This document shows, one piece after another, positions 1 to 64,000 of a stretch of 64,000 nucleotides of DNA. Under the pieces are notes generated by a model. The model saw only the letters and a list, made by a program, of their open reading frames with translations. It had not been told where the DNA came from and made no database searches. This DNA comes from a virus. The stretch's first letter is position 1. Every line of letters starts with the position of its first letter. The position numbers and the translations under genes are program-made. The DNA is taken from IMG/VR virus record IMGVR_UViG_3300033146_000946, positions 1-64,000 of that record; one strand, written 5' to 3'.

Positions 1-246
1 GATGTAATAGTAAAAGTAGAAGGTGGATTATTATCATTTACAGCTACAAGTACTTCTACAAATGGTGAATCAGCATCTTGGACACAAATATTATCAGGTA
101 TAACAAATGCTTATGTTGAAGGATATGTAGGATTTGGTGCAGCTGATACATGGGAATCATCTGTATATACATGGTATTTTCAAGAATTAAATGAATTAAC
201 ACCTCAACCTAGTAATCCTAGACCTAGGTTTTGGGTTATAAGTTAA
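1..246 (+). CDS. 3' end of a truncated gene, probably a virion beta-sandwich/lectin-like protein
   Basis: Frame 1 is open from base 1 to TAA at 244-246 (..EGYVGFGAADTWESSVYTWYFQE..); the stop overlaps the AGGAG RBS of the next gene. Confidence 0.6.
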   Translation, partial: DVIVKVEGGLLSFTATSTSTNGESASWTQILSGITNAYVEGYVGFGAADTWESSVYTWYFQELNELTPQPSNPRPRFWVIS

Positions 247-257
247 GGAGAATAAAA

Positions 258-728
258 ATGGATAATATAAAAACATTTCATTTACAAAGTAAATTAGGTG
301 TAACAGATGGATCAATTGTTAGTATAATTAATCCATATATAGATGGTGCTTTTCCATATTGGATATCAAATGGAACAGGTGCTAGATTAATTAAAATAAA
401 AGCAATGGCTGGTGAAGTCGTTGCAGGAATGGGTGGAGGTACTGTTGTTACAAAAATCTACAGAACTGATGCACATGCTATATCTGATAATCCTGACATA
501 TCAACTCATGGTTTATCATCAACTAAAATAACAGATACTTGGGAATATTTAACAGAAATAGATTATTCTGCTTCTAATACTGAAATGCAATATGGTGTAG
601 ATTTTAGAATGGTTAATATTAATATAGATAAGCCGTCATTTATAATAGGTGTTGTTGAATTAGTTGGTGATATAAAAATTGAAAATTTATTTATGTGGAT
701 TGAATATGTTGATAATCCATTAGAATAA
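258..728 (+). CDS. Hypothetical virion-type protein, paralogous to the C-terminal domain of 1541..2341
   Basis: ATG 258 follows an AAGGAG RBS, so the TTG at 231 is an unlikely start; shares PY..KIK..GE / EID / I.[ND].F.W..Y pattern with 1541 ORF. Confidence 0.7.
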   Translation: MDNIKTFHLQSKLGVTDGSIVSIINPYIDGAFPYWISNGTGARLIKIKAMAGEVVAGMGGGTVVTKIYRTDAHAISDNPDISTHGLSSTKITDTWEYLTEIDYSASNTEMQYGVDFRMVNINIDKPSFIIGVVELVGDIKIENLFMWIEYVDNPLE

Positions 729-738
729 GGATAATATT

Positions 739-885
739 ATGACAGAATTATTAAAAGAATTAATTAAAAAAGTTGATTCTATTGAAAATAAATTAGATAA
801 TATTACTGAAAAAATAAGTAATATTGAATCTGATATTAATCGATTAAAAAAACGAATTGATTTTATAGAACAAGATATAAAATAA
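739..885 (+). CDS. 48-aa coiled-coil peptide (not in ORF track)
   Basis: AAGGA RBS; MTELLKELIKKVDSIENKLDNITEKISNIESDINRLKKRIDFIEQDIK shows a clean heptad pattern and fills the gap exactly. Confidence 0.7.
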   Translation: MTELLKELIKKVDSIENKLDNITEKISNIESDINRLKKRIDFIEQDIK

Positions 886-887
886 TT

Positions 888-1406
888 ATGAAACATTTAA
901 TTTCTAAGTTTATCTTTGCTTTTGAATTATCTATTTTTATAACTAGTTGTGCTATTATTCTTAAAAATCCAATAGTAGTTCATAATGATAAAGCTAGTGG
1001 TGATATTTATTTTCATAAACAATGTGAAGAAACTAATACACGAGAACAAACATCTAGAAAACAAACTGCAGTTTCTGCTACTAAAAGATTAGGTGGATTA
1101 GATGCAATTCAAATTGTTAATGATGAATTAGAACAATATGATAAACAAAAAGATGCACAATTAAAAAAGGTTGAACAATCTTTAGATTCTGATAGTTCAC
1201 GTTTGGAATTTTTAAGAGTACAATTAATAGATGCTAAAAAACAGCGAACATTATATGAGACTATTTTTAAAGAATTACAAACAGATAGCACTGCTGCTAA
1301 ATTTCAAGTAGAACAAGCTAGAACTGATTGGCAAGATTCAGAAGATAAAGTTGTAAATTTAATTGCTGAAATTAGAGCATTAAAAGTTAAACTTGGAGTT
1401 AAATAA
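888..1406 (+). CDS. Membrane-anchored or lipoprotein-like coiled-coil protein (spanin-like candidate)
   Basis: Basic N-terminus, hydrophobic stretch, ITSC lipobox-like motif, long C-terminal coiled coil. Confidence 0.5.
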   Translation: MKHLISKFIFAFELSIFITSCAIILKNPIVVHNDKASGDIYFHKQCEETNTREQTSRKQTAVSATKRLGGLDAIQIVNDELEQYDKQKDAQLKKVEQSLDSDSSRLEFLRVQLIDAKKQRTLYETIFKELQTDSTAAKFQVEQARTDWQDSEDKVVNLIAEIRALKVKLGVK

Positions 1407-1407
1407 T

Positions 1408-1551
1408 ATGAATAATTATAATAAAAATAAAGTAATAACTATAATAATATGGATAGTTTTTATATTATTATTAATACGTATGTGTCCTAGATTAGACTAT
1501 ACGACATATTTCATAAATTATGATAAAAAGGAGATAAAACATGATAGATAA
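1408..1551 (+). CDS. 47-aa single-TM peptide (not in ORF track)
   Basis: MNNYNKNKVITIIIWIVFILLLIRMCP...; starts 2 nt after the previous stop; no clear RBS. Confidence 0.4.
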   Translation: MNNYNKNKVITIIIWIVFILLLIRMCPRLDYTTYFINYDKKEIKHDR

Positions 1552-2341
1552 AAATGTTTTAAGTTTCGAAGATGGATTGAATATTAATATTGGTGAGGCA
1601 AGTTCATATAAAATTACTTATGGTGATTATTGTGAAGATTGCACTGAAACATTATTTGATTTACATTGGGATGAAGATAGTTGTTTAAATTATAAATTAG
1701 ATATTTATAGTGAAACTGAATTTAAATGTGATGTTACAATTGATGCTAATTTATCAGTCAATGAAAACACATTTCTATATGGTGATGTTGAAGTAGATGG
1801 TGATTCAATATTTAATGGTGATGTTACATTTAATGGTGATGTTAATGGTATTGAAGTATCATGTACTAGTAGTAATACAATTCTTTTATATAAAGATAAA
1901 AGCGTTCCAAATTATAGTATTTTAGGTGTAAATGGTTCGGATGCTTTACCAGATATGCCATATGTAGCTTCTAAAAAAATTAAAATAACTAAATTAAAAT
2001 TATTAATTGGTGAATCTAAAATAGAAGCAGATGATACTTTTAAAATAAATTTATATGAAACTGAATTAAATGGATTAGTTGGATATGATGCTAATACATC
2101 TAGCATAACATATATATCTAATATAAATCCTAATATAATTAATAAATTATATGAAATAGATTTAGATTGCGCAAATATGAATACTGATGCATATGGTAAT
2201 AGACGATATAGATATGTCACTTTAGATGTTGATATTGAAACAACATTTGTACCTGCTGCATTAATTGGTGAAGTACAAACATCAGTTAAAGGAATAGATG
2301 ATATATTCTTATGGGTTAAATATAATGATATAGAGGAATAA
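1541..2341 (+). CDS. Hypothetical virion protein: short beta-helix-like repeats plus C-terminal domain paralogous to 258..728
   Basis: AAGGAG RBS; GDVEVDGDSIFNGDVTFNGDV hexapeptide-like repeats. Confidence 0.65.
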   Translation: MIDKNVLSFEDGLNINIGEASSYKITYGDYCEDCTETLFDLHWDEDSCLNYKLDIYSETEFKCDVTIDANLSVNENTFLYGDVEVDGDSIFNGDVTFNGDVNGIEVSCTSSNTILLYKDKSVPNYSILGVNGSDALPDMPYVASKKIKITKLKLLIGESKIEADDTFKINLYETELNGLVGYDANTSSITYISNINPNIINKLYEIDLDCANMNTDAYGNRRYRYVTLDVDIETTFVPAALIGEVQTSVKGIDDIFLWVKYNDIEE

Positions 2342-2342
2342 T

Positions 2343-2900
2343 ATGGAATTATTTACTGAAATTTCTAATAAATGGGAATTAATATTAGCAGTTATATATA
2401 TTATTTATAATGAATATAAAAGATATAAAAATACAAATGATAATTTACTTAAAGATAAAATATTATTAATAGAACAATTAGCAAAAGAAAATCAAAAAGA
2501 TTTTGATGAAATTAAATTTAATTATTATAAAGAAATTGAACGATTTACTATTAATAAAATAAAACATTTTAATAATAATATTATTATTCAATATAACAAT
2601 TTAGATATAATTAAACTTTTAGCTATTGATGATTTATTAATTAGAACTGGATTAAAAATTCAAGATGAATTAATGAGTCATGTGTTAACAAATGGATATC
2701 ACGATTTAAATCATACTGAATTAGAAGATTATATTATATATATTTCTGATATAGTATTTGATATTTATCAACGTAAATTATTAGCTAATGATCTAGGAAT
2801 TTCAGTATTTGATTATATTGATAGAAATGAAATAATAGCATATGTTCGAGATATAATTCAAACTTCAATTAATATTAAAAATAGGTTGAATAATCTATAA
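2343..2900 (+). CDS. Hypothetical protein with N-terminal TM segment (holin-like topology possible)
   Basis: WELILAVIYIIY followed by basic residues, then a soluble helical domain; GAGG RBS. Confidence 0.55.
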   Translation: MELFTEISNKWELILAVIYIIYNEYKRYKNTNDNLLKDKILLIEQLAKENQKDFDEIKFNYYKEIERFTINKIKHFNNNIIIQYNNLDIIKLLAIDDLLIRTGLKIQDELMSHVLTNGYHDLNHTELEDYIIYISDIVFDIYQRKLLANDLGISVFDYIDRNEIIAYVRDIIQTSINIKNRLNNL

Positions 2901-2914
2901 AATTATACTATATT
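2886..2914 (+). promoter_or_regulatory. sigma70-like promoter TTGAAT-N17-TATATT
   Basis: Near-consensus hexamers with 17-nt spacing, upstream of the non-structural gene island; overlaps a degenerate ATTATACTA copy of the late motif. Confidence 0.5.
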
Positions 2915-2948
2915 ATAAATAGATCATATTATAATATAGGAGGTTAAT

Positions 2949-3095
2949 ATGACATTAGATGAAGTAATTATTAAAGCTTATGACAGTACTGGTGATATCA
3001 TTCAAACTATTAAAGTTTTGAAAGAAGAAATAGTAAAATTAAGCGAAGAAAATTCTAAATTAAAAAAAGAATTAGAGGATAATCAAAATGATTAA
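2949..3095 (+). CDS. 48-aa coiled-coil peptide (not in ORF track)
   Basis: Strong AGGAGG RBS; MTLDEVIIKAYDSTGDIIQTIKVLKEEIVKLSEENSKLKKELEDNQND. Confidence 0.7.
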   Translation: MTLDEVIIKAYDSTGDIIQTIKVLKEEIVKLSEENSKLKKELEDNQND

Positions 3096-3621
3096 TCTCA
3101 GAAAATTGATGACTCCAAAATTGGAGTCATCTTTTATTGATGTAGATCTTAAATATATGAGTAGTATTCAACTGAAAATGTTGAATTTTATAAAAAATAA
3201 TCCTAGAAGTATTATTACTGCTCCAAGACAAATTGGTAAAACTTTATTTTTAATTATGGCTGCAGCAGTTAGCAATAATAATGTTTGTATTATATCTTTA
3301 CATAATAATATTAATAAATTTATATTTGAAATGGCAAAAAAATGTTATTCTGATAATAATATAGAATTTACATTTAATACCAATGCTAAAATTATTATGA
3401 TAGATGATAAAAAAATAGTATTTAAATCTCGATATAATGATTTATCTAATTATGATAATTATGATATATATGTCGATGAATGTTATATGTTTCCAGATTT
3501 AGGAAAATTACCTATTAAAGATGCTGATACTTGTGTAATGGTTGGTACTCCTAATTCTAATAACTTTAATTATAATAACATAGGTTTATTTGCTGGATTA
3601 AATATCAATGGAGATTCATAA
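3088..3621 (+). CDS. Stand-alone terminase-like ATPase domain (no nuclease domain)
   Basis: Q motif (SSIQ), Walker A PRQIGKT, Walker B IYVDE, coupling motif GTP, then stop. Confidence 0.7.
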   Translation: MINLRKLMTPKLESSFIDVDLKYMSSIQLKMLNFIKNNPRSIITAPRQIGKTLFLIMAAAVSNNNVCIISLHNNINKFIFEMAKKCYSDNNIEFTFNTNAKIIMIDDKKIVFKSRYNDLSNYDNYDIYVDECYMFPDLGKLPIKDADTCVMVGTPNSNNFNYNNIGLFAGLNINGDS

Positions 3622-3869
3622 TGAAAATATCTGAACTTGAATCAAAAATTAATTTACTAAAATTAGATGATGATGATGTTATATGGAATATAAGAATGCC
3701 AGATAAATCATGTGAGATTTGTGGTGGACATGGTATTAAAGCATGGGATGGTGAAGATTCAGTTTTATGTGAATGTTTATATTCAACTGATTCAACTAGA
3801 GAACTCATGCCATTTGTAATTCTTCGAGGATTGCATAATTTAAAAAGAAGGCAGGTATATGATGAGTAG
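3621..3869 (+). CDS. Small zinc-finger protein
   Basis: CEICGGHG (DnaJ-type CxxCxGxG) and CEC. Confidence 0.6.
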   Translation: MKISELESKINLLKLDDDDVIWNIRMPDKSCEICGGHGIKAWDGEDSVLCECLYSTDSTRELMPFVILRGLHNLKRRQVYDE

Positions 3870-4056
3870 AATTGATTCAGCAGCTTTCGATGATATGTTA
3901 ACAGTTCAGGATATAACTAGAGTTAAATCTTCGGCTGATGTTATTAATAAAAATCGAGAGAATGCAAAAGAGCGTAATGCAGGAAAAAATTATGGTAAAA
4001 ATCAGAAAACTAGTACAGTTTTAACTGATAAAAAGAAATGTAAAAAAAAGAAATAA
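3859..4056 (+). CDS. Small basic hypothetical protein
   Basis: Overlaps previous stop; Lys-rich C-terminus. Confidence 0.55.
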   Translation: MMSRIDSAAFDDMLTVQDITRVKSSADVINKNRENAKERNAGKNYGKNQKTSTVLTDKKKCKKKK

Positions 4057-4058
4057 AC

Positions 4059-4340
4059 ATGAATGAATTTATATATCTAGCAAATTTTAAATTTAGTAAT
4101 CTAACTATTGATAAATTCTTAATTATCAAAATAACTAAATTTTTTATTAAAACAATAGATATAAATGGTCAAATTATTTATTTTTCTAATACATTAGAGG
4201 AGATAGCATTTACTGAGTTAAATGCTATCTTTAATTTATTAAATAAAATTAATAAAGAAATAGGATTACATCCAGAATATAAATCGTTTTTATTACATAA
4301 ACAAAGAATTATTGAAAAATATTATAAAAAACTTGATTAA
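4059..4340 (+). CDS. Hypothetical protein
   Basis: ORF fills the gap in the operon. Confidence 0.5.
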   Translation: MNEFIYLANFKFSNLTIDKFLIIKITKFFIKTIDINGQIIYFSNTLEEIAFTELNAIFNLLNKINKEIGLHPEYKSFLLHKQRIIEKYYKKLD

Positions 4341-4361
4341 TTATATATTATATATTATATT
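4333..4361 (+). promoter_or_regulatory. sigma70-like promoter TTGATT-N17-TATATT for dut
   Basis: 17-nt spacing; same -10 hexamer as the 2886 promoter; AT-rich context lowers certainty. Confidence 0.5.
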
Positions 4362-4390
4362 ATAAGAGTCATTAGAAAAGGAGAATATTG

Positions 4391-5008
4391 ATGGCTGAAA
4401 CAAATACTATTAAAAAAGAAAACAAAATAACATTAAAAGTTGAAAAAATTTATGATAATGCACCTTTACCAACTAAACCTACAACTGAAACTGATGCTGG
4501 TTATGATATAGTAGCTCATAATGTAAAAAGAATATATGCACATTTTGGTTCTAATAGTGAAAGAATTTTAGAAGATGAAGACATGGAATATAAATTTGTT
4601 GAACCTGGTGTAATTGAACTTCAACAAGGTGAACGTGCTTTAATTGGTACTGGACTTAAAATGACAGTTGGACCTGGTTATGAAATACAAGTTAGACCAA
4701 GAAGTGGTCTTGCTCTCAAACAAGGATTAACAGTAGTAAATACTCCTGGAACTATCGATGAAGCATTTAGAAATGAAGTTGGTGTAATAATTATGAATAC
4801 TTCTCGAAAAGCACAAAGAATTAAATTAGGTGATAGAATTGCTCAAATTGTACCTAAAAAAGTTGAATTATTAGAAATTGAAGAAACTAAATTAAATGAT
4901 GATACAGATAGAGGTAAAGGTGGATTTGGACATAGTAATGATAAAGATTTTGTAGAACCTATAGATTTTGGAAATAAAAATAAATCTACACCTTTTAATT
5001 TTATGTAG
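4391..5008 (+). CDS. dut: Trimeric dUTPase
   Basis: All five motifs present: AGYD, RPRSG, GTIDEAFRNE, GDRIAQ, RGKGGFGHS; AGGAG RBS favours ATG 4391. Confidence 0.95.
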   Translation: MAETNTIKKENKITLKVEKIYDNAPLPTKPTTETDAGYDIVAHNVKRIYAHFGSNSERILEDEDMEYKFVEPGVIELQQGERALIGTGLKMTVGPGYEIQVRPRSGLALKQGLTVVNTPGTIDEAFRNEVGVIIMNTSRKAQRIKLGDRIAQIVPKKVELLEIEETKLNDDTDRGKGGFGHSNDKDFVEPIDFGNKNKSTPFNFM

Positions 5009-5035
5009 AATAACTATACTATATGTAGACTTACT

Positions 5036-5063
5036 AAAGGCAGAATTGTCTGCCTTTTTATTT
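5036..5063 (+). terminator. Intrinsic terminator after dut
   Basis: AAAGGCAGA-attg-TCTGCCTTT followed by TTATTT. Confidence 0.75.
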
Positions 5064-5084
5064 AAAAATTTATGGAGATGTATT

Positions 5085-5561
5085 ATGAAATTTACAATAG
5101 ATACAGATTTAACTAGCCAAGGTACAGCTATTTTAAAAGATGGTGTGAATATTGGTGAAGATAGAATGATTGCTTCAATATCATTTACAGCAGAAGGAAA
5201 AAATAAGAAGTATAATGAAGATTCTTATATTTATTTAAATATTACATCATTTGATTCAGATGGTAATGTTTATAGAGAAACTTTTGGTAAAAATAAAAAT
5301 ATACAAGATAATATCACACCTATTGGTGTTGAAGATTCAGCTAAATTAGATATGGCAGATTTTGAACAATTTATTGGTGTGAAAGTTGAAGATTCAGAAG
5401 AATCTAATACAGATGAGAAATCAGAATTAATTGATAATATTATTAAGATTTCAGCAGAAAAGAAAATCAAATGTGCTTCTAAAGAAATTCTTTCTAAAAG
5501 AAGTATAGATAGCTTGAAAGATAAGCTGGCCGATCTAGGTTTCACTTCCGATGAAGCCTAA
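5085..5561 (+). CDS. Hypothetical protein with scaffold-like C-terminal helix
   Basis: GGAG RBS before ATG 5085 (the track start at 4968 runs through a terminator); C-terminus resembles the end of the scaffold. Confidence 0.7.
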   Translation: MKFTIDTDLTSQGTAILKDGVNIGEDRMIASISFTAEGKNKKYNEDSYIYLNITSFDSDGNVYRETFGKNKNIQDNITPIGVEDSAKLDMADFEQFIGVKVEDSEESNTDEKSELIDNIIKISAEKKIKCASKEILSKRSIDSLKDKLADLGFTSDEA

Positions 5562-5624
5562 ACATAACATTATATAAAACAAACCCCAGTTTTATATAAA
5601 AGCATTTCCAATTACCTTTCTATC

Positions 5625-5662
5625 AGAAGAGTGTATCACTAGATATACTCTTCTTTTATTTT
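5625..5662 (+). terminator. Intrinsic terminator
   Basis: AGAAGAGTGTATC-acta-GATATACTCTTCT followed by a T-tract. Confidence 0.8.
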
Positions 5663-5663
5663 A

Positions 5664-5677
5664 TACTATACTATATT
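5664..5677 (+). promoter_or_regulatory. Putative late promoter motif TACTATACTATATT
   Basis: Directly after a terminator, 47 nt before the ATG; motif recurs before other structural units. Confidence 0.7.
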
Positions 5678-5710
5678 TGACATGTAAATGTCTAATATAA
5701 GGAGATTAAT

Positions 5711-6007
5711 ATGAGATACTATTTAAGTGATACAACTGTTACTGTTACACCACCTAGTGGTTTATATATTGTTGTAGAAGACATTGATGGAACTGGTACT
5801 ATTGAAATACAAGATAGTTTAGGTACTACTTTAACAAGTAATCCTCTTCCACAAAAATATCCATATCCTGTAGATATTATAGCAACTGGACAAGTTGAAG
5901 TTTTAGTATCTTATGCAGGCGATAATTATAGTGAAAAAACATTCGAAAGCAATGGAAGTACTGGACATTATCCTGGTAAATGGGGTTCTGGTGTAGGAGC
6001 TAAATAA
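5711..6007 (+). CDS. Small beta-rich hypothetical protein (virion?)
   Basis: AAGGAG RBS; alternating beta-strand pattern. Confidence 0.65.
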   Translation: MRYYLSDTTVTVTPPSGLYIVVEDIDGTGTIEIQDSLGTTLTSNPLPQKYPYPVDIIATGQVEVLVSYAGDNYSEKTFESNGSTGHYPGKWGSGVGAK

Positions 6008-6114
6008 TGTTTACAGGTAGAAGAAGATCTATTAATAAACGTAAACAAAATAATATTATTAAAAATAAAGCTATTATCAAAATTAAAGAAATTAAACGTA
6101 AAAAAAGTAGGTAA
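6007..6114 (+). CDS. 35-aa highly basic peptide (not in ORF track)
   Basis: TAATG coupling; MFTGRRRSINKRKQNNIIKNKAIIKIKEIKRKKSR; ends 3 nt before the next ATG. Confidence 0.5.
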   Translation: MFTGRRRSINKRKQNNIIKNKAIIKIKEIKRKKSR

Positions 6115-6116
6115 TT

Positions 6117-6521
6117 ATGGATAATGCTAAAATAATACGAGTTGAAACTGATCCAAATTATGGTACATTTGGTGTATTAACATTGAATGGTGAAGTTGCA
6201 TGTGTAACACTTGAACCATATTCTATGGATAATAGAAAGAACATATCCTGTATACCAACAGGACAATATATCTGTAAAAGATATCATTCTAAAAAACATC
6301 CTAATACATTTCAAGTTACTAATGTTGCTGGTAGAAGTAGTATTTTAATACATCCTGGTAATATTAAAAAACATACAAATGGTTGTATTTTATTAGGATC
6401 AGAATTTGGAATATTAGGAAATAAAAATGGTATATTAGAATCAAGTAAAGCCTTTGATAAATTTATGAAATTTTTTGAAGGAAAAGATGAATTTAGATTA
6501 ACAATTGTAGAGGAATTTTAA
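6117..6521 (+). CDS. DUF5675-family protein (L,D-peptidase-like, candidate endolysin)
   Basis: TFGVL, TLE, SCIPTGQY, RSSILIHPGN, TNGCILLG with His/Cys pair. Confidence 0.8.
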   Translation: MDNAKIIRVETDPNYGTFGVLTLNGEVACVTLEPYSMDNRKNISCIPTGQYICKRYHSKKHPNTFQVTNVAGRSSILIHPGNIKKHTNGCILLGSEFGILGNKNGILESSKAFDKFMKFFEGKDEFRLTIVEEF

Positions 6522-6522
6522 A

Positions 6523-7185
6523 ATGTCAAAAGATACTAATTTGCGGAAAAAATTAAATGATAATCAAGAAATATCAATTATAGAAGAAGAACTAGGAGAT
6601 TTATCTCCTCTTCTTTCCATGTATCCAGAAGAAGCATTAGATAAACTAATTAAAAATAAAGATAAATTAACTAAAATATCTAAGATGTTTGAAAGTGGTG
6701 GAATTAATGCTGTTTCTACTTCTGTTATGTTAATGAGATGTAATCAATCTGATTGCCCATATCGATTATCATGTCCTTTATTAAAAGCAGGAATTGCACC
6801 TGAAGGTTATACTTGTCCTATTGAAAAAAAATTAAGTAGTGAATTAGAATTAACATTAATAAAAGATCTAGGAATAGATCCACAAGATACTGTAGAAATG
6901 GAATTATTATTTGATTTTATTGATGCTAAATTATTAGATATGAGAACATCTGGTATGTTAGCTAATACTTCTTTAGTACAAGAAATTACAAAAGAAGGTA
7001 GAGGTGGAGCTACAATGAGTCGTGATGTTGCACCAGAATTTACTATTAAAATGGATTTAAAATCTTTAAAATCTAAATTATTAAATGAATTCATGGCTAC
7101 TCGTTTATCTAAAAAAAGATATGGTATATCTGGAAGTTCTACTATGGAAGAAATAATTAGAAATGCAATGGAAGGTAACGTATAA
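6523..7185 (+). CDS. Terminase small subunit candidate with Cys4 zinc motif
   Basis: CxxxxCPYxxxCP..CPIE followed by helix-hairpin-helix pattern; upstream of TerL; function inferred from position. Confidence 0.4.
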   Translation: MSKDTNLRKKLNDNQEISIIEEELGDLSPLLSMYPEEALDKLIKNKDKLTKISKMFESGGINAVSTSVMLMRCNQSDCPYRLSCPLLKAGIAPEGYTCPIEKKLSSELELTLIKDLGIDPQDTVEMELLFDFIDAKLLDMRTSGMLANTSLVQEITKEGRGGATMSRDVAPEFTIKMDLKSLKSKLLNEFMATRLSKKRYGISGSSTMEEIIRNAMEGNV

Positions 7186-8078
7186 TGATTAATATAATGA
7201 ATTTTAATAACTCGGACGATGCTTTTAATTTAATTGATATGGAAAAAGATATTGCCGATAGAGCTAAAAATACTACATCAAAATTTTATGGTCCTGCTGT
7301 TCCAGATTCACATTCATTTAAAGTAAAATATAATTCGTTTTATAAATTCTATTATGTTGAACATAAAATTGAAGAAGAAAATAAAAATAGAACTGATCCA
7401 AAAAAGAAAAAAGTAAAAAAGAAAAAAAAGAATAAAAAGAAACAAGGTGATCCAATTGTTAAAATTCAAAAAGTTGAAGATGAAGTACATAAAAATAATA
7501 GACAAAATATTGCAGATACTAGACATACAAAAGCAACTGAAGAACAAAAAAAACGACATAAAAATTCTAAAAATAAAAATAGAAAAAGTGATAGTAAAAC
7601 TAAAAAAAATAGAGTTACTAAAACTAATTCAGTTATAAATAAAGTTGGTATTAAATTAGATGGTTTTAAAAAGTTTTTTACGGAAGATCCTAGATTAAAA
7701 CAATATGGATCAAAAGCTTTAAATTATATGAAAGCTAATAAATTAAAAGCTGGCGCTGCAGTTGTTGGATTAATATTTGCAGCAGGAATGTTTAAACGAC
7801 AAGATAAAAAACCACAATTAGTTTCTTTTAATCCATATCAATTTAGTGCTAGACAATCTGCCTATTTACCTGGTTCTTATAGAAGAGGTTTTAGTGAAAT
7901 AAAAGAATTAACAACTGATTTTGGATCTAGAGTACATTTAGATAAAACTATAACTAAAAAATTGATGACAGCAATTAATAGTACTAGAAATGGATTTAGA
8001 ACAAATACTAATGCTATAATAAATAGAAATATAGCATTGAGTGCACATAAAAATGCAATTAATCATATGAGGTATTAA
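7185..8078 (+). CDS. Very basic protein with poly-Lys tract and one hydrophobic helix (core/ejection protein candidate)
   Basis: KKKKVKKKKKNKKK; AGAAVVGLIFAAGMF. Confidence 0.6.
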   Translation: MINIMNFNNSDDAFNLIDMEKDIADRAKNTTSKFYGPAVPDSHSFKVKYNSFYKFYYVEHKIEEENKNRTDPKKKKVKKKKKNKKKQGDPIVKIQKVEDEVHKNNRQNIADTRHTKATEEQKKRHKNSKNKNRKSDSKTKKNRVTKTNSVINKVGIKLDGFKKFFTEDPRLKQYGSKALNYMKANKLKAGAAVVGLIFAAGMFKRQDKKPQLVSFNPYQFSARQSAYLPGSYRRGFSEIKELTTDFGSRVHLDKTITKKLMTAINSTRNGFRTNTNAIINRNIALSAHKNAINHMRY

Positions 8079-8080
8079 TT

Positions 8081-8527
8081 ATGTTAAAAAAAGTAATTGG
8101 AGCATTTAAAGCAGCAAAAGCTATGAATGGTAGACAGTTAACTTCTGTTACTAGAAATATGATGCAAAAAGCTGCTTCAAACTTTAAAACAAATGCTAAA
8201 ATAGAATATATGCTAAGACGTGAAAAAACCGTTTCTAGAAATTTACAGCATAAATATATGCCAGGAAGTAATCCATCTATATTACGAAATAGAGGAATAC
8301 AAATGGGTGCAGCTGTTGTCGGTGCAGCTGGTATGACATCTATTGCTGTAATGAATGGTGCAATGACTGCTGCTGGTAATAATATGATGACTAGATATAT
8401 GAATGATAATAGATATAGTTCTAAATTACTTCAACATAGAGTAGGTGGAGCAGCTGGCAATTCATCTCTTAATATTGGTAATCATGTTGGATTAAGTTTA
8501 GCATTAAGCAAAAGTAGACATGGATAA
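8081..8527 (+). CDS. Basic Gly/Ala/Met-rich protein (core/ejection candidate)
   Basis: GAAVVGAAGMTSIAVMNGAM segment; no Cys. Confidence 0.6.
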   Translation: MLKKVIGAFKAAKAMNGRQLTSVTRNMMQKAASNFKTNAKIEYMLRREKTVSRNLQHKYMPGSNPSILRNRGIQMGAAVVGAAGMTSIAVMNGAMTAAGNNMMTRYMNDNRYSSKLLQHRVGGAAGNSSLNIGNHVGLSLALSKSRHG

Positions 8528-8534
8528 ATAAATT

Positions 8535-9644
8535 ATGTATGAACAGCAAAATCAATATATGGAGGATAAACTATCTGTTTTAGATATAGGTAAAACTGTA
8601 TTTTCTGCATATGTTAATCCTTTTACTCAAGCTTCATTTGATCCTAATTTCTGGAGTCCATCAACGTATGGTGGTATAAGAGTTAGAAGTGGTATTCTAG
8701 ATCCAAATAATAAAGTTAATAAATTTGGTAGATGGGCAGTTAATGGAATATCGAAACTAGCAACAGGACATTCATTAGAAGATAGATTTAGAGCTAAAAG
8801 ATGGAAAAATACTATAAGACCTAAAGGTTCTACTACATTTAAAACATCATATGGACCTTCTGGAACTTATATGGGATTGAACTCATTAGAAGCTAATATA
8901 TCTAGAATGTCTGGAGGATTTTTACATTATACTGATGGATATCTTGGTGTTAGAATGGGAAAATTATTTGATTTTTCTGGTGCTAGAGAATCTAAATTTG
9001 TACAAAGAATGAATACAATTATAAAAGGTAGATCAAATTTAAATGATATACCTAATATGATAAATAATGTTGGTAGTGAACCAATAATGAAATATAAACG
9101 AAAGAATATTGGACCAGCTAAAAATAATCCATTAGTACCAGAATTACGTTCTAAATATAAACAAATTTATAATACTTTAAGAGAATCTGGATTTGAATCT
9201 CTTATTGATGAAAATATTACTGATTCAAAAGGTTTATTAAAACATTTAACTTCAAAAAGCACTAAAGCACATGTAAAAATAAAGGTAGCTGCAGCTAGAA
9301 TTGGAAAAAGTGCATATTATGCTGGAAGATTTGCAGGAAAAGTTGCGGTAAAAGGTGCATTATTAGCTGGTAAAGCTTATTCGGTTTATGGTATAGCTAG
9401 TTTGATGTATCAAGGTATTAAATTAGTAGCTAATCCTTTAGCTCAAATGGGTGTAAATGCTGTAGATCAAATGTATGATAAAGTATCATCTTTAGCTAGA
9501 CCTGAAATGGGTGGTCAATTAAGTTATGATTATTTAAGTCAAGGTGCTGCTACTGAAAGACAAAGAGCAATTCAAGCTATATCTAAATCTAGAATAAATG
9601 GAAGAAGTATGATGGGTAATGAAGCTCAATATATGCATGCGTAA
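8535..9644 (+). CDS. Basic Gly/Ala-rich protein (core/ejection candidate)
   Basis: Amphipathic Gly/Ala helices; C-terminal GAATERQRAIQAISKSRINGRS..GNEA segment; no Cys. Confidence 0.6.
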   Translation: MYEQQNQYMEDKLSVLDIGKTVFSAYVNPFTQASFDPNFWSPSTYGGIRVRSGILDPNNKVNKFGRWAVNGISKLATGHSLEDRFRAKRWKNTIRPKGSTTFKTSYGPSGTYMGLNSLEANISRMSGGFLHYTDGYLGVRMGKLFDFSGARESKFVQRMNTIIKGRSNLNDIPNMINNVGSEPIMKYKRKNIGPAKNNPLVPELRSKYKQIYNTLRESGFESLIDENITDSKGLLKHLTSKSTKAHVKIKVAAARIGKSAYYAGRFAGKVAVKGALLAGKAYSVYGIASLMYQGIKLVANPLAQMGVNAVDQMYDKVSSLARPEMGGQLSYDYLSQGAATERQRAIQAISKSRINGRSMMGNEAQYMHA

Positions 9645-9656
9645 TAAGGAGATTTA

Positions 9657-11474
9657 ATGGCATTAAATAAAGAATATCAAGAATGGTTTGTTAAAACACT
9701 TAATAATCCTGCTGATTGGGCAGAAGCATTTTTACGTAATCCTGATGATCCACAAAGACCATTAGAATTACGATCTTATCAACGAGAAGTATTAGAACAT
9801 ACAAAAGATGAACAACAAATGGTTTTACGTTATGGTAGGCGTATGGGAAAAACTGTTGTACTTTGTGCTGATTCTTTATGGTGGACTACAGCACAACCGT
9901 TAGCAACAATGTATAATAACAAAGGAACAAAACAAATACCTTTTACAGTACTTGTTATGACACCTATGGATTCTCAAATTAAAATGATATTTGATACATT
10001 TTTATCTTTAATAGCAGATTCACCATTTTTAAAAGATATGATTACATCTGTTAAAAGAAGTGATGTTAATGAAATTCATTTCAAAAATGGTTCTGTTATT
10101 AAAGGTATGACACTAGGTATATCATCGGCTAATAAAGGAACTTCTGTTCGTGGGCAGTCAGCTGACTTATTATTATTAGATGAAGCAGATTATATACCGC
10201 GTGATATTATGGAACAAGCAGTTCTTCCTATCGCTTCTACCAAACTAAATACTAAAATTAGAGCATGTTCTACTCCTTCTGGTAAACGTGAAATATTTTA
10301 CGAATGGTCTACTAAAGGAAAAGAAATTGGATGGTGGGCTAGACATTATCCATCTTGGCATCCAGATAATCCTTCTTGGTTATCTATTGATGATGCTAAG
10401 AAAAAAGGTATTCCAATTACTGATTCTACTGAATTTAAATATAGATCATATACTTCTGAAGAAGCTTATCTTAGAGAATATGGTGCTGAATTTGGTGAAG
10501 AATTACAAGGTGTATATAAACATAAATATATTAATATGTCTTTAATTAATTATTTTTCAGAATATAATAATCATGATGTAGATATCTTTGATCCAGGATT
10601 TGAACAAACTCCTGGTAATAAATATTTAATTGGTGTTGATTGGAATACATATAAAAATGGTGGACAAGTTGTAATGATTGAATATTGCGCTCAACCTACA
10701 TTTATAGAATATTATGATCATATAAAAAATGAAGATGTTAAAATAGATTGTACTGGAAAAATAAGATTATTTTATCGTAAAGGTGTTAAATCAAAAGATG
10801 CTACTCAAAGGGAAACTAGAAAAGAAATTATAAGATTAATGACACAATATAAAATAGATTTTGTTTATGTTGATTATGGTGCTGGTGATACTAATGTAGA
10901 AGAATTAACTTTATATGGTAAGAAACATCCAGAACTTGGTATGGCTAGAAAATTACATGTTGTAGATTCAGGTGCATCATCTGAACATTATGATCCAGTA
11001 TTACAAAAGAAAGTTAAAAAAAGAAATAAAGGTTTAATGATAAACCAATCCGTTTTATCTATTGAGGAAGGTCGAATGATACTTCCAAAAGAAGAAGATT
11101 CAGCTCATAGATTAGTAAATCAAATGAGAGGATATATTATAAAAAGTGTAACTGCTCGTGGTGACTTTACTTATGATGGAGAAGATCACGTTTTAGATGC
11201 ATTTCATTTAGCCGTTTATGGTTTCTATCATCAATTTGGATTATTATTAAAATCATCATATGAAACTAGAATTAAATTCATGAGAAATCCTAGATTAGAT
11301 AATTTTGATGGTAGAGATGCAGCTTCTCCAAATTCTACTATACTAAATAACAATAACACGAATATACGAGACCCTGAAGCACCACCAAAATATAATATGC
11401 CTAAAATGGCTGGTGGTAGAAAAGGTTCTAGAAGTTCCAAAATTTTTGGAAGTGGATTTAGGAGACAACTATAA
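9657..11474 (+). CDS. terL: Terminase large subunit
   Basis: YQ, Walker A GRRMGKT, VRG, Walker B LLLLDEAD, STP, nuclease IGVDW, VYVD, DHVLDA. Confidence 0.95.
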   Translation: MALNKEYQEWFVKTLNNPADWAEAFLRNPDDPQRPLELRSYQREVLEHTKDEQQMVLRYGRRMGKTVVLCADSLWWTTAQPLATMYNNKGTKQIPFTVLVMTPMDSQIKMIFDTFLSLIADSPFLKDMITSVKRSDVNEIHFKNGSVIKGMTLGISSANKGTSVRGQSADLLLLDEADYIPRDIMEQAVLPIASTKLNTKIRACSTPSGKREIFYEWSTKGKEIGWWARHYPSWHPDNPSWLSIDDAKKKGIPITDSTEFKYRSYTSEEAYLREYGAEFGEELQGVYKHKYINMSLINYFSEYNNHDVDIFDPGFEQTPGNKYLIGVDWNTYKNGGQVVMIEYCAQPTFIEYYDHIKNEDVKIDCTGKIRLFYRKGVKSKDATQRETRKEIIRLMTQYKIDFVYVDYGAGDTNVEELTLYGKKHPELGMARKLHVVDSGASSEHYDPVLQKKVKKRNKGLMINQSVLSIEEGRMILPKEEDSAHRLVNQMRGYIIKSVTARGDFTYDGEDHVLDAFHLAVYGFYHQFGLLLKSSYETRIKFMRNPRLDNFDGRDAASPNSTILNNNNTNIRDPEAPPKYNMPKMAGGRKGSRSSKIFGSGFRRQL

Positions 11475-12806
11475 ATGAATTTAGATGATTATACAAATCA
11501 GGAAATATCAATTGATCAATTAAATGAATTATTAATTGAAGGTAGATTAAAATTTAATACTAAAGATGTCGGTAATCCATCAGCTGTATCTCATACTGAA
11601 AGTAAATCTGGAAATTGTCAGTCTCCAGATAATAGAGAATCTGATAATGATAAGAAAAATAAACAGATTCAAAATATGATTGATAATGTTAAAGATAATG
11701 AGGAACTAGTTAATACATTAGAAGATTTTTTAAATAAAATGTTAGCAGATATGAATATAACACCTAAAAGTAAAAAAATAGCAGATGCAGCTAAATTATT
11801 AAATGGTAATGGTGATACTAATATAACAAAAGATACATTTGATACAGCTGAAACTATTATAGAAAATGCCGATATTTTAAGTAAAGGTTATATTCCACAA
11901 TTAGCACCATTACTAGGTGATATTAGATTAGAAAGCAATCCATATGATTGTAGCGGTATTTCTAGAAGTATTATGGATGGATTTACTTTTGCTCAATTAA
12001 AAAATAGTGATACAGATGATAATTCTGATATTGTAGATCCAGATGATGTTGATTATGATACAGAACAAAATGTAACAGAAATAGAAGAAAATTTTGCTGA
12101 AGAAATGAAAACATTAATGGCTTATCTTATTAATAAATTATTTTGGAATATAATATGGGGTAGAATGTGGACATCTATTTTTGATCTAATTGAAAAAATG
12201 ATAGCAAAACCAATTGATACTCCTATAATTATTATTAGAGGTTTATTATTTAGAATACCTAAATTAACTCGAGAAAACTATTATAAATATGGTCCTATTC
12301 ATAAAGCATTAAATAAATTCAAAATGGTTATGTTATGTAAAATACCAAAACGAATTTGGACTGATTATAAACCAGAAGATGATATTATTATATATTGGCG
12401 TGGAAGTTTAGTTCCATTAAATACATTATGTTCAAAAGACTTTATAAGTGGTTTTGATGAATGTATAAATAAACCCATTCCTACACCAGAAGAACGAGAA
12501 CAACAAGCTCAAGATGAATATGTTGAACCGTCTTCAGATCCTAACGCTAAACCAGAAGGTGATTCATATGATGCTGATGATTTAGAAGATGATGGTAATG
12601 GAATAGCAGGAGCTGTGGATGATGCTGAAGGAATGCCAGATAATATGGATATATGTGATATCATTGATGGAATGGGTAAAGCTTATGATGAACAAGCAAA
12701 AAATAATAAAAAGAAACCTAGAATGACTCCTGAATGTCTAGATGCTGCACATACTGTTATGAAAGCAGTATACAATGATTCTAAATATAATAATAAACGA
12801 GGTTAA
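11475..12806 (+). CDS. Acidic, Cys-containing hypothetical protein
   Basis: Long ORF between terL and portal; late motif at 11336. Confidence 0.7.
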   Translation: MNLDDYTNQEISIDQLNELLIEGRLKFNTKDVGNPSAVSHTESKSGNCQSPDNRESDNDKKNKQIQNMIDNVKDNEELVNTLEDFLNKMLADMNITPKSKKIADAAKLLNGNGDTNITKDTFDTAETIIENADILSKGYIPQLAPLLGDIRLESNPYDCSGISRSIMDGFTFAQLKNSDTDDNSDIVDPDDVDYDTEQNVTEIEENFAEEMKTLMAYLINKLFWNIIWGRMWTSIFDLIEKMIAKPIDTPIIIIRGLLFRIPKLTRENYYKYGPIHKALNKFKMVMLCKIPKRIWTDYKPEDDIIIYWRGSLVPLNTLCSKDFISGFDECINKPIPTPEEREQQAQDEYVEPSSDPNAKPEGDSYDADDLEDDGNGIAGAVDDAEGMPDNMDICDIIDGMGKAYDEQAKNNKKKPRMTPECLDAAHTVMKAVYNDSKYNNKRG

Positions 12807-12808
12807 TT

Positions 12809-13168
12809 ATGGCACAAGAAAATACTGATAGTAATTATGTTCCAGAAGCAATATTCTTTAATCGAACTATTCGTGATATGCGAAAACATGTAGAATATGA
12901 AAAATTTCTTTGTAGAATGATGGTTGATAATGATGATACTAGAAAATTTAAAGAAAATACAGATAATCATCCTGATAGTATTCATAAATTTATATATAAT
13001 AATGAATTAGTTGAAGCACACACTATGAGAGGAAAATATGAAGCGATAGGAAAATCAGCTTATATTCCTACACCAAAACAAGATGATGAAGATGAACAAG
13101 ATACAACTACTACAGAAGAAAATACATATTCTGTTGATAATGATAATATAGTTTTAAAAGGAAAATAA
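12809..13168 (+). CDS. Hypothetical protein
   Basis: GAGG RBS; tight packing. Confidence 0.65.
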   Translation: MAQENTDSNYVPEAIFFNRTIRDMRKHVEYEKFLCRMMVDNDDTRKFKENTDNHPDSIHKFIYNNELVEAHTMRGKYEAIGKSAYIPTPKQDDEDEQDTTTTEENTYSVDNDNIVLKGK

Positions 13169-14449
13169 ATGGCTACTGTTGAAGATGATAAAGCTAACGA
13201 TTTAGAATGGCTAGAAAATGTTGATAGTTATATTCAGAAATTAGGAAATATTAGTTTAAAAAGTGCTGAAGATTTAACATCTTTTACTAAAGAATCAAAT
13301 GCTGATTTATTAGGTTTTCTAGATAGAATAACTAATGATATAGATAGACCTATTTTTAAATCATTAGCTAAAGATATGATTGGAGTATTTGGTTCATTTT
13401 ATATTGACGATGAAGCATTATGTTGTTTGGTAAAAAATATAATGAGACAAATGGATATATCTACTAAATTAAATGACTATTTAAATGAAATTACTAAAAT
13501 AGAATTTGATGGTATGTATGTTAATGATGATAATTTTGAATTAGTTTTTGCTGAAACTAAATTTGGTAAAGCAGTTAATGGTACTATTGCTATTATTGAT
13601 GTAGTATTAGTATTTTTAGAAATGGATATATCTGATTTTATGCTTCCTATTTTAGATTTTATGCGAGAATTATCAGAAGCTATTATTGGTTTTATGTGTT
13701 TAGCATTTCAAGAAATAATTTTTACTGTAAGAGATAGTGCTATTGATTGGATTATTGGACAAATTGATGCATTATCTACTGATGAAAGTTGGATGGAATG
13801 TTTACCTTATATGGATTTCATATCAGTATTAAAAAAATATATTAGTGATTATGGATTAGTAGATAAATTATTATCTCTTATTGAAGGATTTTTAGCTAAT
13901 GCTTATAATAAATTTAAAGGAGCATTAGATGCAGAACTTCCTAAAAATGTTAAACTTATTAAATTATTAAGATTAATTAGAAAAATATTAGTATCATTAA
14001 AAGATGCAGTTATTAATTGGGAATTTTGTTCATTTATAAATGATTCTGGCGATGGTAATGAAAATGGTGATAATAATGATGATAATTCAGATTCACCTTC
14101 TACTAATTATTTAAATAGAATTCTTAATAAAAAAGATAAAGGTATTAATAATTATAGTTTTATGTTTACTGATGATAATACTATACTAAATAATAGTAAC
14201 AATACCAGCAATGGTGATGATAGCGGAAATAATGGAAGTGGTAATCTTTTTAATCAAGAATTAAAAGCATTTTTACAAAATTACATGGGATTTTCAGCTG
14301 ATAGAGCTGATGCAGTAGTTAACAATAATAATGGTCTAAATACAGGTGATAATGATGGAAATAAATCTGGAGCCTGTGGAACAGTATTAAAAGATAGTGA
14401 TCTATCTAGTATTTTAGATAAAATTATATCTACACATAGGAATGGATAA
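13169..14449 (+). CDS. Acidic helical hypothetical protein with Asn/Asp-rich linkers
   Basis: Long ORF translationally coupled to portal (TAATG). Confidence 0.7.
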   Translation: MATVEDDKANDLEWLENVDSYIQKLGNISLKSAEDLTSFTKESNADLLGFLDRITNDIDRPIFKSLAKDMIGVFGSFYIDDEALCCLVKNIMRQMDISTKLNDYLNEITKIEFDGMYVNDDNFELVFAETKFGKAVNGTIAIIDVVLVFLEMDISDFMLPILDFMRELSEAIIGFMCLAFQEIIFTVRDSAIDWIIGQIDALSTDESWMECLPYMDFISVLKKYISDYGLVDKLLSLIEGFLANAYNKFKGALDAELPKNVKLIKLLRLIRKILVSLKDAVINWEFCSFINDSGDGNENGDNNDDNSDSPSTNYLNRILNKKDKGINNYSFMFTDDNTILNNSNNTSNGDDSGNNGSGNLFNQELKAFLQNYMGFSADRADAVVNNNNGLNTGDNDGNKSGACGTVLKDSDLSSILDKIISTHRNG

Positions 14450-16326
14450 TGAATATTTTAGATTTATTTAGAATTTCTTCACCAATAGAAGATTATGAAA
14501 TTGATTATAATGGTAACGTTATTAATACTGATGCAACTATTAAAGATCCATCTTTAAAATTTACTAAACCAAAATATATTAAAAGATTTCAAACACAAAA
14601 TAAAATATTACGAAATATAGTATTTGTTGATTCAGAATATGATCTATCTACTGTTGCTAATGCTGTTCAATTGGACGGATTATTAAATAGATCTGTTAAT
14701 ATCTTTGTCGAACAAATTATTAAAAATGGTTATGAAGTAGTTATACCAAATCAAAAATTATATCAACATGTATCTAATAGATTAAAAGAAATTGAATTAT
14801 TTACAAATATTAAAAATACAGAACTAACAACATTAATAGCAAGACAATTGGTGACATATGGAAATGCATATGTAATTAAAGTTAGAAAAACTAATGTCTC
14901 AAAATATGGAAAAAAATATAAATTATATAATAGAACAGTTCAACCAATTGTTGGATTATTTATGGCAGATGCTACAACGATGAAAATTGGTTTAGATGTA
15001 AATAATAAAATTAAATATTATAAACAAATGATTAATGGTGTAGAAAAAATATTTAATGTTGATGATGTTATACATTTAACTTATAATAAAATACCAGGAT
15101 TATTAACAGGACGTACTCCTATAATATCTGTATTAGATGATGTTAGAGCATTAAGAAAATTAGAAGAAGAAGCAGAAATTTTAGGCTTTCAGTATGCCGT
15201 ACCACTTTATCTTTATAAAGTAGGAACTGATCAACATCCAGCAGCTCCTGGTGAAGTTGATGCTGTGGCTATGGAAATTAATACTATGAATACTTATGGT
15301 ATTATGACTGTACCACATACGCATACAATTGAAACTGTAACTAATAATAATGATCCAATTGATATAATGAAATATATTGAACATTTTAAAAAGAGAATAT
15401 ATAGTGGAATAGGTTTATCGGCAGCTGTTATGGGTGAAACTGATACATCTAATAGAAATACATCTGAAGCAGCTTATCTTTCAATGCAAGCTATTACTAA
15501 ATCATATCAACAAATAATTAAAGAAAAATTAGAAATGGAATTATTAAAAGAATTAGTAATGGATGCAGGATATGATCCTTCTAGATTTCAATTCGAATTA
15601 AAATTTAAAGAAATTGATTTAGAAGCAACTATTAAAAAAGAAACTCATGTATTACAAAAATATCAAGGTAATTTAATTACCTTGACAGAAGCTAGAATGG
15701 AATTAGAAATGGAAACTAAAATCGATTATAATGATCTATATCTTAATAAAATTCAAATTCCACTTGCTCAAGCTGAAGCTGAATCTCAAATTCCAGTTGT
15801 TGAAAAACAAGGTGATGTTAAAATTAAAGTTGAACAAGCTCTTAGTAAATTAATACCTTCAGGTTCTAGTAAATCATCTAGTACTAATACTACACCAAAA
15901 AAGACAACTACTAAAAAAAGTAAAACTGCTGCATCTGAAAAATCTACAACTACAAAATCGCAACCAACTAATCAATATGGTAAACAATTAAGTAGACCTA
16001 CTTTTAAAAGAGATTTTGAAAATAATATAGAATATGCTAAACAATTATCTAATTCATTATTAAATAATGATAATTATAAATCACCTGTAAATAGATCAAC
16101 ATTCTTAAATAAATTAAAATTAAATATCAAAGATACTATACTACAATTGGATATTGATTTAAATGATATAGAATATATTATGAAAATATTTGAAATTAGA
16201 ATAACTGACAGATTAAATAGATTATCTAATGTAGATTCTGATGAAAAATTTGATTTTATTATACAATCTATTTATGATGAGATTAATAATATAAGTCAAG
16301 TAGTGGAGATTAATGATGAAGAATAA
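14449..16326 (+). CDS. Portal protein
   Basis: LVTYGNAYVIK, DDVIHL, GRTPI..VLDD, G.TDTSNRNTSE, ITLTEAR portal-type motifs; position between terL and protease. Confidence 0.88.
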   Translation: MNILDLFRISSPIEDYEIDYNGNVINTDATIKDPSLKFTKPKYIKRFQTQNKILRNIVFVDSEYDLSTVANAVQLDGLLNRSVNIFVEQIIKNGYEVVIPNQKLYQHVSNRLKEIELFTNIKNTELTTLIARQLVTYGNAYVIKVRKTNVSKYGKKYKLYNRTVQPIVGLFMADATTMKIGLDVNNKIKYYKQMINGVEKIFNVDDVIHLTYNKIPGLLTGRTPIISVLDDVRALRKLEEEAEILGFQYAVPLYLYKVGTDQHPAAPGEVDAVAMEINTMNTYGIMTVPHTHTIETVTNNNDPIDIMKYIEHFKKRIYSGIGLSAAVMGETDTSNRNTSEAAYLSMQAITKSYQQIIKEKLEMELLKELVMDAGYDPSRFQFELKFKEIDLEATIKKETHVLQKYQGNLITLTEARMELEMETKIDYNDLYLNKIQIPLAQAEAESQIPVVEKQGDVKIKVEQALSKLIPSGSSKSSSTNTTPKKTTTKKSKTAASEKSTTTKSQPTNQYGKQLSRPTFKRDFENNIEYAKQLSNSLLNNDNYKSPVNRSTFLNKLKLNIKDTILQLDIDLNDIEYIMKIFEIRITDRLNRLSNVDSDEKFDFIIQSIYDEINNISQVVEINDEE

Positions 16327-17860
16327 AAAAAATATTGATGAATTGGTTGAAAAATTAGATTTTATCGATGTATATATTAATGCTACACATCTAAATTATG
16401 TAAATGGAAATAATCTCTATTATAATTTAGATGCTGTTAAAAATGGTGGTGGTGAATCTTGGTTAAAACCATATCCTAAACCTCAATTATTACATCATGA
16501 TAAAACTAAAGATGCTGTTGGTAGAATTGTAGATTATTCTATTAAAGATAAAGCTTTAATTGATGGTGAACCAAAAGATTATGTACAATTAAAATCTAGA
16601 ATTACTGATAAAGATGCTATTAGTAAAGTATTAAAAGGTATTTATTATACTTGTAGTGTTGGAAGTTCTAGTACTGAAATACGATGTTCTGTTTGTGATC
16701 AAGTATTAACACGTGATGGACTATGTGAACATGAAAAAGGTTCTATGGTTGATGGACAAAAAGTTTATTGGATCATTGATGAAATTACATATAAAGAAAA
16801 CTCATTCGTAAACAATCCTGCGGATTCTTATTCCAGAATAGTATCGATCGATATCGGTGATGGACCAATGGAGTACGAAAAATTCCTTAAAGATAAGGAA
16901 CAAATTATAAAACAATTTATTATGGAGGATGATATGAAAACATCTAATACCGATGCTAAATTAAGCACGGAGTCTAGAAAAAAACTCCCTGATTCAGCAT
17001 TCTGTGGTCCTGGTAGAAGCTTTCCAGCTAATGATAAAGCTCATGTTACTGCAGGATTACGACTATTAAATAAATCTAAATTTTCACAATCAACTAAAGA
17101 TAAGATTAAAGCTTGTCTTTATAGAAAAGGTAAACGATATAATATTGGACCTAGTGAAGATGAATTAAAAGAAGATGCTGATTTTTTAGTATATAGAATG
17201 GATGATGATTTTACTGAGGATGAAATTAAAGTTGTCGAAGATTTCTTTAAAGAAAATCCTACTAGCTTAGACGATGAAGTTAAAGCTATAACAGAAGAAT
17301 CATCAGATAATGAAGAAGATAATTCAGATTCAGAAGAAATATCATATGATATTGATGATTTTGAAACTATTAAAAAAGGTAAAAAAGATGAAATAATCGC
17401 TTTTGCTGATTTTATTATAACAAAATTTAATGAACTTTCTGATTCAGAGACTATACTAAAAGATGAAATAAATGAATTAAAAGATAAAATTTCTGAACAA
17501 GATACTATACTAATTAGTAAAGAAGATGAAATTAATAAACTATTAGATTCTAATGCAGATCTAACAGTTAAATACAAACGCTCTTTGATTGATAGTATTC
17601 TAGATTTCAAAAAAATTATTGAAAATCGTGATGAAGAATATGAAAAATATAAATCAAGAAAAATTGATAGTTTGTTAGATACATTAGAAGATTGTAGGAA
17701 TGAACATATAAATGACATTCCTAAAGTTGAAGATGAAACATTAACAGATTCAACTGAATCAGATAATAATACTAGCGAGAATACACTTGAAGATGATGAT
17801 AGTCATGAAGAAAGTAAAATTGATCGCTTTTTTAAACATAATATTATAACGGAGGATTAA
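16313..17860 (+). CDS. Prohead protease fused to scaffold
   Basis: LLHHD..AVGRI, CSVGS, CSVC..CEH zinc insert, ENSFVNNPAD; acidic coiled-coil C-terminal half. Confidence 0.85.
   Translation: MMKNKKNIDELVEKLDFIDVYINATHLNYVNGNNLYYNLDAVKNGGGESWLKPYPKPQLLHHDKTKDAVGRIVDYSIKDKALIDGEPKDYVQLKSRITDKDAISKVLKGIYYTCSVGSSSTEIRCSVCDQVLTRDGLCEHEKGSMVDGQKVYWIIDEITYKENSFVNNPADSYSRIVSIDIGDGPMEYEKFLKDKEQIIKQFIMEDDMKTSNTDAKLSTESRKKLPDSAFCGPGRSFPANDKAHVTAGLRLLNKSKFSQSTKDKIKACLYRKGKRYNIGPSEDELKEDADFLVYRMDDDFTEDEIKVVEDFFKENPTSLDDEVKAITEESSDNEEDNSDSEEISYDIDDFETIKKGKKDEIIAFADFIITKFNELSDSETILKDEINELKDKISEQDTILISKEDEINKLLDSNADLTVKYKRSLIDSILDFKKIIENRDEEYEKYKSRKIDSLLDTLEDCRNEHINDIPKVEDETLTDSTESDNNTSENTLEDDDSHEESKIDRFFKHNIITED
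16934..17860 (+). CDS. Nested in-frame scaffold protein, DUF6582-like N-terminus
   Basis: GGAGG at 16924-16928, 5 nt before in-frame ATG 16934, at the protease/scaffold boundary; LSTESRKKLPDSAF..SFP..DKAHV. Confidence 0.6.
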   Translation: MKTSNTDAKLSTESRKKLPDSAFCGPGRSFPANDKAHVTAGLRLLNKSKFSQSTKDKIKACLYRKGKRYNIGPSEDELKEDADFLVYRMDDDFTEDEIKVVEDFFKENPTSLDDEVKAITEESSDNEEDNSDSEEISYDIDDFETIKKGKKDEIIAFADFIITKFNELSDSETILKDEINELKDKISEQDTILISKEDEINKLLDSNADLTVKYKRSLIDSILDFKKIIENRDEEYEKYKSRKIDSLLDTLEDCRNEHINDIPKVEDETLTDSTESDNNTSENTLEDDDSHEESKIDRFFKHNIITED

Positions 17861-17861
17861 A

Positions 17862-18965
17862 ATGGCTATTCCTAATTTCGGGCTCGATTTTACAGCTCAA
17901 AATACTCATAAAGTGCCAACAAGAAATCGCCCTGATAAATATGCAGAATCTCCTCTTGCACAAAGAGCTAGATTCGAAGTATCAGAAGGTATACGTCCAG
18001 CAGAATATTTTGCAGCTTATAAATATTTACCAGTACAACAAAAGGATATTACAACTGAAGATTTCGTTGTTATTCCTAAAGGTCGTATTTTAGGTGGACT
18101 CTCAGTATACGATATTGATCCAGAAGGTGGTATTAAAGGACCTCTTGATAGTGGTATTCTTTATGGTTTCGAAGATCAAGTTGGTGGTGGTACTGGCTCA
18201 TATTCACAAGATATGTCGTATTTCGGATATGACGAATATATTTCAACTTTACTAGTGCCTGCAAATGGTGGAGCAGTAAGTGAACTTTATTATACTGCAT
18301 TAGATGTTGAAGCTGGAACATATAAAGCTGATGGTACTTATGCTACTGTTGGTGATTCAGTTACAATTCCAGAAAACAGACCTATTGGTGTTGCTTTCCA
18401 TGATTGGTATCAAGATATTCGTGGTAAATATTTGAACTATAGAATGTGGCCAGATGGTGGACATGTACTTACAGATTGGTATATTGAAGTACCATATGTA
18501 GTAATGCAAGGTTCAGGTGTTGCTTTTAGAGCAACTCAAAATGATCCAACTCTTAGATCAGAATTTGAATCAGTAGCTAAAGTATTCAGCTATCTTTCTA
18601 TTAATACTAATGAAATAGATGCTGGTGCACCAATTGGAATGTATGTTAAATCAGACCTTATTGGTAACTATATGCCACAAGCTGGTGGTGCAGTTGATAC
18701 TCAAAAAACAGATCAAACTGTTGGTAAAATTTTAGCATTGGATACTAGATTTCCTAAATCTGGTCTTGAAGATGTTCAAACATATCCTGGTTCAAGAATG
18801 CCTGGTACTCAGACTGCTGGTCTACCAAGCTTCTTATTTGAATTCGTTGTTGCCTGTGAAAATTCAGTAGCTGGTGGACAAAATGATGTTACCATTGAAG
18901 ATGTTTTAGGACTTGTTCAAAGTGGTAAATACGGTGTAGCTAGAATACAGTTACTTGTATCTTAA
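17862..18965 (+). CDS. Capsid decoration/cement protein candidate
   Basis: Lies between scaffold and MCP; VVIPKGRI, PIGVA, VGKILA motifs; GGAGG RBS. Confidence 0.65.
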   Translation: MAIPNFGLDFTAQNTHKVPTRNRPDKYAESPLAQRARFEVSEGIRPAEYFAAYKYLPVQQKDITTEDFVVIPKGRILGGLSVYDIDPEGGIKGPLDSGILYGFEDQVGGGTGSYSQDMSYFGYDEYISTLLVPANGGAVSELYYTALDVEAGTYKADGTYATVGDSVTIPENRPIGVAFHDWYQDIRGKYLNYRMWPDGGHVLTDWYIEVPYVVMQGSGVAFRATQNDPTLRSEFESVAKVFSYLSINTNEIDAGAPIGMYVKSDLIGNYMPQAGGAVDTQKTDQTVGKILALDTRFPKSGLEDVQTYPGSRMPGTQTAGLPSFLFEFVVACENSVAGGQNDVTIEDVLGLVQSGKYGVARIQLLVS

Positions 18966-18975
18966 TTAAGGAGAA

Positions 18976-20286
18976 ATGACAATGTATATAAAAGACGAAG
19001 TCGCTCTTAGAGACTTTAAAAAGCAAGAAGACCGTGTTCTATTTGATAACGTTTATCATGCGTTTACAAATCGTGGTCTTATGTCAGATTCAGAAGGTAA
19101 TACTGAGTTCTTTGAACTTAAAGATTTAATTACTACACAAGATTTGACAAGATTTATTCCGCAAACAGTTGAAACTGTTGTTCGTGAAGCATTAGAACCT
19201 AATCTTTTTATTGTGGATAAATTATTTCAAGAAATCCAAATTCCTCGTGGATCTAGAATTCAAATCGGTGCACTTGGTGCAATGGAAGCTGGACGTGTTG
19301 GACAAGGTGGAGAATATCCAGAAAGATATGTAGATCTAGATGGTGGTGATATGGTAGCAATTACAACTGATAAACATGGTTTGAAAATTTCTTTAACTGA
19401 AGAAGTTCTCGATGAAAACCTTTTTGATGTTGTAGGTATTTGGCTCCGTGCTGCTGGACGTGCTCTTGCTCGTCATAAAGAAAGATCTGCTGCTAAACTA
19501 ATTAATGAAATGGGTTATGATGTATTTGATAATACTAATCCAACTAATTCATATATTGGTACAACAACTGGTCGTGATATTACTGGTGCAGCTAATGGTT
19601 CAATGACAGTTAATGATGTATTTGAAATGTATTCATATCTTATGCATCGTGGATTTAATCCTGATACTCTTATGATGCATCCTCTCGCATGGAAAACTTT
19701 CATGACTGATACTGAAATGCGTGAAGTTGTTCTTGAAGGTGCTACTGTAACATCTTATAGAAATCCAACTGGTTCATATGCTGAAGGTTGGGGAACTGGT
19801 CATAATGGTCTTGGTCTTAGAACTACTGCTACTGGTAATAGACAAACTTCTGGTAATAGCACTAAAGGACCTGATGCTTGGGTACAAACACTCAATCCAC
19901 TTGGAGCTACATTTAATATAGCACCTAGATATCTTCCAGCTCCACTTGAAGTACTTGTTACTCAATATGTTCCATTTGCTTATGGAACTAGAGGTGGTAG
20001 TGGTGTTCCTAATGAAACTACTAAAGGTTCTACTTCTAGTATTATTATGGTAGATTCAAATGCTTGTGGACTTATTGGACAATCTATGCCAGTTACTATG
20101 GATAGATGGACTGATCCTGAGCGTGATATTGAAAACATTAAACTTAAAGAAATGTGGGGACTTGCTTTACTTGAACAAGGTAAAGGAATCGCTATTGCTA
20201 GAAATATTTCTAGTGATAGAAACTACAACTTTGATAATGTCAATAGTAGAGAACTTACTGAGATCAATAGAGATACTGCGATTTAA
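18976..20286 (+). CDS. Major capsid protein (HK97 fold)
   Basis: FIPQTVE, VGQGGEYPE, KHGLKISLTEE, AGRALARHKE, PDTLMMHP; followed by a strong terminator. Confidence 0.92.
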   Translation: MTMYIKDEVALRDFKKQEDRVLFDNVYHAFTNRGLMSDSEGNTEFFELKDLITTQDLTRFIPQTVETVVREALEPNLFIVDKLFQEIQIPRGSRIQIGALGAMEAGRVGQGGEYPERYVDLDGGDMVAITTDKHGLKISLTEEVLDENLFDVVGIWLRAAGRALARHKERSAAKLINEMGYDVFDNTNPTNSYIGTTTGRDITGAANGSMTVNDVFEMYSYLMHRGFNPDTLMMHPLAWKTFMTDTEMREVVLEGATVTSYRNPTGSYAEGWGTGHNGLGLRTTATGNRQTSGNSTKGPDAWVQTLNPLGATFNIAPRYLPAPLEVLVTQYVPFAYGTRGGSGVPNETTKGSTSSIIMVDSNACGLIGQSMPVTMDRWTDPERDIENIKLKEMWGLALLEQGKGIAIARNISSDRNYNFDNVNSRELTEINRDTAI

Positions 20287-20312
20287 TTAATAATTTAATT
20301 AATATATAAAAA

Positions 20313-20340
20313 GAAGGAGGCTTTATGCCTCCTTTTTTTG
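20313..20340 (+). terminator. Intrinsic terminator after MCP
   Basis: AAGGAGGC-tttat-GCCTCCTT followed by a T-tract. Confidence 0.85.
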
Positions 20341-20346
20341 TTTATA

Positions 20347-20360
20347 TACTATACTATATT
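20347..20360 (+). promoter_or_regulatory. Putative late promoter motif TACTATACTATATT
   Basis: Directly after the terminator, 48 nt before ATG 20395. Confidence 0.7.
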
Positions 20361-20394
20361 TGAACCATATATTAATTATCGATAGGAGGTGTAT

Positions 20395-21177
20395 ATGGCT
20401 AATACTAAAAGTACTAAACAAAATACAACAAATAATACTACAAAAACTGTAGTGAATACAACAAAAAAACAAGAATTTAAATTACCAAAATATTTAAAAT
20501 TAGCACGTGGTGCTATGTGGTTTGATACCATTGGTGATAATTGTTCAAATGTAATGTTATATAATGTACCTATTAAATTTGTAGGTAGAGGATATATTTC
20601 TGATGAAGAACATGAACAAAGTTTACAAGATGGATATACTCCACAAAAAGAAATAGCTCGTGATATGTATAATAATGAAAGTTCAGAAGCTGGTAAATAT
20701 GGTATTGCTGAAATTGATGAAGATAAAAAAAGTTATTTTAAAGTATCTGATATTCCAGAAAATAAAAGAGCTAATATTATTAAAGCATTTAACCATGGTA
20801 TTTTAGTTGAATTTGATCCTGATAACATAGTTCCAGAAAAAGTAATTGAAAAAAATAAAAAGAACTTTACTTATAGAAAAGGTTCTAATAATGGAACCGA
20901 TGGTGATCTAGTTTTTGTAGGAAAAAATAAAAAAATGTATGATAAATTACAGAATAGTAAACATGATGAACTTATTAAATTTATTAAAAATTCATCTTTT
21001 TCTGCTAGAACTAATTTAATGGATTTATATGATTATGAACTTCAAGGATATAATAGATTAAGCAGACCAAGAGCTTCAGTTCTAGATGCAATCAAAGAAA
21101 AGTTGAATGATCTAGGACCAGGTATTTCACCAATTACTGTTGAAAAAGGTGATGAAGAATATCAAACCAAGGAATAA
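20395..21177 (+). CDS. Hypothetical head-associated protein
   Basis: AGGAGG RBS favours ATG 20395; C-terminal small helical domain (YE...RASVLDAIKEKL). Confidence 0.65.
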   Translation: MANTKSTKQNTTNNTTKTVVNTTKKQEFKLPKYLKLARGAMWFDTIGDNCSNVMLYNVPIKFVGRGYISDEEHEQSLQDGYTPQKEIARDMYNNESSEAGKYGIAEIDEDKKSYFKVSDIPENKRANIIKAFNHGILVEFDPDNIVPEKVIEKNKKNFTYRKGSNNGTDGDLVFVGKNKKMYDKLQNSKHDELIKFIKNSSFSARTNLMDLYDYELQGYNRLSRPRASVLDAIKEKLNDLGPGISPITVEKGDEEYQTKE

Positions 21178-21180
21178 ACT

Positions 21181-21897
21181 ATGTACGAATTATTAGTTTC
21201 AGGACATTATCCAAATATTAATGAGAAAAATGTTCCTAGAAATGCAACTATTAAAGTTATTTTATCAGATACAATAGATGTAAATTCTATTAAAGATACT
21301 AATCTAACTGTAGTAGATTATGTTTATAATCCAGTTGAAGGAATAGTCACATTTGATTATTCTGATAAAGGTACTACCGATAGTAATGCAAATATATTGA
21401 CATTTACTCCTAAAACGTATCTTGATCCTGAAACTAATTATTTCGTATATGTTAATAAATATCCAGATAGTGTTAAATCAATTAATGATAATTTTATTCA
21501 AGATACTTATAAATTTACTTTTACAACTGGTATTCAAACAATAGAAGATTCAAATCCAACATTTGAAGAATTATTAAGAATAGATTTAGAAGCAGCTATT
21601 GCTAGAGAAGATTGGTGCGAAGCTGCTCGAATATCTTCTTTATTAGATAAAGAACAAAATTCATGTCCTATTGTGCCATCTGGAATTAATCCAATTGATC
21701 CAATTGATCCTATTAATCCAATTGATCCAGAACCTGAATATCTTATATTATCTGATACATTTCCTAAAAATAATGCATCAGATGTTCCTCTAGAAAAATT
21801 ACGCTTCATTAAATTATCATTTAATGATGAAATGCCTGACGATGGTGTTGATTATAATAGCTTTATAACTGTTATGAATAAACATGTTTTGGAGTAA
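21181..21897 (+). CDS. Ig-like (Big_5/SbsA-type) domain protein with UVR-like helix pair and Pro-rich linker
   Basis: YP..NEKNVPRN..I.V..S..ID..SI, LTFTP..L.PET.Y, FTFTT; partial second repeat TFP.NNASDVP. Confidence 0.75.
   Translation: MYELLVSGHYPNINEKNVPRNATIKVILSDTIDVNSIKDTNLTVVDYVYNPVEGIVTFDYSDKGTTDSNANILTFTPKTYLDPETNYFVYVNKYPDSVKSINDNFIQDTYKFTFTTGIQTIEDSNPTFEELLRIDLEAAIAREDWCEAARISSLLDKEQNSCPIVPSGINPIDPIDPINPIDPEPEYLILSDTFPKNNASDVPLEKLRFIKLSFNDEMPDDGVDYNSFITVMNKHVLE
21685..21729 (+). repeat. Five 9-bp tandem repeats encoding (I-N/D-P)5
   Basis: ATT RAT CCW x5. Confidence 0.9.
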
Positions 21898-21900
21898 ATA

Positions 21901-23058
21901 ATGTCTGGAAATTTAACCTTTTATAAAACACCAAATGAATCTTATGAATTAGTATTTGATTATACTAAATTATTAGGTTATGGTGAAACTATTAAATCTT
22001 GTGTTGTATATGTTAATAATACAGAAATTGTTGGTACATATGATGAACGATATGACCAATATTTAAATAATGCTGGTAATTTTGATACAGTATTTACATA
22101 TGATCCATATATTTATGATAATGATACTATTCTAATTAAAACTAGTAGCGGTGTTTTAAATGAAAAATATAATATAACTGTCTCTGGTATAACTAATAGA
22201 AGAAGATTTCTCGGAAAATCAATTGATGTATTTATTGATGAATATGCTTATCCTGAAGTATTCAATGAATTTGAATATAGATATCTTGTAGATTATAATG
22301 ATATTTATATATTACCTGCTATTTATGAAAATCATCCTGGATTTATATATAATACTGAATTTGTTATAATGATAAATCATATGATTTCTAGTGTTACTCC
22401 ATTATTTATGGAAAAAGATACGTCATTTACGTTTACTTCTAAATATTGTCCAATGTTTACAAGTGCTGCTCAAATAATTTTATTATTAGGACCTGAAGCT
22501 GAAAAATTTACAGAAGATACTATTAATAGATATATTTATAAAACATCTAAAGAAGCTATAGATTTATTAAATATAAGTGGACCTTGTGGTGGAACTCCTA
22601 GATTTCCATATGATTATTATGGATGTACTCCTGACCTAGTACCATATAATCTTAGAAAATATGTTGAATGTAAAACAGCTTACGATTTATTAAATTTAAT
22701 AGATAGATTAAGATTAATTGGTGGTTCAGAAGGTGGACAAACTAAAACACTTGGTGATATGACTATTAAATATGATGGTAGTGGTGGTAATGGTGGTTCA
22801 CAATGTCCTACATGTGGTCCTAAAAAAGATCTTTATGATTGTTATACTGGTTTACAAAATATACTTAGTAATGGTGCTAATGCTTGCGGTGTAGGTGGAG
22901 GTATCAATAATGCTGTACGTGGTAAATATGATGTTAGTAAAGGTTATGCGCATCCTACAAGAGATTTAAAACATAATAGAATTATTAAACCTTCTCCAAA
23001 TTCAAATGGTCCATGGTATGGTAATGGTAATACTAGATATCCTTCTAGGAGATTATAA
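21901..23058 (+). CDS. Head-tail adaptor/neck protein candidate
   Basis: Position after MCP; LRKYVECKTAYDLL..KTLGDMTIKY adaptor-like pattern. Confidence 0.55.
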   Translation: MSGNLTFYKTPNESYELVFDYTKLLGYGETIKSCVVYVNNTEIVGTYDERYDQYLNNAGNFDTVFTYDPYIYDNDTILIKTSSGVLNEKYNITVSGITNRRRFLGKSIDVFIDEYAYPEVFNEFEYRYLVDYNDIYILPAIYENHPGFIYNTEFVIMINHMISSVTPLFMEKDTSFTFTSKYCPMFTSAAQIILLLGPEAEKFTEDTINRYIYKTSKEAIDLLNISGPCGGTPRFPYDYYGCTPDLVPYNLRKYVECKTAYDLLNLIDRLRLIGGSEGGQTKTLGDMTIKYDGSGGNGGSQCPTCGPKKDLYDCYTGLQNILSNGANACGVGGGINNAVRGKYDVSKGYAHPTRDLKHNRIIKPSPNSNGPWYGNGNTRYPSRRL

Positions 23059-23606
23059 TGAATTTTTTTAAAGATACTACAGTTAATACCGATTCCGAAA
23101 TACAAAATTCTTTCTATCCTGGATTAAATTCACAAGCTGATGGTATTGATTTAAGAATTGAAATGAATAGAATTTTATATGGTACTCCTTTTAAAAAACC
23201 TTTAGGTGAATGGGTTATAATTAGAGTATTTGATGCAAATATTAAATCTAAATATTTTAATGAATATTCTAAAGAAGGAGTTATGGGTCCAAATCATCCT
23301 TTTATTGATTATCTTGTTAGAGCTAGAAGAGCACCTTCAAGATTAACTAGAAGTAGTTTAGATACTGAAAAATCTGTAGAATTAGCTAATAATAAATTTT
23401 CATTTTATTTAGAATGGTTTATTCCTGTCGCTGATGGTGATCAAATTTTTGAGTTAGATTGGCCTGATCATAGTATTAAACCTACTGACGATGAAATCGT
23501 ATTATTAAAAAAATACGATATAGATAGAGTACATCCATATAGATTAGAAAATGGAAATATACAATATCTACAAGCAGTTTGTGTTTTAAATCATATAACA
23601 TATTAA
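23058..23606 (+). CDS. Head closure/neck protein candidate
   Basis: Position; FYLEW..P..GDQIFEL, YDIDRVHPYR.ENG.IQY. Confidence 0.5.
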   Translation: MNFFKDTTVNTDSEIQNSFYPGLNSQADGIDLRIEMNRILYGTPFKKPLGEWVIIRVFDANIKSKYFNEYSKEGVMGPNHPFIDYLVRARRAPSRLTRSSLDTEKSVELANNKFSFYLEWFIPVADGDQIFELDWPDHSIKPTDDEIVLLKKYDIDRVHPYRLENGNIQYLQAVCVLNHITY

Positions 23607-23616
23607 GGATTAAATT

Positions 23617-24561
23617 ATGATATTAGATAAAACATTTTATAAAAATATAGGATTAAATCCTGGAGTAGCTTCTGATTTATCTTTTGTTATACTTGATACT
23701 TCTACTAATCAAATAATACATGATAATAGTATTAAACATAGTACAAGTGTTGGTAGTGCTCAAAGTATATTAGAAATGCATATGCTAATGACTCGATCAT
23801 TAGCATTAATTAATCCTAATTTAATATTTTCACCTGATTTTCCTGATTATCTATTATCTGAAGATGATCCAAAATATATGGAAACATTACCAACTTTAAA
23901 AATGGAACAATATAAACATATGCCACATTTTCGTTGGGATTTATATCAAAGAAATTTTGATGTATATGATACTACTACATTAGTACCTGCACCACATATA
24001 ACATGGGGTATAGTTAGACAAGAACCAGGTACTGTTTCTGGTTCACCTTTTCGTGGTACACAAGAAATTAAGCCAAGAGAACGTGAATTAATTATTATGT
24101 TTGATAAAGATTATAAAAATATTTTAAAATCAAATAGTGATAATAATTTTATAGAAACTAATGATAAATTATTTAAATATATAAAAGTAACTGGACAATT
24201 TATGGATAACTTAGTTCAATATAATATTTGGGCTCAAAGTAATTGGGAAGTTGAAGAATTAACTGATTGGTTTCAACGAAGATATATGCTACCATATACT
24301 GGTATGTTTCGTGAAGCTGGTATTAATAACTTATATTTCGATAGACGAGTTAGAGATGATACATTGATGGCAATGAAAAATAAATATCATCTCAGATCTA
24401 TACTATACTATATAAGAACTGAACATATCTATAATGATACTATAATGCCGATTAAAAGAATTGATGTTGATTTAGATGTAATTGCATCTGCATCAGAATA
24501 TACTATGAACCAAAAATTAGGTGATTATTATGATAACATTCTTAAACGTTGGCATTCTTAA
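23617..24561 (+). CDS. Tail terminator/completion protein candidate
   Basis: Immediately before sheath; KPRERE, GQFMDNLVQYNIWA..NWEVEELTDWF. Confidence 0.55.
   Translation: MILDKTFYKNIGLNPGVASDLSFVILDTSTNQIIHDNSIKHSTSVGSAQSILEMHMLMTRSLALINPNLIFSPDFPDYLLSEDDPKYMETLPTLKMEQYKHMPHFRWDLYQRNFDVYDTTTLVPAPHITWGIVRQEPGTVSGSPFRGTQEIKPRERELIIMFDKDYKNILKSNSDNNFIETNDKLFKYIKVTGQFMDNLVQYNIWAQSNWEVEELTDWFQRRYMLPYTGMFREAGINNLYFDRRVRDDTLMAMKNKYHLRSILYYIRTEHIYNDTIMPIKRIDVDLDVIASASEYTMNQKLGDYYDNILKRWHS
24401..24414 (+). promoter_or_regulatory. Putative late promoter motif embedded in the gene upstream of sheath
   Basis: TACTATACTATATA, about 180 nt before the sheath ATG. Confidence 0.6.
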
Positions 24562-24582
24562 AATAAAAATAGGAGAAAAATA

Positions 24583-27459
24583 ATGGCTAGAGAATATGCG
24601 ATTCCAAGCTCTTCTACGATCTTACAAGATTACGGATTAACTGTTAAAACTCCACCAACAGCTCGTAATAGAAGAGTCGTGATAATAGGAACAGCCGAAG
24701 ATGGTCCACTATATGAACCAATAGCTATCGATCAACCTCAAGATTCAGAATTAGTCTGGGGTAGACAGCTAATGGGTGATTTAGTACGTGGAATTTTCGA
24801 ATGTTGGAATTCTCAAAATTCCAATCAAAATGTCGTTGGTGTAAGAATTGGTAAAGCTGAAACATCAATTTTAGAAATTCCTGAAATACATTCAGATGGC
24901 GTTGATGAAGAAGATAGTGATGAAAATATCGTATCGTTACGATTGAAAGGTAGAAATCCTGGTCCTATTTATGATCAGATTACAATTCAATATGATTCAA
25001 GTATGAATCATGCTGGTGATATTTCTATCTATAATCCTAAAACTGGAGCGTACTCTTACTTTTCAGTTGATAGAACTAATCCTTATAATACATCTGTTGA
25101 TGTACATAATATTTCTGAATTAGTTACTGCTATTAATAATGATAGAAATTTGGCATATACAGTCGTTGCTGAATATGACGAATTAGTAACTGATTATGAA
25201 TTAGTAATTAGTGGATTAACACCTGGTGTTATTCAATCTGCTGATTCTGTTAGATTAAATCTATCTCAGATTCTAGCTGAATCTGGAGTAATAGCATCAG
25301 GTAATGATGCCTTTCTTGTTACTGATCCTGATCTACCTTATGATATTAATGGAATAGATTATGCTAAAAATTTAACAGTTGCAAATAATCTAATTAATTT
25401 AGAATCGGTAACTGGTATTGGTATTTCTGAATGGACTAAACAAGAATTTAAAGGTATTGTTACTAAACTAGAACATACTCCATTAGATGGTAAAAATAAT
25501 TCTAGATGGGATTCTATTCAAGCATTAAAAGACTATGATGGAGATTCTAAATATATTACAAGTCCTGGTCCTTCTGGACAAGTAATTTCAGAATATTTGT
25601 ATAATGTAGAATTTGCATTAATTAATGAAATTCCTACTGATTTTAAAGGTCTAGATGAACAAAATGTTTTTACATTTGATATTGATATTCCTTTAGATGA
25701 TACTGAAAATCCAGGTATGGTACTTAATGATAGTGTAGCATTTAAATATATATCTATTAATCATCCTGAGTATAATGATTATCAAGGTACTGGTGATTAT
25801 GAAGATGCTAGATGTATTGGTGTTGAAACTAAAAAAGTAGATGGTAAAGATGAAAGACCTTATGGTGCAGTTCGTGTATTTGTTTCTAATAAAATAGATA
25901 ATACTGCTCAATGGACAGAAGTTCCATATCATTCTCAATCTGGTGTATATATTTCTGAATTTATAGAAGATAATAATGAAGGTAATAAACTTCAATTTGC
26001 TATCGGACCTGCTGCGTCTGGTTGTTATGATATTAATAATTCACATATAACATTTGATACTGGTATACCTGATACTGATCCTATTAAATGGTCTAATTTA
26101 ACTCAGTTAATTGATAAAGACGGTTTTATTCAAGATGGTGTATATATTCGAGTAACTGGTAATACTGTTAAAGGCTTTTTAACAGAAGTAGATACTTTAT
26201 CTCAACTTGAAGCATCTATGCAAACTGCTAGAAAACCAACATATTACTTCTTGCGTGGTGATGAACTTGTATTAAATGCTGCACCTAATTTTCCAATGAT
26301 TATTAATTATGGAATAAAAATTAATTATGAAATAGGAACTACTGTTGCTATTACTGATTATTTTAATGGTGAACTTACATTCTTAGATAGAGAAAATCTT
26401 CCAGGTCCTGGAGGTGGTAGAATTGAAGATGATAAAATAACACATATCAGATTAAATTATAAATATATGCCTAATTTTCCAGCAATAACATCTAAAGCTA
26501 AATCTTTACATGGTGGTAAAACTGGAGCTAAACTTTCTGTTAAAGAAAGAGAAGAAGAACTAATTAAAGCATATGATTATCTTCGTAATTTTGAAGCTGA
26601 TATCTGGGTTCCTATGGGTGCTTATATTGATGCTATTAAAGAAGATTATAATGAAAATACTGGTTTATTAGAAAAACAGATGAATTCATTTTCTGCTGGT
26701 ATTGAAGATTTCTTAGTTGAACAATCTATTAATCAATATCAACCTCATGCTATACTTGGTGTTACACAAGTAGAAGGTGAAACATTAGGTGATAAAGATG
26801 AATGGGTTAAAAATTTAACTGAATATGATATTGATGATCCACTTCGTGGTGCTAATTCAATGGCTGCTATACAAAGTAAATATATTTCAGTTGCTGCTTT
26901 CGAACCTATCTTTATGAATACAGGTAGAGGTGCTCCTTATGCTGCTAATGGTCAAGCTGCTTATGCTGGACTTATTGCATCATTACCTTATGACATATCT
27001 CCAACTAATAAACCTATTACTGGTATAACTGCTACTAGATTTAATCTAGCTATTCCTCAATTAGAAGCTCTAAATAATTTTAGATATGTTACTATGAAGA
27101 ATACTAATACTAGAAATCCTGTAATAGTTAATGATATTACTGCAGCTCCTTATGGATCCGATTATGTAAATTGGTCTATATTTAGTATTACTAAAGAAGC
27201 TGCTGATAGAATTAAACGCGTAGCAGATAGTTATATCGGAAGACCAAATAGTATGGAAGTTCGTAATGCATTAGATCAAGATATTTCTAATGTGTTGAAA
27301 AATATGAGTGGTATTCAAGCATTTAATTTCAACTTGTCAAGTACAATTGACCAACAGATTTTAGGTGTTATTGAAATTGATTTAGTTATAGTTCCAGTCT
27401 TCACTATTAAGAAGATTAGAACAACTATTAAACTTAGAAAGAACGTTGCTCTAGGTTAA
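24583..27459 (+). CDS. Contractile tail sheath protein
   Basis: VVIIGTAEDGP..P N-terminus; AAYAGL..SPTNK, YIGRPN, IDLVIVPVFTIKKI C-terminus. Confidence 0.92.
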   Translation: MAREYAIPSSSTILQDYGLTVKTPPTARNRRVVIIGTAEDGPLYEPIAIDQPQDSELVWGRQLMGDLVRGIFECWNSQNSNQNVVGVRIGKAETSILEIPEIHSDGVDEEDSDENIVSLRLKGRNPGPIYDQITIQYDSSMNHAGDISIYNPKTGAYSYFSVDRTNPYNTSVDVHNISELVTAINNDRNLAYTVVAEYDELVTDYELVISGLTPGVIQSADSVRLNLSQILAESGVIASGNDAFLVTDPDLPYDINGIDYAKNLTVANNLINLESVTGIGISEWTKQEFKGIVTKLEHTPLDGKNNSRWDSIQALKDYDGDSKYITSPGPSGQVISEYLYNVEFALINEIPTDFKGLDEQNVFTFDIDIPLDDTENPGMVLNDSVAFKYISINHPEYNDYQGTGDYEDARCIGVETKKVDGKDERPYGAVRVFVSNKIDNTAQWTEVPYHSQSGVYISEFIEDNNEGNKLQFAIGPAASGCYDINNSHITFDTGIPDTDPIKWSNLTQLIDKDGFIQDGVYIRVTGNTVKGFLTEVDTLSQLEASMQTARKPTYYFLRGDELVLNAAPNFPMIINYGIKINYEIGTTVAITDYFNGELTFLDRENLPGPGGGRIEDDKITHIRLNYKYMPNFPAITSKAKSLHGGKTGAKLSVKEREEELIKAYDYLRNFEADIWVPMGAYIDAIKEDYNENTGLLEKQMNSFSAGIEDFLVEQSINQYQPHAILGVTQVEGETLGDKDEWVKNLTEYDIDDPLRGANSMAAIQSKYISVAAFEPIFMNTGRGAPYAANGQAAYAGLIASLPYDISPTNKPITGITATRFNLAIPQLEALNNFRYVTMKNTNTRNPVIVNDITAAPYGSDYVNWSIFSITKEAADRIKRVADSYIGRPNSMEVRNALDQDISNVLKNMSGIQAFNFNLSSTIDQQILGVIEIDLVIVPVFTIKKIRTTIKLRKNVALG

Positions 27460-27469
27460 AATAAATAAT

Positions 27470-27496
27470 TTATCAGGATCTTTATGATCCTGATAA
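27470..27496 (+). other. Perfect 11-bp hairpin between sheath and tube genes
   Basis: TTATCAGGATC-tttat-GATCCTGATAA with only a weak U-tract. Confidence 0.75.
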
Positions 27497-27519
27497 TCTT
27501 AAACGTGAGGTGAGTTATT

Positions 27520-28197
27520 ATGAGTAATTTTTCAAATACTTTAACACAAACCTATAATGCGCATGCTGGTACTGATATAATAGCCACACTTAACGGGGTT
27601 GTTCTAGGTAATCTTAATGGTATATCTTTCTCAACTACTCGTGAAAAAGCACCAGTTTATACATTAGGTAATGTTGATGCTGTAGCTTTTGGACGTGGTA
27701 AACGTGGTCATGCTGGATCTATGATTTTTACTAATTTTGATAGACACGCATTATTTGATATACAAAAAGAATTAGAAGGTACTGATCATGAATTAATGTA
27801 TTATAGAAAAGGTACAGATATTCCTGCTGGTGGTAGATCCGTTTTATTAGGTAATGATAATCAGATCGAAGAACTAACAGAAATTGGACGTTCTTGGAAA
27901 GTTCCAGCTAACTATTCTGACCAGATTCCACCTTTTACTATTACATTGACTGGTCAAAATGAATATGGTAGTATTTCAGTAATGGCTTTACTTGGTGTAG
28001 AGTTCATTAATGAAGGTTCAGGTATTTCTATCGATGATATTGTTACTGAAACACAAATGACTTTTGTGGCTCGTGCAATTCAAACATGGAGACCTCTATT
28101 AAAAGGTGATCTTCGAGCTTTTGATCCAAAAGTTATTGGACCTGAAAGTCCATTAGCTGCAGTTAGATCTGCTTGGGCTGCTCAAGATGCTAGATAA
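27520..28197 (+). CDS. Tail tube protein
   Basis: Follows sheath; GTDI, GISFS..REKAPVYTLG, RGKR..AGSMIF, DQIPPF, GVEFINEG..SIDD. Confidence 0.8.
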   Translation: MSNFSNTLTQTYNAHAGTDIIATLNGVVLGNLNGISFSTTREKAPVYTLGNVDAVAFGRGKRGHAGSMIFTNFDRHALFDIQKELEGTDHELMYYRKGTDIPAGGRSVLLGNDNQIEELTEIGRSWKVPANYSDQIPPFTITLTGQNEYGSISVMALLGVEFINEGSGISIDDIVTETQMTFVARAIQTWRPLLKGDLRAFDPKVIGPESPLAAVRSAWAAQDAR

Positions 28198-28216
28198 TTA
28201 TAATATGGTTTGTTAT

Positions 28217-28249
28217 TGGTATGAGAGCGAATGCTCTCATACCATATTT
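28217..28249 (+). terminator. Terminator/attenuator after tube gene
   Basis: TGGTATGAGAGC-gaat-GCTCTCATACCA followed by TATTT. Confidence 0.75.
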
Positions 28250-28268
28250 AAAATATAGGTTATAAAAT

Positions 28269-29294
28269 ATGGCTTACAATGATTATTTGAAAAAAAATAC
28301 TAAACAGGCATTAAAAAATATTACTGAAGGTATTGAACGAGAAGGTGTAAGTTATCTTACTGGTTCTGTTAAAGATACCTCTTGGGATAAAAATGAACCT
28401 GATATTAATTTAGCATATAGTTCAGCTGAATCTTCTTATAGTGGTACTGATATTACTGCTGTTATTATTTATAATGAATGGATGGTTATATTAGGAAATG
28501 TAGAAACTATATCTTATTCATTACATCGTGATAAAATGCCAGTTAGAACATTAGGTCGAACATATGCAAAAGATTATGTTAGAGGTCAAAGAACGATTGC
28601 TGGTAGTTTGATTTTTGTTCAATTTGATGAAGCCCCACTTTATAAGTTATATGAATTTTTTAATAAGAAATTAGAAAATCAACATAGATTTAGTTCACCA
28701 GTTGCTGATGAAATTCCACCTTTCGATTTAATGTTAGTATTTAATAATGAATATGGTTACGGTTCAGTTATTAAAATGTATGGTGTTGAAATAGTTGATG
28801 AAGGTGGAACCTTTTCTATTAATGATATATACTCAGAAAATGTAATGCAATTTATTGCTAAAGATATAGATCCTATGGTATCTAATGGAAAAGATGATTC
28901 ATTTAAACGATTACTATTTGAAAAAATGACACAAGGTAAAGTTATTGATGAACATTATGCTTCACTGTTGGAATATAGAAAACGGATAGCTCGCGATTTA
29001 GCATTTTATGAAGGACAAATATCAAGTACGGCTAAGATTGCTAAAAAACGAGATCATAAAACAGATTGGAAACATGGACATAAAAGAAATGATAGAGCTA
29101 AAGAACATAATAATGATATTAAACAAGCTAAAAGTAAATATGAATTATTAACTAATAAAATAGAAAGTTTAATAGACGAATTAGCACGAATTGATAATGC
29201 TATTATGAAATATGAACAAACTAAAATGACTTGGGATATGAATGCTGCTGTAAGTGCAGATTATACTTCAAGTTCTGTATTTACAGATAAATAA
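28269..29294 (+). CDS. Tail tube paralogue 2 with C-terminal coiled coil
   Basis: Collinear motifs with 27520 ORF (SGTDI, ISYS..RDKMPVRTLG, RGQRTIAGSLIF, DEIPPF, GVEIVDEG..SIND). Confidence 0.8.
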   Translation: MAYNDYLKKNTKQALKNITEGIEREGVSYLTGSVKDTSWDKNEPDINLAYSSAESSYSGTDITAVIIYNEWMVILGNVETISYSLHRDKMPVRTLGRTYAKDYVRGQRTIAGSLIFVQFDEAPLYKLYEFFNKKLENQHRFSSPVADEIPPFDLMLVFNNEYGYGSVIKMYGVEIVDEGGTFSINDIYSENVMQFIAKDIDPMVSNGKDDSFKRLLFEKMTQGKVIDEHYASLLEYRKRIARDLAFYEGQISSTAKIAKKRDHKTDWKHGHKRNDRAKEHNNDIKQAKSKYELLTNKIESLIDELARIDNAIMKYEQTKMTWDMNAAVSADYTSSSVFTDK

Positions 29295-29306
29295 GGAATA
29301 TTAATA

Positions 29307-32300
29307 ATGAGTAAAACCAAAGATAATGTAACATATAGAGGTCGTAATGGAAAAACCAAAGTTGGATTAGATTCAGAAAGAGCTAAATTACATTATGATA
29401 TAAGACATCCTTATACTAATTCAGCTGTTGATAAATTAAAAAAAGAAATACATAATGCTCTTGATCATCAATTCTCTGTGCAAAGTCGTGGTCAATTAGC
29501 TTCTCCTCATAAATTCGATTCTAGATATAACTATGAAACTTATAAATATGATTACTATTCTGGTTCTCAAGCTAAAGTATTTTTAGGTGATATTTGGGTC
29601 GATGATATCGTTACTATTCAATATAATATTAGACAATCAAAAGAACCTATATATGGTTACGCTTCTCAAAATTATGATGCTGTTGCTGCTGGACAAATTA
29701 TCGGTCAAGGTAGTATGGTTATTGCTTTTAAAGAAGTAGGATATCTTAATGTAATTAAAGCTTATTTAGATGAACAAGCTGCAGGTGTTAAATTAGCTAT
29801 TGCTAATATTAAAAATAGATCAGCAGGTGGTGATAGTGATGTTTATTCTACTTCAGATTATTCGGCTCGTGTTACTGGATCTTTTAATCCTGGATTAATA
29901 AGACAAAGTGAAAATATAGAAACAGTATTGGATAAATTAAAAAATGCTGACTTAAAAGTTGAAACTTCAGATTCTTATGTTAAAGCAGAATATGGTGTTA
30001 AAGGTTCAACTGCTGATAAAGATATCGTTGCAGCTAAAAGAATAGTAACTTCTAATGATCAAAGAAAAAATTTAAATAATAATGTAGATTTTAATAGTGG
30101 ACATGGTAATAAAATAAAAGATTTTGAAGACGCTTCTGAAGTTCTTGAAGATGTTATATGGGGTGATAATAATGGTAAACCTTTTGGTTTAGATCAAAAA
30201 AAAGATGGATTATTAAGAGCTGATGAATTCGATTATGTAAAATCTAAAACAGGTGAGTTTAATGGTATTAAATCTGCTCGTGGTAATAATTATGAAGATG
30301 TAATGAATATATTAATTACTTTCGGAGATATGTCAGATAAACGTGCTGAACATACTCTATATCTTTTAAATGATATTCATTTTACTAGTCAAAATGTTAT
30401 TGTTAGTCCTACTGGTGAACCAATAGGAGAAGTATATGAATTCTTTTTTAGAGATATAAATAAAACAATTAATACTTCTTCTATTAATATAAATAAAATT
30501 AAATTTAATGTTGGAGTAGAAGAAGGTTTTTATTTAAGTCAATTAGAAGATGTTTATAATGCTATTAATAATAAACAATCAACTGTAACTATAAAACTTT
30601 TAACTTATTATGATGGTAAAAAATGGAATAAATTAGATGTATCATTTGATCCAATGTTAGAACCATTAGGCATGCCACCTCTAACTATTGATCCAAAACT
30701 CGGAAAAGATAAGTCATTAAATAATTATGTACAACAAGCAATATCTGATTATTTAAGTTTTTCTAGTGATATAGATAAGTCATTAAATTATGAAAAATTA
30801 TCTTTAACTGCTGAAATTTTAGGAATTAATGGTGTGGCTGAAGATGGTGCTATGGATGTAACTGGATTAGATTTAACTAAAACTAATGGTATTAATATGA
30901 TAGCTGAACGACAAGGTGAAATGGGTTTTAATTTTATAATAGTTTCTCCTGGTTCTAATCCTAGTTTAATCTTAGATATAATTAAACGTGAAGATTTCTT
31001 TACACCATCTGCTCCTGTATTAGAAAAATCGACTGAAGGAAAAGCTAAAACTAAACAATCTGAAGGAAAAGTTCATATTGGAAATATGGAAGGTGGATTA
31101 GGTGAAACAACTAGAACTGAACCAGATAAAGTGCAAATAACTAGAGATGATTCTAATCCAGGTACTGATGAAGAAGGTAAACCATTAACTGCAAAAGAAA
31201 TATTTGAAACTAATGGTGAAGATGCTACTTATTTAGATCAAAAACCAAATGAATTATTAGTTGCTTCTGTGATAGATGGTGATACATCAAATGTAATAGA
31301 AGATTTACATTATGATCCATTATTTAATTCATTCACATATACAACAGTTGATGATACTGGAGCTAAAAGTGTTAATTTTGTTGATGTTAATAAATTAGAT
31401 ATAGATACTATGGATACATTAATAACTAATGCTGTTGATGGTGACTTTGATCTTAGTGTTGCTGAATTAGAAGAAGTATTAACTCAATCTGAAGAAGAAT
31501 ATGAACAATTAAAAGAATATAATAAACAACATAAAAAAGTTAATGAGTTAATAGATGAAACTGATCCTGTTATAAAAGAAGAAGTATTTGATGATCCAAT
31601 ATTTGCAAATTCAACATACGAAGTAAAAGAAGCAGCTGCTGCTGCAGTTGAAGAGTATGAAACAGGTAATATTTCATATAGAGAATTACGACATAAATTA
31701 AATAAAATTGGTCGAGTTGATAGGTCCCAAGGTCGAGCAGATGATAAAATAGTACATGAATCATATAAAGATCTTAGATCTACTATAAGACATGCAGAAT
31801 TAACAAGACAACAAGAAAAAGATGCAATAGATGCTCTTAAATCTGTTACTAATACTAAATATCTTAATAAAGATGAAAAATTATCACAACATAAAGATTT
31901 ATATAAATTTGTAATGGATGATTCACAAGAAAATGAATATAATAAATCTATTGATGAAAATGTTAAAAAAACATATAAATATATTAAGAAAGTTATTAGA
32001 CATTCTGAATTAACCGATTTTCAAGAATCACAAATGAAAAACTTTTTGAATATTGTAGAAGATAGTACATTAATAACTAATATTCAAAAAGCAAATACTC
32101 TTGGTATACTTTATGATAAGATTATAAGTACTTCAAATAAAAATGAATATAACAATCAAATTAAAGAAAATTTATCTGATTCAAATGAGTATTTATATAA
32201 TCTTATAGAAAAATCTGATGTTCCTGATAATGAAAAACAAAATGTTATAGCTGCCATAAAATCTATAAATGATACATTATATTTATCTAATGAAGAGAAA

Positions 32301-34382
32301 CTTGGTAAACATATTGATTTATATAATTTTATAATGGAAGATATAAATGATGCAGAATATAATAAAAATATAGATGAACATGTAGATGAAACTTATAAAT
32401 ATGTTAAAAAAATAATTAGAAAAGCTAATTTAAATGATAATGATAAAGACTATTTAAAAGAATCATTAAAAGATATTCATAATACCTCTAATTTAAATAA
32501 TATAACTAAAGCTTATATTATGGGTAACTTATATGATGAGACTATGGATATTTCCCAGAATAATGATTATAATGATCAATTAGAAGAAAATTTAGATAAA
32601 TCGACTAAATATATTAATAAATTTATTAAGAAAAATAATTTAACATTTACACAACAATTAGCTGGATTAAATACATTAGATATTATTAATTCAGATACAT
32701 ATTTAAGTATTGAAGAAAAATTAAATCAACATGGAGTTATATATGATAATCTTTATAATATTGTATCCGAAAATTATTATTCTCAAGGATTATCAGCTAA
32801 TTTAAAAGAATCTACTGAATTTATGACAGAATTTATTAATGATCAAGAATTAAAATTTGATCAATATGATCAAGCATTAGATACATTAAAATCAGTTAAT
32901 TCAACTGAATATTTAACTGATGAAGAAAAATTAGTTCAACATGGTTATTTATATAAATATGTTAGTCAAGAAAATATAGAATATTTAACTGATGAAAGTG
33001 AAAATGAAGATACATATCCAATTGAAATTAAATCTACATTAAAAGATTCTAAAATTGATAATAAGGAAATAGTACAAGATATTATTCGAGAACAAAATGA
33101 TACTGTTCATAATAATATAATTGATAATTCACAAGAACGATTAGAACATTATAAAACTAATATAAATGAATCTTTATCTGATGATGTTAGAGATAAGAAA
33201 ATTATAGAATCAATTAATCAAGATATGAAAACATTAGAAAATACTAGAGATATTTCAACTCCTAATAACGATCTTAATAATCCTATTAAATCTGAAGTTA
33301 GTTCAAAATTAGAAGAAATTAAAACTATTGATTCTAATGCAGCAAATTATCCTTCTGAAGCAACTACTGTAAATTCAACTGAAAGTACAGCATTTAATAA
33401 AACAGAAAAACAAGCATTTGAAAATGCTAATAAAGCTGTAAAACAAAAACAACAATTAATAGAACATGCTGATAAAATAGTAAATGACATAAATGATATA
33501 ACAAATGATAAACCTAAATCTAGAAATAAATCTAATCCTTATGAAATTAATGATTTAGATGAATTAGAAATTGCAACAAAAGCAATTGATGAAAATTCAG
33601 CATATAAATTAAATACAACAGCTGAATATAAAACAGAAGAAAAAAATGCTTCTAATCTTAAAATAATTGATTATGTTGATATGGCAAATGGTGTTGACTC
33701 TGATTCTGGTAGACCTAATACTGAAAATGGTGCAGGTGCTAGTTCAGGTGGTGTTGGTGGTGTAAAACATGATAATACATATAAACATGATAAAACTTTT
33801 AGAGAATTTACAAATGTAGCTCCTACTTCATTTAAGAAAAGTGGAGTATTTTCCAAATATGCTGAAGTAGAATTAGATACAAATGCTAAAAAAGGTGAAA
33901 AATATATTGCAAAAGTAGAAGATAGTGCCGCTCTCAGAATAGCAGTAAAAGCACAAGATGTAAAATATAACTTTGGTGGTAAAGATTTAGAAAATAATAC
34001 TATAGATTGTTCAGGATTTGCTGTATATGTAAATAATCAATTAGCTATGGATCATGGTAAGGAAAGACGACCAATTCTTAAATCACATAATACTAGTGCT
34101 CAAGATTTATATAATTATTCAATAGAAACAAATAAACCTCAACCAGGAGATATGGCATTTTTATATAGTTCTAAACGTGGTAAAATTGGACATGTAGTTG
34201 TTTATATGGGTACAACTAAAGATGGTAAAGCTGTTGTTATGGATGCTAGAGGTGGTGGTAAACATAAAGTTTATACTCAGATATTAGAAGATATGCCTTC
34301 TTGGAGTAAACATTTATCAGGATGGAGAACATTAAAAGGACAAGTTAATAATACTAATATAGATCCAAAAGATTTATTATAA
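29307..34382 (+). CDS. Tube-like domain + helical repeats + C-terminal NlpC/P60 peptidase
   Basis: N-term YSGSQ..IQY..KEPIYGY..GSMVIAF; C-term YNFGG..DCSGF..PQPGDMAF..GHV. Confidence 0.85.
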   Translation: MSKTKDNVTYRGRNGKTKVGLDSERAKLHYDIRHPYTNSAVDKLKKEIHNALDHQFSVQSRGQLASPHKFDSRYNYETYKYDYYSGSQAKVFLGDIWVDDIVTIQYNIRQSKEPIYGYASQNYDAVAAGQIIGQGSMVIAFKEVGYLNVIKAYLDEQAAGVKLAIANIKNRSAGGDSDVYSTSDYSARVTGSFNPGLIRQSENIETVLDKLKNADLKVETSDSYVKAEYGVKGSTADKDIVAAKRIVTSNDQRKNLNNNVDFNSGHGNKIKDFEDASEVLEDVIWGDNNGKPFGLDQKKDGLLRADEFDYVKSKTGEFNGIKSARGNNYEDVMNILITFGDMSDKRAEHTLYLLNDIHFTSQNVIVSPTGEPIGEVYEFFFRDINKTINTSSININKIKFNVGVEEGFYLSQLEDVYNAINNKQSTVTIKLLTYYDGKKWNKLDVSFDPMLEPLGMPPLTIDPKLGKDKSLNNYVQQAISDYLSFSSDIDKSLNYEKLSLTAEILGINGVAEDGAMDVTGLDLTKTNGINMIAERQGEMGFNFIIVSPGSNPSLILDIIKREDFFTPSAPVLEKSTEGKAKTKQSEGKVHIGNMEGGLGETTRTEPDKVQITRDDSNPGTDEEGKPLTAKEIFETNGEDATYLDQKPNELLVASVIDGDTSNVIEDLHYDPLFNSFTYTTVDDTGAKSVNFVDVNKLDIDTMDTLITNAVDGDFDLSVAELEEVLTQSEEEYEQLKEYNKQHKKVNELIDETDPVIKEEVFDDPIFANSTYEVKEAAAAAVEEYETGNISYRELRHKLNKIGRVDRSQGRADDKIVHESYKDLRSTIRHAELTRQQEKDAIDALKSVTNTKYLNKDEKLSQHKDLYKFVMDDSQENEYNKSIDENVKKTYKYIKKVIRHSELTDFQESQMKNFLNIVEDSTLITNIQKANTLGILYDKIISTSNKNEYNNQIKENLSDSNEYLYNLIEKSDVPDNEKQNVIAAIKSINDTLYLSNEEKLGKHIDLYNFIMEDINDAEYNKNIDEHVDETYKYVKKIIRKANLNDNDKDYLKESLKDIHNTSNLNNITKAYIMGNLYDETMDISQNNDYNDQLEENLDKSTKYINKFIKKNNLTFTQQLAGLNTLDIINSDTYLSIEEKLNQHGVIYDNLYNIVSENYYSQGLSANLKESTEFMTEFINDQELKFDQYDQALDTLKSVNSTEYLTDEEKLVQHGYLYKYVSQENIEYLTDESENEDTYPIEIKSTLKDSKIDNKEIVQDIIREQNDTVHNNIIDNSQERLEHYKTNINESLSDDVRDKKIIESINQDMKTLENTRDISTPNNDLNNPIKSEVSSKLEEIKTIDSNAANYPSEATTVNSTESTAFNKTEKQAFENANKAVKQKQQLIEHADKIVNDINDITNDKPKSRNKSNPYEINDLDELEIATKAIDENSAYKLNTTAEYKTEEKNASNLKIIDYVDMANGVDSDSGRPNTENGAGASSGGVGGVKHDNTYKHDKTFREFTNVAPTSFKKSGVFSKYAEVELDTNAKKGEKYIAKVEDSAALRIAVKAQDVKYNFGGKDLENNTIDCSGFAVYVNNQLAMDHGKERRPILKSHNTSAQDLYNYSIETNKPQPGDMAFLYSSKRGKIGHVVVYMGTTKDGKAVVMDARGGGKHKVYTQILEDMPSWSKHLSGWRTLKGQVNNTNIDPKDLL

Positions 34383-34386
34383 AAAA

Positions 34387-34400
34387 TACTATACTACATA
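34387..34400 (+). promoter_or_regulatory. Putative late promoter motif TACTATACTACATA
   Basis: Intergenic, 49 nt before the ATG. Confidence 0.7.
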
Positions 34401-34435
34401 CAAACCATAAATTATCAATAATAGGAGGTATAATT

Positions 34436-34738
34436 ATGGCAGTAACAAAAGAACAAATTGAAAAATGGAAAGCGGAGTTTGGTAAAATTTATAAGATAAC
34501 TCCTGTGTCAGATCTAGAAATAATCTATAAACCTTTATCTAGGAATGATTATATGGATATTATGTCAAAACAAATTGAAGGTTTGATTGAAGATCCTGAA
34601 ATTGAAACTGTTAAATTATGTATCTTAAATGATATAGATGAAAATGATCTTTATTCACGAGGTGGTATTGCTACTGTTGTGTATGAAGATATTATGAAAC
34701 GTTCTGGATTTACAATTGTAGAATCAGAAGAACTATAA
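34436..34738 (+). CDS. Tail assembly chaperone candidate
   Basis: EQIEKWKAEFGKIY..IIYKPLSR.DY..IMKRSGF; position before the tape-measure locus; AGGAGG RBS. Confidence 0.65.
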   Translation: MAVTKEQIEKWKAEFGKIYKITPVSDLEIIYKPLSRNDYMDIMSKQIEGLIEDPEIETVKLCILNDIDENDLYSRGGIATVVYEDIMKRSGFTIVESEEL

Positions 34739-34765
34739 TATTTATTTAATATTTTAACATATATT

Positions 34766-34794
34766 AAGGGAGAGTCTTTACTCTCCCTTTCTTT
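34766..34794 (+). terminator. Intrinsic terminator
   Basis: AAGGGAGAGT-cttt-ACTCTCCCTT followed by TCTTT. Confidence 0.8.
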
Positions 34795-34968
34795 ATAAAC
34801 TATCATTTATTAAGAACTAATCTATTATATCTTTATATATATATTATATAATCGCTGGCGCTCAGTTGGTTATATCCAAAAAATAATTAATGACAATACT
34901 ATTGTCAAGAAAAATTTTAAAAAACTTTATAGTATACTATATATAGTAAATTAGTATAAGGAGTTTAC

Positions 34969-35505
34969 ATGAATTTAACAAGACAAACCAAGTTATATAA
35001 ATCTACTTTTGATGATAAAGAAGTAATATATCGAACTTTAAATATAACTGAAATCAATGTTATTAATAATATATCTAATACTTATTATAAATATGATGTA
35101 GCATATGATCTAGCAGTAATTAATAAAGATGATGAAATCAATTATTTAATTAAACAACAAATTGGAAAAGATATTATTGAATCTTCAGCTTTATCTTTAT
35201 CTGACGATATGATATTATCTTTAACTGTTGATGGATTTAGAGAATCAGTTAAAAATGATTTTACTTTAACTCTAATTCCACAAATAATGAATGTATTAAA
35301 TGTTAATTTAGAATATCTACTATCTTTAACAATTGATGATTTAATTGAATTAACTGCTTTATGTGAAATTATGACTAATAAAAAAATATTTAAAGATATA
35401 GATATGCCAAAAGAAGATGTTGCAATTAAAAATGATAATCCACAATTTTTTCCAGAAGATGGAAAATCATTACAAGATAAAATGAAAGAACTAGAAGGTT
35501 TTTAA
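34969..35505 (+). CDS. Second tail assembly chaperone candidate
   Basis: VIYRTLNITE resembles IIYKPLSRND of the preceding gene; coupled to the giant gene. Confidence 0.55.
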   Translation: MNLTRQTKLYKSTFDDKEVIYRTLNITEINVINNISNTYYKYDVAYDLAVINKDDEINYLIKQQIGKDIIESSALSLSDDMILSLTVDGFRESVKNDFTLTLIPQIMNVLNVNLEYLLSLTIDDLIELTALCEIMTNKKIFKDIDMPKEDVAIKNDNPQFFPEDGKSLQDKMKELEGF

Positions 35506-38500
35506 TGTCACACTATGATCCTTATCAGGATAATAACGATAGCTATTATAATCCGCAAAGTAATGTTAATAATAAAGAAAGTGTAGTTCATTCAATAGGC
35601 AGTGCTATTGGAGAAACTGCTAAATCTTTAGTTGGTCAATTAATTGTTCATACTGTTGTTAAATCTGTTGGAAAATTAGCAGGTCGAGGAATCGCAAATG
35701 CTCAACGTTCAAGAGCTACAATGAGATTAAAGCAGAAGAATTTATCATCTTCTCAAAGATCAATGTATCAACGATTATCAAAAGCGGAAACATTTACAGA
35801 TGTATTATCAGCTAGAAGTAAAACATTCGATAGGGTTAGAACTAACGCATGGCGACAAAAGTCAAAAAATATTTTAGAAAAACGTGAAAATGTTTATAAT
35901 AGATTAAAAACTAGAAATCCAATTGGAGCGGAAGCATATAAAGTTAAATCTGCTTTTAAAAATTCTGATACATTTATGGCTGTAGCTATGCATAATGTAG
36001 GTGAATCTATATTAGAAGGATCCATTATAGGATACGCTTACGATGCAGCTACTGGTCAATTAGGACATATGGGTGTAAGAGACGATCTATCTACTTGGAA
36101 TTTACCAGGACATGCTGTAAACTACGCTAAATATATGGTAAAAAATGCTGTTAACTTTGGAGTAATGGGAAATCTTGGTAATATTAAAAGATTTGGCCAA
36201 GCTGGTGCCGCAAATGTTGGTAAAAATTTCTTGAAACATAATAAAGGTTTTGAAGATGCAGTATTAGGATTTGCATCTAAAGTATCTAATGTTAGATATA
36301 AAGGTGCTATGAAACATGGTAGTGATACTGATTATAAAGCACAAGCATTTCAACATGAAATAAATGATAGTTTATTAAAGAAAGTAAAAGATAATGTTGG
36401 CGCAGCACTATCTACTTATACCGATACTATTGCTCCTATGATGCATGAATCATTACATAAACCATTTCAACGCAAACCTACAAAAACACCACAACCAACT
36501 GCTACTCAAAGTGCTGTCAAATTTCAAGATAAAGTTAAACATGGATTGGATCAAGTAAAAAATAGTTTTGAACATAAACGTAATGAGCGAGCAAATAGAT
36601 TATCAAAAGATGTAGATAAAGGTGGATTTGCTATTGCTGATGTTTTATCAGATATGGGTGCAAGATCTAATAATCAATCTGTATTAACTCAACATGGTAA
36701 TTCTAAACAAGCTATAGATGAAATGTTAATGAACCAAAAATCTAGTAGAGGATTTTTAGCTCAAATGTTTGGATTACAACAAACATCTTTAAAAGATACT
36801 TTAACAAAAGATAAAATAGCTGATATAGCTCATGGTATATCTAAATTTACTGATACAAAAGAAGAAATGTTAATTAGACAACTTGGTAATGTTAAAGTTG
36901 GAAATACATTTTTTAAAAAAGGTAAATTTAATGTAGATATGAATTATATGAATCCTCTAAATGTAGTAAAAAGAGGAATGGCTAATATACTTCAATCTAA
37001 TGCTAAAATGTTATATAAATTACCAATGGTTGGAAAATCATTATCATTGGGTGCTATTACTATGTCTGATACTATTCTTGGTACAGAATATAACGCTTTT
37101 TCTTTTAATAATACTGGTACTGGATTTGGATTTGTAGTAGGAACTAAAGGTGGTCCTAAACAAATAGATGATTTATTACGTGAACCTGGTATTTTAAAAC
37201 AAGGATCTAATACTAGTGGCGTTAATGTACATATGGTTAATGATAAATTATATGCTATAGATGGTGCAACTATTACTAAATTAGATTCATATAATGTAGC
37301 AATTAAAGAAACGAGTCCTGCATCTAAATCATTAAGTGAAATGAAAAAGCATGATATGGAAGAATATTTATATCAGAATGCTAAAAACACAGTACCAACA
37401 TCAAAAAGCGAAGCTATAGCAGCTTATGCTAATAATATTAAAAAACAACGAGATGGTTTAGGGTTTTTTGGAAAATTATCAGCTGCTGTATCATGGGATA
37501 AATTAAGTTCTAGTAATGCTATGCAAGGTTTAAAAGAAATCTTTAATATGAAGATTATGCCTAATGGACAAGTACATAGTGTAAAACAACAATTATATGA
37601 CCAAATGGTTGGATCATTTTATGGTAAAGATCCTATATTTAATAAACAAGAAATGATGTCTGTTGGTCGAACAATGTTAGAATCTACTGAACATCATTTA
37701 GCTAATGTTATAAATAGACCACATGTAATAAAACAATTAGCAGAACGTTCAAGTGGATTTATGAATAAAAATAATCTTGGATGGATGTGGGATGATACTG
37801 AATTTGTTCAATTATTACGAGAAGGACGAGCACCTAATGGTGTTATTGATAAAGATTTTTATAAAACATTTTTATCTGATGATGAATCTAAAGCATTATA
37901 TCATACAGTAATACAAAATCCTCGTCGAGCTAAAAAACATATAACACGAGATAGAGTTGGAGCTAGACCAGATTTAGATGCACTTACACAATTACGTACT
38001 AAATTTGCTATGAATGGTTTAGGTAAAGTCGAAGGTGTTGATAGAATGTTAAGTGGTGCAGATTTCTTACATAGACAAGGATTAATAAGTCATTCAGAAG
38101 CAACTGCTATGAAACTTCATGGTAAATTAAATACTATGTTTGCAAAATCTAAAACCTATTTTGGTGAATTAGATCCTGAAATAGTGGATTTAACAGAAAT
38201 GCAAAAATTGTTTAAAGGTAAAAAAGATGGTGTAATAATAAAACAAAATGAATTATTAGATTATGTTATGCAAGATGAAATGCGTAAACCATCTTTAGTT
38301 TATTCAAAAGCAAGATTAGCAGATACGTTATATAGAAATCCAGATGCACCTATGTTTGGATTAGCTCGCGATACAACTCAAGCGATAGGTATATCCTATA
38401 AAAGTGATTCTGATAAGAATATGGCTATGGGTTTAAAAGTATTAAATGTAGGAGCAAATAGAGTATCACATCTAGTATCTGATACATTTAATGCTGTTGG

Positions 38501-41500
38501 TATTGGTGGATTTGAATATGATAATTTCAGATATGGTACTGGTATGTCTGGTTCATTTAAATATCTTGCTAATACAGCTGGTAAAGTAGCAGCAGCAGCT
38601 TTTGCATATAAAGCTATTGATGCTGCAGTTGCATCAGCTCCAGTATTTGATCAAACTGGATTACAAGATGGTATAACAGGATTTTTAGCTGATAATGTAG
38701 CAACTACACATTTAATAGCATCTAAAGCATTAAATTTTACAGGTGTTGCAGGAGCAGGAAGGTATCTTGAAGGGTTAATGCCAGGATTTACATCATCTGC
38801 ACCAGGAGCATTGATTGGTGGTGCTCTTAGAATGGCTGGTGGACCAGGAGCTATGATTGGTGGTGCAATACATGGTGCTATTTGGAATCGAATGTTATCA
38901 GCATATATGCCAGATTTTACTAAAACATATGAACAATTACAAAAAGAATATTCAGGTGAAGAAGAAGTAGCTATTGTAGAAGGTAAAGGATGGTTATTAG
39001 GTACTACACCATTCCAAGGTAATAAAATAGTTGGTTATAAACCAAATTGGTATGTTGAAGCAAAATCAAGATGGAAAGCATCAGATACATTATATGGTTC
39101 TGAATTTAGAAAATTAATACATGAACCATTACCTGGAATAGGTGCTAATATTGGTGATATAATAGATCCATATTATATGGAACGAAAACATTTCTTCGAT
39201 AGGCCATATCCTGTTACTGGAGGATTTTTAGATGAAGTTCCAGTATTTGGTCCATTAATAGATGCTACGTTAGGAAAAATATTTAAACCTAAAAAATTAA
39301 TGCATCAGAAATTTTTAAATGGTGATTCATCAATTGAACATTCTGAAGTTACAGCTATGCCAGTTATACCAATGTCAGAACAATCAGTACATATGCGTAG
39401 TGCTTCACCAATGAAAACAACTAGTCGACATATTAGATCTAATTTTATGGGAGCATGGGTTTATCCAGGTGATCATGCTTCATCAGCACAAATGATAGCT
39501 GATGATTATATGGCAGGATTTGAAAATATGATGGGTTTAGTTGGTTTTGCTGGTGGTGTTGGTAGAACTAATTTAGTAGAACATGAACGTGTAGTTCCAA
39601 CATTAGAAACTGCTGGTAGAATGGCATCTATGACTAGAAGTTATAATGATATGGCATTGGGAGGAATAGGTACTTTATCTGAAGCAATGAGACGTTTTGT
39701 AGGTAAACCAGACCATAGAAAAGTCGGTGTTAATCCAATTCCAAATATGCTTCCAAACTTTCTACCAGGTAGATTTTTAACTGGTGATCCATATGAAAAA
39801 ATAATGAAAGGTGAATTAAGATTACCTGGTACTGCTTATGAAAGAACACATGATATTAATTATGCTATGCCAGGTCGTGCTTCAATGTTCGGTGGTAATT
39901 TAAAAGATATCGTTGCATATTTTACTGGACATAAATCACCATTATTAAAAGAAGAACATGATATATTGGAATATGGTACACATGCTCACGAAGCTATTCA
40001 AAATTGGCTTAAAGCTGAAAATATATTAATATCTGCTGAAAATTTAGTATATGATACAAGAAATAATGTGTCTGGTCATATTGATGGTGTAATTCGAGAT
40101 GGTACAGGTGGTGGTGGTAGAAGAGCTCTTGAAATAAAAACTATATCAGCTAAAGGTTTAAAGAAATTATCAGGACCAAAAAATCAACACGTTGGACAGT
40201 TAAATTTTTATCTTCATGAAATGAAGATGAAAAAAGGTACAATATTATATGTTAATAGAGATAATCCAGCTGAGTTTAAAGTATATGAAATTAATTATAA
40301 TCGAGATAGATATACAAAAGATTTACAAAAAATACATCAAGCTAGAAAAATAGCGTCTGGTATGATAGCACAATCTAAAACGGGTATATCTAAAGGTTTT
40401 AGTTATTCTTGGACAGATAGATTAAATATATTAGCTGACGTTGCGCCAGCATCAAAAGAATTCAAAGAAGCAAAGTGGATAGTTGAACAACAGATAAAAA
40501 ATGGAATGATGGATGAACGTGGAATGAACAAATATAGAAAAGCGTTAAAACATCGACAAGCTACTTTGAGAACTTATGAATTATATCCTACTAGATTTAG
40601 AGGACAAATATTATCACCTGATGCTGAATATAATAGACAAAATGAAAATTATAATATAAAAGCAGGAGCAGAATATAGTTTACCAGAAAGAATAGTTGGA
40701 GCAGTTTGGGAAGAATTTTTAAATACAAATACATTTTTAACTAATAAGTTTTTTGCATTTAAAGATCCATTAGAACATTATTCAGAATATCAAGTATACG
40801 GAAAAGAATATACACCATGGACTGATCCTTATGGTTCATTTGTAAAACCAAGAATAGATAGAGTATTAGGATCAACTGATCCTTTTAAAGGAGCAATAGC
40901 AGGTTCTATTGATGGAGCATATTTATTTGGTGGTAGTCCAATGGCAGCAGTTGGAGCATTTGTAGGTGCTGCTGTTGGTGGTGTTAATGGAATCATGAAA
41001 AGACAACAAAGATGGCTACCTGGAAATATTAAAACTGAAAGACAAATTAATGATTATTTTGATACGTTAGAATATTATAAAAATGAAAGAATGGCAACTT
41101 TGAGTTATGGTATGGAATATGATAGATATAAAAATGCAGCTAATGCTACATTCCATAGTTTAATACAAAATGAAAGTACGGATTATACTAATATATATAG
41201 ATCAGCTTATACGTCAGAAAAACCATATCTATCTGCCTGGTTAAATGAAACTAATCCTGAACGACAAGAAGAAATTTTAAAAATTGTTCCTGAACGATTA
41301 GGAAATGTGTTAGTTAGTCATTGGCAAAAAGAAGGATCAAAAGTTAATACTGAAGATCATATTGATAAAATGTCAGCAGGTTTATTACAAAAACATAATC
41401 CAGAATATGATATGAGAATGTTAGATCCAATGTTACGAACAGAAGATATTAAATTAAAAGCTATTAATAATGCTGGATTAAATGCTCATGATTTTGGATT

Positions 41501-41786
41501 AGGTTGGGCTCCACAATTATTAAGAGCACAAGATGCGATGGATAGAATGCCAGATCCAAATATTAATCAAATTAATTTTAATGAAAATAATGCAGATATG
41601 ATGGATCCAGGTACAGTAAAAGGAGCAATAATGAATATGTTACATTCGATGGGATTAAAAGGTAGAGTTACAGTATTTATAAATAATCATGTAGATGGTG
41701 GATCAAATAAAGCAACTATAACATTACAGCATAATAGAGTGCAAGAAATTCGTGATGCTGTTGATTTTAGAGAGAGGTATATGTAA
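35505..41786 (+). CDS. Tape-measure-position giant protein with glycine zippers and a PD-(D/E)XK nuclease domain
   Basis: Position after chaperones; GxxxG-rich segments; GTHAH..GHIDG..LEIKT..QLNFY. Confidence 0.75.
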   Translation: MSHYDPYQDNNDSYYNPQSNVNNKESVVHSIGSAIGETAKSLVGQLIVHTVVKSVGKLAGRGIANAQRSRATMRLKQKNLSSSQRSMYQRLSKAETFTDVLSARSKTFDRVRTNAWRQKSKNILEKRENVYNRLKTRNPIGAEAYKVKSAFKNSDTFMAVAMHNVGESILEGSIIGYAYDAATGQLGHMGVRDDLSTWNLPGHAVNYAKYMVKNAVNFGVMGNLGNIKRFGQAGAANVGKNFLKHNKGFEDAVLGFASKVSNVRYKGAMKHGSDTDYKAQAFQHEINDSLLKKVKDNVGAALSTYTDTIAPMMHESLHKPFQRKPTKTPQPTATQSAVKFQDKVKHGLDQVKNSFEHKRNERANRLSKDVDKGGFAIADVLSDMGARSNNQSVLTQHGNSKQAIDEMLMNQKSSRGFLAQMFGLQQTSLKDTLTKDKIADIAHGISKFTDTKEEMLIRQLGNVKVGNTFFKKGKFNVDMNYMNPLNVVKRGMANILQSNAKMLYKLPMVGKSLSLGAITMSDTILGTEYNAFSFNNTGTGFGFVVGTKGGPKQIDDLLREPGILKQGSNTSGVNVHMVNDKLYAIDGATITKLDSYNVAIKETSPASKSLSEMKKHDMEEYLYQNAKNTVPTSKSEAIAAYANNIKKQRDGLGFFGKLSAAVSWDKLSSSNAMQGLKEIFNMKIMPNGQVHSVKQQLYDQMVGSFYGKDPIFNKQEMMSVGRTMLESTEHHLANVINRPHVIKQLAERSSGFMNKNNLGWMWDDTEFVQLLREGRAPNGVIDKDFYKTFLSDDESKALYHTVIQNPRRAKKHITRDRVGARPDLDALTQLRTKFAMNGLGKVEGVDRMLSGADFLHRQGLISHSEATAMKLHGKLNTMFAKSKTYFGELDPEIVDLTEMQKLFKGKKDGVIIKQNELLDYVMQDEMRKPSLVYSKARLADTLYRNPDAPMFGLARDTTQAIGISYKSDSDKNMAMGLKVLNVGANRVSHLVSDTFNAVGIGGFEYDNFRYGTGMSGSFKYLANTAGKVAAAAFAYKAIDAAVASAPVFDQTGLQDGITGFLADNVATTHLIASKALNFTGVAGAGRYLEGLMPGFTSSAPGALIGGALRMAGGPGAMIGGAIHGAIWNRMLSAYMPDFTKTYEQLQKEYSGEEEVAIVEGKGWLLGTTPFQGNKIVGYKPNWYVEAKSRWKASDTLYGSEFRKLIHEPLPGIGANIGDIIDPYYMERKHFFDRPYPVTGGFLDEVPVFGPLIDATLGKIFKPKKLMHQKFLNGDSSIEHSEVTAMPVIPMSEQSVHMRSASPMKTTSRHIRSNFMGAWVYPGDHASSAQMIADDYMAGFENMMGLVGFAGGVGRTNLVEHERVVPTLETAGRMASMTRSYNDMALGGIGTLSEAMRRFVGKPDHRKVGVNPIPNMLPNFLPGRFLTGDPYEKIMKGELRLPGTAYERTHDINYAMPGRASMFGGNLKDIVAYFTGHKSPLLKEEHDILEYGTHAHEAIQNWLKAENILISAENLVYDTRNNVSGHIDGVIRDGTGGGGRRALEIKTISAKGLKKLSGPKNQHVGQLNFYLHEMKMKKGTILYVNRDNPAEFKVYEINYNRDRYTKDLQKIHQARKIASGMIAQSKTGISKGFSYSWTDRLNILADVAPASKEFKEAKWIVEQQIKNGMMDERGMNKYRKALKHRQATLRTYELYPTRFRGQILSPDAEYNRQNENYNIKAGAEYSLPERIVGAVWEEFLNTNTFLTNKFFAFKDPLEHYSEYQVYGKEYTPWTDPYGSFVKPRIDRVLGSTDPFKGAIAGSIDGAYLFGGSPMAAVGAFVGAAVGGVNGIMKRQQRWLPGNIKTERQINDYFDTLEYYKNERMATLSYGMEYDRYKNAANATFHSLIQNESTDYTNIYRSAYTSEKPYLSAWLNETNPERQEEILKIVPERLGNVLVSHWQKEGSKVNTEDHIDKMSAGLLQKHNPEYDMRMLDPMLRTEDIKLKAINNAGLNAHDFGLGWAPQLLRAQDAMDRMPDPNINQINFNENNADMMDPGTVKGAIMNMLHSMGLKGRVTVFINNHVDGGSNKATITLQHNRVQEIRDAVDFRERYM

Positions 41787-44700
41787 TGCCAATAACTGAA
41801 ATTTTAGGTGAAGAAATTGAAAATGATAATGATAGAGTAAACTGGTTTGGTAGAGTAATGGTTGGTGGTATGTCTGTTTTAGGACTTGTTGCTATTGCTA
41901 ATAAGATTGGTGGTCCTACAGGTAAAGCTATAAAATTATCAGTTGGTGATCAATTAGAAGAAGAAGTAATAGATGCTGTTAATAAATATGGAAGACAAGC
42001 TGATAAATTAAAATCACCAAGTAGTTTAAAACATAAATTACCAATTAATGGAAAATTAGAAGTAGTTGGAAAATTACCATCAGAACAAGCAATTTCTAAA
42101 TTTGAACGTGTAGTAAATTCTCAAGATAAAATAAACAAAATGATGGAGACACCAACATCATTATATAATAAAATACATGAACTTGAGCGTTCTATTTCTA
42201 CTGTTATTAATGGTGTTGAAAATGGTGATCCTATGATGAAACAGATTAACGCATTACATGGAATAGTTTCAGCTAAAGTTAGGACAAAAGATGCTAAATC
42301 TGATGCTAATAATTATTTATTAATGGCAACCAAAATAAATGCAATGAGAGATTATAGTACTACTGATGTTAAAGGTGAATTAGCACAATATTTAGATGAA
42401 GATATCTGGTATGATAATTTCTTAACTGAAATGAAACCATCTGATATGATTAAATGGAATCAAAATAATGAAACTTTAATAAAAAGTGATACATCATATG
42501 CTAAAAAATATTATAAACAATTACAAAATTTAGAAAAAGAAATTTTAGCTAATAAAATTGCTAGTTCTGCTAATAGTAATAAAGCATTAGAGCTAACACA
42601 TAATAAATTATATGTAAAAGATGCTTTTATGCCTGTTGGTGATTTATTAAATGATGCAGCAGGTTATGTAATAAATGTTACTAATAAATCTATCGAATTA
42701 TTTTCATCTGATTTTAGTAATAATAAAATGAGTGTTGGAGAAATAAAACAAGTAATCGATAAATCTATATCTAAAAACGTTGGATTAAAATCACAATACG
42801 GATCAGAATTAAGTGATATAGCTCATTTATTAGATCAATTTAAAACTATGAGTAATGGTAAAATTACTAATGTTAAAATGACTTATAAAACCACAGAACA
42901 AAGAGGTGTTGAAAAAGCATATGTTGTAATTAATATAGATAGAAAATATGGAAATAATAATACTAGATCATTTTCTATGAATATACCATTAGTTGATAAA
43001 TTTAATATTGTACCAGATATAACTAATACATCACATTTTGGATATGGTGTTGCAGGTATAATAGAATCATTACCAGGAACAAATAAACCAGCTACAGCAA
43101 TAGATATATCTACTTATTATATGAGAACTGTTAAAGATATGTTAACTCAATCTATAATGAGTGAGGTATTATTTACTGATGAAGAATCATTTAATGATGT
43201 ACAAAAAAAATTAAGAAGACCATTATTAGCAATTCAAGATCAATTAAGTGCATTAAATGGTGAAGCTAGAGATATTTTTGCTACAGGAATGTATATACCA
43301 AAAACGCATTTAGATTTAATTGCTGATAAAACAGGTAGTAAAAAAAGACAATTAGCTGATGGTGCTAAAACAATAATAAATATGTTTAATGATAGTAAAA
43401 GAAATACTAATAATGATGTATCTATTGTTTTAGACTTAGAAACAATTCAATTATTAGGAAATGGTTCAGGAAGATATATGTCTGTAAGAAATACTACTTC
43501 AATTTGGTCTGTAGGTTTTTCTATTTTTAAAGGTAATGAATTAATAGATGGTGATCAGATTTCTTCTATGCATGCTTTAAAAGAGCATGATTTATTACGA
43601 GCATATGAAGTTGATAAAGTTGATAAAGGATATATAGCTAGGATGATTGATGAAAATCCTAATATCCGTAAATTTGCTAGATTTGCACAGAAAACAGTTG
43701 GCGGTTCAACTGGTGATGATTCAGTAAGTTTAGCTATAGCATTAAAAAAACATATAGAAATGGTACTAGATGAATCAAACGGATCATTATCTAAAGTAAC
43801 AACAATGCCAGGTATGGGAAATTTTTCAAGTTCAGTTGAATTTGCTCAATCTTTTGTTAAAATGTTGAAAGCTAAAATACGAGATTTACAAGATACTTTA
43901 CAACCAGGAGCAAAGATCACACTTGAAACTGCAAATGGTACTGATTTCGATATAAGATTATTAGAAACATTAACTGGTGATATGGGTTCTATAAGAGATA
44001 TGGTTGAATTTAAAGATATAACTAATGTAAGTAGAACTATGAAATTTGGTAAAAAAGGTATGTTAGGTGATCAGTTAATGCATATCGTTAACCAGTTAGC
44101 ATGGGATCAAGGATATGATAAAGAACATTTTAATGTAGAAGCTAATCCATTAGAAGCATTAAAACAATTACAAAAGAATGGATTAATGAAAACTAATAAA
44201 AATGGTGGTGATATATTAAAATTTGTTGGCGGTAAAATAAAAGGTAATATGGGTTTACATAATTCAGCATTATTAGATACTGTAATGACAAAAGCTGCAG
44301 TTATATTAGCTGAGAATGTAATTGCTAAAGATACTAGTCATGTAGATAAAGCATATGAAATTTTAAATTTATTAGAAAAATATCAAAGAAAAGATTATGA
44401 AGCAACTATTGCTGATTATATGGAATCATCTTTAGGAGTAATAAATGGTAAACAAGTAACTAAATCTGGTATTAGTATGCAACATCGTGTTGATAATTAT
44501 TATACACATTTTAACGTAGCTGATGTTATGCCATTATTAGCAAATAATCCAGTATCTAAACAAGCAAATCAATATTTAAGACATGGTTGGTTTCAAAAAA
44601 ATGTTAAAGCTGCATATTGGCGATATGGAAAAATGATTACATCTCCAATAGAAGAAGTAGCTACAGATTTAGCATATAGAACTACAGGATTTGATAAAAA

Positions 44701-47700
44701 TAGATTTGCTAATAAAGTTATATTAAATACAGCATATACAATTGGTGGATATGGTATGCAATCTGGATATAGTGCTATACCTAAATTTATAGATGATGAA
44801 TTTGATCAAATGTTATATAATCAAAAACGAGTTCAATTTAATTTTGCTGATACTGATTTTCCAGATGCATCTATGTCTAATACTATTAGAGAAGTATATG
44901 ATAAAGCTATGGTTAGAGCTCGTAAAATGATGAGTGATAAAGGATTAGGTCCAGTTAAAAGTAAGCATAAAATATCCAAAAGTGTATTAGAAGAAGCATT
45001 TAGAATAGAATTAGGAAATATACAAAATAAAGAATCTTTGATATTAGATCCAGAAAACCCAATACATCAAAATATTATGTTTGGTGATGGTAAATTAAAT
45101 ATTAAACAAAATACTCCAGGAAAATTAGTAGGTATTGAATTAGGTGGTGATATTAATAATGATAAACCAGCTTCAATGTTATTATTATTTGATTATAAAT
45201 CTTCTTTAAATTTACAGATAGATCATTTACCAGATAATAAATCAGTTGTTACTAAATTACAACATGTAGATCAAGAAGTACTTAGAACTATGGGTAGAAA
45301 ATATACACATGGATTAATTGAATCACAAGTAGATATGCGTACAATAGAAAAAGGATATACTGGAGAATTACAAAGAAAAGCATTATTAAAAATAATAGGA
45401 CATGTTAATAAAATAGGTCATATTGGGTCATCAGATGCATCTAAGAGAGTATGGACTGATTCAGAAAAATTTGCATCTGATAAAATAATGAAAAAAGTAA
45501 TATCATTGTTTAAAGAAAAAGCTGCAACAGATGGTATGCATGTTGGATCTATTGATGAAGAAAATGGTTTTAAATCATTTATATTTGGTGCATTAAAACC
45601 AGGAACAGTAGATGTTAAAGAACAAATGAATATGTTATCTACTATTAAAATGTCGGATATTATGGATATATTTGGTGAAGCAGGTGGTGATCTCATACAT
45701 GATTATAAAAGTTTAAAAGAATATTATGGTTTATTTAGTAATGATGGTATAATTGAAACTGCTCATAATATCGATTCAAAATTAGTAGCTAAAGGCTTTT
45801 CAGAAAAAGGTACAAAAGAAGGAGATTTATTAGAACAAATGTTAAATATGGATGATACTATAAAAGAAAATAAAGCATTAATAAATCCATTTCAAGCAGC
45901 TGCTAATAAATATAATAGAAAGCATGGTGATAGTGCATTACAAAAAAAATTACAAGGATACATTGATGCTAATGATTTACAATCTGCTGATAATTTAATT
46001 AAGAAATTAAAAATTGGAAAATTATTTCAAGCAGTAGGTGATATGAGTGCAGTTAATAGAAATATTATGGCTGGTAAAACTGGAGATGAAAGGTTTGATA
46101 AATTAATGGGTATTGTTGTTCCTACTATTCATCACTTTAGTGATTCTCAATCTATGAAACAAAAACAAGTTAATAAAACTATTAAATTTCGAGCTAATTA
46201 TTTTGATACAATTTTTCATGAAAATTATTTACCAGAAAGAGTAAAACAAGTATTAGCATCAAGTCAAGGTTGGAAAGCTGACAAAGCAGGTTTAGATTTA
46301 GTTAAAACATCTCGTGCAGTTATAGACATGTTTAAAAATAATAATCTTAGTAAATTAATGACTAATTATAGTTTAAATCAACAACAAATGTTAGATATCA
46401 TTGGTAATCCACTAACTAATAAACAAATAGATAGAGCATTAGAAAGATTAAGTTTAGCTGATGGTAAAAGTTCAAAGAGAAAAGCTGCTATAATTAGTGA
46501 AGTAATAGATAGTATTAAAAAAACAGGAACAACTATATCATTAGAAGAAGAAGAAGAAATAAGATCTAGAAGTATTAATTATTTTAAAGATAAATTGATT
46601 GCAACTAAAAACAGACCTTCTTCTTTATCAGCTACCGAAGCATTACATGTAATATCTTTAAGTGAAGATCAAAATGCTAAAGTAGTTGGTTTAAAATTTT
46701 ATGAATATAAAGAACTTGATAAAGATACAGGAAAATTAGTATCTAAAGTTATATCAAAAGAAACTAGAGCTAAATTAATTAAAAAAGGTATTAGTAAAGA
46801 TCAATTCAAATCATGGGGTGGACAAATTAGATTTGATTTAGAAGATATGATATCTAGATTGAATGAAAAAGAATCTGATCCATTTAATCTACGTCAATTT
46901 ATTGATCATTTTTCACATCTTAAAAATACACCTGGTCGTGCTGATAATAGAATCTTTAATGTCAAAGAAGTTAATGGTAGAAAAATAATTGAAATGAACG
47001 CATTAGTTATGCCAATGTTTAGTGATATTAGAAATGTATTCAATCAAATTGGTGATGTTGAAGGTTATGGTGTTGCTACAAAAGAATTTAAATTAATGCA
47101 AGAAGTCGCTAATGGTTTAAAAGATTATGCTAATTCCTTTATTGATGGTAAAGGTAATAATTCTATGAATAATAGAACTGGTGACGACTTAGCTTTTAAC
47201 TATTTCCAAATGTTAGGTGGAATTATGAATTTTGGAAAAGATTCACAATTATTTGATGCTGTTAAAAAATTCCATTTAGTAGGTAGTAGACATACATATG
47301 GTGTAAGTGATCAACATGTATTATTAGCACAATATACCTTAAAAGGAATAGATGGTAAAAGTACTGGTTCAAAACAAAGAATGTTAGATTTTTTCAAAAA
47401 AAATAATATGGATGCTTCACAACAAAGTGCATTTATGGATCAGATAAGAAGTGTAGCTTTATCTGATGGACATACAGCATTAGTAAATGCTGAAGATTTT
47501 TTTGGTGATAATATAAAAGTAAATACAGGTAATGGTAAAAGTATGACTTTTGGTCAAATGTTATCTGATGCAAAAGCTAATGATAAACATTTATATAATG
47601 AATTATTAAAAATTCAAAATGGTAGAGCAACTATGCCAGGTTTCACTGGTAGATATCCTATCCCATCAGCTGGAGAACTTGGATTATCTATGGTTAATAT

Positions 47701-49291
47701 TTTAGGTCTTAGTAGAGAAGTGATGGATTTTTTAGGTATGAGTACTGATATGACATATTTTAATTCTGTTATAGCTGAAGCTCGTAAAGCTGATACTGAT
47801 GGTGATGAAACTGAGTTAATGCAATTAGGATATAGAACAATCGAACATTTAAATGAAATGAGAGCAGCAACAAAAGAATCACATGCTAGAACTGTAGGTA
47901 GTCATGGACTTCAATATCTTATTAATGAATATAATAGAAGTGGTGCATTAATAGGTAAGGAAATGAAAGGTGGTGTAGAATATTATAAAGTTGGTAAATT
48001 AGCACCTAATGGTTCAATGATTGAAGAATTAGTTACAAAAGATGAATATTTTAATAAATTTGATTCAGGTATATCTAAAAATTTTAAAAAAATTCTTAGT
48101 CAAGACTGGATAGAAGGAACTAATATACATAATATAGCAAATGGTGTAGAACGTCATTTAGCAACAGGTGAAATTGGTACAGCTGCTCAATCATTAATTG
48201 GTTTAATTTCTAATACGATGAGTGAAAGAGTAAAAGATTTACATCGTTTAAATAAAATACTTCCTGATAATGTTCCAACTGATATAAACTTTTTGGATTC
48301 AATTCAATCAATAAAATTTGGTATGGCTAATATGCATCAAACTGCAATTGCTATGGGTAAACATAATACGTTTGAAAAAGCAATAAATTTAGCACATGCT
48401 ATTGGTTTCTGGGAATCAAAAGTTAATAATAAACAAGCTTCACGAGAACAAGTTCAAGCAGCTGAAAAAGCATGGATGCATAATTTTTATGATGATTGGG
48501 ATACAAAAAAATTAAATCCATATTGGGAAAAAAATGACGAAACAAGAGCATTTGTTCAAAAACAACAAGACTTATTTAATACTTTTAAAACTGCTATGCC
48601 ATTTATAGATCAAGTTTATAAAAAAGATCCACAAATAGGAAGATACTTAAAAAATGAAAGCGATTTATCTAGTGGTAAAATGGGAACAGATATTACTGCT
48701 GCATTATGGAATGAATCTATGGATCATGGTATTTATGATGATGCTATATCTCATATTAATTCATCAACTCGAGAAGCAACAGCAGAATTAATTCAACATG
48801 TAATAGATAAACAAAGTGGTGATTTTAAATATGATAATGGACCTACAAAACGAAGTAAAGCTTTTAATCATTTTTATACTAATAATAATATACATGTTAA
48901 AAATGCAATGATGCATGGTGGTAAATTTGCAGCTTTTGGTATGTTAGCAGTTGCAGCATTAAATATGTTTAAACCTATGGCTGGTACTGGAATTGATGCA
49001 CCAGGTGTACATAATAATTTTACTGCTAGTGAATTACAATTAGATAGAAGAATAGCTATAGATCAAGTTGATGCATCTTTTAGTAAAGAAGCATTTGCTT
49101 ATATGAATGATCAAGATTCAACTGCTAGAGAAAAAAAATCATTATATGGTGCTACACAATTAGCAATATATGATAATTTAATTAGACCAGAACCTACTCA
49201 TAAACAATTTAGAAGTAATCTTAATATACAACAGATAAATAGAATGACTTATATTGGTCCATTTGGTAATTCTAATTTTGATAGTAGGTAA
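41786..49291 (+). CDS. Giant protein: DEDDh exonuclease-like domain plus putative single-chain two-barrel RNA polymerase (virion RNAP candidate)
   Basis: LDLET / NGTDFD / HNSALLD; NKSVVTKL, GRYP, ADTDGD, GEIG, QTAIAMGKH in the expected order. Confidence 0.65.
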   Translation: MPITEILGEEIENDNDRVNWFGRVMVGGMSVLGLVAIANKIGGPTGKAIKLSVGDQLEEEVIDAVNKYGRQADKLKSPSSLKHKLPINGKLEVVGKLPSEQAISKFERVVNSQDKINKMMETPTSLYNKIHELERSISTVINGVENGDPMMKQINALHGIVSAKVRTKDAKSDANNYLLMATKINAMRDYSTTDVKGELAQYLDEDIWYDNFLTEMKPSDMIKWNQNNETLIKSDTSYAKKYYKQLQNLEKEILANKIASSANSNKALELTHNKLYVKDAFMPVGDLLNDAAGYVINVTNKSIELFSSDFSNNKMSVGEIKQVIDKSISKNVGLKSQYGSELSDIAHLLDQFKTMSNGKITNVKMTYKTTEQRGVEKAYVVINIDRKYGNNNTRSFSMNIPLVDKFNIVPDITNTSHFGYGVAGIIESLPGTNKPATAIDISTYYMRTVKDMLTQSIMSEVLFTDEESFNDVQKKLRRPLLAIQDQLSALNGEARDIFATGMYIPKTHLDLIADKTGSKKRQLADGAKTIINMFNDSKRNTNNDVSIVLDLETIQLLGNGSGRYMSVRNTTSIWSVGFSIFKGNELIDGDQISSMHALKEHDLLRAYEVDKVDKGYIARMIDENPNIRKFARFAQKTVGGSTGDDSVSLAIALKKHIEMVLDESNGSLSKVTTMPGMGNFSSSVEFAQSFVKMLKAKIRDLQDTLQPGAKITLETANGTDFDIRLLETLTGDMGSIRDMVEFKDITNVSRTMKFGKKGMLGDQLMHIVNQLAWDQGYDKEHFNVEANPLEALKQLQKNGLMKTNKNGGDILKFVGGKIKGNMGLHNSALLDTVMTKAAVILAENVIAKDTSHVDKAYEILNLLEKYQRKDYEATIADYMESSLGVINGKQVTKSGISMQHRVDNYYTHFNVADVMPLLANNPVSKQANQYLRHGWFQKNVKAAYWRYGKMITSPIEEVATDLAYRTTGFDKNRFANKVILNTAYTIGGYGMQSGYSAIPKFIDDEFDQMLYNQKRVQFNFADTDFPDASMSNTIREVYDKAMVRARKMMSDKGLGPVKSKHKISKSVLEEAFRIELGNIQNKESLILDPENPIHQNIMFGDGKLNIKQNTPGKLVGIELGGDINNDKPASMLLLFDYKSSLNLQIDHLPDNKSVVTKLQHVDQEVLRTMGRKYTHGLIESQVDMRTIEKGYTGELQRKALLKIIGHVNKIGHIGSSDASKRVWTDSEKFASDKIMKKVISLFKEKAATDGMHVGSIDEENGFKSFIFGALKPGTVDVKEQMNMLSTIKMSDIMDIFGEAGGDLIHDYKSLKEYYGLFSNDGIIETAHNIDSKLVAKGFSEKGTKEGDLLEQMLNMDDTIKENKALINPFQAAANKYNRKHGDSALQKKLQGYIDANDLQSADNLIKKLKIGKLFQAVGDMSAVNRNIMAGKTGDERFDKLMGIVVPTIHHFSDSQSMKQKQVNKTIKFRANYFDTIFHENYLPERVKQVLASSQGWKADKAGLDLVKTSRAVIDMFKNNNLSKLMTNYSLNQQQMLDIIGNPLTNKQIDRALERLSLADGKSSKRKAAIISEVIDSIKKTGTTISLEEEEEIRSRSINYFKDKLIATKNRPSSLSATEALHVISLSEDQNAKVVGLKFYEYKELDKDTGKLVSKVISKETRAKLIKKGISKDQFKSWGGQIRFDLEDMISRLNEKESDPFNLRQFIDHFSHLKNTPGRADNRIFNVKEVNGRKIIEMNALVMPMFSDIRNVFNQIGDVEGYGVATKEFKLMQEVANGLKDYANSFIDGKGNNSMNNRTGDDLAFNYFQMLGGIMNFGKDSQLFDAVKKFHLVGSRHTYGVSDQHVLLAQYTLKGIDGKSTGSKQRMLDFFKKNNMDASQQSAFMDQIRSVALSDGHTALVNAEDFFGDNIKVNTGNGKSMTFGQMLSDAKANDKHLYNELLKIQNGRATMPGFTGRYPIPSAGELGLSMVNILGLSREVMDFLGMSTDMTYFNSVIAEARKADTDGDETELMQLGYRTIEHLNEMRAATKESHARTVGSHGLQYLINEYNRSGALIGKEMKGGVEYYKVGKLAPNGSMIEELVTKDEYFNKFDSGISKNFKKILSQDWIEGTNIHNIANGVERHLATGEIGTAAQSLIGLISNTMSERVKDLHRLNKILPDNVPTDINFLDSIQSIKFGMANMHQTAIAMGKHNTFEKAINLAHAIGFWESKVNNKQASREQVQAAEKAWMHNFYDDWDTKKLNPYWEKNDETRAFVQKQQDLFNTFKTAMPFIDQVYKKDPQIGRYLKNESDLSSGKMGTDITAALWNESMDHGIYDDAISHINSSTREATAELIQHVIDKQSGDFKYDNGPTKRSKAFNHFYTNNNIHVKNAMMHGGKFAAFGMLAVAALNMFKPMAGTGIDAPGVHNNFTASELQLDRRIAIDQVDASFSKEAFAYMNDQDSTAREKKSLYGATQLAIYDNLIRPEPTHKQFRSNLNIQQINRMTYIGPFGNSNFDSR

Positions 49292-49302
49292 TATATTAAA
49301 GA

Positions 49303-49316
49303 TACTATACTATATT
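49303..49316 (+). promoter_or_regulatory. Putative late promoter motif TACTATACTATATT
   Basis: Intergenic, heading the baseplate unit. Confidence 0.7.
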
Positions 49317-49332
49317 CAAAAAGGACTATAAT

Positions 49333-49506
49333 ATGAGTATAATAGAAACTAATATCGTAGTAGATATAAATGACCCAAATGTAACACCACAAATAATAGC
49401 TCAATTAGAATCAATATTATCAAGTATAAATGGTAAACCCGTGGAAGTTAATGTAATAAATATGGATGATCCCATATCTATGAGTCCATTAAATTATAAA
49501 GTATAA
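49333..49506 (+). CDS. 57-aa protein (not in ORF track)
   Basis: AAGGA RBS; MSIIETNIVVDINDPNVTPQIIAQLESILSSINGKPVEVNVINMDDP... Confidence 0.65.
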   Translation: MSIIETNIVVDINDPNVTPQIIAQLESILSSINGKPVEVNVINMDDPISMSPLNYKV

Positions 49507-49517
49507 AGGTAAAATAT

Positions 49518-52500
49518 ATGGCATATATAAACGCTAAAAATGTAGAACGAGTATATCATCCAAGTCAATTAACAACATTATTATATAGTATGATTGATAC
49601 CCTTAAAACAGATATTAAATCTAGTTTTAAGATTCCAGGTACCGTATCTACTCGTCATAAATATGATACCGTTTTATCATATGGTAAATATACATCATCC
49701 TTAGAAAAAGTAAAATATAAAGTATCATTTTTACCAGGACATTTAAATTTAAATACATCTAAAGTATCATTTTTACCAGGACATTTAAATTTAAATACAT
49801 CTAAAGCACACACATACGCTTTAGATGTTATCAGTAAATTATATACTGACACATTTAAATTAAAAGTAAGTGATTTCGTATATCAAAATAATCCAGATGT
49901 TGGAACTTTATTAGAATCAAAAGGACGTGGTTTACAACCAGGAGATATTTTATTAGCTAGAGCTTATAGTTCTACTAATAATTCAGAATATATAGATTAT
50001 TTAACAATAGTAATAGAAGCAAATGATGGAAATTTAGTTACTTTTCCAGAATTATATAAAAATAATGCTGATTTATTTAATATTAAATTTATTAGACAAT
50101 ATACTATTACAAAACCAAGTAAAGAATTAGCTACATTAGCTGGAAATACAGGTCATTTATTTTATCAATATAAAAATACATCTAAATTATCCGCTGAAAT
50201 TATTAAATCTACTAGATTAAATGTTGATGGTTATTTACAAATTGGTGATTTAAAATTCTTAGTAGCACCACAACAATTATCTTTTAGTACACAAAATGGT
50301 TATCAATATTTTCCTACTATAAGAACCAATGGTAATCCGAATATTCCAACTGCTCAAGAAGCAAAACAAGTTAATATAACTTTAATATTTCCAAATGTTG
50401 ATTCAATTAATAATCAATTATTACCATTATTTGCTATGTTTAAACGAACACCATTTGTTAATGTTTATAATAAAGATATAAGTATGTTTTTTAGTGAATT
50501 AAAAGATGAAGAGGATTTTGTATCTTTTGCATTAGAAGATTTATATATACAAACAATTAAAGGATTTCCAAATACTCTACAAGCTAATATTACAATATTA
50601 CCATTTCAAAAAGAATCTTTTGGTTCTGCTTTTAAAGCTTTAAAAACATTTGATGATGTAAAATATAAACAAGTTGTTGAAGATTTTAGAACAAGTAGAA
50701 TAGATAATATAGTTGAAAATATTCAAAATAGATTAAATGATAATAAAGAAATTTATGCAACTAATATTTTTAGAAAAGTAAAAGGACCATATTCAAAATA
50801 TGGTTTTAGATTAACTAGTGATTTCACATTAAGTGAACCATTTAGAGCATATTATCAAGGCCTATTAGCATATCGAACTGTAGTAGAAGATGAATTAGGA
50901 AATATTGTTAAGAAATCTAATAGAGAACCTATATATATTGAAGCATTTAGACCAAAAAAAGCAGCCAATCTAATACATAAATATGTAGCTGAACATAATC
51001 AAAATAGACCTATTGTAATGAATTATAGTTATATTGATGAATCAGTTCGAGAATTTAGAAAAAAGATGAATGATCAACAACAAGAAGCTAGACGTAAAGT
51101 AGCTAAACAAACTAGAAGTGCTAGAGAAATGTTTGAAGCAATTGGTGACACATCATTTAATGAATCTTTAAATACAGTAATTCATACTAGACAAGATTTT
51201 TTTGATTCTATATTAGCTACTTATCAATTTTCATCTTTTGATAATTTCTTTTCAAGAGTATTAGTACAATATGGAGTTGAAGTTCATTCTGATAATGATA
51301 TTGAAAAGATATCTGGTTATCTGGATTTATTATTTAAATATTTAAAATTTGGAGTAAAAGTTGATAATGTATCTTGGAATGATTTAGAAGGTGGATTTAA
51401 TTTAGTATTTGGAAATGCTTTTAAATTAGTTAAAAGTAAATATTCATTTAAAGGTGAAGCTAGGGATCAAATAGATTTATTAACAGGATTTACTTTAATT
51501 GATACTAAAACTAATAAAGAAGTATCTACTAAAGAATTTACAAATAATTTATTAACAAAAATTCAAAAATTATATGTTAATATTAAAGATGAAAAAACTA
51601 AATCTGTTATTGCTGCATTTTGGGATAGTATATTTAATACTATTTCTAGTGGTGGAGATGTCGTAGATTTAAATACCTTTATGTTTAAAAATTTAGATGG
51701 AATATTAAGATCAAGTATTACAATAGATAATGTTAATGATATAATAGAAGGTTGGTCTATTTCATATTCTAATAAACTTATACCAATGCAATTATTAGGA
51801 TTTAAATATCCATTTTATCAACATATTGGATCAAATAATATTAATGTTCAATTATCTATTACTTCTTTACAAAATGGACGTAAAGTTGGATTAAAAGATG
51901 AATTTTCAATATTAAATGATAGATTACAACGAACAGCTAAAATAATATTAATGAATATGCCAGAATTATTAAAATTGTATAATTATACAGTATCATTAGA
52001 CACAGTACCACTTGGTAATATTTTTTCTATTTTTGGTTTAAAACAATTAGTATTTAATAATTCTAATGTTAGTAATATTCCAGGTAAACCAAACGCTTGG
52101 GCTATTACTGTTAATTTTACTCAAGATTTATTAACAATACGAGAATATCAATCAATTGATCAAGTGCCTAATACTTTTGGATTTGCTCCTGAAATTGCAA
52201 ATAAATTAATACGATCTAGAATTATAACTGAAGATAATGATCCTAGTGGTTATGCAAAAGGTGATGTTGTAGTTTATGATTTACAATTAAAAAAGACCCT
52301 GAAAGATAGTGATATAGATTCTGTAGATCCTTCTAAATTTGATCAATCGATTTTATCAGTTCTAATGCCAAAAGAAGATTATACAAAATCAGCTGTATCA
52401 GCTGCTGTAGAAGCACAAGATAAAATTGATAAAAAACGATTAGGACCTATTCAACATGGAGATGAAACAACATATATATCAGAAATAAATAATTTATTTA

Positions 52501-55500
52501 TATACTACTTTGCCTTATTAAAACAAAAAACATTAGCTAAAAAAAATGATATAGATTTATTTAAAGATGATGTAATAAAAGTAACACAAAGTGATGGTAC
52601 TGTTGTAGAACAAAAATTTAATTTTAAAAGTAATGATCAAATTTTAGAAGCATTTGAATTAGTTCCTAATAAAATTGAATCAAAAAAATTAAAAAAAGTT
52701 TTTGATAATAGTGATTTTTTTAGAGATTCATATAAAGGTCTATTAGTTGAAATAGATACATTATATGAGACCAGTGCTGGTATAATGTTAAAAGCATATG
52801 AAGATATTGAAGTAGATCCTCATATTTTTATTGCTGAAGCAATGATGTCTGTTGGTTTTTTTGGGGTAGTAGGTGCTGCATTATTAGGATCATTAGCAGT
52901 TATGACTGGTGGTGTAGCTTTATTAGCTGGTGGTATGGTTATAGGAATGGTTGGTATTACATTAGATCAAAATAAAAAAGAATCAATAAAAGCTACTATT
53001 AGAAAACACCATTCTTTATTAAAAAATATTTTAGATAATATAACATCAAAATATATTAGAGATATATCTAGAATAATTTTACGAGATCCACCAATAATTA
53101 AAGCTTTATATAGTGAAGAATTATATACTGATGTTATGACTATAATCAGAACTGCAGGTATAAATTGTTATAAAGATTTTGATATTAGATTAGATTCATT
53201 AAATGTTTTAAATGGTGAAACATTACAATTTAGTCCAGAATTTTATCTATTTAATAAATATGATCTTAATACTAAAAAAGATGAATTTATTAAAGATCAA
53301 TTGAAAAATAAAATATCTGCAGCTGAAATACAAAGTAATATGATTTTGAAAGAAACAACCGAAGTATTAGATATGTTAAGAAATATTAATGATGAAGTAT
53401 TTAAAGATGATGCTACATTTTTTACTCAAATTAAAACTGATTTAAATTATATAAAAAATAATTCTACATCAAGTGATCCTAATAGTTATGAAATGGATTA
53501 TGATGAATTATTTAAAAAAATAAAAAATGTTTATGGTAAAATTATAGAAGAATATTCAGGTGTATCTAAATATAAAATGATTAATGGTAAAAAAGTTGTA
53601 ACGTCAACTACTAATGGTATTGATATAGATTTATTAAAATTTAATTTGTTAAATACCGCTCGAATGAAACGAGCAATTGAATTAAAATTAATACAAAATA
53701 CTATTAATGATTCATTAAATGCAGATAATCCAGATGATAAGACAACAGATAAATCTAATAAGAAAAATACTTTAGACGCTTTAACTGAAATGGGTATAGC
53801 ATTAGAATCTATGGATAAATATAAAAATTATATTAAAAAATATTTTGAACAATATGTATCTACTGTTGAAATACAATGGAATCCAGATTTATATAAAGGT
53901 GAACTACAAAGTGAATCTTTTAAAACTGCAAAAGAATTAAAAAAAGAAAAAGAAAAAAGAATAAAAGAAGATAAAGAAAAATTATATAATCCAGATGCTA
54001 AACATGGCTCTATTACTAATTTTGAAATTAGTATTTATACTAGATTATATCAATTATATCTTTTAGATTCAGCAATTAAAGATGCAGTTGCTAATGAAAA
54101 AATACCATCTGATAAATATGATTTGTCAGATATTCCAGAATTACAATTACTCAAATGGTATGGTTTTAGATCAGCAGAACAATCAGTTAAAGATATAGAA
54201 TTCCTAGAAAAACTATATCATAGTGATCTTTCACAACAAGCAAAAGGTATGAGAAAATTATTTCCTACTCAAAAAATTTATTTAGTTGAAGAAGATAGAC
54301 ATACATTTAAAAATTTAGATGATTATTATTCTTATGATGCTATTCAATCGATTGATATAGTTTCTAATAAATATTCTGCTGGTAAAACTGCTGTATTGAG
54401 ATTAGGAAATATATATAATAATATAACTGATAAAATAAGTTTGATGACAGAGCGATTAACAATAGAAGAACGTAGTCAATTAAATACAGATAATGTGTTT
54501 ATGGGAACGTTAGATGTTAAACCTGGTACTAAAATTATTATTAAACAAGGTTACGATGCTAATGATAAATTTTTACCTGTTGTATTTATTGGTAAAATAG
54601 TAGATATGAGACCAGGTCCTGTAACAGAAATTATAGCACAAAGTTATGGTACACAATTAAATCATTATATTGAAAAATTAAATTTTGGATTTAAATCTTC
54701 AGCAAATGAACATGGGGATGTAGCTATAACTTTATTAGATCAAATGTTTGGATCTGATGGTCTAGGTAAGATAGATCCTATGAATATAAGAAGAAATTAT
54801 TTTACAGGAAAAAATTTATCAAAAATGAGAGAAAATTCATTTTCTAAGTTTTTAATATCTAATATTTTATCAAGAGTAAATATAGGATTATTTGCAAATG
54901 ATAATCCTCGCGATGATAATATCTTTTTACCAATGAGAATATTAGATTCTATTATGGATCATGTAACATTTGACTGGAGAATATATCAACAAACTATATG
55001 GCAAGCATTACAAGAATTAGCTCTATATCATAAAAATACTTTTCCAATGGTAAAATTATATAATTATGATGGTTTATCTAATTTAGATGAAATACGTGAA
55101 ACTGTTATTATAGGTAATAAAGCTGGATATTATAAATATACTGATGCATTTGGTTTGAGTTCTATAAATTATGCTGCTATTAAAAATGCTCTTGAAGAAT
55201 GGAATGATATTAAAGATGATGTTGTAGATGTATTAAAAACTATTACAAATTTTAGAGCAGTTAATGATACATTAGTAAAATTTTATGCTCATATAGCATT
55301 TCCAATGACTAATTATAAAGGTTCAAAAGTTAAATTTAAAACATTAGTTGATTCTAATTATATTAAAACATTTGATGTACCTGGTGATAATAAAAATGAT
55401 CCACAACATGTTGGAATAGAACATACAACTAAATCTAAAAAATTATCAAAAATATTAAATAATAAATATTTAATATTAATGTTAGTTAAAAAATATTTTG

Positions 55501-57197
55501 TTAAAAGTTTAAATACTTCAGCACAAGGATCATTTCAAAAATTAATGGCTGATTTATTTAATGAAAAAACTAATGGTTTAATAGATAGCAATATTCTTAA
55601 AGGTTTAAAATTTTTAATGCAAGTATATATGATAGAAAAATCTTATTCTAATGCTAATATTATTGGTGTATATACTAGAACTATACGTGGTAAATACAAT
55701 CTTGAATCATATAAAGTTTATGATAAACCATTTTTATTATTTTTACATGCTTTATCTTTATTAGTATCTGAAGGTAATAAGGTTCAAAAAGATGATCCAA
55801 AACGATTTGAATTTTTATCTGAAGAATTAAAAATAGAAGATTATATGGATTTAAGAGAATTAATATTAGATAATACTGACGAAAGTTTAACAACTAATTT
55901 ACAATATAAACCTATTCAAACACATCATTTTATTACTGATAATAATGATATATTATCTAATAATATAACTATCAATCAGAATTTTAATAATGCTGTTAAA
56001 TTATATTATACTCGAGAACCTGTTTATTCATTAGATAATATTAGTAATGAAGATGATATTATTCCAATGGTAGTTAAAGCATTTGGTGATACTAAAGATG
56101 GTGATACTAGAGTACTTGAATCATTTCAAAAAAATATTGATCCAAATTATTATGAAATTTCAAATGATTTATTAGATATATTTGGAAATTGGAATGGTGT
56201 TACTAAAATTAATACAGACGATAATTCTTTAACTGCATTTAATACTTCTAATTACGATTTTAATAATCCAAAATGGAGTAAATTACCAGCATTTTATAAA
56301 GTAGCAATAGGTTTATTACAACGTGAAATAGAACAAATGTATCGTGGAACATTACAAATAGTAGGTTATCCTTATATTGAACCTTTTGATATTATACATT
56401 TAGAAGATAATATGAATAATATGATAGGTACTATTGAAGTAGAAGAAGTTATTCACACATTTAATCCACAACAAGGTTTTATAACTACTATTACTCCTAA
56501 TTTAATAACATATGATAGAGATCCTATTCGAATGGCTGAATTAAATATGATGAAAGATGTATTAAGTATGGGAGATGATTTTAGATCTTACGCTCAAAAA
56601 CAATCTGTTTTTAATTTAGTAAAAGATGTTGTAGCTACAGGATTTTTTGCGGCTCAAACTTCAGCAGGTATAGCAACTGCTGAAACTGGAATAGGATTAG
56701 CATGGGCAGGTACATTTGGTTTACTAACTCTTAGTAGTGCAAAAGCAACATTTACCGATATAAAAAATTTAGTAGTTGGTAATAGAAATAAATATACATC
56801 ATTTTTATATGATCATTTTGCTAATCTTTTTGGAAGAGATTGTATCAATTTTACAGCATTAACCTATCATGGTGTACCATTTATGGGTGGCTTTGGTAAT
56901 ATAGATTATACAAATATAAATACTATTATTAACCATCAATCGGTAGAAGGTAATTTTACTAGAAGAATGGCAAATGCAACAGATACGCAATATCTTTGGA
57001 TGGCTTCTGGTGGAGATTTAAATAATATAAGTAAATTTACAGCGTTTGTAATGGGTGAAGGTGCTAATGGTTCTAATCATTGGTATGTTAGAGGTGCAGC
57101 TTGGTGGATGAAAGGTGTATTTATACTTAATGATTGGAGTACTGATGGTAAAATGAAGTGGTCACTTGGTGATTGGGTAGAACATCAAGCTAAATAA
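49518..57197 (+). CDS. Giant baseplate hub-like protein
   Basis: KPGTKIIIKQGY..VFIGKI..IAQSYG and YRGTLQIVGYPYIEPFD..VEEVIHTF..GFITTITP are hub (gp27/VgrG-like) patterns; N-terminal tube-initiator-like segments. Confidence 0.65.
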   Translation: MAYINAKNVERVYHPSQLTTLLYSMIDTLKTDIKSSFKIPGTVSTRHKYDTVLSYGKYTSSLEKVKYKVSFLPGHLNLNTSKVSFLPGHLNLNTSKAHTYALDVISKLYTDTFKLKVSDFVYQNNPDVGTLLESKGRGLQPGDILLARAYSSTNNSEYIDYLTIVIEANDGNLVTFPELYKNNADLFNIKFIRQYTITKPSKELATLAGNTGHLFYQYKNTSKLSAEIIKSTRLNVDGYLQIGDLKFLVAPQQLSFSTQNGYQYFPTIRTNGNPNIPTAQEAKQVNITLIFPNVDSINNQLLPLFAMFKRTPFVNVYNKDISMFFSELKDEEDFVSFALEDLYIQTIKGFPNTLQANITILPFQKESFGSAFKALKTFDDVKYKQVVEDFRTSRIDNIVENIQNRLNDNKEIYATNIFRKVKGPYSKYGFRLTSDFTLSEPFRAYYQGLLAYRTVVEDELGNIVKKSNREPIYIEAFRPKKAANLIHKYVAEHNQNRPIVMNYSYIDESVREFRKKMNDQQQEARRKVAKQTRSAREMFEAIGDTSFNESLNTVIHTRQDFFDSILATYQFSSFDNFFSRVLVQYGVEVHSDNDIEKISGYLDLLFKYLKFGVKVDNVSWNDLEGGFNLVFGNAFKLVKSKYSFKGEARDQIDLLTGFTLIDTKTNKEVSTKEFTNNLLTKIQKLYVNIKDEKTKSVIAAFWDSIFNTISSGGDVVDLNTFMFKNLDGILRSSITIDNVNDIIEGWSISYSNKLIPMQLLGFKYPFYQHIGSNNINVQLSITSLQNGRKVGLKDEFSILNDRLQRTAKIILMNMPELLKLYNYTVSLDTVPLGNIFSIFGLKQLVFNNSNVSNIPGKPNAWAITVNFTQDLLTIREYQSIDQVPNTFGFAPEIANKLIRSRIITEDNDPSGYAKGDVVVYDLQLKKTLKDSDIDSVDPSKFDQSILSVLMPKEDYTKSAVSAAVEAQDKIDKKRLGPIQHGDETTYISEINNLFIYYFALLKQKTLAKKNDIDLFKDDVIKVTQSDGTVVEQKFNFKSNDQILEAFELVPNKIESKKLKKVFDNSDFFRDSYKGLLVEIDTLYETSAGIMLKAYEDIEVDPHIFIAEAMMSVGFFGVVGAALLGSLAVMTGGVALLAGGMVIGMVGITLDQNKKESIKATIRKHHSLLKNILDNITSKYIRDISRIILRDPPIIKALYSEELYTDVMTIIRTAGINCYKDFDIRLDSLNVLNGETLQFSPEFYLFNKYDLNTKKDEFIKDQLKNKISAAEIQSNMILKETTEVLDMLRNINDEVFKDDATFFTQIKTDLNYIKNNSTSSDPNSYEMDYDELFKKIKNVYGKIIEEYSGVSKYKMINGKKVVTSTTNGIDIDLLKFNLLNTARMKRAIELKLIQNTINDSLNADNPDDKTTDKSNKKNTLDALTEMGIALESMDKYKNYIKKYFEQYVSTVEIQWNPDLYKGELQSESFKTAKELKKEKEKRIKEDKEKLYNPDAKHGSITNFEISIYTRLYQLYLLDSAIKDAVANEKIPSDKYDLSDIPELQLLKWYGFRSAEQSVKDIEFLEKLYHSDLSQQAKGMRKLFPTQKIYLVEEDRHTFKNLDDYYSYDAIQSIDIVSNKYSAGKTAVLRLGNIYNNITDKISLMTERLTIEERSQLNTDNVFMGTLDVKPGTKIIIKQGYDANDKFLPVVFIGKIVDMRPGPVTEIIAQSYGTQLNHYIEKLNFGFKSSANEHGDVAITLLDQMFGSDGLGKIDPMNIRRNYFTGKNLSKMRENSFSKFLISNILSRVNIGLFANDNPRDDNIFLPMRILDSIMDHVTFDWRIYQQTIWQALQELALYHKNTFPMVKLYNYDGLSNLDEIRETVIIGNKAGYYKYTDAFGLSSINYAAIKNALEEWNDIKDDVVDVLKTITNFRAVNDTLVKFYAHIAFPMTNYKGSKVKFKTLVDSNYIKTFDVPGDNKNDPQHVGIEHTTKSKKLSKILNNKYLILMLVKKYFVKSLNTSAQGSFQKLMADLFNEKTNGLIDSNILKGLKFLMQVYMIEKSYSNANIIGVYTRTIRGKYNLESYKVYDKPFLLFLHALSLLVSEGNKVQKDDPKRFEFLSEELKIEDYMDLRELILDNTDESLTTNLQYKPIQTHHFITDNNDILSNNITINQNFNNAVKLYYTREPVYSLDNISNEDDIIPMVVKAFGDTKDGDTRVLESFQKNIDPNYYEISNDLLDIFGNWNGVTKINTDDNSLTAFNTSNYDFNNPKWSKLPAFYKVAIGLLQREIEQMYRGTLQIVGYPYIEPFDIIHLEDNMNNMIGTIEVEEVIHTFNPQQGFITTITPNLITYDRDPIRMAELNMMKDVLSMGDDFRSYAQKQSVFNLVKDVVATGFFAAQTSAGIATAETGIGLAWAGTFGLLTLSSAKATFTDIKNLVVGNRNKYTSFLYDHFANLFGRDCINFTALTYHGVPFMGGFGNIDYTNINTIINHQSVEGNFTRRMANATDTQYLWMASGGDLNNISKFTAFVMGEGANGSNHWYVRGAAWWMKGVFILNDWSTDGKMKWSLGDWVEHQAK
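49719..49802 (+). repeat. Perfect 42-bp tandem duplication (KVSFLPGHLNLNTS x2)
   Basis: 49719-49760 is identical to 49761-49802. Confidence 0.95.
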
Positions 57198-57211
57198 ATA
57201 GGAGAATTTAA

Positions 57212-58030
57212 ATGGAATATAAAGATACAAATAGAAGTACAAAAATGATAATAGCAGAAATTGCTGATGAAAATTATTTTAATAATTTTCAGAATATTAT
57301 TAGAATTAAAATAAAAGAAACACATGGAACTAATCCAATATATAAATATTATGATTTTCCATTATTATATAATGGAGAATATCCTAATCCTATATTGCAT
57401 AAAGTTTTAATATTCACATATGATACTATTTTAGATAAAATGTCAGAAGGTATGTTACAAAGTGATGAATTATTAAAATATCCTCCTGGATATAGAAATG
57501 AAGATGGATTATTATCTAATATTTCTAATGGATATTGTGTATTACTTAATCAACGTATAAAAAATAATGTAACTGCTACAGCTATAGGTGATGCTGATGG
57601 TTTTAATTCAGATGCTAAATTGGCATCTAATAAAGATGAAATACGTTATTCATTTTCACCTTCATTAAATTATGACTATACTACTACTGAGAACGAATAT
57701 AATGGAAATAAAAATTATGATAATATTGGAATATTTATAACAGATAATAGTGTTAAAATAAAATCAAGAGGTGGAGAGATAGTAGTTGGACCTGATGGAA
57801 TATCGTTAAGAGGACAAAAATCAGAAACACATCAAATTGATTTAGCTGGTTTAATAATGAAAAATCCATTAGCACAAATATTTCCAGAAACATTATTAAC
57901 TTTTCCATTATCTATAAAGAATATTCCTAATTTAAATCAATATATAGAAATTGGAAATTCGGTAAAACGAATAGCTGCTTATGCACAAGCTGCAGGAAAA
58001 GTTGTTACTATTATAAAAAACGTGGTGTAA
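57212..58030 (+). CDS. Baseplate spike-like protein candidate
   Basis: Position between hub and gp25-like gene; short beta repeats IGIFITDNSVKIKSRGGEIVVGPDGISLRG. Confidence 0.45.
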   Translation: MEYKDTNRSTKMIIAEIADENYFNNFQNIIRIKIKETHGTNPIYKYYDFPLLYNGEYPNPILHKVLIFTYDTILDKMSEGMLQSDELLKYPPGYRNEDGLLSNISNGYCVLLNQRIKNNVTATAIGDADGFNSDAKLASNKDEIRYSFSPSLNYDYTTTENEYNGNKNYDNIGIFITDNSVKIKSRGGEIVVGPDGISLRGQKSETHQIDLAGLIMKNPLAQIFPETLLTFPLSIKNIPNLNQYIEIGNSVKRIAAYAQAAGKVVTIIKNVV

Positions 58031-58032
58031 TT

Positions 58033-58536
58033 ATGTATACAGATATATTATTTTCGTATGATACAGATATAGATTTTGCAAATGAAGATATCATGATAGT
58101 ATCTGATATCGAAATGATTAAACGACAAATCTTTAAATTATTAATAACAGATAAAAATGATTGGAAATTTGAACCAAATACTGGTGCTACTCCTAATAGA
58201 TTTATAGGTGAACAAAATACGAGAGAAACTGCACAATTATTAAAACAATATATGGAAACAAATATTAATAATCTTATGCATTATGGTTTTGTTGATATAA
58301 AAATAATACCACTTAATTATGAAAGTGTTAAGATATATATAGATGTTTATTTAGATGATATGTCAAAAGCGACTATGCCATTCACATTAGATTTTGTTAA
58401 TGGATTAATATATACTCAATTTGATAATATGGTTGATACCTTAGTGTCAAATAAAAATATAAAAATAAATAGCGTCGATGATATACCTACTCCAAATATA
58501 TATAAAGATAGACTAAGGTTACAATCTTTAAGATAA
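58033..58536 (+). CDS. Baseplate wedge / sheath initiator (gp25-like)
   Basis: DI..VS..E.IKRQI...L.T...DW...P..GA...FIGE.NT. Confidence 0.75.
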   Translation: MYTDILFSYDTDIDFANEDIMIVSDIEMIKRQIFKLLITDKNDWKFEPNTGATPNRFIGEQNTRETAQLLKQYMETNINNLMHYGFVDIKIIPLNYESVKIYIDVYLDDMSKATMPFTLDFVNGLIYTQFDNMVDTLVSNKNIKINSVDDIPTPNIYKDRLRLQSLR

Positions 58537-58553
58537 AATAAAAGGATAATTAT

Positions 58554-59816
58554 ATGCCAATAAGAAGATCATATTCTGATATAAAAAGTGATGCTAAAAC
58601 CAGAATACAATATAATACACCAATTAATGAGTTTGGACCTACAAGTATAACTGGTGCATTTATAGATATTATTGCATCTGAAATGGATTCTATATATTCA
58701 GAAATAGAATATTTACATAGATCAATTGATCCTACTAGAAATTTTGGTAGAGAATTAGATAATTTAGGTTATATGTTAGGAGTAGATAGAAAATCTGGAA
58801 ATATCGCTATTGATGAAAGTCAAACTAATTTCTATTTTTATATTGATAAAAAAACTAATATAACATCTCCTAAAATTTTAATTGAAGCATTATATCCTAG
58901 TAATACTCATTCTAATATTATAGAACGATTATTTAAAGAAGGATATATAAATAAAATAATAGATCCAGACGAAATAATTATACCTAAAGGTGTTATTATT
59001 TCAAATAATAGTGGAACAATAAATTATATAACATTAGAAGAAACTAGATTAACTGGAAATAATAATGCATATTGTGGAGTAGCAGCACTATCGGAAGGTT
59101 CATCATCTAATGTAGAATCTAATGTATTAATTAAACACACATTAAATAATATTGGTATTTTAAATATTATTTCTAAATATATTTTATGTACTAATACTTT
59201 TCCTATTCAAACAGGAGGAGATAGTGATAGTGATGCAAATTATAAATATAGAATATCATTACAACCTCAAATTAGAAATGTTAATGAACAAACTATTAGA
59301 TCAGTGTGTTTAGATACTCCAGGAGTTAGAAATATTTATTTTACTAGAAGTTTATATGGGTATGGTACTATAGGAGTAATTTTAGAAGGAACTAGTCCAT
59401 TAATATCAGAAGGTTTAATTAATATAGTAACAAATAGATTAGAAGCTTTATCTGGTAATGATGCAGTATTTGTATCTGCACCAGAATATAAAGGTATCGA
59501 ATTATCTATATCTATCATACCAGAAATTGGAATAGATGGTAATAATTTAAATGATTTAGTTAGAGATAATATTATAACTTATATAAATAATATAAATATA
59601 GGTGGAACTATTATTTGGAATGATATAATTAAAACTATTATGGATGTTGATGGTGTTAAAGATTTTATGGTTGAATATTTTAAAATAGGTGAATATAATC
59701 CATATAAAAAATTGAATACTAAACCTATTGTGCTTAGAACTATCAACCAAAGAGCGTATGAAACTGAAAAATTTTATACAGATAAAGGTTTAATTAAAGT
59801 TTGTTCTGTTAGATAA
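58554..59816 (+). CDS. Baseplate J-like protein
   Basis: GRELDNLG..LGV.R, IIPKG, GSSSNV, GGDSDSDANYKYRI, PGVRN, YINNINIGG. Confidence 0.88.
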   Translation: MPIRRSYSDIKSDAKTRIQYNTPINEFGPTSITGAFIDIIASEMDSIYSEIEYLHRSIDPTRNFGRELDNLGYMLGVDRKSGNIAIDESQTNFYFYIDKKTNITSPKILIEALYPSNTHSNIIERLFKEGYINKIIDPDEIIIPKGVIISNNSGTINYITLEETRLTGNNNAYCGVAALSEGSSSNVESNVLIKHTLNNIGILNIISKYILCTNTFPIQTGGDSDSDANYKYRISLQPQIRNVNEQTIRSVCLDTPGVRNIYFTRSLYGYGTIGVILEGTSPLISEGLINIVTNRLEALSGNDAVFVSAPEYKGIELSISIIPEIGIDGNNLNDLVRDNIITYINNINIGGTIIWNDIIKTIMDVDGVKDFMVEYFKIGEYNPYKKLNTKPIVLRTINQRAYETEKFYTDKGLIKVCSVR

Positions 59817-59827
59817 AAGGTTAATTT

Positions 59828-61936
59828 ATGAAAAAAGTATATAATGCAAATTCTACATATAGATTAATGAGTAAAGTTTTACCAAATGATTTTAAAATGG
59901 TAAAAGATGATAAATCAAAAGGTTATCAATATATTAATTCATTATATGGTATTGAAATAGATGATACGAAAGACTATCTTGATCAAGCTAAACATTATCT
60001 ATCATTTGAAAATTTTGATTATGGATTAGATTTTAACTATAGTATGATTGAAATACCATCTATTATTCATTCTGGATATATATATGGTGATACATTACCA
60101 ATAAAATTAACTAATGAAAAAGAATTTACATTAGGTAAACCTACTAGATTTGTTTATAATGAAAATGGTGATATCGATTTAGAATATCACTTATCTGGAT
60201 CTGGTATATTAGGTTTAGAATATATGAGAAAAGATAGAGAAGGTAATGGTGTATTATATATTAATTCTAATTTAAATAGTGAACAAGCTATAATATCTGG
60301 ATTATATCAATCATATATTTTGCCTATGTCTGATTTATTAGAACCAGATCATATAAAAATATCTGGATTTAATGCTGGTGTACATGATCAAAATTATGAA
60401 ATTAATGATTCATATGAAATAATTGAACCTCTTACTTATACAGTATTAAAACGAAAATATCCTTTTACTAAATATATATATTTACCAAAAGATGGAATAG
60501 ATGATAATCCAGCTAAACGTTATCTTGTAGATTATTATAAACCAGAAAAATATTATTGGGATGAATATAATATGACATATAAACCTTCTGTACCTACTGA
60601 AGCAACTTATATAGAAAATGGTGAAAAATTATATCATAAAGTAGCTTTAAATAATCCTAGTGGTTCTGGTGTATATGATACAGAATATCTAGAATTAGAA
60701 CATATACCAATTAGTGGAACTTTAAAAGTTTATGATTTAGAAAATGTCGATGATAAAGGACACGCTATTGAAATTACTCAAAATGGTACATTGTTATATA
60801 AATATGAAAAACCAGATAAAACATATGTTTATATAGGTTATAATCAAGAAATACCATATGAAGAAGGATTAGGTGAAGTTATTACTGCTCAACCTTATAT
60901 GGAAACTAGTTGGGACTATGTAAGAGAAGGTGATGGCTTAAAAGATTTTATATGGACTGAAGATCCATCCACACCTATTACTAATAAAATTAAAATAAAA
61001 AATGGAATATCTAAGTATATTGTTGAATATAAATATGTTGTTGATAATGAACAATATTGTATTTCAACTATGAATAGTAATAGATATATTAAATATAATG
61101 ATCTAGATTATATGTATAGTGCTAAAGATAATTATGATAATTTAATACAATTAGATGCTCAATTATCTATTGAAAAAGAAACTAGACGTGCATTAACTTT
61201 TAATGGTATGGATGTTAGACCTGGTACTAAAATTGATGAAATTCAATTAATAAGTACATTATATAATACGTATGATACAAATAAAACAACATCAGTTAAT
61301 TTAGATGATTTTGGTATACCTGGTAAAGTTAAAATAGCATTACCAAATATAGAAGATAATTATCAATATAGTTTCAAACATGATTTCAATAATATTGAAT
61401 TTAATCCAATTAATGGTATAATTAATACTACTTTTATTGGAAATATTTTAGGAGAGAAAATTAAATTTGATAATTTAGGATTATATTCATATAAATATTT
61501 TCCTTTTTATACTGGGGATTTAACTGAAAAACGAATTTTTAGAACTAGATTTAAATTAAATAGTAAATATGATTCTAATTTTGATATAATAAAATCTACT
61601 ACTTCTGATTATAGTTGGAAAATTTCTGGAAATAATGGATATATAATTATATCTGATGTAATATCTGAATATAGATCTAATTATCAATTATTAACTAATG
61701 ATATTATTGATTTAATAATAATAGCAAATGGTGATTATAATGATTCTATTAAACAATCTAGATTTGAAATTTATATAAGTATTAATGATTCATTCTTTAA
61801 AAAATTTGAACTTTATGAAAATGAATATAATACGTTTGAAGATTTTAATTCAATTAAAACAGAGATATTTACTAATATTAATGTTGATTTAGATTTTATA
61901 TATCTATACGATGAAGGTAATTTAATATGGATGTAG
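59828..61936 (+). CDS. Baseplate wedge/tail structural protein
   Basis: Follows the J-like gene; beta-rich composition. Confidence 0.55.
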   Translation: MKKVYNANSTYRLMSKVLPNDFKMVKDDKSKGYQYINSLYGIEIDDTKDYLDQAKHYLSFENFDYGLDFNYSMIEIPSIIHSGYIYGDTLPIKLTNEKEFTLGKPTRFVYNENGDIDLEYHLSGSGILGLEYMRKDREGNGVLYINSNLNSEQAIISGLYQSYILPMSDLLEPDHIKISGFNAGVHDQNYEINDSYEIIEPLTYTVLKRKYPFTKYIYLPKDGIDDNPAKRYLVDYYKPEKYYWDEYNMTYKPSVPTEATYIENGEKLYHKVALNNPSGSGVYDTEYLELEHIPISGTLKVYDLENVDDKGHAIEITQNGTLLYKYEKPDKTYVYIGYNQEIPYEEGLGEVITAQPYMETSWDYVREGDGLKDFIWTEDPSTPITNKIKIKNGISKYIVEYKYVVDNEQYCISTMNSNRYIKYNDLDYMYSAKDNYDNLIQLDAQLSIEKETRRALTFNGMDVRPGTKIDEIQLISTLYNTYDTNKTTSVNLDDFGIPGKVKIALPNIEDNYQYSFKHDFNNIEFNPINGIINTTFIGNILGEKIKFDNLGLYSYKYFPFYTGDLTEKRIFRTRFKLNSKYDSNFDIIKSTTSDYSWKISGNNGYIIISDVISEYRSNYQLLTNDIIDLIIIANGDYNDSIKQSRFEIYISINDSFFKKFELYENEYNTFEDFNSIKTEIFTNINVDLDFIYLYDEGNLIWM

Positions 61937-63903
61937 TATATTGTAGTAAAAATGCCACAGGTAATAACGATGGTAGTTCATGGGAAAACGCATTTATATC
62001 TTTACAAGACGCATTAGAATATTGTAATTCTGATAATGATGTACAGTTTTTACATATTGAAAATAATAAATATGAAAATATTAATATAACTATTAATAAT
62101 TCTTATAATATATATGGTGAATATTATATAGAAAAAAATTATAATTCTGTTATTATTGACGCATCGGATATTACTATTTTATCAAAAATGCAAATTAATA
62201 ATTGTGATTTTTATAATAGTACAATTAATACTAATTATAATTTAATTATTAAATATTTTGTTATTAATAATTGTACATTAACTTTAACTAATATTTGTAA
62301 TTTAATTAATGGAGAAGTAATTACATCTAATTTTAATATATCTAATGGAACTAGTACATTTGACACGATTAATATATATAATACTAATAAAAATATTATA
62401 TTAAATGATGTTAATTTTAATATTACTAAATCTAATATAATTAGTAATACTACAACTATAACTAGTGATAATTCGTTTATTACTATAAATGAGTCTTTAA
62501 TAAATGGAAATAAAGCATTAGATATTATAAATAATAATAGATTATTATTAGCAAATAGTACTATTAATAATGGTATTAATTTATTAGGTGATAATAATTA
62601 TTTAGATATATCAACAAGTCTTATTTTATATTCATATGATAATTCATATAATTATACATTATATTCTAGAAATTCTACATATTATAATACTACATTTAAT
62701 ATAAATGTAAATAATAATATTATATTAACTTCATATCCAAGTTTTGTAGATGAAATTAGAAATGATTATAGAGTATTTTTTGGAGTTGGTATAAATTTAG
62801 ATAAATACGAATTAACTAATGATAATGAATTATTAGAACATAATTATAAAGCTCAATCATTAACAACGTATAATATAAATATTTCTGAATACTCATATAA
62901 TATAAATGATGTTTTTACATTAACTGATTATAAAAAAGAAATTATGTTTGCAAATGATTTTAATCATTTGAATATAAGTACGTTAGAATATCAAATATCA
63001 TTTTATAAAAAACATATAATGAATGATGTAATTACTGAATCAGCATTTCCTTATAATGAAATAAATGATTCATCTGATCCTAATATTTGGCCTTATGAAT
63101 GGACATATGAGAGAATTTATAATGGTAAAACAGAAATGTTATCTAGAATTATTCCTAAATCTATAATTGATATAACAGATATTATTAATAGCGTATTTTT
63201 TATGAATCCAAAAACAGTAACAATTGATAATCTTAGAGTTTACGCATTTAAAGAAAAAATAATACATGGTATAACTTACGATTATAATAATAGTTCTGAT
63301 ACAAGAAAAATAATTTGGAAATTAACTAATGATGAAGTATTAATTAAAATGGACTTATATCAAGGTTCTATTATTAATACATATAATCTATTATCTAAAA
63401 TAATTCCTGAAAAAAAATATATAATACCAATATCTGGTGTTATTCCATATACTAAATATCAAGATGGTTATAAATATTCATTGGAATCAAATCCAAATAC
63501 TATTATAAATGGTGTAGATGAAAATTATAATTTTGAATGGTTACCTACTGATAGAATTTATAAGTACGATTTATATGGAATTCTTATATATAAAAATAAT
63601 TTATATATATCTGGTAATAGAATATCTGATAATACTCCTGTTATTCTTATATATGATACAAAAGGTGTATATTTAGATTATACTACTATTGAACCATATA
63701 TTATTGAATTAAATATTCCTAATTTATATCCAACAGATTTAACCGTTTTAGAAGATGGTTCATTTCTTATAGCAAATAAGATAAATAAAAAACTTTATAA
63801 CTTTGTTTTACAATATGATTATGGTATGATTGTATCAAGTGATATAAAAAATACCAAAATATTATTAAGAGAACAATATAATGATGTTCAATTAACACAG
63901 TAG
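61927..63903 (+). CDS. Tail-associated protein with right-handed beta-helix (pectin-lyase-like) N-terminal half
   Basis: YCSKNATGNNDGSSWENAFISLQDAL cap motif followed by Asn/Ile-rich rungs. Confidence 0.7.
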   Translation: MDVVYCSKNATGNNDGSSWENAFISLQDALEYCNSDNDVQFLHIENNKYENINITINNSYNIYGEYYIEKNYNSVIIDASDITILSKMQINNCDFYNSTINTNYNLIIKYFVINNCTLTLTNICNLINGEVITSNFNISNGTSTFDTINIYNTNKNIILNDVNFNITKSNIISNTTTITSDNSFITINESLINGNKALDIINNNRLLLANSTINNGINLLGDNNYLDISTSLILYSYDNSYNYTLYSRNSTYYNTTFNINVNNNIILTSYPSFVDEIRNDYRVFFGVGINLDKYELTNDNELLEHNYKAQSLTTYNINISEYSYNINDVFTLTDYKKEIMFANDFNHLNISTLEYQISFYKKHIMNDVITESAFPYNEINDSSDPNIWPYEWTYERIYNGKTEMLSRIIPKSIIDITDIINSVFFMNPKTVTIDNLRVYAFKEKIIHGITYDYNNSSDTRKIIWKLTNDEVLIKMDLYQGSIINTYNLLSKIIPEKKYIIPISGVIPYTKYQDGYKYSLESNPNTIINGVDENYNFEWLPTDRIYKYDLYGILIYKNNLYISGNRISDNTPVILIYDTKGVYLDYTTIEPYIIELNIPNLYPTDLTVLEDGSFLIANKINKKLYNFVLQYDYGMIVSSDIKNTKILLREQYNDVQLTQ

Positions 63904-63912
63904 GAGATTATA

Positions 63913-64000
63913 ATGGCTGTATTAAAATATCCAGAAGGAACACCTTCAACAGGATTCGATGATTCCATAAACCAATCTACATTTAGTCCTGCTAATATTA
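63913..64000 (+). CDS. 5' end of the next gene (truncated)
   Basis: AGGAG RBS; MAVLKYPEGTPSTGFDDS... open to the window end. Confidence 0.6.
   Translation, partial: MAVLKYPEGTPSTGFDDSINQSTFSPANI

What the first reader, a model, noticed from the sequence alone, without database searches (positions are those of the whole stretch)
34930..49506. Integrated injected-enzyme module: chaperone + nuclease/glycine-zipper giant + exonuclease/RNAP giant
Seen: after a terminator and its own promoter motif, three genes are coupled by TAATG overlaps (35505, 41786). Both giants appear Cys-free and Gly/Ala/Met-rich and carry membrane-type segments (GALIGGALRMAGGPGAMIGGAIHG; GAIAGS..AAVGAFVGAAVGG; GGMSVLGLVAIA; FAAFGMLAVAAL). 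Inference: they are unfolded, ejected through the tail and assembled at the membrane into a channel-associated transcription/DNA-processing complex. This would be analogous to crAssvirus cargo proteins but in a contractile-tailed phage, where transcription might also pull in the genome. Best candidate for an undescribed system in this window.
Basis: inference. Interest (0 to 1): 0.85.

Follow-up and report, generated by a model that had tools for sequence, protein, structure and literature searches.

The report
Tail-packaged RNA polymerase and nucleases
At the spot where a jumbo contractile-tailed phage should encode its tail tape-measure protein sit two cysteine-free giant proteins carrying a DNA-cutting domain, a DnaQ-type exonuclease and a complete single-chain RNA polymerase, probably delivered into the host with the DNA; a tape-measure-borne polymerase was so far described only for Thermus siphoviruses.

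Summary
The two TAATG stop/start overlaps, the upstream terminator, the four quoted hydrophobic Gly-rich segments and the absence of cysteine in 4,594 consecutive residues all check out. Only the "own promoter" is unsupported.

- P0002 (2093 aa) is a homologue of Bacillus phage 0305phi8-36 gp145, a virion protein by mass spectrometry. It carries an intact RecB/Cas4-like PD-(D/E)xK nuclease without the Fe-S cysteines.
- P0003 (2501 aa) sits at the tape-measure position. It contains a DEDDh exonuclease fold with all five catalytic residues invariant. It also contains a beta-like and a beta'-like RNA polymerase module with an invariant RxP...DxDxD.
- The 178-aa gene and the 100-aa gene before it correspond to the two-gene tail chaperonin of 0305phi8-36.
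- The whole array was conserved in all seven related loci examined.

Ejection and membrane assembly remain inference. The closest precedent is the tape-measure-fused virion RNA polymerase of Thermus phage P23-45, not crAss cargo.

I rate it a new variant of a known kind: a contractile tail, a polymerase closer to multisubunit enzymes, an added exonuclease and a nuclease-bearing partner.

This scan met the same family before on other DNA (e1-5377021).

The parts
34436..34738 (+). 100-aa acidic protein (pI 4.4); counterpart of the shared 'G-like' domain of the 0305phi8-36 two-gene tail chaperonin. It lies outside the finding's start.
   Evidence: BLASTP to the gp143 C-terminal domain, E 1.8e-8, and to Moorella phage CDS0024/0025, E 7e-11 and 5e-8. 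Conserved as a 98-100-aa gene in relatives. The chaperonin role of gp143/144 is itself an inference of PMC2147016.
34766..34789 (+). Intrinsic-terminator-like hairpin with T-run between the 100-aa gene and P0001
   Evidence: 10-bp stem with 5 GC pairs. 3 sites found against 0.1 expected.
34969..35505 (+). P0001, 178-aa acidic protein (pI 4.4); probable second tail chaperonin (gp144-like). Its stop overlaps the start of P0002.
   Evidence: BLASTP chain: P0001 to L011 242-aa, E 3e-6; that protein to 0305phi8-36 gp144, E 6e-5, and to Moorella CDS0025, E 2e-8. No Pfam or PHROG hit.
35505..41786 (+). P0002, 2093 aa, Cys-free. Member of the 0305phi8-36 gp145 family of virion proteins. The N-terminal half is variable; the C-terminal half (aa ~1030-2093) is highly conserved.
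   Evidence: A family HMM matches gp145 at E 1e-153. gp145 was identified in virions by mass spectrometry according to the record annotation.
38799..38879 (+). Gly/Ala-rich glycine-zipper-like segment 1 of P0002 (aa 1099-1125)
   Evidence: G1105, G1113, G1119, G1120 and G1124 are invariant in the three closest homologues. G1124 is invariant in 25 sequences.
39951..40352 (+). PD-(D/E)xK RecB/Cas4-like nuclease domain of P0002 (aa 1483-1616): D1527, E1543-x-K1545, Q1565-x3-Y1569. No Fe-S cysteines.
   Evidence: PHROG 1706, 1990 and 2506 at E 1.5e-17, 1.1e-9 and 1e-9. Profile against PDB: Cas4 SSO0001 4ic1, E 1e-4, with motifs aligned. D, E, K and Y are invariant in 22 sequences.
40890..40997 (+). 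Hydrophobic Gly/Ala-rich segment 2 of P0002 (aa 1796-1831)
   Evidence: Kyte-Doolittle 1.65. G1810, G1821 and G1825 are nearly invariant.
41786..49291 (+). P0003, 2501 aa, Cys-free, at the tape-measure position (between the gp145 homologue and the gp147-type hub). The family has very constant length.
   Evidence: 32 representatives; full-length ones 2268-2501 aa. Synteny and with 0305phi8-36.
41843..41917 (+). N-terminal hydrophobic glycine-zipper segment of P0003 (aa 20-44)
   Evidence: Kyte-Doolittle 1.65. W20-G46 are largely invariant in close homologues. G33, G43 and P44 are nearly invariant in 24 sequences.
43400..44335 (+). DEDDh (DnaQ-like) 3'-5' exonuclease domain of P0003 (aa ~539-850): D550, E552, D722, H825, D831. 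A large insert separates motifs I and II.
   Evidence: All five residues are invariant in 24 sequences. The AF2 model has pLDDT 85-91 here. VIA Z: ExoI 10.5, 3'hExo 10.5, RNase T 10.4, Pol III epsilon 10.2 with 169 of 174 residues aligned. Foldseek DnaQ domain 8h2f, prob 0.99.
44507..46162 (+). RNA polymerase beta (second-largest subunit)-like module of P0003 (aa ~908-1459)
   Evidence: VIA-wide: phiKZ non-virion RNAP chain C Z 12.2 (295 aligned), bacterial beta 6j9e_C Z 11.9, Pol I A135 Z 10.5, AR9 nvRNAP chain C Z 10.5. The Foldseek list is headed by A135, ASFV and bacterial beta subunits, best E 5e-3.
46334..48055 (+). RNA polymerase beta' (largest subunit)-like module of P0003 (aa ~1517-2090), including the double-psi beta-barrel
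   Evidence: Foldseek PDB: at least 191 matches at E<=1e-3, and all listed are largest RNAP subunits, best 4.2e-6. VIA Z: Rpb1 9.3, archaeal A' 9.3, vaccinia 9.1, AR9 8.1, QDE-1 7.8, P23-45 gp96 7.3. Isolated DPBB domains match model residues 731-940.
47792..47806 (+). Catalytic-type metal-binding motif D2003-T-D2005-G-D2007, preceded by R1956-x-P1958
   Evidence: The three Asp, the Arg and the Pro are invariant in 24 sequences. The single reported alignment of hhalign places the motif on DFDGD of P23-45 gp96 and on NADFDGD of E. coli beta'. Both have E ~0.05, which is weak.
48917..48985 (+). C-terminal hydrophobic segment of P0003 (aa 2378-2400), followed by a conserved C-terminal tail
   Evidence: F2395 invariant; P2397, A2430, S2431, F2432 nearly invariant.
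49333..49506 (+). Conserved 57-aa ORF between P0003 and the hub giant
   Evidence: Counterparts of 47-64 aa at the same place in seven relatives.
49518..57197 (+). P0004, 2559 aa; homologue of the 0305phi8-36 gp147 baseplate hub / cell-wall hydrolase giant. Context only, not part of the finding.
   Evidence: phrog_20474, E 1.4e-37. BLASTP to gp147, E 1.6e-15 and 5.8e-14. PMC2147016 describes gp147 as an enlarged T4 gp27 homologue.

Best explanation
The stretch is the tail-interior (tape-measure) module of an uncultured, low-GC jumbo myovirus related to Bacillus phage 0305phi8-36.

Gene order:
- Two small acidic tail chaperonins: the 100-aa gene and P0001.
- P0002, a gp145-family virion protein.
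- P0003, the protein at the tape-measure position. P0001, P0002 and P0003 are translationally coupled.
- A 57-aa protein.
- The hub giant.

Domains:
- P0002 carries an intact RecB/Cas4-type nuclease domain between Gly-rich hydrophobic segments.
- P0003 is bracketed by hydrophobic Gly-rich ends. It contains a DnaQ-type DEDDh exonuclease followed by a beta-like and a beta'-like module, so it is a single-chain two-barrel RNA polymerase.

Shown here: the domains, their intact catalytic residues, the family-wide lack of cysteine, the constant lengths and the conserved gene array.

Inferred:
- Both giants are loaded into the tail tube with the help of the chaperonins.
- They leave through the tube on contraction.
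- Their hydrophobic segments insert in the envelope.
- The polymerase transcribes the first phage genes as the DNA enters, as proposed for Thermus phage P23-45 gp96.
- The two nucleases act on host or incoming nucleic acid.
For: Phage type and gene order:
- Terminase, portal, capsid, sheath, tube paralogues and baseplate J are present.
- The same order is found in 0305phi8-36. There gp145 and gp146 were found in virions by mass spectrometry, gp146 is the assigned tape measure, and gp143/144 are the assigned chaperonins.

P0002:
- It is homologous to gp145 (HMM E 1e-153).
- Nuclease domain.

P0003:
- Exonuclease: five invariant DEDDh residues and Z about 10 to many DEDD exonucleases.
- Beta-like module: Z 12.2 and 11.9 over about 290 residues.
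- Beta'-like module: Foldseek E 4e-6, with at least 191 RNAP hits.
- Invariant RxP...DxDxD.
- Viral structure library: RNAP subunits of giant viruses and jumbo phages, plus an uncharacterised protein of the cultured phage ME3.

Composition and length:
- Cys-free in this phage and in both families. Also in gp145, gp146, ME3 gp035 and gp036, and Moorella CDS0026 and CDS0027.
- Length constancy: P0003 family 2268-2501 aa; intein-free P0002 family 2003-2165 aa.

Conservation:
- The array and the coupling were conserved in 7 of 7 relatives, down to 15-23% identity.

Precedent:
- A tape-measure-fused, experimentally active virion RNAP exists in P23-45 (PMC10770324).
Against: - No direct evidence that P0003 or any sequence homologue of it is in a virion. 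0305phi8-36 gp146 shows no detectable similarity to P0003 and lacks DxDxD.
- No Pfam, PHROG or PDB sequence match for P0003.
- The RNAP assignment rests on AlphaFold models of moderate quality (mean pLDDT 69 and 70) built from 24 sequences.
- The beta-like barrel's catalytic lysines, the bridge helix and the trigger loop were not mapped.
- A folded polymerase of about 1,200 residues must somehow pass a narrow tube.
- No target promoters were identified.
- No second (non-virion) polymerase was found in the 147 kb available, which is estimated 64% complete.
Confidence: 0.65

Rival explanations
1. P0003 is an ordinary structural tape measure, and P0002 a structural tail protein. Their enzyme-like folds are relics that no longer catalyse anything; only length and the hydrophobic ends matter.
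For: 0305phi8-36 gp146 fills the same position with almost the same length (2537 aa) and no cysteine. It has no polymerase motif and no detectable similarity to P0003, so the position can be filled without enzymes. In the most divergent P0002 relatives the nuclease E-x-K is altered to Q-K-I-K or lost. Lengths are tightly conserved.
Against: All five DEDDh residues, the three Asp of DxDxD and the RxP are invariant in 24 sequences that share only 15-30% identity. Nuclease D, E, K and Y are invariant in 22 sequences. Such retention is not expected of relic sites. Inteins, which usually sit at conserved sites of essential proteins, interrupt P0002 homologues at several conserved positions.
Confidence: 0.1
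2. The enzymes are active, but P0003 is not delivered from the virion. It is a non-virion polymerase/exonuclease that happens to be encoded in the late tail operon and works inside the producing cell, for example in late transcription or DNA processing.
For: No virion proteomics exists for any P0003-family member. The gene is expressed with late structural genes. No other phage polymerase was found in the available 147 kb.
Against: - It lies exactly at the tape-measure position, translationally coupled to a homologue of a mass-spectrometry-verified virion protein.
- Its hydrophobic Gly-rich termini are conserved.
- Lack of cysteine is shared with every tail-interior giant of this phage group, against 1.1% Cys in the non-structural genes.
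- Family length is constant.
- A late-made enzyme is what a virion polymerase must be.
Confidence: 0.12
3. The two-barrel enzyme with its attached 3'-5' exonuclease is not a transcriptase. It is a proofreading or end-processing nucleic-acid polymerase: a DNA polymerase in the manner of archaeal PolD, a primase-like enzyme, or an RNA-dependent enzype like QDE-1.
For: A DnaQ-type exonuclease fused directly upstream of a polymerase is typical of replicative DNA polymerases, not of RNA polymerases (established knowledge). QDE-1 (Z 7.8) and the QDE-2-interacting exonuclease QIP (Z 8.5) are among the fold matches.
Against: The best and longest fold matches are to beta and beta' of DNA-dependent multisubunit RNA polymerases, about 290 residues each. 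No PolD chain appears in either top-50 list, though absence from a list is weak evidence. The phage has its own family-B DNA polymerase with exonuclease and a primase-helicase.
Confidence: 0.08

Closest known systems
Thermus phage P23-45 gp96, tape-measure-fused virion RNA polymerase (Chaban et al., Nat Commun 2024, PMC10770324; PDB 8h2m/8h2n)
   Same: - A giant protein at the tape-measure position with a two-barrel polymerase carrying DxDxD.
- Hydrophobic membrane-type segments.
- The proposed ejection through the tail and transcription of the entering DNA.
- The polymerase was missed by sequence searches and recognised from the motif.
- Fold match Z 7.3, and hhalign aligns RxP...DxDGD with gp96 738-783.
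   Different: - gp96 belongs to a siphovirus with a non-contractile tail.
- Its polymerase is N-terminal, lacks a clamp, and clusters with QDE-1/crAss-type single-subunit enzymes.
- Here the tail is contractile, the polymerase lies in the C-terminal two thirds of the protein, and it matches beta and beta' of multisubunit enzymes better and over longer stretches.
- Here a DEDDh exonuclease is fused in front, there is no metallopeptidase, and a second giant with a nuclease is coupled to it.
- No significant sequence similarity to gp96 (prob 1%).
Bacillus phage 0305phi8-36 tail module gp143-gp147 (Hardies et al. 2007, PMC2147016)
   Same: - Same gene order: two chaperonins, gp145, tape-measure-position giant, hub giant.
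- P0002 is a gp145 homologue (E 1e-153), P0004 a gp147 homologue, and the 100-aa protein a gp143-domain homologue.
- gp145 and gp146 are also Cys-free and of similar length.
   Different: - gp146 has no DxDxD, no DEDDh motifs and no detectable similarity to P0003.
- That phage is reported to have a separate YonO-like polymerase gene instead (PMC7824862).
- No function had been proposed for gp145.
Jumbo-phage multisubunit RNA polymerases (phiKZ and AR9 non-virion RNAPs; PDB 7ogp, 7s00)
   Same: They give the best fold match of the beta-like module (phiKZ chain C, Z 12.2) and good matches of the beta'-like module. They are phage enzymes derived from beta and beta'.
   Different: Those enzymes are made of four or five separate split subunits. 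Their virion forms are thought to travel with the capsid contents, not as part of a tail protein. Here beta-like and beta'-like parts are one chain inside a 2501-aa tail-position protein.
crAss-like phage cargo proteins, including virion RNAP gp66 of phi14:2
   Same: A giant single-chain two-barrel polymerase delivered from the virion.
   Different: In crAss-like podoviruses the cargo is stored in the capsid/muzzle, not at a tape-measure position of a long tail (my own knowledge, not tested here). gp66 does not appear among the top fold matches, which is no evidence of absence.
Cas4 / RecB-family PD-(D/E)xK nucleases (for example SSO0001, PDB 4ic1)
   Same: The D...E-x-K and Q-x3-Y motifs of P0002 align with Cas4 SSO0001. 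PHROG Cas4-type families match at E 1.5e-17.
   Different: No Fe-S cluster cysteines. The domain is embedded in a 2093-aa virion protein.

Membership tests
Two-barrel (double-psi beta-barrel) RNA polymerase superfamily | Beta'-type barrel carrying the metal-binding DxDxD loop | tested here: met
   D2003, D2005 and D2007 are invariant in 24 sequences, with R1956-x-P1958 upstream. Model residues 731-940 match beta' subunits and isolated DPBB domains.
Two-barrel (double-psi beta-barrel) RNA polymerase superfamily | Second, beta-type barrel with conserved basic residues facing the active site | tested here: inconclusive
   A beta-like module is present: Z 12.2 and 11.9 to the barrel-bearing C-terminal halves of beta subunits. 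I had no model coordinates, so I could not locate the barrel or its lysines. K1189 and G1193 (KGYxGSxK) are candidates only.
Two-barrel (double-psi beta-barrel) RNA polymerase superfamily | Bridge helix and trigger loop after the beta' barrel | tested here: inconclusive
   Long helices and the conserved IGLxTNTxRxR and GKH motifs follow the barrel. Only one match (7ob9_A) extends to model residue 1095.
Two-barrel (double-psi beta-barrel) RNA polymerase superfamily | Template-dependent RNA synthesis | not testable with these tools
   Needs a biochemical assay.
Tape-measure-fused virion RNAP (P23-45 gp96 type) | Encoded at the tape-measure position, after the tail chaperone genes and before the hub | tested here: met
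   Synteny with 0305phi8-36 gp143-gp147 and seven uncultured relatives.
Tape-measure-fused virion RNAP (P23-45 gp96 type) | Protein present in the virion | not testable with these tools
   Only the neighbour's homologue gp145 and the positional equivalent gp146 have mass-spectrometry evidence. gp146 is not detectably homologous to P0003.
Tape-measure-fused virion RNAP (P23-45 gp96 type) | Common descent with gp96 (sequence or closest-fold relationship) | tested here: inconclusive
   hhalign probability is 1%, E 0.045, with the motif correctly aligned. VIA Z 7.3 over 98 residues is lower than for multisubunit enzymes. The feature works like gp96 but is probably an independent fusion.
DEDDh (DnaQ-like) 3'-5' exonucleases | RNase H-like exonuclease fold | tested here: met
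   Z 10.0-10.6 to PARN, ExoI, 3'hExo, RNase T, ERI2, Pol III epsilon and ExoX, over model residues 40-360 with pLDDT 85-91.
DEDDh (DnaQ-like) 3'-5' exonucleases | Catalytic D-x-E, D, and H-x(4-5)-D in order | tested here: met
   D550, E552, D722, H825 and D831 are invariant in 24 sequences. The H-to-D spacing is one residue longer than the canonical H-x4-D in most members.
Cas4 proper | Four-cysteine Fe-S cluster | tested here: not met
   P0002 has no cysteine at all. It is therefore filed as a RecB-type PD-(D/E)xK domain, not as Cas4.
PD-(D/E)xK RecB-type nuclease domain | D...E-x-K core plus Q-x3-Y | tested here: met
0305phi8-36 gp145 virion-protein family | Full-length sequence homology | tested here: met
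   Family HMM against gp145, E 1e-153 in six collinear stretches. tblastn 30% identity over 64% of the C-terminal half.
Classical tape measure protein | Match to a tape-measure family model | tested here: not met
   No Pfam or PHROG tape-measure family hits either giant. Language-model neighbours of P0003 aa 1700-2250 include tape-measure clusters, but only at scores of 0.82-0.83, which are below the level of evidence.
Classical tape measure protein | Length proportional to tail length | not testable with these tools
   No virion images. Only the family's constant length is seen.
Tail assembly chaperone (lambda G/GT type) | Two products sharing an N-terminal domain, encoded just upstream of the tape-measure region | tested here: inconclusive
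   Position is met. The 100-aa protein matches the shared domain of gp143/gp144. P0001 is linked only through an intermediate. No direct 100-aa/P0001 similarity was found, and a frameshift was not looked for.

The most novel reading that the evidence does not exclude
A large clade of jumbo contractile-tailed phages, perhaps including the cultured Acinetobacter phage ME3, loads its tail tube with a complete take-over kit. The kit consists of a membrane-anchored single-chain beta-beta' RNA polymerase fused to a DnaQ-type exonuclease, and a partner giant with a RecB-type nuclease.

After contraction these would form the trans-envelope conduit. The polymerase would both express the first genes and help draw in the >200-kb genome. 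The nucleases would clear host or competing DNA, or trim the entering end.

This would be an independent second invention of the tape-measure polymerase, derived from multisubunit-type enzymes.
Probability: 0.3. Interest if true: 0.85.

Novelty: new variant of a known kind. Interest (0 to 1): 0.72.

Why it matters
- It would show that carrying the first transcriptase on the tail's internal protein is not a curiosity of a few Thermus siphoviruses. It would be a recurrent solution, reached independently in a widespread group of jumbo myoviruses.
- It gives an unannotated but very conserved family its first domain-level reading. That family is the gp145-like proteins: at least 123 clusters, often carrying inteins, in contigs up to 437 kb.
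- It adds a new lineage of fused beta-beta' enzymes to the catalogue of minimal RNA polymerases.
- It poses a sharp physical question: how about 1,500 residues of folded enzyme travel through a tail tube. The family-wide absence of cysteine points towards transit in a non-native state.
- A probable relative in the cultured phage ME3 makes the idea testable at the bench.

Tried and rejected
Searches with P0003 that found nothing or nothing usable:
- Pfam and PHROGs on the whole protein and on cut-out domains: no hit.
- PDB sequence searches with the protein and with three profiles: only chance-level hits.
- megablast of the finding's whole stretch (34930-49506) and tblastn of P0003 against 50,697 phage records: no match.
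- Language-model atlas on P0003 aa 1700-2250 and on P0002 aa 1130-1480: scores 0.77-0.86, not usable.
- hhalign of the beta-like profile against E. coli beta: nothing meaningful.
- Family HMM, BLASTP and a C-terminal sub-profile against 0305phi8-36 gp146: no significant similarity. I had thought the C-terminal hydrophobic stretches looked alike by eye; this was not supported.
- Six-frame search of the 0305phi8-36, ME3 and Moorella phage records with the polymerase profile: nothing. The ME3 link therefore rests on a weak HMM hit (E 0.03) and a BFVD fold match (E 1e-4).

Other polymerase genes and signals:
- Pfam Rpb2_6 on the own genome: none. Rpb1_2: one 16-bit hit in a 220-aa ORF, judged chance.
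- Sigma-70 promoter scan: at chance level.
- I could not identify which 0305phi8-36 ORF is the YonO-like ABS83659.1 from the accession order. I dropped the search for its homologue here.

Not run:
- No complex prediction was run for P0001 with the giants, because the binding region is unknown and the pair exceeds the size limit.

Full report
**Context.** The window is the first 64 kb of a 147-kb IMG/VR virus record, estimated 64% complete, with about 27% GC. On the + strand it encodes terminase, portal, protease, major capsid protein and a 958-aa tail sheath. These are followed by tube paralogues, four ORFs of 1691-2559 aa, and baseplate proteins including a gp25-like and a baseplate-J protein. 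It is therefore a contractile-tailed phage, probably jumbo-sized. The rest of the record encodes a family-B DNA polymerase, a primase-helicase, a UvrD helicase and a ligase.

**Observation.** The three ORFs, the two TAATG stop/start overlaps and the hairpin terminator at 34766-34789 are as described. Sigma-70-like promoter matches in the gap are at chance level (8 against 9.0 expected), so the "own promoter" is not confirmed. Both giants lack cysteine. The other ORFs of the record have 0.77% Cys (0.43% in the structural block, 1.13% in the non-structural part), so about 36 would be expected. The enrichment in Gly, Ala and Met and the four quoted hydrophobic segments are present.

**Relatives and synteny.**
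- P0003 has 32 representative relatives in 1.8 billion proteins. Nearly all are 2268-2501 aa.
- The conserved C-terminal half of P0002 finds at least 123 clusters. Most are 2003-2165 aa long. Many are lengthened by inteins inserted near P0002 positions 1228, 1392, 1431-1443, about 1565-1615 and 1740.
- In seven contigs carrying relatives down to 15-23% identity, the order is the same: a ~100-aa gene, a ~180-240-aa gene, the P0002-like gene, the P0003-like gene overlapping it, a 47-64-aa gene, and a giant of 2250-2590 aa where it is complete.

**Link to a studied phage.** tblastn with the conserved half of P0002 hits ORF145 of Bacillus phage 0305phi8-36 and counterparts in Moorella phage MTATph1, Bacillus phages WH1 and Edson, and Acinetobacter phage ME3. 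A family HMM matches gp145 at E 1e-153.

In 0305phi8-36 the order is as follows:
- sheath, tube, tube paralogue and gp142;
- gp143 and gp144, annotated as "hypothetical tail chaperonins";
- gp145, a virion protein by mass spectrometry;
- gp146, 2537 aa, annotated as "hypothetical tape measure protein" and a virion protein by mass spectrometry;
- gp147, the hub with cell-wall-degrading domains.

Hardies et al. assigned the tape measure to orf146 from its correlation with tail length. [quoted passage not shown]

P0004 matches gp147. The 100-aa protein matches the domain shared by gp143 and gp144 (E 1.8e-8). P0001 is linked to gp144 through an intermediate. P0003 thus sits at the tape-measure position, but gp146 shows no detectable similarity to it and has no DxDxD. 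Every giant at these two positions that I looked at is Cys-free, in 0305phi8-36, ME3, the Moorella phage and the uncultured relatives. The exception is where an intein is present.

**P0002.** Residues 1483-1616 match PHROG families of Cas4-type and RecB-type exonucleases (E 1.5e-17). A 22-sequence profile of this domain finds Cas4 SSO0001 (4ic1) at E 1e-4, with the D, E-x-K and Q-x3-Y motifs aligned. D1527, E1543, K1545 and Y1569 are invariant in those 22 sequences. A few very divergent members have altered motifs. There is no Fe-S cluster. The remaining conserved regions, which are rich in invariant Gly, Pro, Trp, Arg and Asp, have no recognisable relative and were not folded.

**P0003.** In an alignment of 24 full-length members (15-29% identity to P0003) only 16 columns are invariant. 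They include the following:
- D550, E552, D722, H825 and D831, which is the DEDDh set in order;
- R1956, P1958, D2003, D2005 and D2007, which is the RxP...DxDxD signature of the beta' barrel;
- Q2185 and K2192.

Two AlphaFold models were built from this alignment.

Model 1 covers aa 1100-2299 and has mean pLDDT 69, rising to 80-94 around the motif.
- Foldseek gave at least 191 PDB matches at E<=1e-3. All those listed are largest subunits of multisubunit RNA polymerases, best 4.2e-6.
- An independent all-against-representatives alignment gave Z 9.3-8.0 over about 230-300 residues to Rpb1, archaeal A', Pol I, vaccinia, AR9, ASFV and bacterial beta'. It also gave QDE-1 7.8, P74-26 gp62 7.6, P23-45 gp96 7.3, and isolated double-psi barrels.

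Model 2 covers aa 500-1699 and has mean pLDDT 70, with 85-91 over the first 370 residues. It matched two groups of proteins:
- For residues 409-958, second-largest subunits: phiKZ non-virion RNAP chain C Z 12.2 (295 aligned), bacterial beta 11.9, Pol I A135 10.5, and AR9 10.5.
- For residues 40-360, a long list of DEDD exonucleases at Z about 10.

hhalign, although statistically weak (E about 0.05), puts the family's DxDxD on DFDGD of gp96 and on NADFDGD of E. coli beta'.

The viral structure library returns RNAP subunits of giant viruses and jumbo phages. It also returns an uncharacterised ME3 protein (E 1e-4) and a siphovirus "minor tail protein". ME3 gp036 (1603 aa, Cys-free, at the same position) has DHDQD at the place where a weak HMM alignment puts the motif.

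The resulting layout of P0003 is:
- hydrophobic Gly-rich N-terminus;
- about 500 residues of unknown fold;
- DEDDh exonuclease;
- beta-like module;
- beta'-like module;
- a poorly conserved stretch;
- a hydrophobic segment and a conserved tail.

**Mechanism.** What is shown is the domain content, the intact catalytic residues, the composition, the length constancy and the conserved coupled array at the tape-measure place. What is inferred, from the precedent of P23-45 gp96 (PMC10770324) and from virion detection of gp145 and gp146, is the following:
- Both giants are tail-tube contents assembled with the two chaperonins.
- They are expelled on contraction.
- They anchor in the envelope through their Gly-rich hydrophobic segments.
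- The polymerase transcribes the entering DNA.

The roles of the exonuclease and of the P0002 nuclease are open. Candidates are host DNA or RNA degradation, trimming of the entering end, and proofreading. The rivals are relic folds, a non-virion enzyme, and a non-transcriptional polymerase. I give them 0.10, 0.12 and 0.08.

**Novelty.** Full-text searches found the tape-measure/polymerase association only in the P23-45 work. That paper does not mention contractile-tailed or jumbo phages. The survey of jumbo phages by Iyer et al. notes only a separate YonO-like enzyme for 0305phi8-36.

Compared with gp96, the present family differs in these respects:
- tail type;
- position of the polymerase in the protein;
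- closer resemblance to multisubunit beta and beta';
- the fused exonuclease;
- the coupled nuclease-bearing partner.

I therefore class it as a new variant of a known kind. An earlier follow-up in this scan (e1-5377021) reached a similar reading for the P0002 family on another genome, so the scan has met this before.

Noticed in passing
window 29307-34382: A 1691-aa protein just upstream. Its C-terminus is an NlpC/P60/CHAP peptidoglycan peptidase (Pfam E 2.3e-9). Its middle holds long, acidic, repeat-like helical sequence. Another reader suggests its N-terminus is a third tube paralogue. It has only 1 Cys.
   Followed up: partly
window ~49716-49800 (P0004 aa ~67-94): A perfect tandem duplication of 14 residues (VSFLPGHLNLNTSK twice) near the N-terminus of the hub giant. 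It could be a real recent duplication or an assembly artefact.
   Followed up: no
P0002 relatives; for example P0069, P0093, P0105, P0124: Inteins (LAGLIDADG plus splicing domains) interrupt gp145-family proteins at no fewer than four or five different conserved sites, up to three in one protein. The extein is Cys-free while the intein brings the only cysteines (12 in L020's 2437-aa protein).
   Followed up: partly
L015 (Moorella phage MTATph1) 17369-24725: The protein after the gp145 homologue is only 1309 aa and is followed by a transposase gene and two small ORFs. It contains an LDLET stretch that a weak HMM alignment places on exonuclease motif I. It may be a P0003-type gene split by a transposon.
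   Followed up: no
L016 (Acinetobacter phage vB_AbaM_ME3) 14552-23154: The cultured phage ME3 has a shorter version of the pair: gp035 of 1263 aa and gp036 of 1603 aa, both Cys-free. gp036 carries DHDQD, and a BFVD model of an ME3 protein matches the polymerase model (E 1e-4). L012 has a similar short pair (1310 and 1573 aa).
   Followed up: partly
own genome G000:C1:86300-86962 (outside the window): A 220-aa ORF gives a sub-threshold match to Pfam RNA_pol_Rpb1_2 (16.4 bits, below the cut-off of 25.3). It is probably chance, but it is the only other polymerase-like signal in the record.
   Followed up: partly
own genome G000:C1:84224-85243, minus strand (outside the window): A free-standing 339-aa ORF with a faint PD-(D/E)xK hit (PDDEXK_3, E 0.04). 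Another reader noted its likeness to the P0002 nuclease domain.
   Followed up: no
window 36000-42000: GC rises to 0.30-0.34 over P0002 against 0.23-0.27 around it. This fits its Gly/Ala-rich, strongly conserved C-terminal half.
   Followed up: no

Follow-up and report, generated by a model that had tools for sequence, protein, structure and literature searches.

A giant protein encoded in the tail module of an uncultured jumbo phage is predicted to join, on one chain, a DEDDh 3'-5' exonuclease domain with a two-barrel-type RNA polymerase (RNAP) active-site module (RxP ... ADxDxD), the fold support for the latter being a beta'-like barrel only. The gene lies in a window of 64,000 nucleotides (the whole stretch of DNA that was analysed), i.e., positions 1 to 64,000 of the virus record IMGVR_UViG_3300033146_000946 in IMG/VR. 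It spans 41786..49291 on the + strand, on which all features of the protein given below also lie. The 2,501-aa product (P0001) belongs to a family whose genes span 2,300-2,500 residues. Its start overlaps the stop of an upstream gene for another giant of 2,093 aa (35505..41786, + strand; ORF list) in the arrangement TAATG, so that the two are translationally coupled, and is preceded by a Shine-Dalgarno-like run, GAGAGAGG. P0001 contains no cysteine across its 2,501 residues. Hydrophobicity and a 15-sequence alignment delineate an N-terminal hydrophobic segment (aa 20-42; 41843..41911) that is followed by an invariant G43-P44, and a further hydrophobic segment can be read in the C-terminal sequence (aa 2381-2399; 48926..48982), beyond which the same alignment holds the invariant motifs ASFS..A (aa 2430-2436) and F2493-G2494 (49073..49270).

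Standard annotation by Pfam, PHROGs and BLAST is blind to these genes, which come to light only when motif conservation is combined with structure prediction. Pfam and PHROGs gave no relevant match on P0001 or on its residues 500-900, and neither a tblastn comparison of P0001 with 50,697 phage records nor a scan of IMG/VR with P0001 alone returned a match. Three word-indexed homologue searches yielded P0001 itself, nothing and P0002, respectively, the longer-protein search having spanned 652-2,000 aa only. Searches of PDB sequences by phmmer and by profile, with P0001 and with the family alignments A1 and A2, produced chance-level matches only. Likewise, Pfam matches on nine homologues were scattered, each occurring in a single member, and an ESM Atlas feature search gave scores of about 0.8 only, an uninformative level.

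Fold and conservation of the exonuclease domain

The initial annotation had read five motifs in this ORF as those of a DnaQ/RNase T-type DEDDh exonuclease with long insertions and an ExoIII motif one residue longer than usual, and all five are found exactly at the residues it gave. The predicted domain occupies aa ~543-849 (43412..44332). ExoI (SIVLDLET, aa 546-553; 43421..43444) carries D550 and E552 on predicted strand beta1 (residues 26-35 of the model) and is followed by IWSVGF (aa 573-578). ExoII (ANGTDFDIRLL, aa 716-726; 43931..43963) contributes N717, F721 and D722, the last of which starts the helix after beta4 in the model. At the end of beta5 lies FKDIT (aa 742-746; 44009..44023), with an invariant D744; by position, this segment would be the counterpart of VTDSLAVAR in the DnaQ family. 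ExoIII (LHNSALLD, aa 824-831; 44255..44278), located by motif and alignments, supplies H825 and D831. Its H-x5-D spacing, found in P0001 and most members, is one residue over the canonical H-x4-D, which is seen in P0008, L018 and L019. A helical insertion of ~105 aa separates beta3 from beta4 (aa 596-704; 43571..43897; model and alignments) and is ~30 aa shorter in distant relatives. It opens with H596 (invariant) and E600 (invariant in the nine closer sequences), a pair reminiscent in sequence of HGIT.E in enzymes of the DnaQ family. A second insertion, of ~65 aa, lies ahead of ExoIII.

An AF2 model of aa 520-880 (pLDDT 83.5, pTM 0.86) predicts the RNase H-like alpha/beta fold with a five-stranded sheet that the early reading implied, in the order beta1-beta2-beta3, helical insert, beta4, helix, beta5, insert and ExoIII helix, and with the motifs where the fold requires them. 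When this model was compared with known structures by Foldseek, all 50 best matches were DEDD nucleases. Correspondingly, the best 50 by VIA-align were all DnaQ-like exonucleases (Z 11-12, rmsd 3.1-4.6 A, 156-190 aligned residues). The matches include epsilon, RNase T, ExoI, ExoX and TREX, and coverage is near-complete (at least 90%) for ExoX (156/166), epsilon (170/176) and RNase T (188/203). A Foldseek-independent search of 48,161 PDB chains placed the same families at ranks 1-46, with DnaQ-like proteins in 49 of the best 50; the sole exception was an RNase H-like resolvase at rank 47. Structure searches of BFVD and the ESM Atlas also returned DnaQ-like exonucleases. By VIA-align, structure-based identity to DNA exonucleases is 18-19% for epsilon (17-19% with the larger search included), 17-18% for Cas2-DnaQ, 17% for DinG and 16-17% for TREX2, and is lower for the RNases (11-12% for RNase T, ERI and 3'hExo).

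Sequence profiles behaved differently from the fold comparisons. The RNase_T search that had been put forward alongside structure prediction found nothing: PF00929 had no match in the genome (E up to 10) or in nine homologues, and the sequence-profile search of the PDB likewise left the exonuclease domain undetected. No sequence HMM from either source detects it because the two helical insertions break the alignment. Unedited hhalign of alignment A2 against E. coli DnaQ, RNase T, Orn and ExoX aligned the ExoI motif only. After both insertions had been excised, a hypothesis-guided step, 141 columns aligned to E. coli epsilon (P = 0.005), with D12/E14, FD103, H162 and D167 of epsilon in register. 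Collectively, the fold model and alignments confirm aa ~543-849, at the level of prediction, as a DEDDh (DnaQ/epsilon-type) exonuclease fold with two lineage-specific helical insertions.

Conservation within the family points in the same direction. Among 15 full-length sequences, whose domain identity ranges from 31% down to ~15%, only 29 of the 2,501 positions are invariant (99% vary), and seven of these fall in the exonuclease domain: D550, E552, H596, D722, D744, H825 and D831. The acidic residues and H825 are thus kept in homologues, as would be expected if the original assignment was right. N717 is retained in 14 of the 15, and the ExoII Phe is replaced by I in L016. In a nine-sequence alignment of the domain, 15 of 361 reference positions are invariant, including D550, E552, N717, D722, H825 and D831; the hypergeometric probability that all six named residues are invariant by chance is ~2e-9. 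The domain is predicted to be metal-dependent and is probably catalytically active.

The RNA-polymerase-like barrel and the tail module

Downstream, with ~1,150 residues between the exonuclease motifs and the metal triad, the model and fold searches indicate a region resembling the active-site double-psi beta-barrel of beta'/Rpb1 (aa ~1829-2089; 47270..48052). The best 50 matches of aa 1829-2079 are all largest RNAP subunits (Z ~9), and these residues align to Rpb1 ~345-670 and beta' 334-636. The alignments place R1956-Y-P1958 (47651..47659) as the equivalent of the beta' RxP ahead of the metal loop, with P1958 invariant and R1956 present in 14/15 sequences. The predicted metal-binding triad D2003-T-D2005-G-D2007 (47792..47806) has all three aspartates invariant in 15/15, the fourth motif position being G, A, R, V or N among the nine closer sequences. 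These aspartates are also among the 29 invariant positions, and the exonuclease residues match the polymerase triad in strictness of conservation. K1189 is retained in 14/15. Overall, the C-terminal part is poorly modelled (pLDDT 50); only the barrel region is confidently modelled, with moderate local quality, and the metal loop itself falls below pLDDT 50. Of the earlier proposal that the nuclease is fused to an RNAP, fold matching upholds the part concerning a beta'-like DxDxD barrel, and that barrel only. The Pfam RNAP profiles Rpb1_2 and Rpb2_6 had no match on the P0001 gene. A weak Rpb1_2 match at G000 86591-86842 was judged spurious because the 222-aa ORF there lacks RNAP motifs. In a search for a T7-type RNAP, the controls themselves gave no signal.

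A PolD-like reading, in which a two-barrel DNA polymerase is paired with a proofreader, seems less likely on three grounds. The phage encodes its own family-B DNA polymerase, and P0001 is thus not needed as a replicase; the P0001 gene belongs to the tail module; and the fold matches are all RNAP subunits.

A sheath gene lies at 24583-27459 and a Baseplate_J gene at 58554-59816, with the giant ORFs between them. P0001 is thus encoded between the tail tube/chaperone and baseplate genes, a position that in a contractile-tail module is the tape-measure slot. The same order is found in L002, L003 and the related Bacillus phage 0305phi8-36, and L002, L003 and L014-L021 all keep the fusion together with the genes around it. 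Within this conserved block, the upstream 2,093-aa giant bears a Cas4/PD-(D/E)xK nuclease-like domain (aa 1483-1618). In 0305phi8-36, the slot corresponds to gp145/gp146, virion proteins verified by mass spectrometry. Judging from gene position and by analogy with this phage, P0001 would be carried in the tail or virion, from which it probably passes into the host by ejection. The likeness is one of position: the P0001 family has no sequence similarity to gp145/gp146, hhalign of A1 against gp146 found none, and gp146 lacks both the DxDxD and the exonuclease motifs. Against gp034 of the cultured relative KLEB27-3, a Bacillus phage, A1 aligned only over the RxP..ADxDGD stretch (E = 0.02), and the N-terminal 600 aa of gp034 had no match to A2. 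Moorella phage CDS0027 aligned with the exonuclease domain at ExoI only.

Possible roles of the exonuclease

The virion RNAPs of N4, crAss-like phages and P23-45 show that phage transcription can start without the host enzyme. In the P0001 family, the nuclease site is kept as strictly as the polymerase metal site across deeply diverged jumbo-phage tail proteins, which suggests that the first steps of infection need processing of DNA or RNA 3' ends. The overall explanation that we consider rather probable is that P0001 combines a DEDDh exonuclease and a two-barrel-type RNAP module, is borne in the tail, and is ejected to act at the entry site. It would travel in the tail or virion, leave it ahead of or with the DNA, and initiate infection from the entry site through its joint nuclease and polymerase activities. 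The exonuclease would preferably act on DNA 3' ends, a low-confidence assignment, and could trim back the end of the entering genome, or host DNA close by, thereby exposing a single-stranded template or clearing competing DNA. The sole pointer here between DNA and RNA substrates is the weak trend in structure-based identity, and action on DNA 3' ends is favoured over transcript proofreading. More tentatively, and with some doubt on our part, the domain might be a dedicated partner of a DNA-templated two-barrel RNAP that either proofreads or rescues transcript 3' ends or resects the genome for an ssDNA template, in an injected system whose transcription starts free of host factors. We know of no such exonuclease coupling for any DNA-dependent RNAP. 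If the two activities are coupled, P0001 would be the first case of a two-barrel, DNA-dependent RNAP with an exonuclease dedicated to it, and would offer a compact system in which to study how templates are prepared or transcripts edited.

It appears unlikely that the exonuclease serves the RNA product of the polymerase, by trimming or proofreading the transcript 3' end or by taking over from Gre/TFIIS-type factors the rescue of backtracked complexes. The two activities always share one chain with equally conserved active sites, many RNases figure among the structural matches (RNase T, ERI1/2/3, 3'hExo, PARN and Orn), and a lone injected RNAP would presumably be without host cleavage factors; coronavirus nsp14 ExoN, also of the DEDDh type, offers an analogy alongside a viral RNA polymerase. 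However, in two-barrel RNAPs the polymerase active site itself cleaves backtracked RNA, which makes a separate nuclease unnecessary. In addition, the long spacing between the two sites is bridged by no model that puts the domain near the secondary channel, and structure-based identity to RNases is below that to DNA exonucleases.

A role as an injected weapon independent of transcription is quite unlikely in our estimate. The targets would then be the DNA or RNA of the host or of competitors, or linear oligonucleotides related to defence, and the upstream PD-(D/E)xK nuclease would act alongside. The Cas4-like domain of the translationally coupled neighbour fits such a role, the structural matches include Orn/REXO2 and an exonuclease associated with CBASS (Cap18), and injected proteins that combine several enzymes, termed "polyvalent", are well established (PMC5512222). 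Yet the hydrophobic segments at both ends suggest anchoring at the entry site rather than diffusion to the nucleoid, and strict co-conservation with the polymerase in 15/15 members indicates a linked role. Cyclic signalling nucleotides in particular are unlikely substrates because DEDDh enzymes require a free 3' end, which cyclic signals lack. Finally, it is highly improbable that the domain is a catalytically inactive scaffold of RNase H-like fold, of the kind found in DNA polymerase alpha, Maelstrom and Exuperantia, or that its motifs form a chance pattern. The failure of HMMs to recognise it, the non-canonical ExoIII spacing and the presence of inactive exonuclease-like domains among the structural matches would all fit, but dead domains characteristically lose their catalytic residues, whereas five are invariant here in 15 sequences of as little as 15% identity, and the chance probability of the motif placement given above is very small.

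Comparison with known systems

The literature search agrees with the earlier statement that no characterised protein has such a fusion: a pairing of an exonuclease with an RNAP barrel, kept in every relative, was not found in the literature searched. The closest relatives of the domain itself are epsilon, ExoX, ExoI, RNase T and TREX1/2, with which it shares the predicted fold, strand order, D-x-E on beta1, N-x3-F-D, a D-T-like motif after beta5 and H...D. It differs from DnaQ-type enzymes in its two insertions (~105 and ~65 aa), its mostly H-x5-D spacing, the absence of HMM-level similarity, and its embedding in a 2,501-aa tail-module protein. PolC, S. aureus DinG and Cas2-DEDDh, whose structures 9qpc, 8zef/9ii8 and 8h18/8fyc are among the best matches, resemble P0001 in that a DnaQ-like domain is grafted onto a larger nucleic-acid machine; however, in these cases it is joined to a DNA polymerase, a helicase or an integrase, and never to an RNAP or a virion protein. 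Coronavirus nsp14 ExoN is functionally coupled to RNA synthesis but is a separate protein, which serves a palm-fold RNA-dependent polymerase on an RNA template.

Among virion RNAPs, gp96 of Thermus phage P23-45 is a tape-measure-fused two-barrel enzyme proposed to transcribe the first genes during DNA entry (10.1101/2022.12.01.518664; PMC10770324). Similar to P0001, it is giant, occupies the tape-measure slot, and has a DxDxD two-barrel-type motif and membrane or hydrophobic segments. Gp96, however, is a 5,002-aa siphovirus protein with an N-terminal RNAP and DFDGD at 779, and the word "exonuclease" is absent from the paper (PMC10770324), whereas P0001 is a myovirus protein with its triad at aa 2003; the two have no detectable sequence similarity. 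Gp66 of the crAss-like phage phi14:2 is a single-chain virion RNAP of ~2,200 aa with large flanks that lack recognisable homologues (10.1101/2020.03.07.982082). In both gp66 and the P0001 family, the fourth DxDxD residue can be other than Gly (A, R, V or N in P0001 relatives), but gp66 has no reported nuclease domain, is podovirus cargo and not the product of a tail-slot gene, and has no sequence similarity to P0001. The polyvalent proteins of phages and conjugative elements are likewise very large, multi-enzyme and delivered with DNA, and can join a virion RNAP with other enzymatic domains; in the paper describing them, "exonuclease" occurs once and "DEDD" never (PMC5512222). Their RNAPs are of the N4/T7 type (PMC5512222), whereas P0001 is predicted to carry a two-barrel-type module.

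Motifs and conservation of the exonuclease domain

The initial annotation had proposed from sequence that P0001, a 2,501-aa protein encoded at 41786-49291 (+), carries a DEDDh 3'-5' exonuclease-like domain N-terminal to a putative RNAP. The quoted motifs lie at exactly the residue numbers and nucleotide positions claimed, namely SIVLDLET (aa 546-553), IWSVGF (aa 573-578), ANGTDFDIRLL (aa 716-726), FKDIT (aa 742-746) and LHNSALLD (aa 824-831). Searched exhaustively with HMMER, using aa 1-1200 as the query, 1.84 billion representatives yielded eight full-length homologues (2,414-2,491 aa, 24-34% identical to the query), and in the full alignment D550, E552, S561, W574, H596, E600, F686, N717, F721, D722, D744, G755, H825 and D831 are invariant within aa 540-850. 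The 361-residue domain alignment has 15 invariant positions, and these include all six residues assigned to ExoI (D550, E552), ExoII (N717, D722) and ExoIII (H825, D831) (hypergeometric P ~2e-9 by our own arithmetic).

An alignment-based pattern scan of IMG/VR added eight further loci, six of which (L016-L021) encode far more distant giants of 2,258-2,358 aa, with 15-19% identity to P0001 across the domain. An iterated domain HMM picked up the exonuclease region in every one of the six (L017 at 6e-23 in round one, L016 at 118 bits in the last round), and each carries DxDxD ~1,300 residues downstream of it. In the 15-sequence full-length alignment 29 of 2,501 positions are invariant, including D550, E552, H596, D722, D744, H825 and D831 in the nuclease, together with P1958, D2003, D2005 and D2007. 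Across these 15 sequences, the nuclease site is thus preserved as strictly as the polymerase metal site. ExoIII is spaced H-x5-D in most members, in agreement with the extra residue noted at the outset, and has the canonical H-x4-D in the homologue P0008, L018 and L019.

Three further motifs are as conserved as the catalytic sites, being invariant in 15/15 family members: ASFS..A (aa 2430-2436) and F-G (aa 2493-2494) at the C-terminus of P0001 (49073-49270), and G-P (aa 43-44) after its N-terminal hydrophobic segment. These might represent an assembly, cleavage or membrane signal.

Predicted folds of the nuclease and polymerase modules

An HMM search for the exonuclease family, suggested as a check, gave no Pfam match in P0001, the genome or any homologue, and a PDB profile search gave none for the exonuclease domain. 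When hhalign was run against aligned E. coli epsilon, RNase T, Orn and ExoX sequences, ExoI alone aligned. After removal of both insertions, 141 columns aligned end to end with epsilon (P = 0.005, 24% identity) with every catalytic position in register, which supports the DEDDh assignment, although this alignment is not independent of the hypothesis, since the insertions were cut as the structural model guided.

That model, an AlphaFold2 prediction of aa 520-880 from a 9-sequence alignment (pLDDT 83.5, pTM 0.86), is arranged like a DnaQ-like exonuclease that carries two insertions; the initial annotation had likewise described long insertions. A strand at model residues 26-35 carries D31/E33 (D550/E552) and is followed by strands at 53-63 and 66-74, a helix block (77-185), a strand (192-196), a helix (202-211) that begins at D203 (D722) and a strand (222-225) that ends at D225 (D744); H306 (H825) lies just before a helix at 309-329, with D312 (D831) in its first turn. 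DEDD nucleases make up all of the top 50 Foldseek matches in the PDB (E ~0.01, probability mostly 0.8-1.0), and VIA-align on these matches gave Z 11-12 with 156-190 residues aligned, which takes in nearly the whole of ExoX, epsilon, RNase T, ERI and TREX and of the ExoI, PolC and DinG exonuclease domains. Independently of Foldseek, a comparison with 48,161 representative chains placed the DEDD superfamily at ranks 1-46. Matches in BFVD and the ESM Atlas are phage DEDDh proteins, DNA-polymerase exonuclease domains and RNase_T families. Judging from this fold match, the five catalytic residues would cluster. Motifs, conservation and the predicted fold support the exonuclease identification.

Downstream, the model of aa 1400-2400 has an overall pLDDT of 50 and is confident (65-90) only at aa ~1829-2089. 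The top 50 Foldseek matches of this region are exclusively largest RNAP subunits (cellular, archaeal, plastid, ASFV and phage AR9), and VIA-align places it (Z ~9 over 110-175 residues) on the active-site region of Rpb1 (about 345-670) and beta' (334-636). It contains DTDGDE (aa 2003-2008) within an RxP ... ADxDxD pattern, in which P1958 and the three Asp are invariant and R1956 occurs in 14/15 sequences. Because of these fold matches and this pattern, a beta'-like catalytic barrel is reasonably supported. A second, beta-like barrel is a defining feature of two-barrel RNAPs. The proposed fusion is therefore supported as a predicted DEDDh exonuclease domain upstream of an RNAP-like catalytic module, the claim being limited to the beta'-like barrel.

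The claim that no characterised protein has such a fusion agrees with the literature searched: the papers on gp66, P23-45, N4, jumbo phages and polyvalent proteins describe no virion RNAP, and no RNAP fused to a tape measure, that has an exonuclease domain. The family appears undescribed in print, and the window contributes a divergent, low-GC branch of it.

The source phage and its giant tail genes

The source record comprises 147,061 bp (CheckV completeness 64%), and the window has ~27% GC, with nearly all listed ORFs, and all of the large ones, on the + strand. Genes for a large terminase (9657-11474), portal (14449-16326), major head protein (18976-20286), tail sheath (24583-27459), sheath-initiator-like protein and Baseplate_J protein (58554-59816) identify the source as a jumbo phage with a contractile tail. 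Among cultured phages, its terminase and sheath are closest (25-31% identity) to those of Moorella phage MTATph1 and of the Bacillus jumbo phages 0305phi8-36 and KLEB27-3. A 1,141-aa ORF outside the window (G000 C1 109904-113300 (-); PF00136, 6.5e-25) encodes a separate family-B DNA polymerase, so the phage has a conventional replicase. Searches of the available 147 kb detected no further RNAP; an Rpb1_2 match, also outside the window (G000 C1 86591-86842 (+); L011 1204-1872), is probably spurious, being sub-threshold (16.4 bits) in a 222-aa ORF without RNAP motifs.

P0001 is the third of four giant ORFs (1,691, 2,093, 2,501 and 2,559 aa) that separate the tail tube/chaperone region from the baseplate. 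Its ATG, preceded by a GAGAGAGG run, overlaps the 2,093-aa gene's stop codon (TAATG), and the order giant, giant (P0001), small ORF(s), giant, 272 aa, 169 aa, Baseplate_J is identical in two homologue contigs. The translationally coupled 2,093-aa giant (35505-41786, +) has a Cas4/PD-(D/E)xK nuclease-like domain (aa 1483-1618, nt 39951-40358, +; PHROG 1706, 1.5e-17), so that the block would encode two different nucleases and a polymerase module. In L003 (1-10008, a JGI 3300009320 contig), the upstream giant has 3,771 aa and weak to faint Hint, intein-splicing and LAGLIDADG matches, which suggests an intein inside this nuclease-bearing protein. An NlpC/P60 peptidase domain (aa 1552-1638) ends the 1,691-aa protein (29307-34382, +) and an endolysin-like region (aa 2128-2362) lies in the 2,559-aa protein (49518-57197, +); both are probably tail-borne wall hydrolases on either side of the nuclease/polymerase giants. 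A strong terminator-like hairpin (34766-34789; 10-bp stem, then a T-rich tail) lies directly upstream of a 178-aa ORF and both coupled giants, and a separate transcription unit may begin there.

Possible role and the tail slot in cultured relatives

Two stretches of P0001 are hydrophobic (aa 20-42 and aa 2381-2399). By analogy with the tape-measure-fused RNAP gp96 of Thermus phage P23-45 (10.1101/2022.12.01.518664 / PMC10770324) and injected polyvalent proteins (PMC5512222), we infer that the protein would be carried in the tail and ejected at infection. Its exonuclease may act on DNA 3' ends, a reading favoured on three weak grounds: DNA exonucleases show the highest structure-based identity, a second nuclease of DNA type is present in the adjacent giant, and some virion RNAPs prefer single-stranded templates, gp66 of crAss-like phage phi14:2 having strong activity on ssDNA (10.1101/2020.03.07.982082). 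Transcript proofreading and a stand-alone anti-host role are both live rivals to action on DNA 3' ends.

In MTATph1, CDS0027-0028 (L013 12513-18026) include a 1,309-aa tail-slot protein with exonuclease-like VLDLETT (aa 868) and NVVGFD (aa 989); a transposase gene directly follows, and an insertion element may thus have split the giant gene. KLEB27-3 gp034, a protein of 2,434 aa with the annotation 'structural protein', carries KADYDGD (residue 1933) and aligns weakly with the P0001 family at the RxP..ADxDGD stretch. The same slot in 0305phi8-36 holds gp145 (1,930 aa), gp146 (2,537 aa, annotated 'hypothetical tape measure protein') and the annotated endolysin gp147 (1,903 aa). Mass spectrometry identified the first two in virions, and both are Cys-free like P0001. 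However, the P0001-sized gp146 (L008 14624-22237) has no similarity to P0001 and neither the DxDxD nor the exonuclease motifs, so that the tail slot is conserved between the two phages, whereas its enzymatic content is not.

What the first reader, a model, noticed from the sequence alone, without database searches (positions are those of the whole stretch)
45200..48370. Cryptic single-chain two-barrel RNA polymerase inside the tail operon (virion RNAP candidate)
Seen: the 2501-aa protein has, in order, DNKSVVTKL (K1152), GRYP (R1956), YFNSVIAEARKADTDGD (D2003/D2005/D2007; nt 47792-47806), GEIGT and HQTAIAMGKH. Established: two-barrel RNAPs use a beta-like barrel with conserved lysines (E. coli beta GNKGVISKI) and a beta'-like barrel with RxP followed by ADFDGD. 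Single-chain members (QDE-1-type RdRP, SPbeta YonO, crAss-like phi14:2 gp66) have the barrels in this order with downstream G.I..N and A[VI]D..K motifs. Inference: a highly diverged RNAP, expressed late, packaged and injected to transcribe early genes. Packaging from the tape-measure locus of a myovirus would be unusual. The first catalytic Lys position appears to be Gln and F is replaced by T, so it may be atypical or inactive.
Basis: partly seen in the sequence, partly recalled or inferred. Interest (0 to 1): 0.92.

Follow-up and report, generated by a model that had tools for sequence, protein, structure and literature searches.

The report
Hidden RNA polymerase in phage tail giant
A 2,501-residue protein in the tail gene block of an uncultured jumbo contractile-tailed phage contains a very diverged single-chain RNA polymerase of the cellular beta/beta' type, probably delivered with the DNA to start phage transcription; this enzyme family appears undescribed.

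Summary
DxDxD alone is chance level here: 15 ORFs of 300 aa or more carry one. But across 13 full-length homologues (16-30% identity), R1956, P1958, D2003, D2005, D2007, Q2185, K2192 and H2193 are invariant.

So this is a beta-to-beta' fusion with flap-like and clamp-like parts. It looks nearer to multisubunit RNAPs than to gp66, QDE-1 or YonO, which gave no sequence match.

Virion delivery is inferred, not shown. Support: fixed tail-module synteny in 5 of 5 homologue contigs, a late promoter-like motif, translational coupling, hydrophobic termini, and no cysteines in 2,501 residues.

Neither GEIGT nor the second Lys of DNKSVVTKL is conserved. No paper searched describes this family. The other first-stage notes cover this same stretch, not other DNA.

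The parts
41786..49291 (+). Gene for the 2,501-aa giant protein (P0001); its ATG overlaps the stop of the upstream 2,093-aa gene (TAATG)
41843..41911 (+). N-terminal hydrophobic, TM-like helix (aa 20-42); G33 and K40 invariant
43403..44305 (+). DEDDh-exonuclease-like motif set (aa about 540-840): D550/E552, N717/D722, H825/D831, all invariant. Identified by motifs only; no profile or fold support was obtained
   Evidence: negative
44540..46162 (+). RNAP beta-like module (aa 919-1459), structurally equivalent to E. coli beta 675-1243: double-psi barrel B with a flap-like insert. Holds G[KR][ST]V (K1152) and K1189-x3-G1193
46334..47275 (+). beta' clamp-like region (aa 1517-1830), equivalent to E. 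coli beta' about 23-337; ends at near-invariant K1818
47621..47821 (+). Double-psi barrel A segment (aa 1946-2012) with invariant G1946, G1952, R1956-x-P1958 and the Asp triad
47792..47806 (+). Catalytic-type D2003-x-D2005-x-D2007. Structural alignments end here opposite E. coli beta' D460 and Mtb beta' residue 535
48125..48259 (+). 45-residue helix (aa 2114-2158) with invariant I2138 and near-invariant T2142/N2143. Candidate bridge helix: one alignment runs on to beta' 810
   Evidence: row 13
48338..48364 (+). Q2185-x-[ST]-[AI]-x-x-G-K2192-H2193, invariant Q, K and H. Candidate trigger-loop base, by resemblance to the beta' AAQSIGEPGTQ motif (inference)
48917..49288 (+). C-terminal hydrophobic segment (aa 2378-2395) followed by the most conserved block of the family (aa 2351-2501)
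34969..41786 (+). Upstream translationally coupled genes: a 178-aa protein in the chaperone position and a 2,093-aa giant with a Cas4-like PD-(D/E)xK nuclease (aa 1483-1616)
34930..34939 (+). Late-promoter-like motif (TAGTATACTA, one mismatch to TACTATACTA) 30 nt upstream of the 178-aa gene; a perfect copy at 34387 precedes the 100-aa gene
49303..49312 (+). The same motif (TACTATACTA) 12 nt after the stop of the giant gene, ahead of a conserved 57-aa ORF and the 2,559-aa baseplate hub gene. It sits at the same position in homologue contig L002

Best explanation
Residues about 919-2200 of the 2,501-aa protein form a diverged but probably active single-polypeptide two-barrel RNA polymerase. Its layout matches a natural beta-to-beta' fusion. 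First comes the C-terminal half of beta: the second double-psi barrel with a flap-like insert, equivalent to E. coli beta 675-1243. Then comes the N-terminal half of beta': a clamp, then the first barrel with R-x-P and the Mg-binding D-x-D-x-D, followed by a bridge-helix-like long helix and a Q..GKH element.

This module sits inside a tail-module giant. That giant also carries a DEDDh-exonuclease-like motif set, hydrophobic helices near both ends and no cysteines.

Proposed mechanism (inferred). The protein is made late from the structural operon and built into the virion with the neighbouring giants at the tape-measure position of a 0305phi8-36-related jumbo myovirus. It is ejected through the contracted tail, and its hydrophobic termini anchor it at the host membrane. 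The polymerase module then transcribes the first phage DNA to enter, independently of host RNAP. This parallels P23-45 gp96 and crAss-like gp66.

Shown here: the motifs, their invariance, the fold similarity, the domain order and the conserved synteny. Inferred: catalytic activity, packaging, ejection and early-gene transcription.
For: Conservation: the RxP and DxDxD invariants and their clustering.

The beta-then-beta' order and the spacing match natural fusions.

Context: a sheath, tube and baseplate module. Identical synteny in 5 of 5 homologue contigs. The positional counterparts in 0305phi8-36, gp145 and gp146, are mass-spectrometry-confirmed virion proteins. A late promoter-like motif is shared with the capsid gene and conserved in position in L002. 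There are no Cys in 2,501 aa against 0.84% genome-wide, P about 7e-10. Published precedents: PMC10770324 and bioRxiv 10.1101/2020.03.07.982082.

Against: No sequence or profile method links the family to any RNAP: Pfam, PHROGs, PDB phmmer and hmmsearch, and hhalign against beta and beta' all failed.

The residue after the first Asp is T, N or S rather than the usual aromatic. The family-conserved Lys at column 1196 is Gln in this protein. The acidic residue at column 993 is Ser here. The beta-side catalytic residues could not be assigned residue by residue.

There is no proteomic, transcriptomic or biochemical evidence. The cultured relative's gp146 has no DxDxD and no detectable similarity, so its virion status transfers only by position. 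A folded polymerase of about 1,300 aa cannot sit in or pass through a tail tube without unfolding.
Confidence: 0.6

Rival explanations
1. It is a real and active two-barrel RNAP, but it is not delivered with the virion. On this reading it is a late-made non-virion polymerase, or a tail-assembly-associated enzyme that stays in the producing cell. Early genes would then be read by host RNAP.
For: Packaging is inferred only from gene position. No second RNAP was found in the 147 kb held, so this could be the phage's only polymerase.
Against: The gene lies between the chaperone-position genes and the baseplate hub, and is translationally coupled to the preceding giant, in every homologue contig checked. 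The terminal hydrophobic helices and the complete lack of cysteines fit a translocated protein. Both published giant phage RNAPs in structural gene blocks are virion proteins.
Confidence: 0.15
2. It is a two-barrel polymerase with a different activity: RNA-dependent or end-primed synthesis like QDE-1 or YonO, priming, or even DNA synthesis. The fused DEDDh-like exonuclease would then act as a proofreader or end processor.
For: A 3'-5' exonuclease motif set lies directly N-terminal to the polymerase module and is invariant; fused exonucleases are typical of replicative polymerases (general knowledge). The T/N/S in place of the aromatic residue in DxDxD is atypical for DNA-dependent RNAPs.
Against: All top structural matches are DNA-dependent RNAP subunits, including a beta'-type clamp and a flap-like insert. 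No PolD, QDE-1 or YonO-type chain appears in the top 50 of any search. The genome has its own DNA polymerase and primase-helicase. The exonuclease assignment itself has no profile or fold support.
Confidence: 0.12
3. It is an exapted, catalytically dead RNAP fold that now serves a structural role, as a tape measure, ejectosome or DNA-binding plug.
For: This protein carries substitutions at family-conserved positions: Gln at the Lys column 1196 and Ser at the acidic column 993. No zinc sites are possible because there are no Cys. Its position is that of a tape measure gene.
Against: Purifying selection has kept exactly the metal-binding triad, RxP and Q..KH invariant across lineages that share only 16-30% identity, and conservation peaks at these sites. 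That is not expected of a dead enzyme.
Confidence: 0.1
4. It is not an RNAP at all: the motifs are chance matches and the models reproduce RNAP-like shapes by accident.
For: DxDxD is common in this proteome. No sequence-level homology to any RNAP was found. The models are low in confidence.
Against: Two independently folded, non-overlapping parts each retrieve a different RNAP core subunit as their top hits out of 48,161 chains. They do so in the correct beta-then-beta' order, with the invariant Asp triad landing on the catalytic Asp of beta'.
Confidence: 0.03

Closest known systems
Thermus phage P23-45 gp96, a tape-measure-fused virion RNAP (PMC10770324)
   Same: A single-chain two-barrel RNAP hidden in a giant tail-module protein with membrane segments. 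It was recognisable at first only by a conserved DxDxD. It is proposed to transcribe entering DNA at the membrane.
   Different: In gp96 the RNAP is the N-terminal 1,200 aa of a 5,002-aa tape measure protein of a siphovirus; it is clamp-less and flat, with DFDGD. Here the RNAP occupies about aa 919-2200 of a 2,501-aa protein of a contractile-tailed phage, has a clamp-like region matching beta' 23-337, has D[TNS]DxD, and is preceded by an exonuclease-like region. No sequence match to the solved gp96 chains was found.
crAss-like phage phi14:2 gp66 virion RNAP, with QDE-1 (bioRxiv 10.1101/2020.03.07.982082)
   Same: A giant (2,180-aa) virion protein encoded among structural genes. Both barrels are in one chain, in beta-like then beta'-like order, surrounded by large regions of unknown fold.
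   Different: gp66 and QDE-1 join the barrels by a connector of about 140 aa; here the linker is about 480 aa and clamp-like. gp66 belongs to a podovirus. There was no PHROG, PDB-sequence or fold-search match to gp66 or QDE-1, whereas multisubunit beta and beta' chains matched.
Multisubunit RNAPs of jumbo phages (phiKZ and AR9, virion and non-virion) and of NCLDV (PMC7598289, PMC7824862)
   Different: Those enzymes are split into 4-5 polypeptides and are encoded outside the tail module. This one is a single chain, lacks the N-terminal half of beta (no counterpart to beta 1-675 was identified), and has no cysteines and therefore no zinc sites.
Natural beta-beta' fusions of some bacteria (mentioned in Supplementary Fig. 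legend of PMC10770324; examples such as Helicobacter are from my own knowledge)
   Same: The same order and junction logic: the C-terminus of beta runs directly into the N-terminal clamp of beta'.
   Different: The bacterial fusions are full-length, highly conserved RpoB-RpoC proteins detectable by Pfam. This protein gives no Pfam hit and keeps only the catalytic halves.
YonO-type single-subunit RNAPs, including the one reported in Bacillus phage 0305phi8-36 (ABS83659.1, PMC7824862)
   Same: A two-barrel RNAP in one chain, encoded by a phage of the same broad lineage; the sheath and baseplate hub are homologous.
   Different: YonO-type enzymes are about 800 aa, free-standing, non-structural genes, and are reported to lack the flap insert. 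tblastn of this protein against all INPHARED phages, 0305phi8-36 included, found nothing.

Membership tests
Two-barrel (double-psi beta-barrel) RNA polymerase superfamily | Barrel A carrying a conserved DxDxD metal-binding triad | tested here: met
   D2003, D2005 and D2007 are invariant in 13 homologues, with RxP 47 aa upstream. Structural alignments end with D2003 opposite E. coli beta' D460 and Mtb beta' residue 535. The loop itself is modelled at pLDDT below 50.
Two-barrel (double-psi beta-barrel) RNA polymerase superfamily | A second barrel (B) of beta/Rpb2 type upstream in the same enzyme | tested here: met
Two-barrel (double-psi beta-barrel) RNA polymerase superfamily | Two basic residues from barrel B at the active site (E. 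coli beta K1065 and K1073) | tested here: inconclusive
   K1152 is K or R in 13 of 13 and sits where beta K1073 is expected by order and spacing. K1189-x3-G1193 resembles beta R1106-x3-G1110. The position 8 aa upstream (Q1144) is not conserved. No residue-level structural alignment was available.
Two-barrel (double-psi beta-barrel) RNA polymerase superfamily | Bridge helix and trigger loop after barrel A | tested here: inconclusive
   There is a 45-residue helix at aa 2114-2158 with invariant I2138 and near-invariant T2142/N2143. One alignment extends to beta' 810 (row 13). The Q2185..K2192-H2193 element resembles the beta' QSIGEP motif by eye only.
Two-barrel (double-psi beta-barrel) RNA polymerase superfamily | Templated NTP polymerisation | not testable with these tools
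   Needs biochemistry.
Multisubunit-type beta/beta' clade (cellular, NCLDV, phiKZ/AR9) | A flap (sandwich-barrel hybrid) insert in barrel B and a beta'-type N-terminal clamp | tested here: met
Multisubunit-type beta/beta' clade (cellular, NCLDV, phiKZ/AR9) | Sequence-level membership (Pfam RNA_pol_Rpb1 and Rpb2 domains), zinc-binding clamp, separate subunits, full-length beta | tested here: not met
   No Pfam hit at E up to 0.1. PF04997 and PF00562 find nothing in the genome. hhalign against beta and beta' is not significant. There are no cysteines. It is a single chain, and no counterpart of beta 1-675 was identified.
crAss-like gp66 / QDE-1 / YonO-type single-chain RNAPs | Detectable sequence or profile similarity to the family | tested here: not met
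   No PHROG hit. No phmmer or profile hit to any PDB chain, which would include gp66, QDE-1 and the P23-45 RNAPs if deposited. No tblastn hit in 50,697 phage records.
crAss-like gp66 / QDE-1 / YonO-type single-chain RNAPs | Short (about 140-aa) connector between the barrels and no flap insert | tested here: inconclusive
   The linker from about aa 1460 to 1946 is roughly 480 aa and clamp-like. These families were absent from the top-50 fold lists, but absence from a list does not exclude them.
Virion-packaged phage RNA polymerases (functional class) | Presence in the virion and rifampicin-resistant early transcription | not testable with these tools
   Only context is available: the tail module, the late promoter-like motif, the Cys-free sequence, and the mass-spectrometry-confirmed positional counterparts in 0305phi8-36.
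DEDDh (DnaQ-like) 3'-5' exonucleases (N-terminal region aa 540-840) | ExoI DxE, ExoII Nx(2-4)[FY]D and ExoIII Hx(4-5)D motifs, and the RNase H-like fold | tested here: inconclusive
   The motif residues D550/E552, N717/D722 and H825/D831 are invariant. However, there was no Pfam hit, no PDB profile hit, no atlas support and no hhalign match to E. coli DnaQ. The fold was not predicted.

The most novel reading that the evidence does not exclude
This is a previously undescribed family of single-polypeptide, zinc-free, beta-beta'-type RNA polymerases. Structurally it is nearer to multisubunit cellular, jumbo-phage and giant-virus enzymes than to any known single-chain phage RNAP. It is fused to a 3'-5' exonuclease and to membrane-anchoring ends inside a tape-measure-position protein. 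It is delivered through a contractile tail, so that a jumbo myovirus starts its own transcription at the point of DNA entry.
Probability: 0.4. Interest if true: 0.85.

Novelty: new variant of a known kind. Interest (0 to 1): 0.72.

Why it matters
Virion-delivered two-barrel RNAPs are known from three settings: crAss-like podoviruses, one Thermus siphovirus, and phiKZ/AR9-type jumbo phages. Each discovery changed views on how phages escape host transcription and on how the RNAP fold evolved.

This would be a fourth, sequence-unrelated case and the first in the tail module of a contractile-tailed phage. Its architecture is a fused catalytic beta half and beta' half with flap-like and clamp-like parts but no zinc sites. 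That sits between the multisubunit enzymes and the minimal single-chain ones, so it bears on whether fused or split forms came first.

It also offers a compact, Cys-free RNAP for structural work. It shows that genes annotated as tape measure or giant hypothetical protein in metagenomic jumbo phages can hide core enzymes that Pfam, PHROGs and BLAST all miss.

Tried and rejected
- Pfam, PHROGs and PDB phmmer on the whole protein gave no relevant hit.
- A profile of aa 1900-2260 against PDB sequences gave nothing at E up to 10.
- tblastn against 50,697 phage records found no match.
- Word-indexed protein searches found only the protein itself and P0002. One search was wasted because the 'longer' length band stops at 2,000 aa.
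- hhalign of the family against beta and beta' alignments from 32 and 36 proteobacterial genomes was not significant. Only aa 1985-2012 against beta' 442-469 came out in the right register, with score 21.5.
- Foldseek against PDB with the 1,200-aa model gave no E at or below 1e-3, although the list was dominated by beta' chains.
- The ESM Atlas shape search with the 1,200-aa model was uninformative, with TM below 0.25.
- The exonuclease region gave no support from Pfam on four homologues, a PDB profile search, atlas features, or hhalign against E. coli DnaQ.
- I noticed that IMAGKTG (aa 1427-1433) resembles beta MAGRHG. I rejected it because it lies in an insertion unique to this protein.
- A weak PF00623 hit at genome 86591-86842 (16.4 bits, below the cut-off) was rejected; it falls in a 222-aa protein with no RNAP features.
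- 0305phi8-36 gp146, the positional counterpart, has no DxDxD and no hhalign similarity.
- No second RNAP was found in the 147 kb held, but the record is only about 64% complete.
- Literature searches found no description of this family. The supplement of PMC10770324 lists no DTDGD-type RNAP.
Full report
**What the window is.** The window is the first 64 kb of a 147,061-bp linear IMG/VR virus record that CheckV estimates as 64% complete. GC content is about 27%. Nearly all genes lie on the + strand and form a myovirus structural module:
- large terminase, 9657-11474
- portal, 14449-16326
- major capsid protein, 18976-20286
- a 958-aa tail sheath, 24583-27459
- two tube-like paralogues
- four very large genes of 1,691, 2,093, 2,501 and 2,559 aa
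- baseplate wedge genes

The sheath and the 2,559-aa protein have distant homologues in Bacillus phage 0305phi8-36 (gp139 sheath, gp147 baseplate hub), Moorella phage MTATph1 and Acinetobacter phage ME3. The phage therefore belongs to that broad jumbo-myovirus lineage.

In 0305phi8-36 the order is tube, tube paralogue, gp142, two chaperone candidates, gp145 (1,930 aa), gp146 (2,537 aa, 'hypothetical tape measure') and gp147 hub. gp145 and gp146 are annotated as found in virions by mass spectrometry. The protein studied here occupies the gp146 position.

**The observation.** ORF 41786-49291 translates to 2,501 aa.

DxDxD alone means little here, because 15 ORFs of 300 aa or more in this genome carry one. 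Pfam, PHROGs, PDB sequences and 50,697 phage genomes gave no relevant match.

**Homologues and conservation.** An exhaustive HMMER scan of 1.84 billion cluster representatives with aa 1101-2300 found 14 proteins. Twelve of them are full-length, at 2,349-2,491 aa. They share 16-30% identity with the query.

Only 33 columns are invariant. They include G1946, G1952, R1956, P1958, D2003, D2005, D2007, I2138, Q2185, K2192 and H2193. Seven invariant columns within 62 residues is far above a random scatter: Poisson P is about 2e-5, or about 1e-3 after correction.

The pattern around the triad is strand, R-x-P, strand, strand, short helix, A/W-D-x-D-x-D, strand. This mirrors E. coli beta' NRAPTLH...NADFDGD with a 12-residue insertion.

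GEIGT is not conserved; the conserved element next to it is I-G-L-x-T-N-T-x-R-x-R. K1152 is K or R in every sequence, but K1157 and Q1144 are not conserved. The middle residue of the triad region is T, N or S throughout the family and never aromatic.

**Fold evidence, beta' side.** AlphaFold2 was run without templates on the 13-sequence alignment of aa 1101-2300. The model was mediocre, with pLDDT 61 and pTM 0.35. Foldseek gave no significant PDB hit, but its list was almost entirely RNAP beta' chains.

VIA-align does not depend on Foldseek. Run against 48,161 PDB representatives, it ranked these as its top five:
- Pol II Rpb1
- plastid RpoC1
- Pol I A190
- the archaeal RNAP clamp domain
- the AR9 nvRNAP beta' N-terminal subunit

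The alignments place model 417-721 on beta' 23-337, the clamp. The longer alignments end at model 901-907 opposite E. coli beta' 459-464, and at model 903 opposite Mtb beta' 535. Model residue 903 is D2003, and E. coli D460 is the first Asp of NADFDGD. One alignment continues to model 1050 opposite beta' 810. That makes the 45-residue helix at aa 2114-2158 a candidate bridge helix.

**Fold evidence, beta side.** I therefore folded aa 880-1560 separately, giving pLDDT 60 and pTM 0.55.

The top nine of 48,161 representatives are all RNAP second-largest subunits:

|---|---|
| ASFV | 8.8 |
| phiKZ nvRNAP chain C | 8.7 |
| vaccinia Rpo132 | 8.4 |
| Xanthomonas beta | 8.3 |
| Pol IV | 8.1 |
| AR9 nvRNAP C | 8.1 |
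| plastid beta | 7.4 |
| Pol I | 7.0 |
| Pol III | 7.0 |

By order and spacing, four family motifs sit where beta has its conserved elements:

| This family | E. coli beta | Spacing check |
|---|---|---|
| N-P-L-N-K-Q-x-x-Q (P922, Q929) | NMQRQ | |
| G-x-x-G-x-x-E-G (G990, G994) | GYNFED | |
| G-[KR]-[ST]-V (K1152) | GNK1073GV | |
| K1189-x3-G1193 | R1106-x3-G1110 | K1152 to K1189 is 37 aa; beta K1073 to R1106 is 33 aa |

These equivalences are inferred. The tools gave alignment ranges, not residue pairs.

**What it is.** Two non-overlapping pieces were folded separately. Each retrieves a different RNAP core subunit, in the order beta then beta', with the invariant Asp triad on the catalytic loop. 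I conclude that aa about 919-2200 is a single-chain two-barrel RNAP.

Its closest structural relatives are multisubunit enzymes. It has a long clamp-like linker of about 480 aa between the barrels, whereas gp66 and QDE-1 have a connector of about 140 aa. It also has a beta-rich insert in barrel B. According to Iyer et al. (PMC7824862), the flap insert separates the cellular and jumbo-phage type from the YonO and RdRP type.

It nevertheless differs from every multisubunit enzyme:
- it is one chain
- it has no counterpart of beta 1-675
- it gives no Pfam-level similarity
- it has no cysteines, so it cannot have the zinc sites of beta'

I therefore file it as a new, sequence-orphan family within the two-barrel superfamily, not as a member of any named family.

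**How it probably works.** Virion delivery is not shown. The indirect evidence is:
- Synteny is identical in all five homologue contigs examined. The order is a lytic-domain giant, a gene of about 100 aa, one of about 180 aa, one of about 2,050-2,090 aa, the RNAP giant, a gene of about 60 aa, a hub of about 2,550 aa, then sheath-initiator-like and Baseplate_J genes.
- The 178-aa, 2,093-aa and 2,501-aa genes overlap by one base, which indicates translational coupling.
- The motif TACTATACTATA(T) lies 30-45 nt upstream of late gene starts, at 5664, 20347 (capsid), 34387, 34930 and 49303. It brackets this gene group. In contig L002 it is found at the same two positions although the proteins share only about 30% identity.
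- Hydrophobic helices lie near both ends, at aa 20-42 and 2378-2395, and the C-terminal 150 aa are the most conserved part.
- The four giants contain 3 Cys in 8,844 aa, and this one has none, against 0.84% in the rest of the proteome (P about 7e-10). Cysteine avoidance would suit a protein that must unfold and travel outside the cytoplasm; that is my inference.

Two published precedents exist: P23-45 gp96, which is fused to a tape measure protein, and crAss-like gp66. On this basis the most likely role is a virion enzyme that is ejected, anchored at the membrane, and transcribes the first DNA to enter. I put this full scenario at about 0.6, the RNAP homology itself at about 0.9, and catalytic competence at about 0.75.

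This protein has Gln where 12 of 13 relatives have Lys (column 1196) and Ser where most have Glu (column 993), so it could be less active than its relatives. No other RNAP was found in the 147 kb, but a third of the genome is missing.

**Novelty.** I searched the paper library for virion and two-barrel RNAPs in jumbo or contractile phages. I also checked the RNAP survey table of PMC10770324. Neither turned up this family or a DTDGD-type enzyme. A paper on another metagenomic jumbo lineage reported finding neither a tape measure protein nor an RNAP (PMC12619734), which shows how such genes escape routine annotation.

The kind, a virion RNAP hidden in a giant structural protein, is known. The family, its beta-beta' fusion architecture, the myovirus tail setting and the exonuclease-like fusion appear new.

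Noticed in passing
window 43403-44305 (aa 540-840 of the same protein): A complete DEDDh-type exonuclease motif set (D550/E552, N717/D722, H825/D831) is invariant in all 13 homologues and lies directly upstream of the polymerase module. Pfam, a PDB profile search, atlas features and hhalign against E. coli DnaQ gave no support, and the fold was not predicted.
   Followed up: partly
window 35505-41786 (nuclease hit about 39951-40352): The translationally coupled upstream giant (2,093 aa) carries a Cas4-like PD-(D/E)xK nuclease domain (phrog_1706, E 1.5e-17, aa 1483-1616) and a glycine-rich hydrophobic segment at aa 1813-1831. It is conserved next to the RNAP giant in all five homologue contigs.
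   Followed up: partly
window 5664, 20347, 34387, 34930, 49303 (+ strand); L002 2666 and 17301: The motif TACTATACTATA(T) lies 30-45 nt upstream of the start codons of structural genes. It keeps its positions in a contig whose proteins are only about 30% identical, so it is likely a late promoter. Which polymerase reads it is unknown. The 10-mer count in the window is not above shuffles (19 against 15.3 expected); position and conservation are what single it out.
   Followed up: partly
window 29307-57197: The four consecutive giants (1,691, 2,093, 2,501 and 2,559 aa) contain 3 cysteines in 8,844 residues, against 0.84% Cys in the other ORFs. Most homologues of the RNAP giant have 0-3 Cys.
   Followed up: yes
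window 49333-49506: A 57-aa ORF lies between the RNAP giant and the hub giant. An ORF of 57-64 aa is called at the same place in the homologue contigs. Its function is unknown.
   Followed up: partly
window 29307-34382 (about 33960-34220): The 1,691-aa protein after the tube paralogues ends in an NlpC/P60 peptidoglycan hydrolase domain (PF00877, E 5.5e-8). The counterpart in contig L095 has Peptidase_M23 instead, so the lytic domain has been swapped at a fixed position.
   Followed up: no
window 49518-57197: The 2,559-aa protein is a distant homologue of the 0305phi8-36 gp147 baseplate hub/endolysin and of Acinetobacter phage ME3 hub proteins. It has a hydrophobic segment at aa 1105-1130.
   Followed up: partly
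BFVD entry A0A172Q0S6 (Acinetobacter phage vB_AbaM_ME3, 798 aa): An uncharacterised 798-aa protein of a related jumbo phage appears among the RNAP beta-type fold matches (Foldseek E 6.5e-3). It may be an unannotated YonO-like RNAP.
   Followed up: no
window 41843-41911 and L086 10787-10966: The N-terminal hydrophobic segment of the RNAP giant (VMVGGMSVLGLVAIANKIGG) resembles by eye the N-terminus of 0305phi8-36 gp145 (VIMGGIATVGLVAGGYLAFKKG). This hints at a shared N-terminal anchor module among these tail giants.
   Followed up: no
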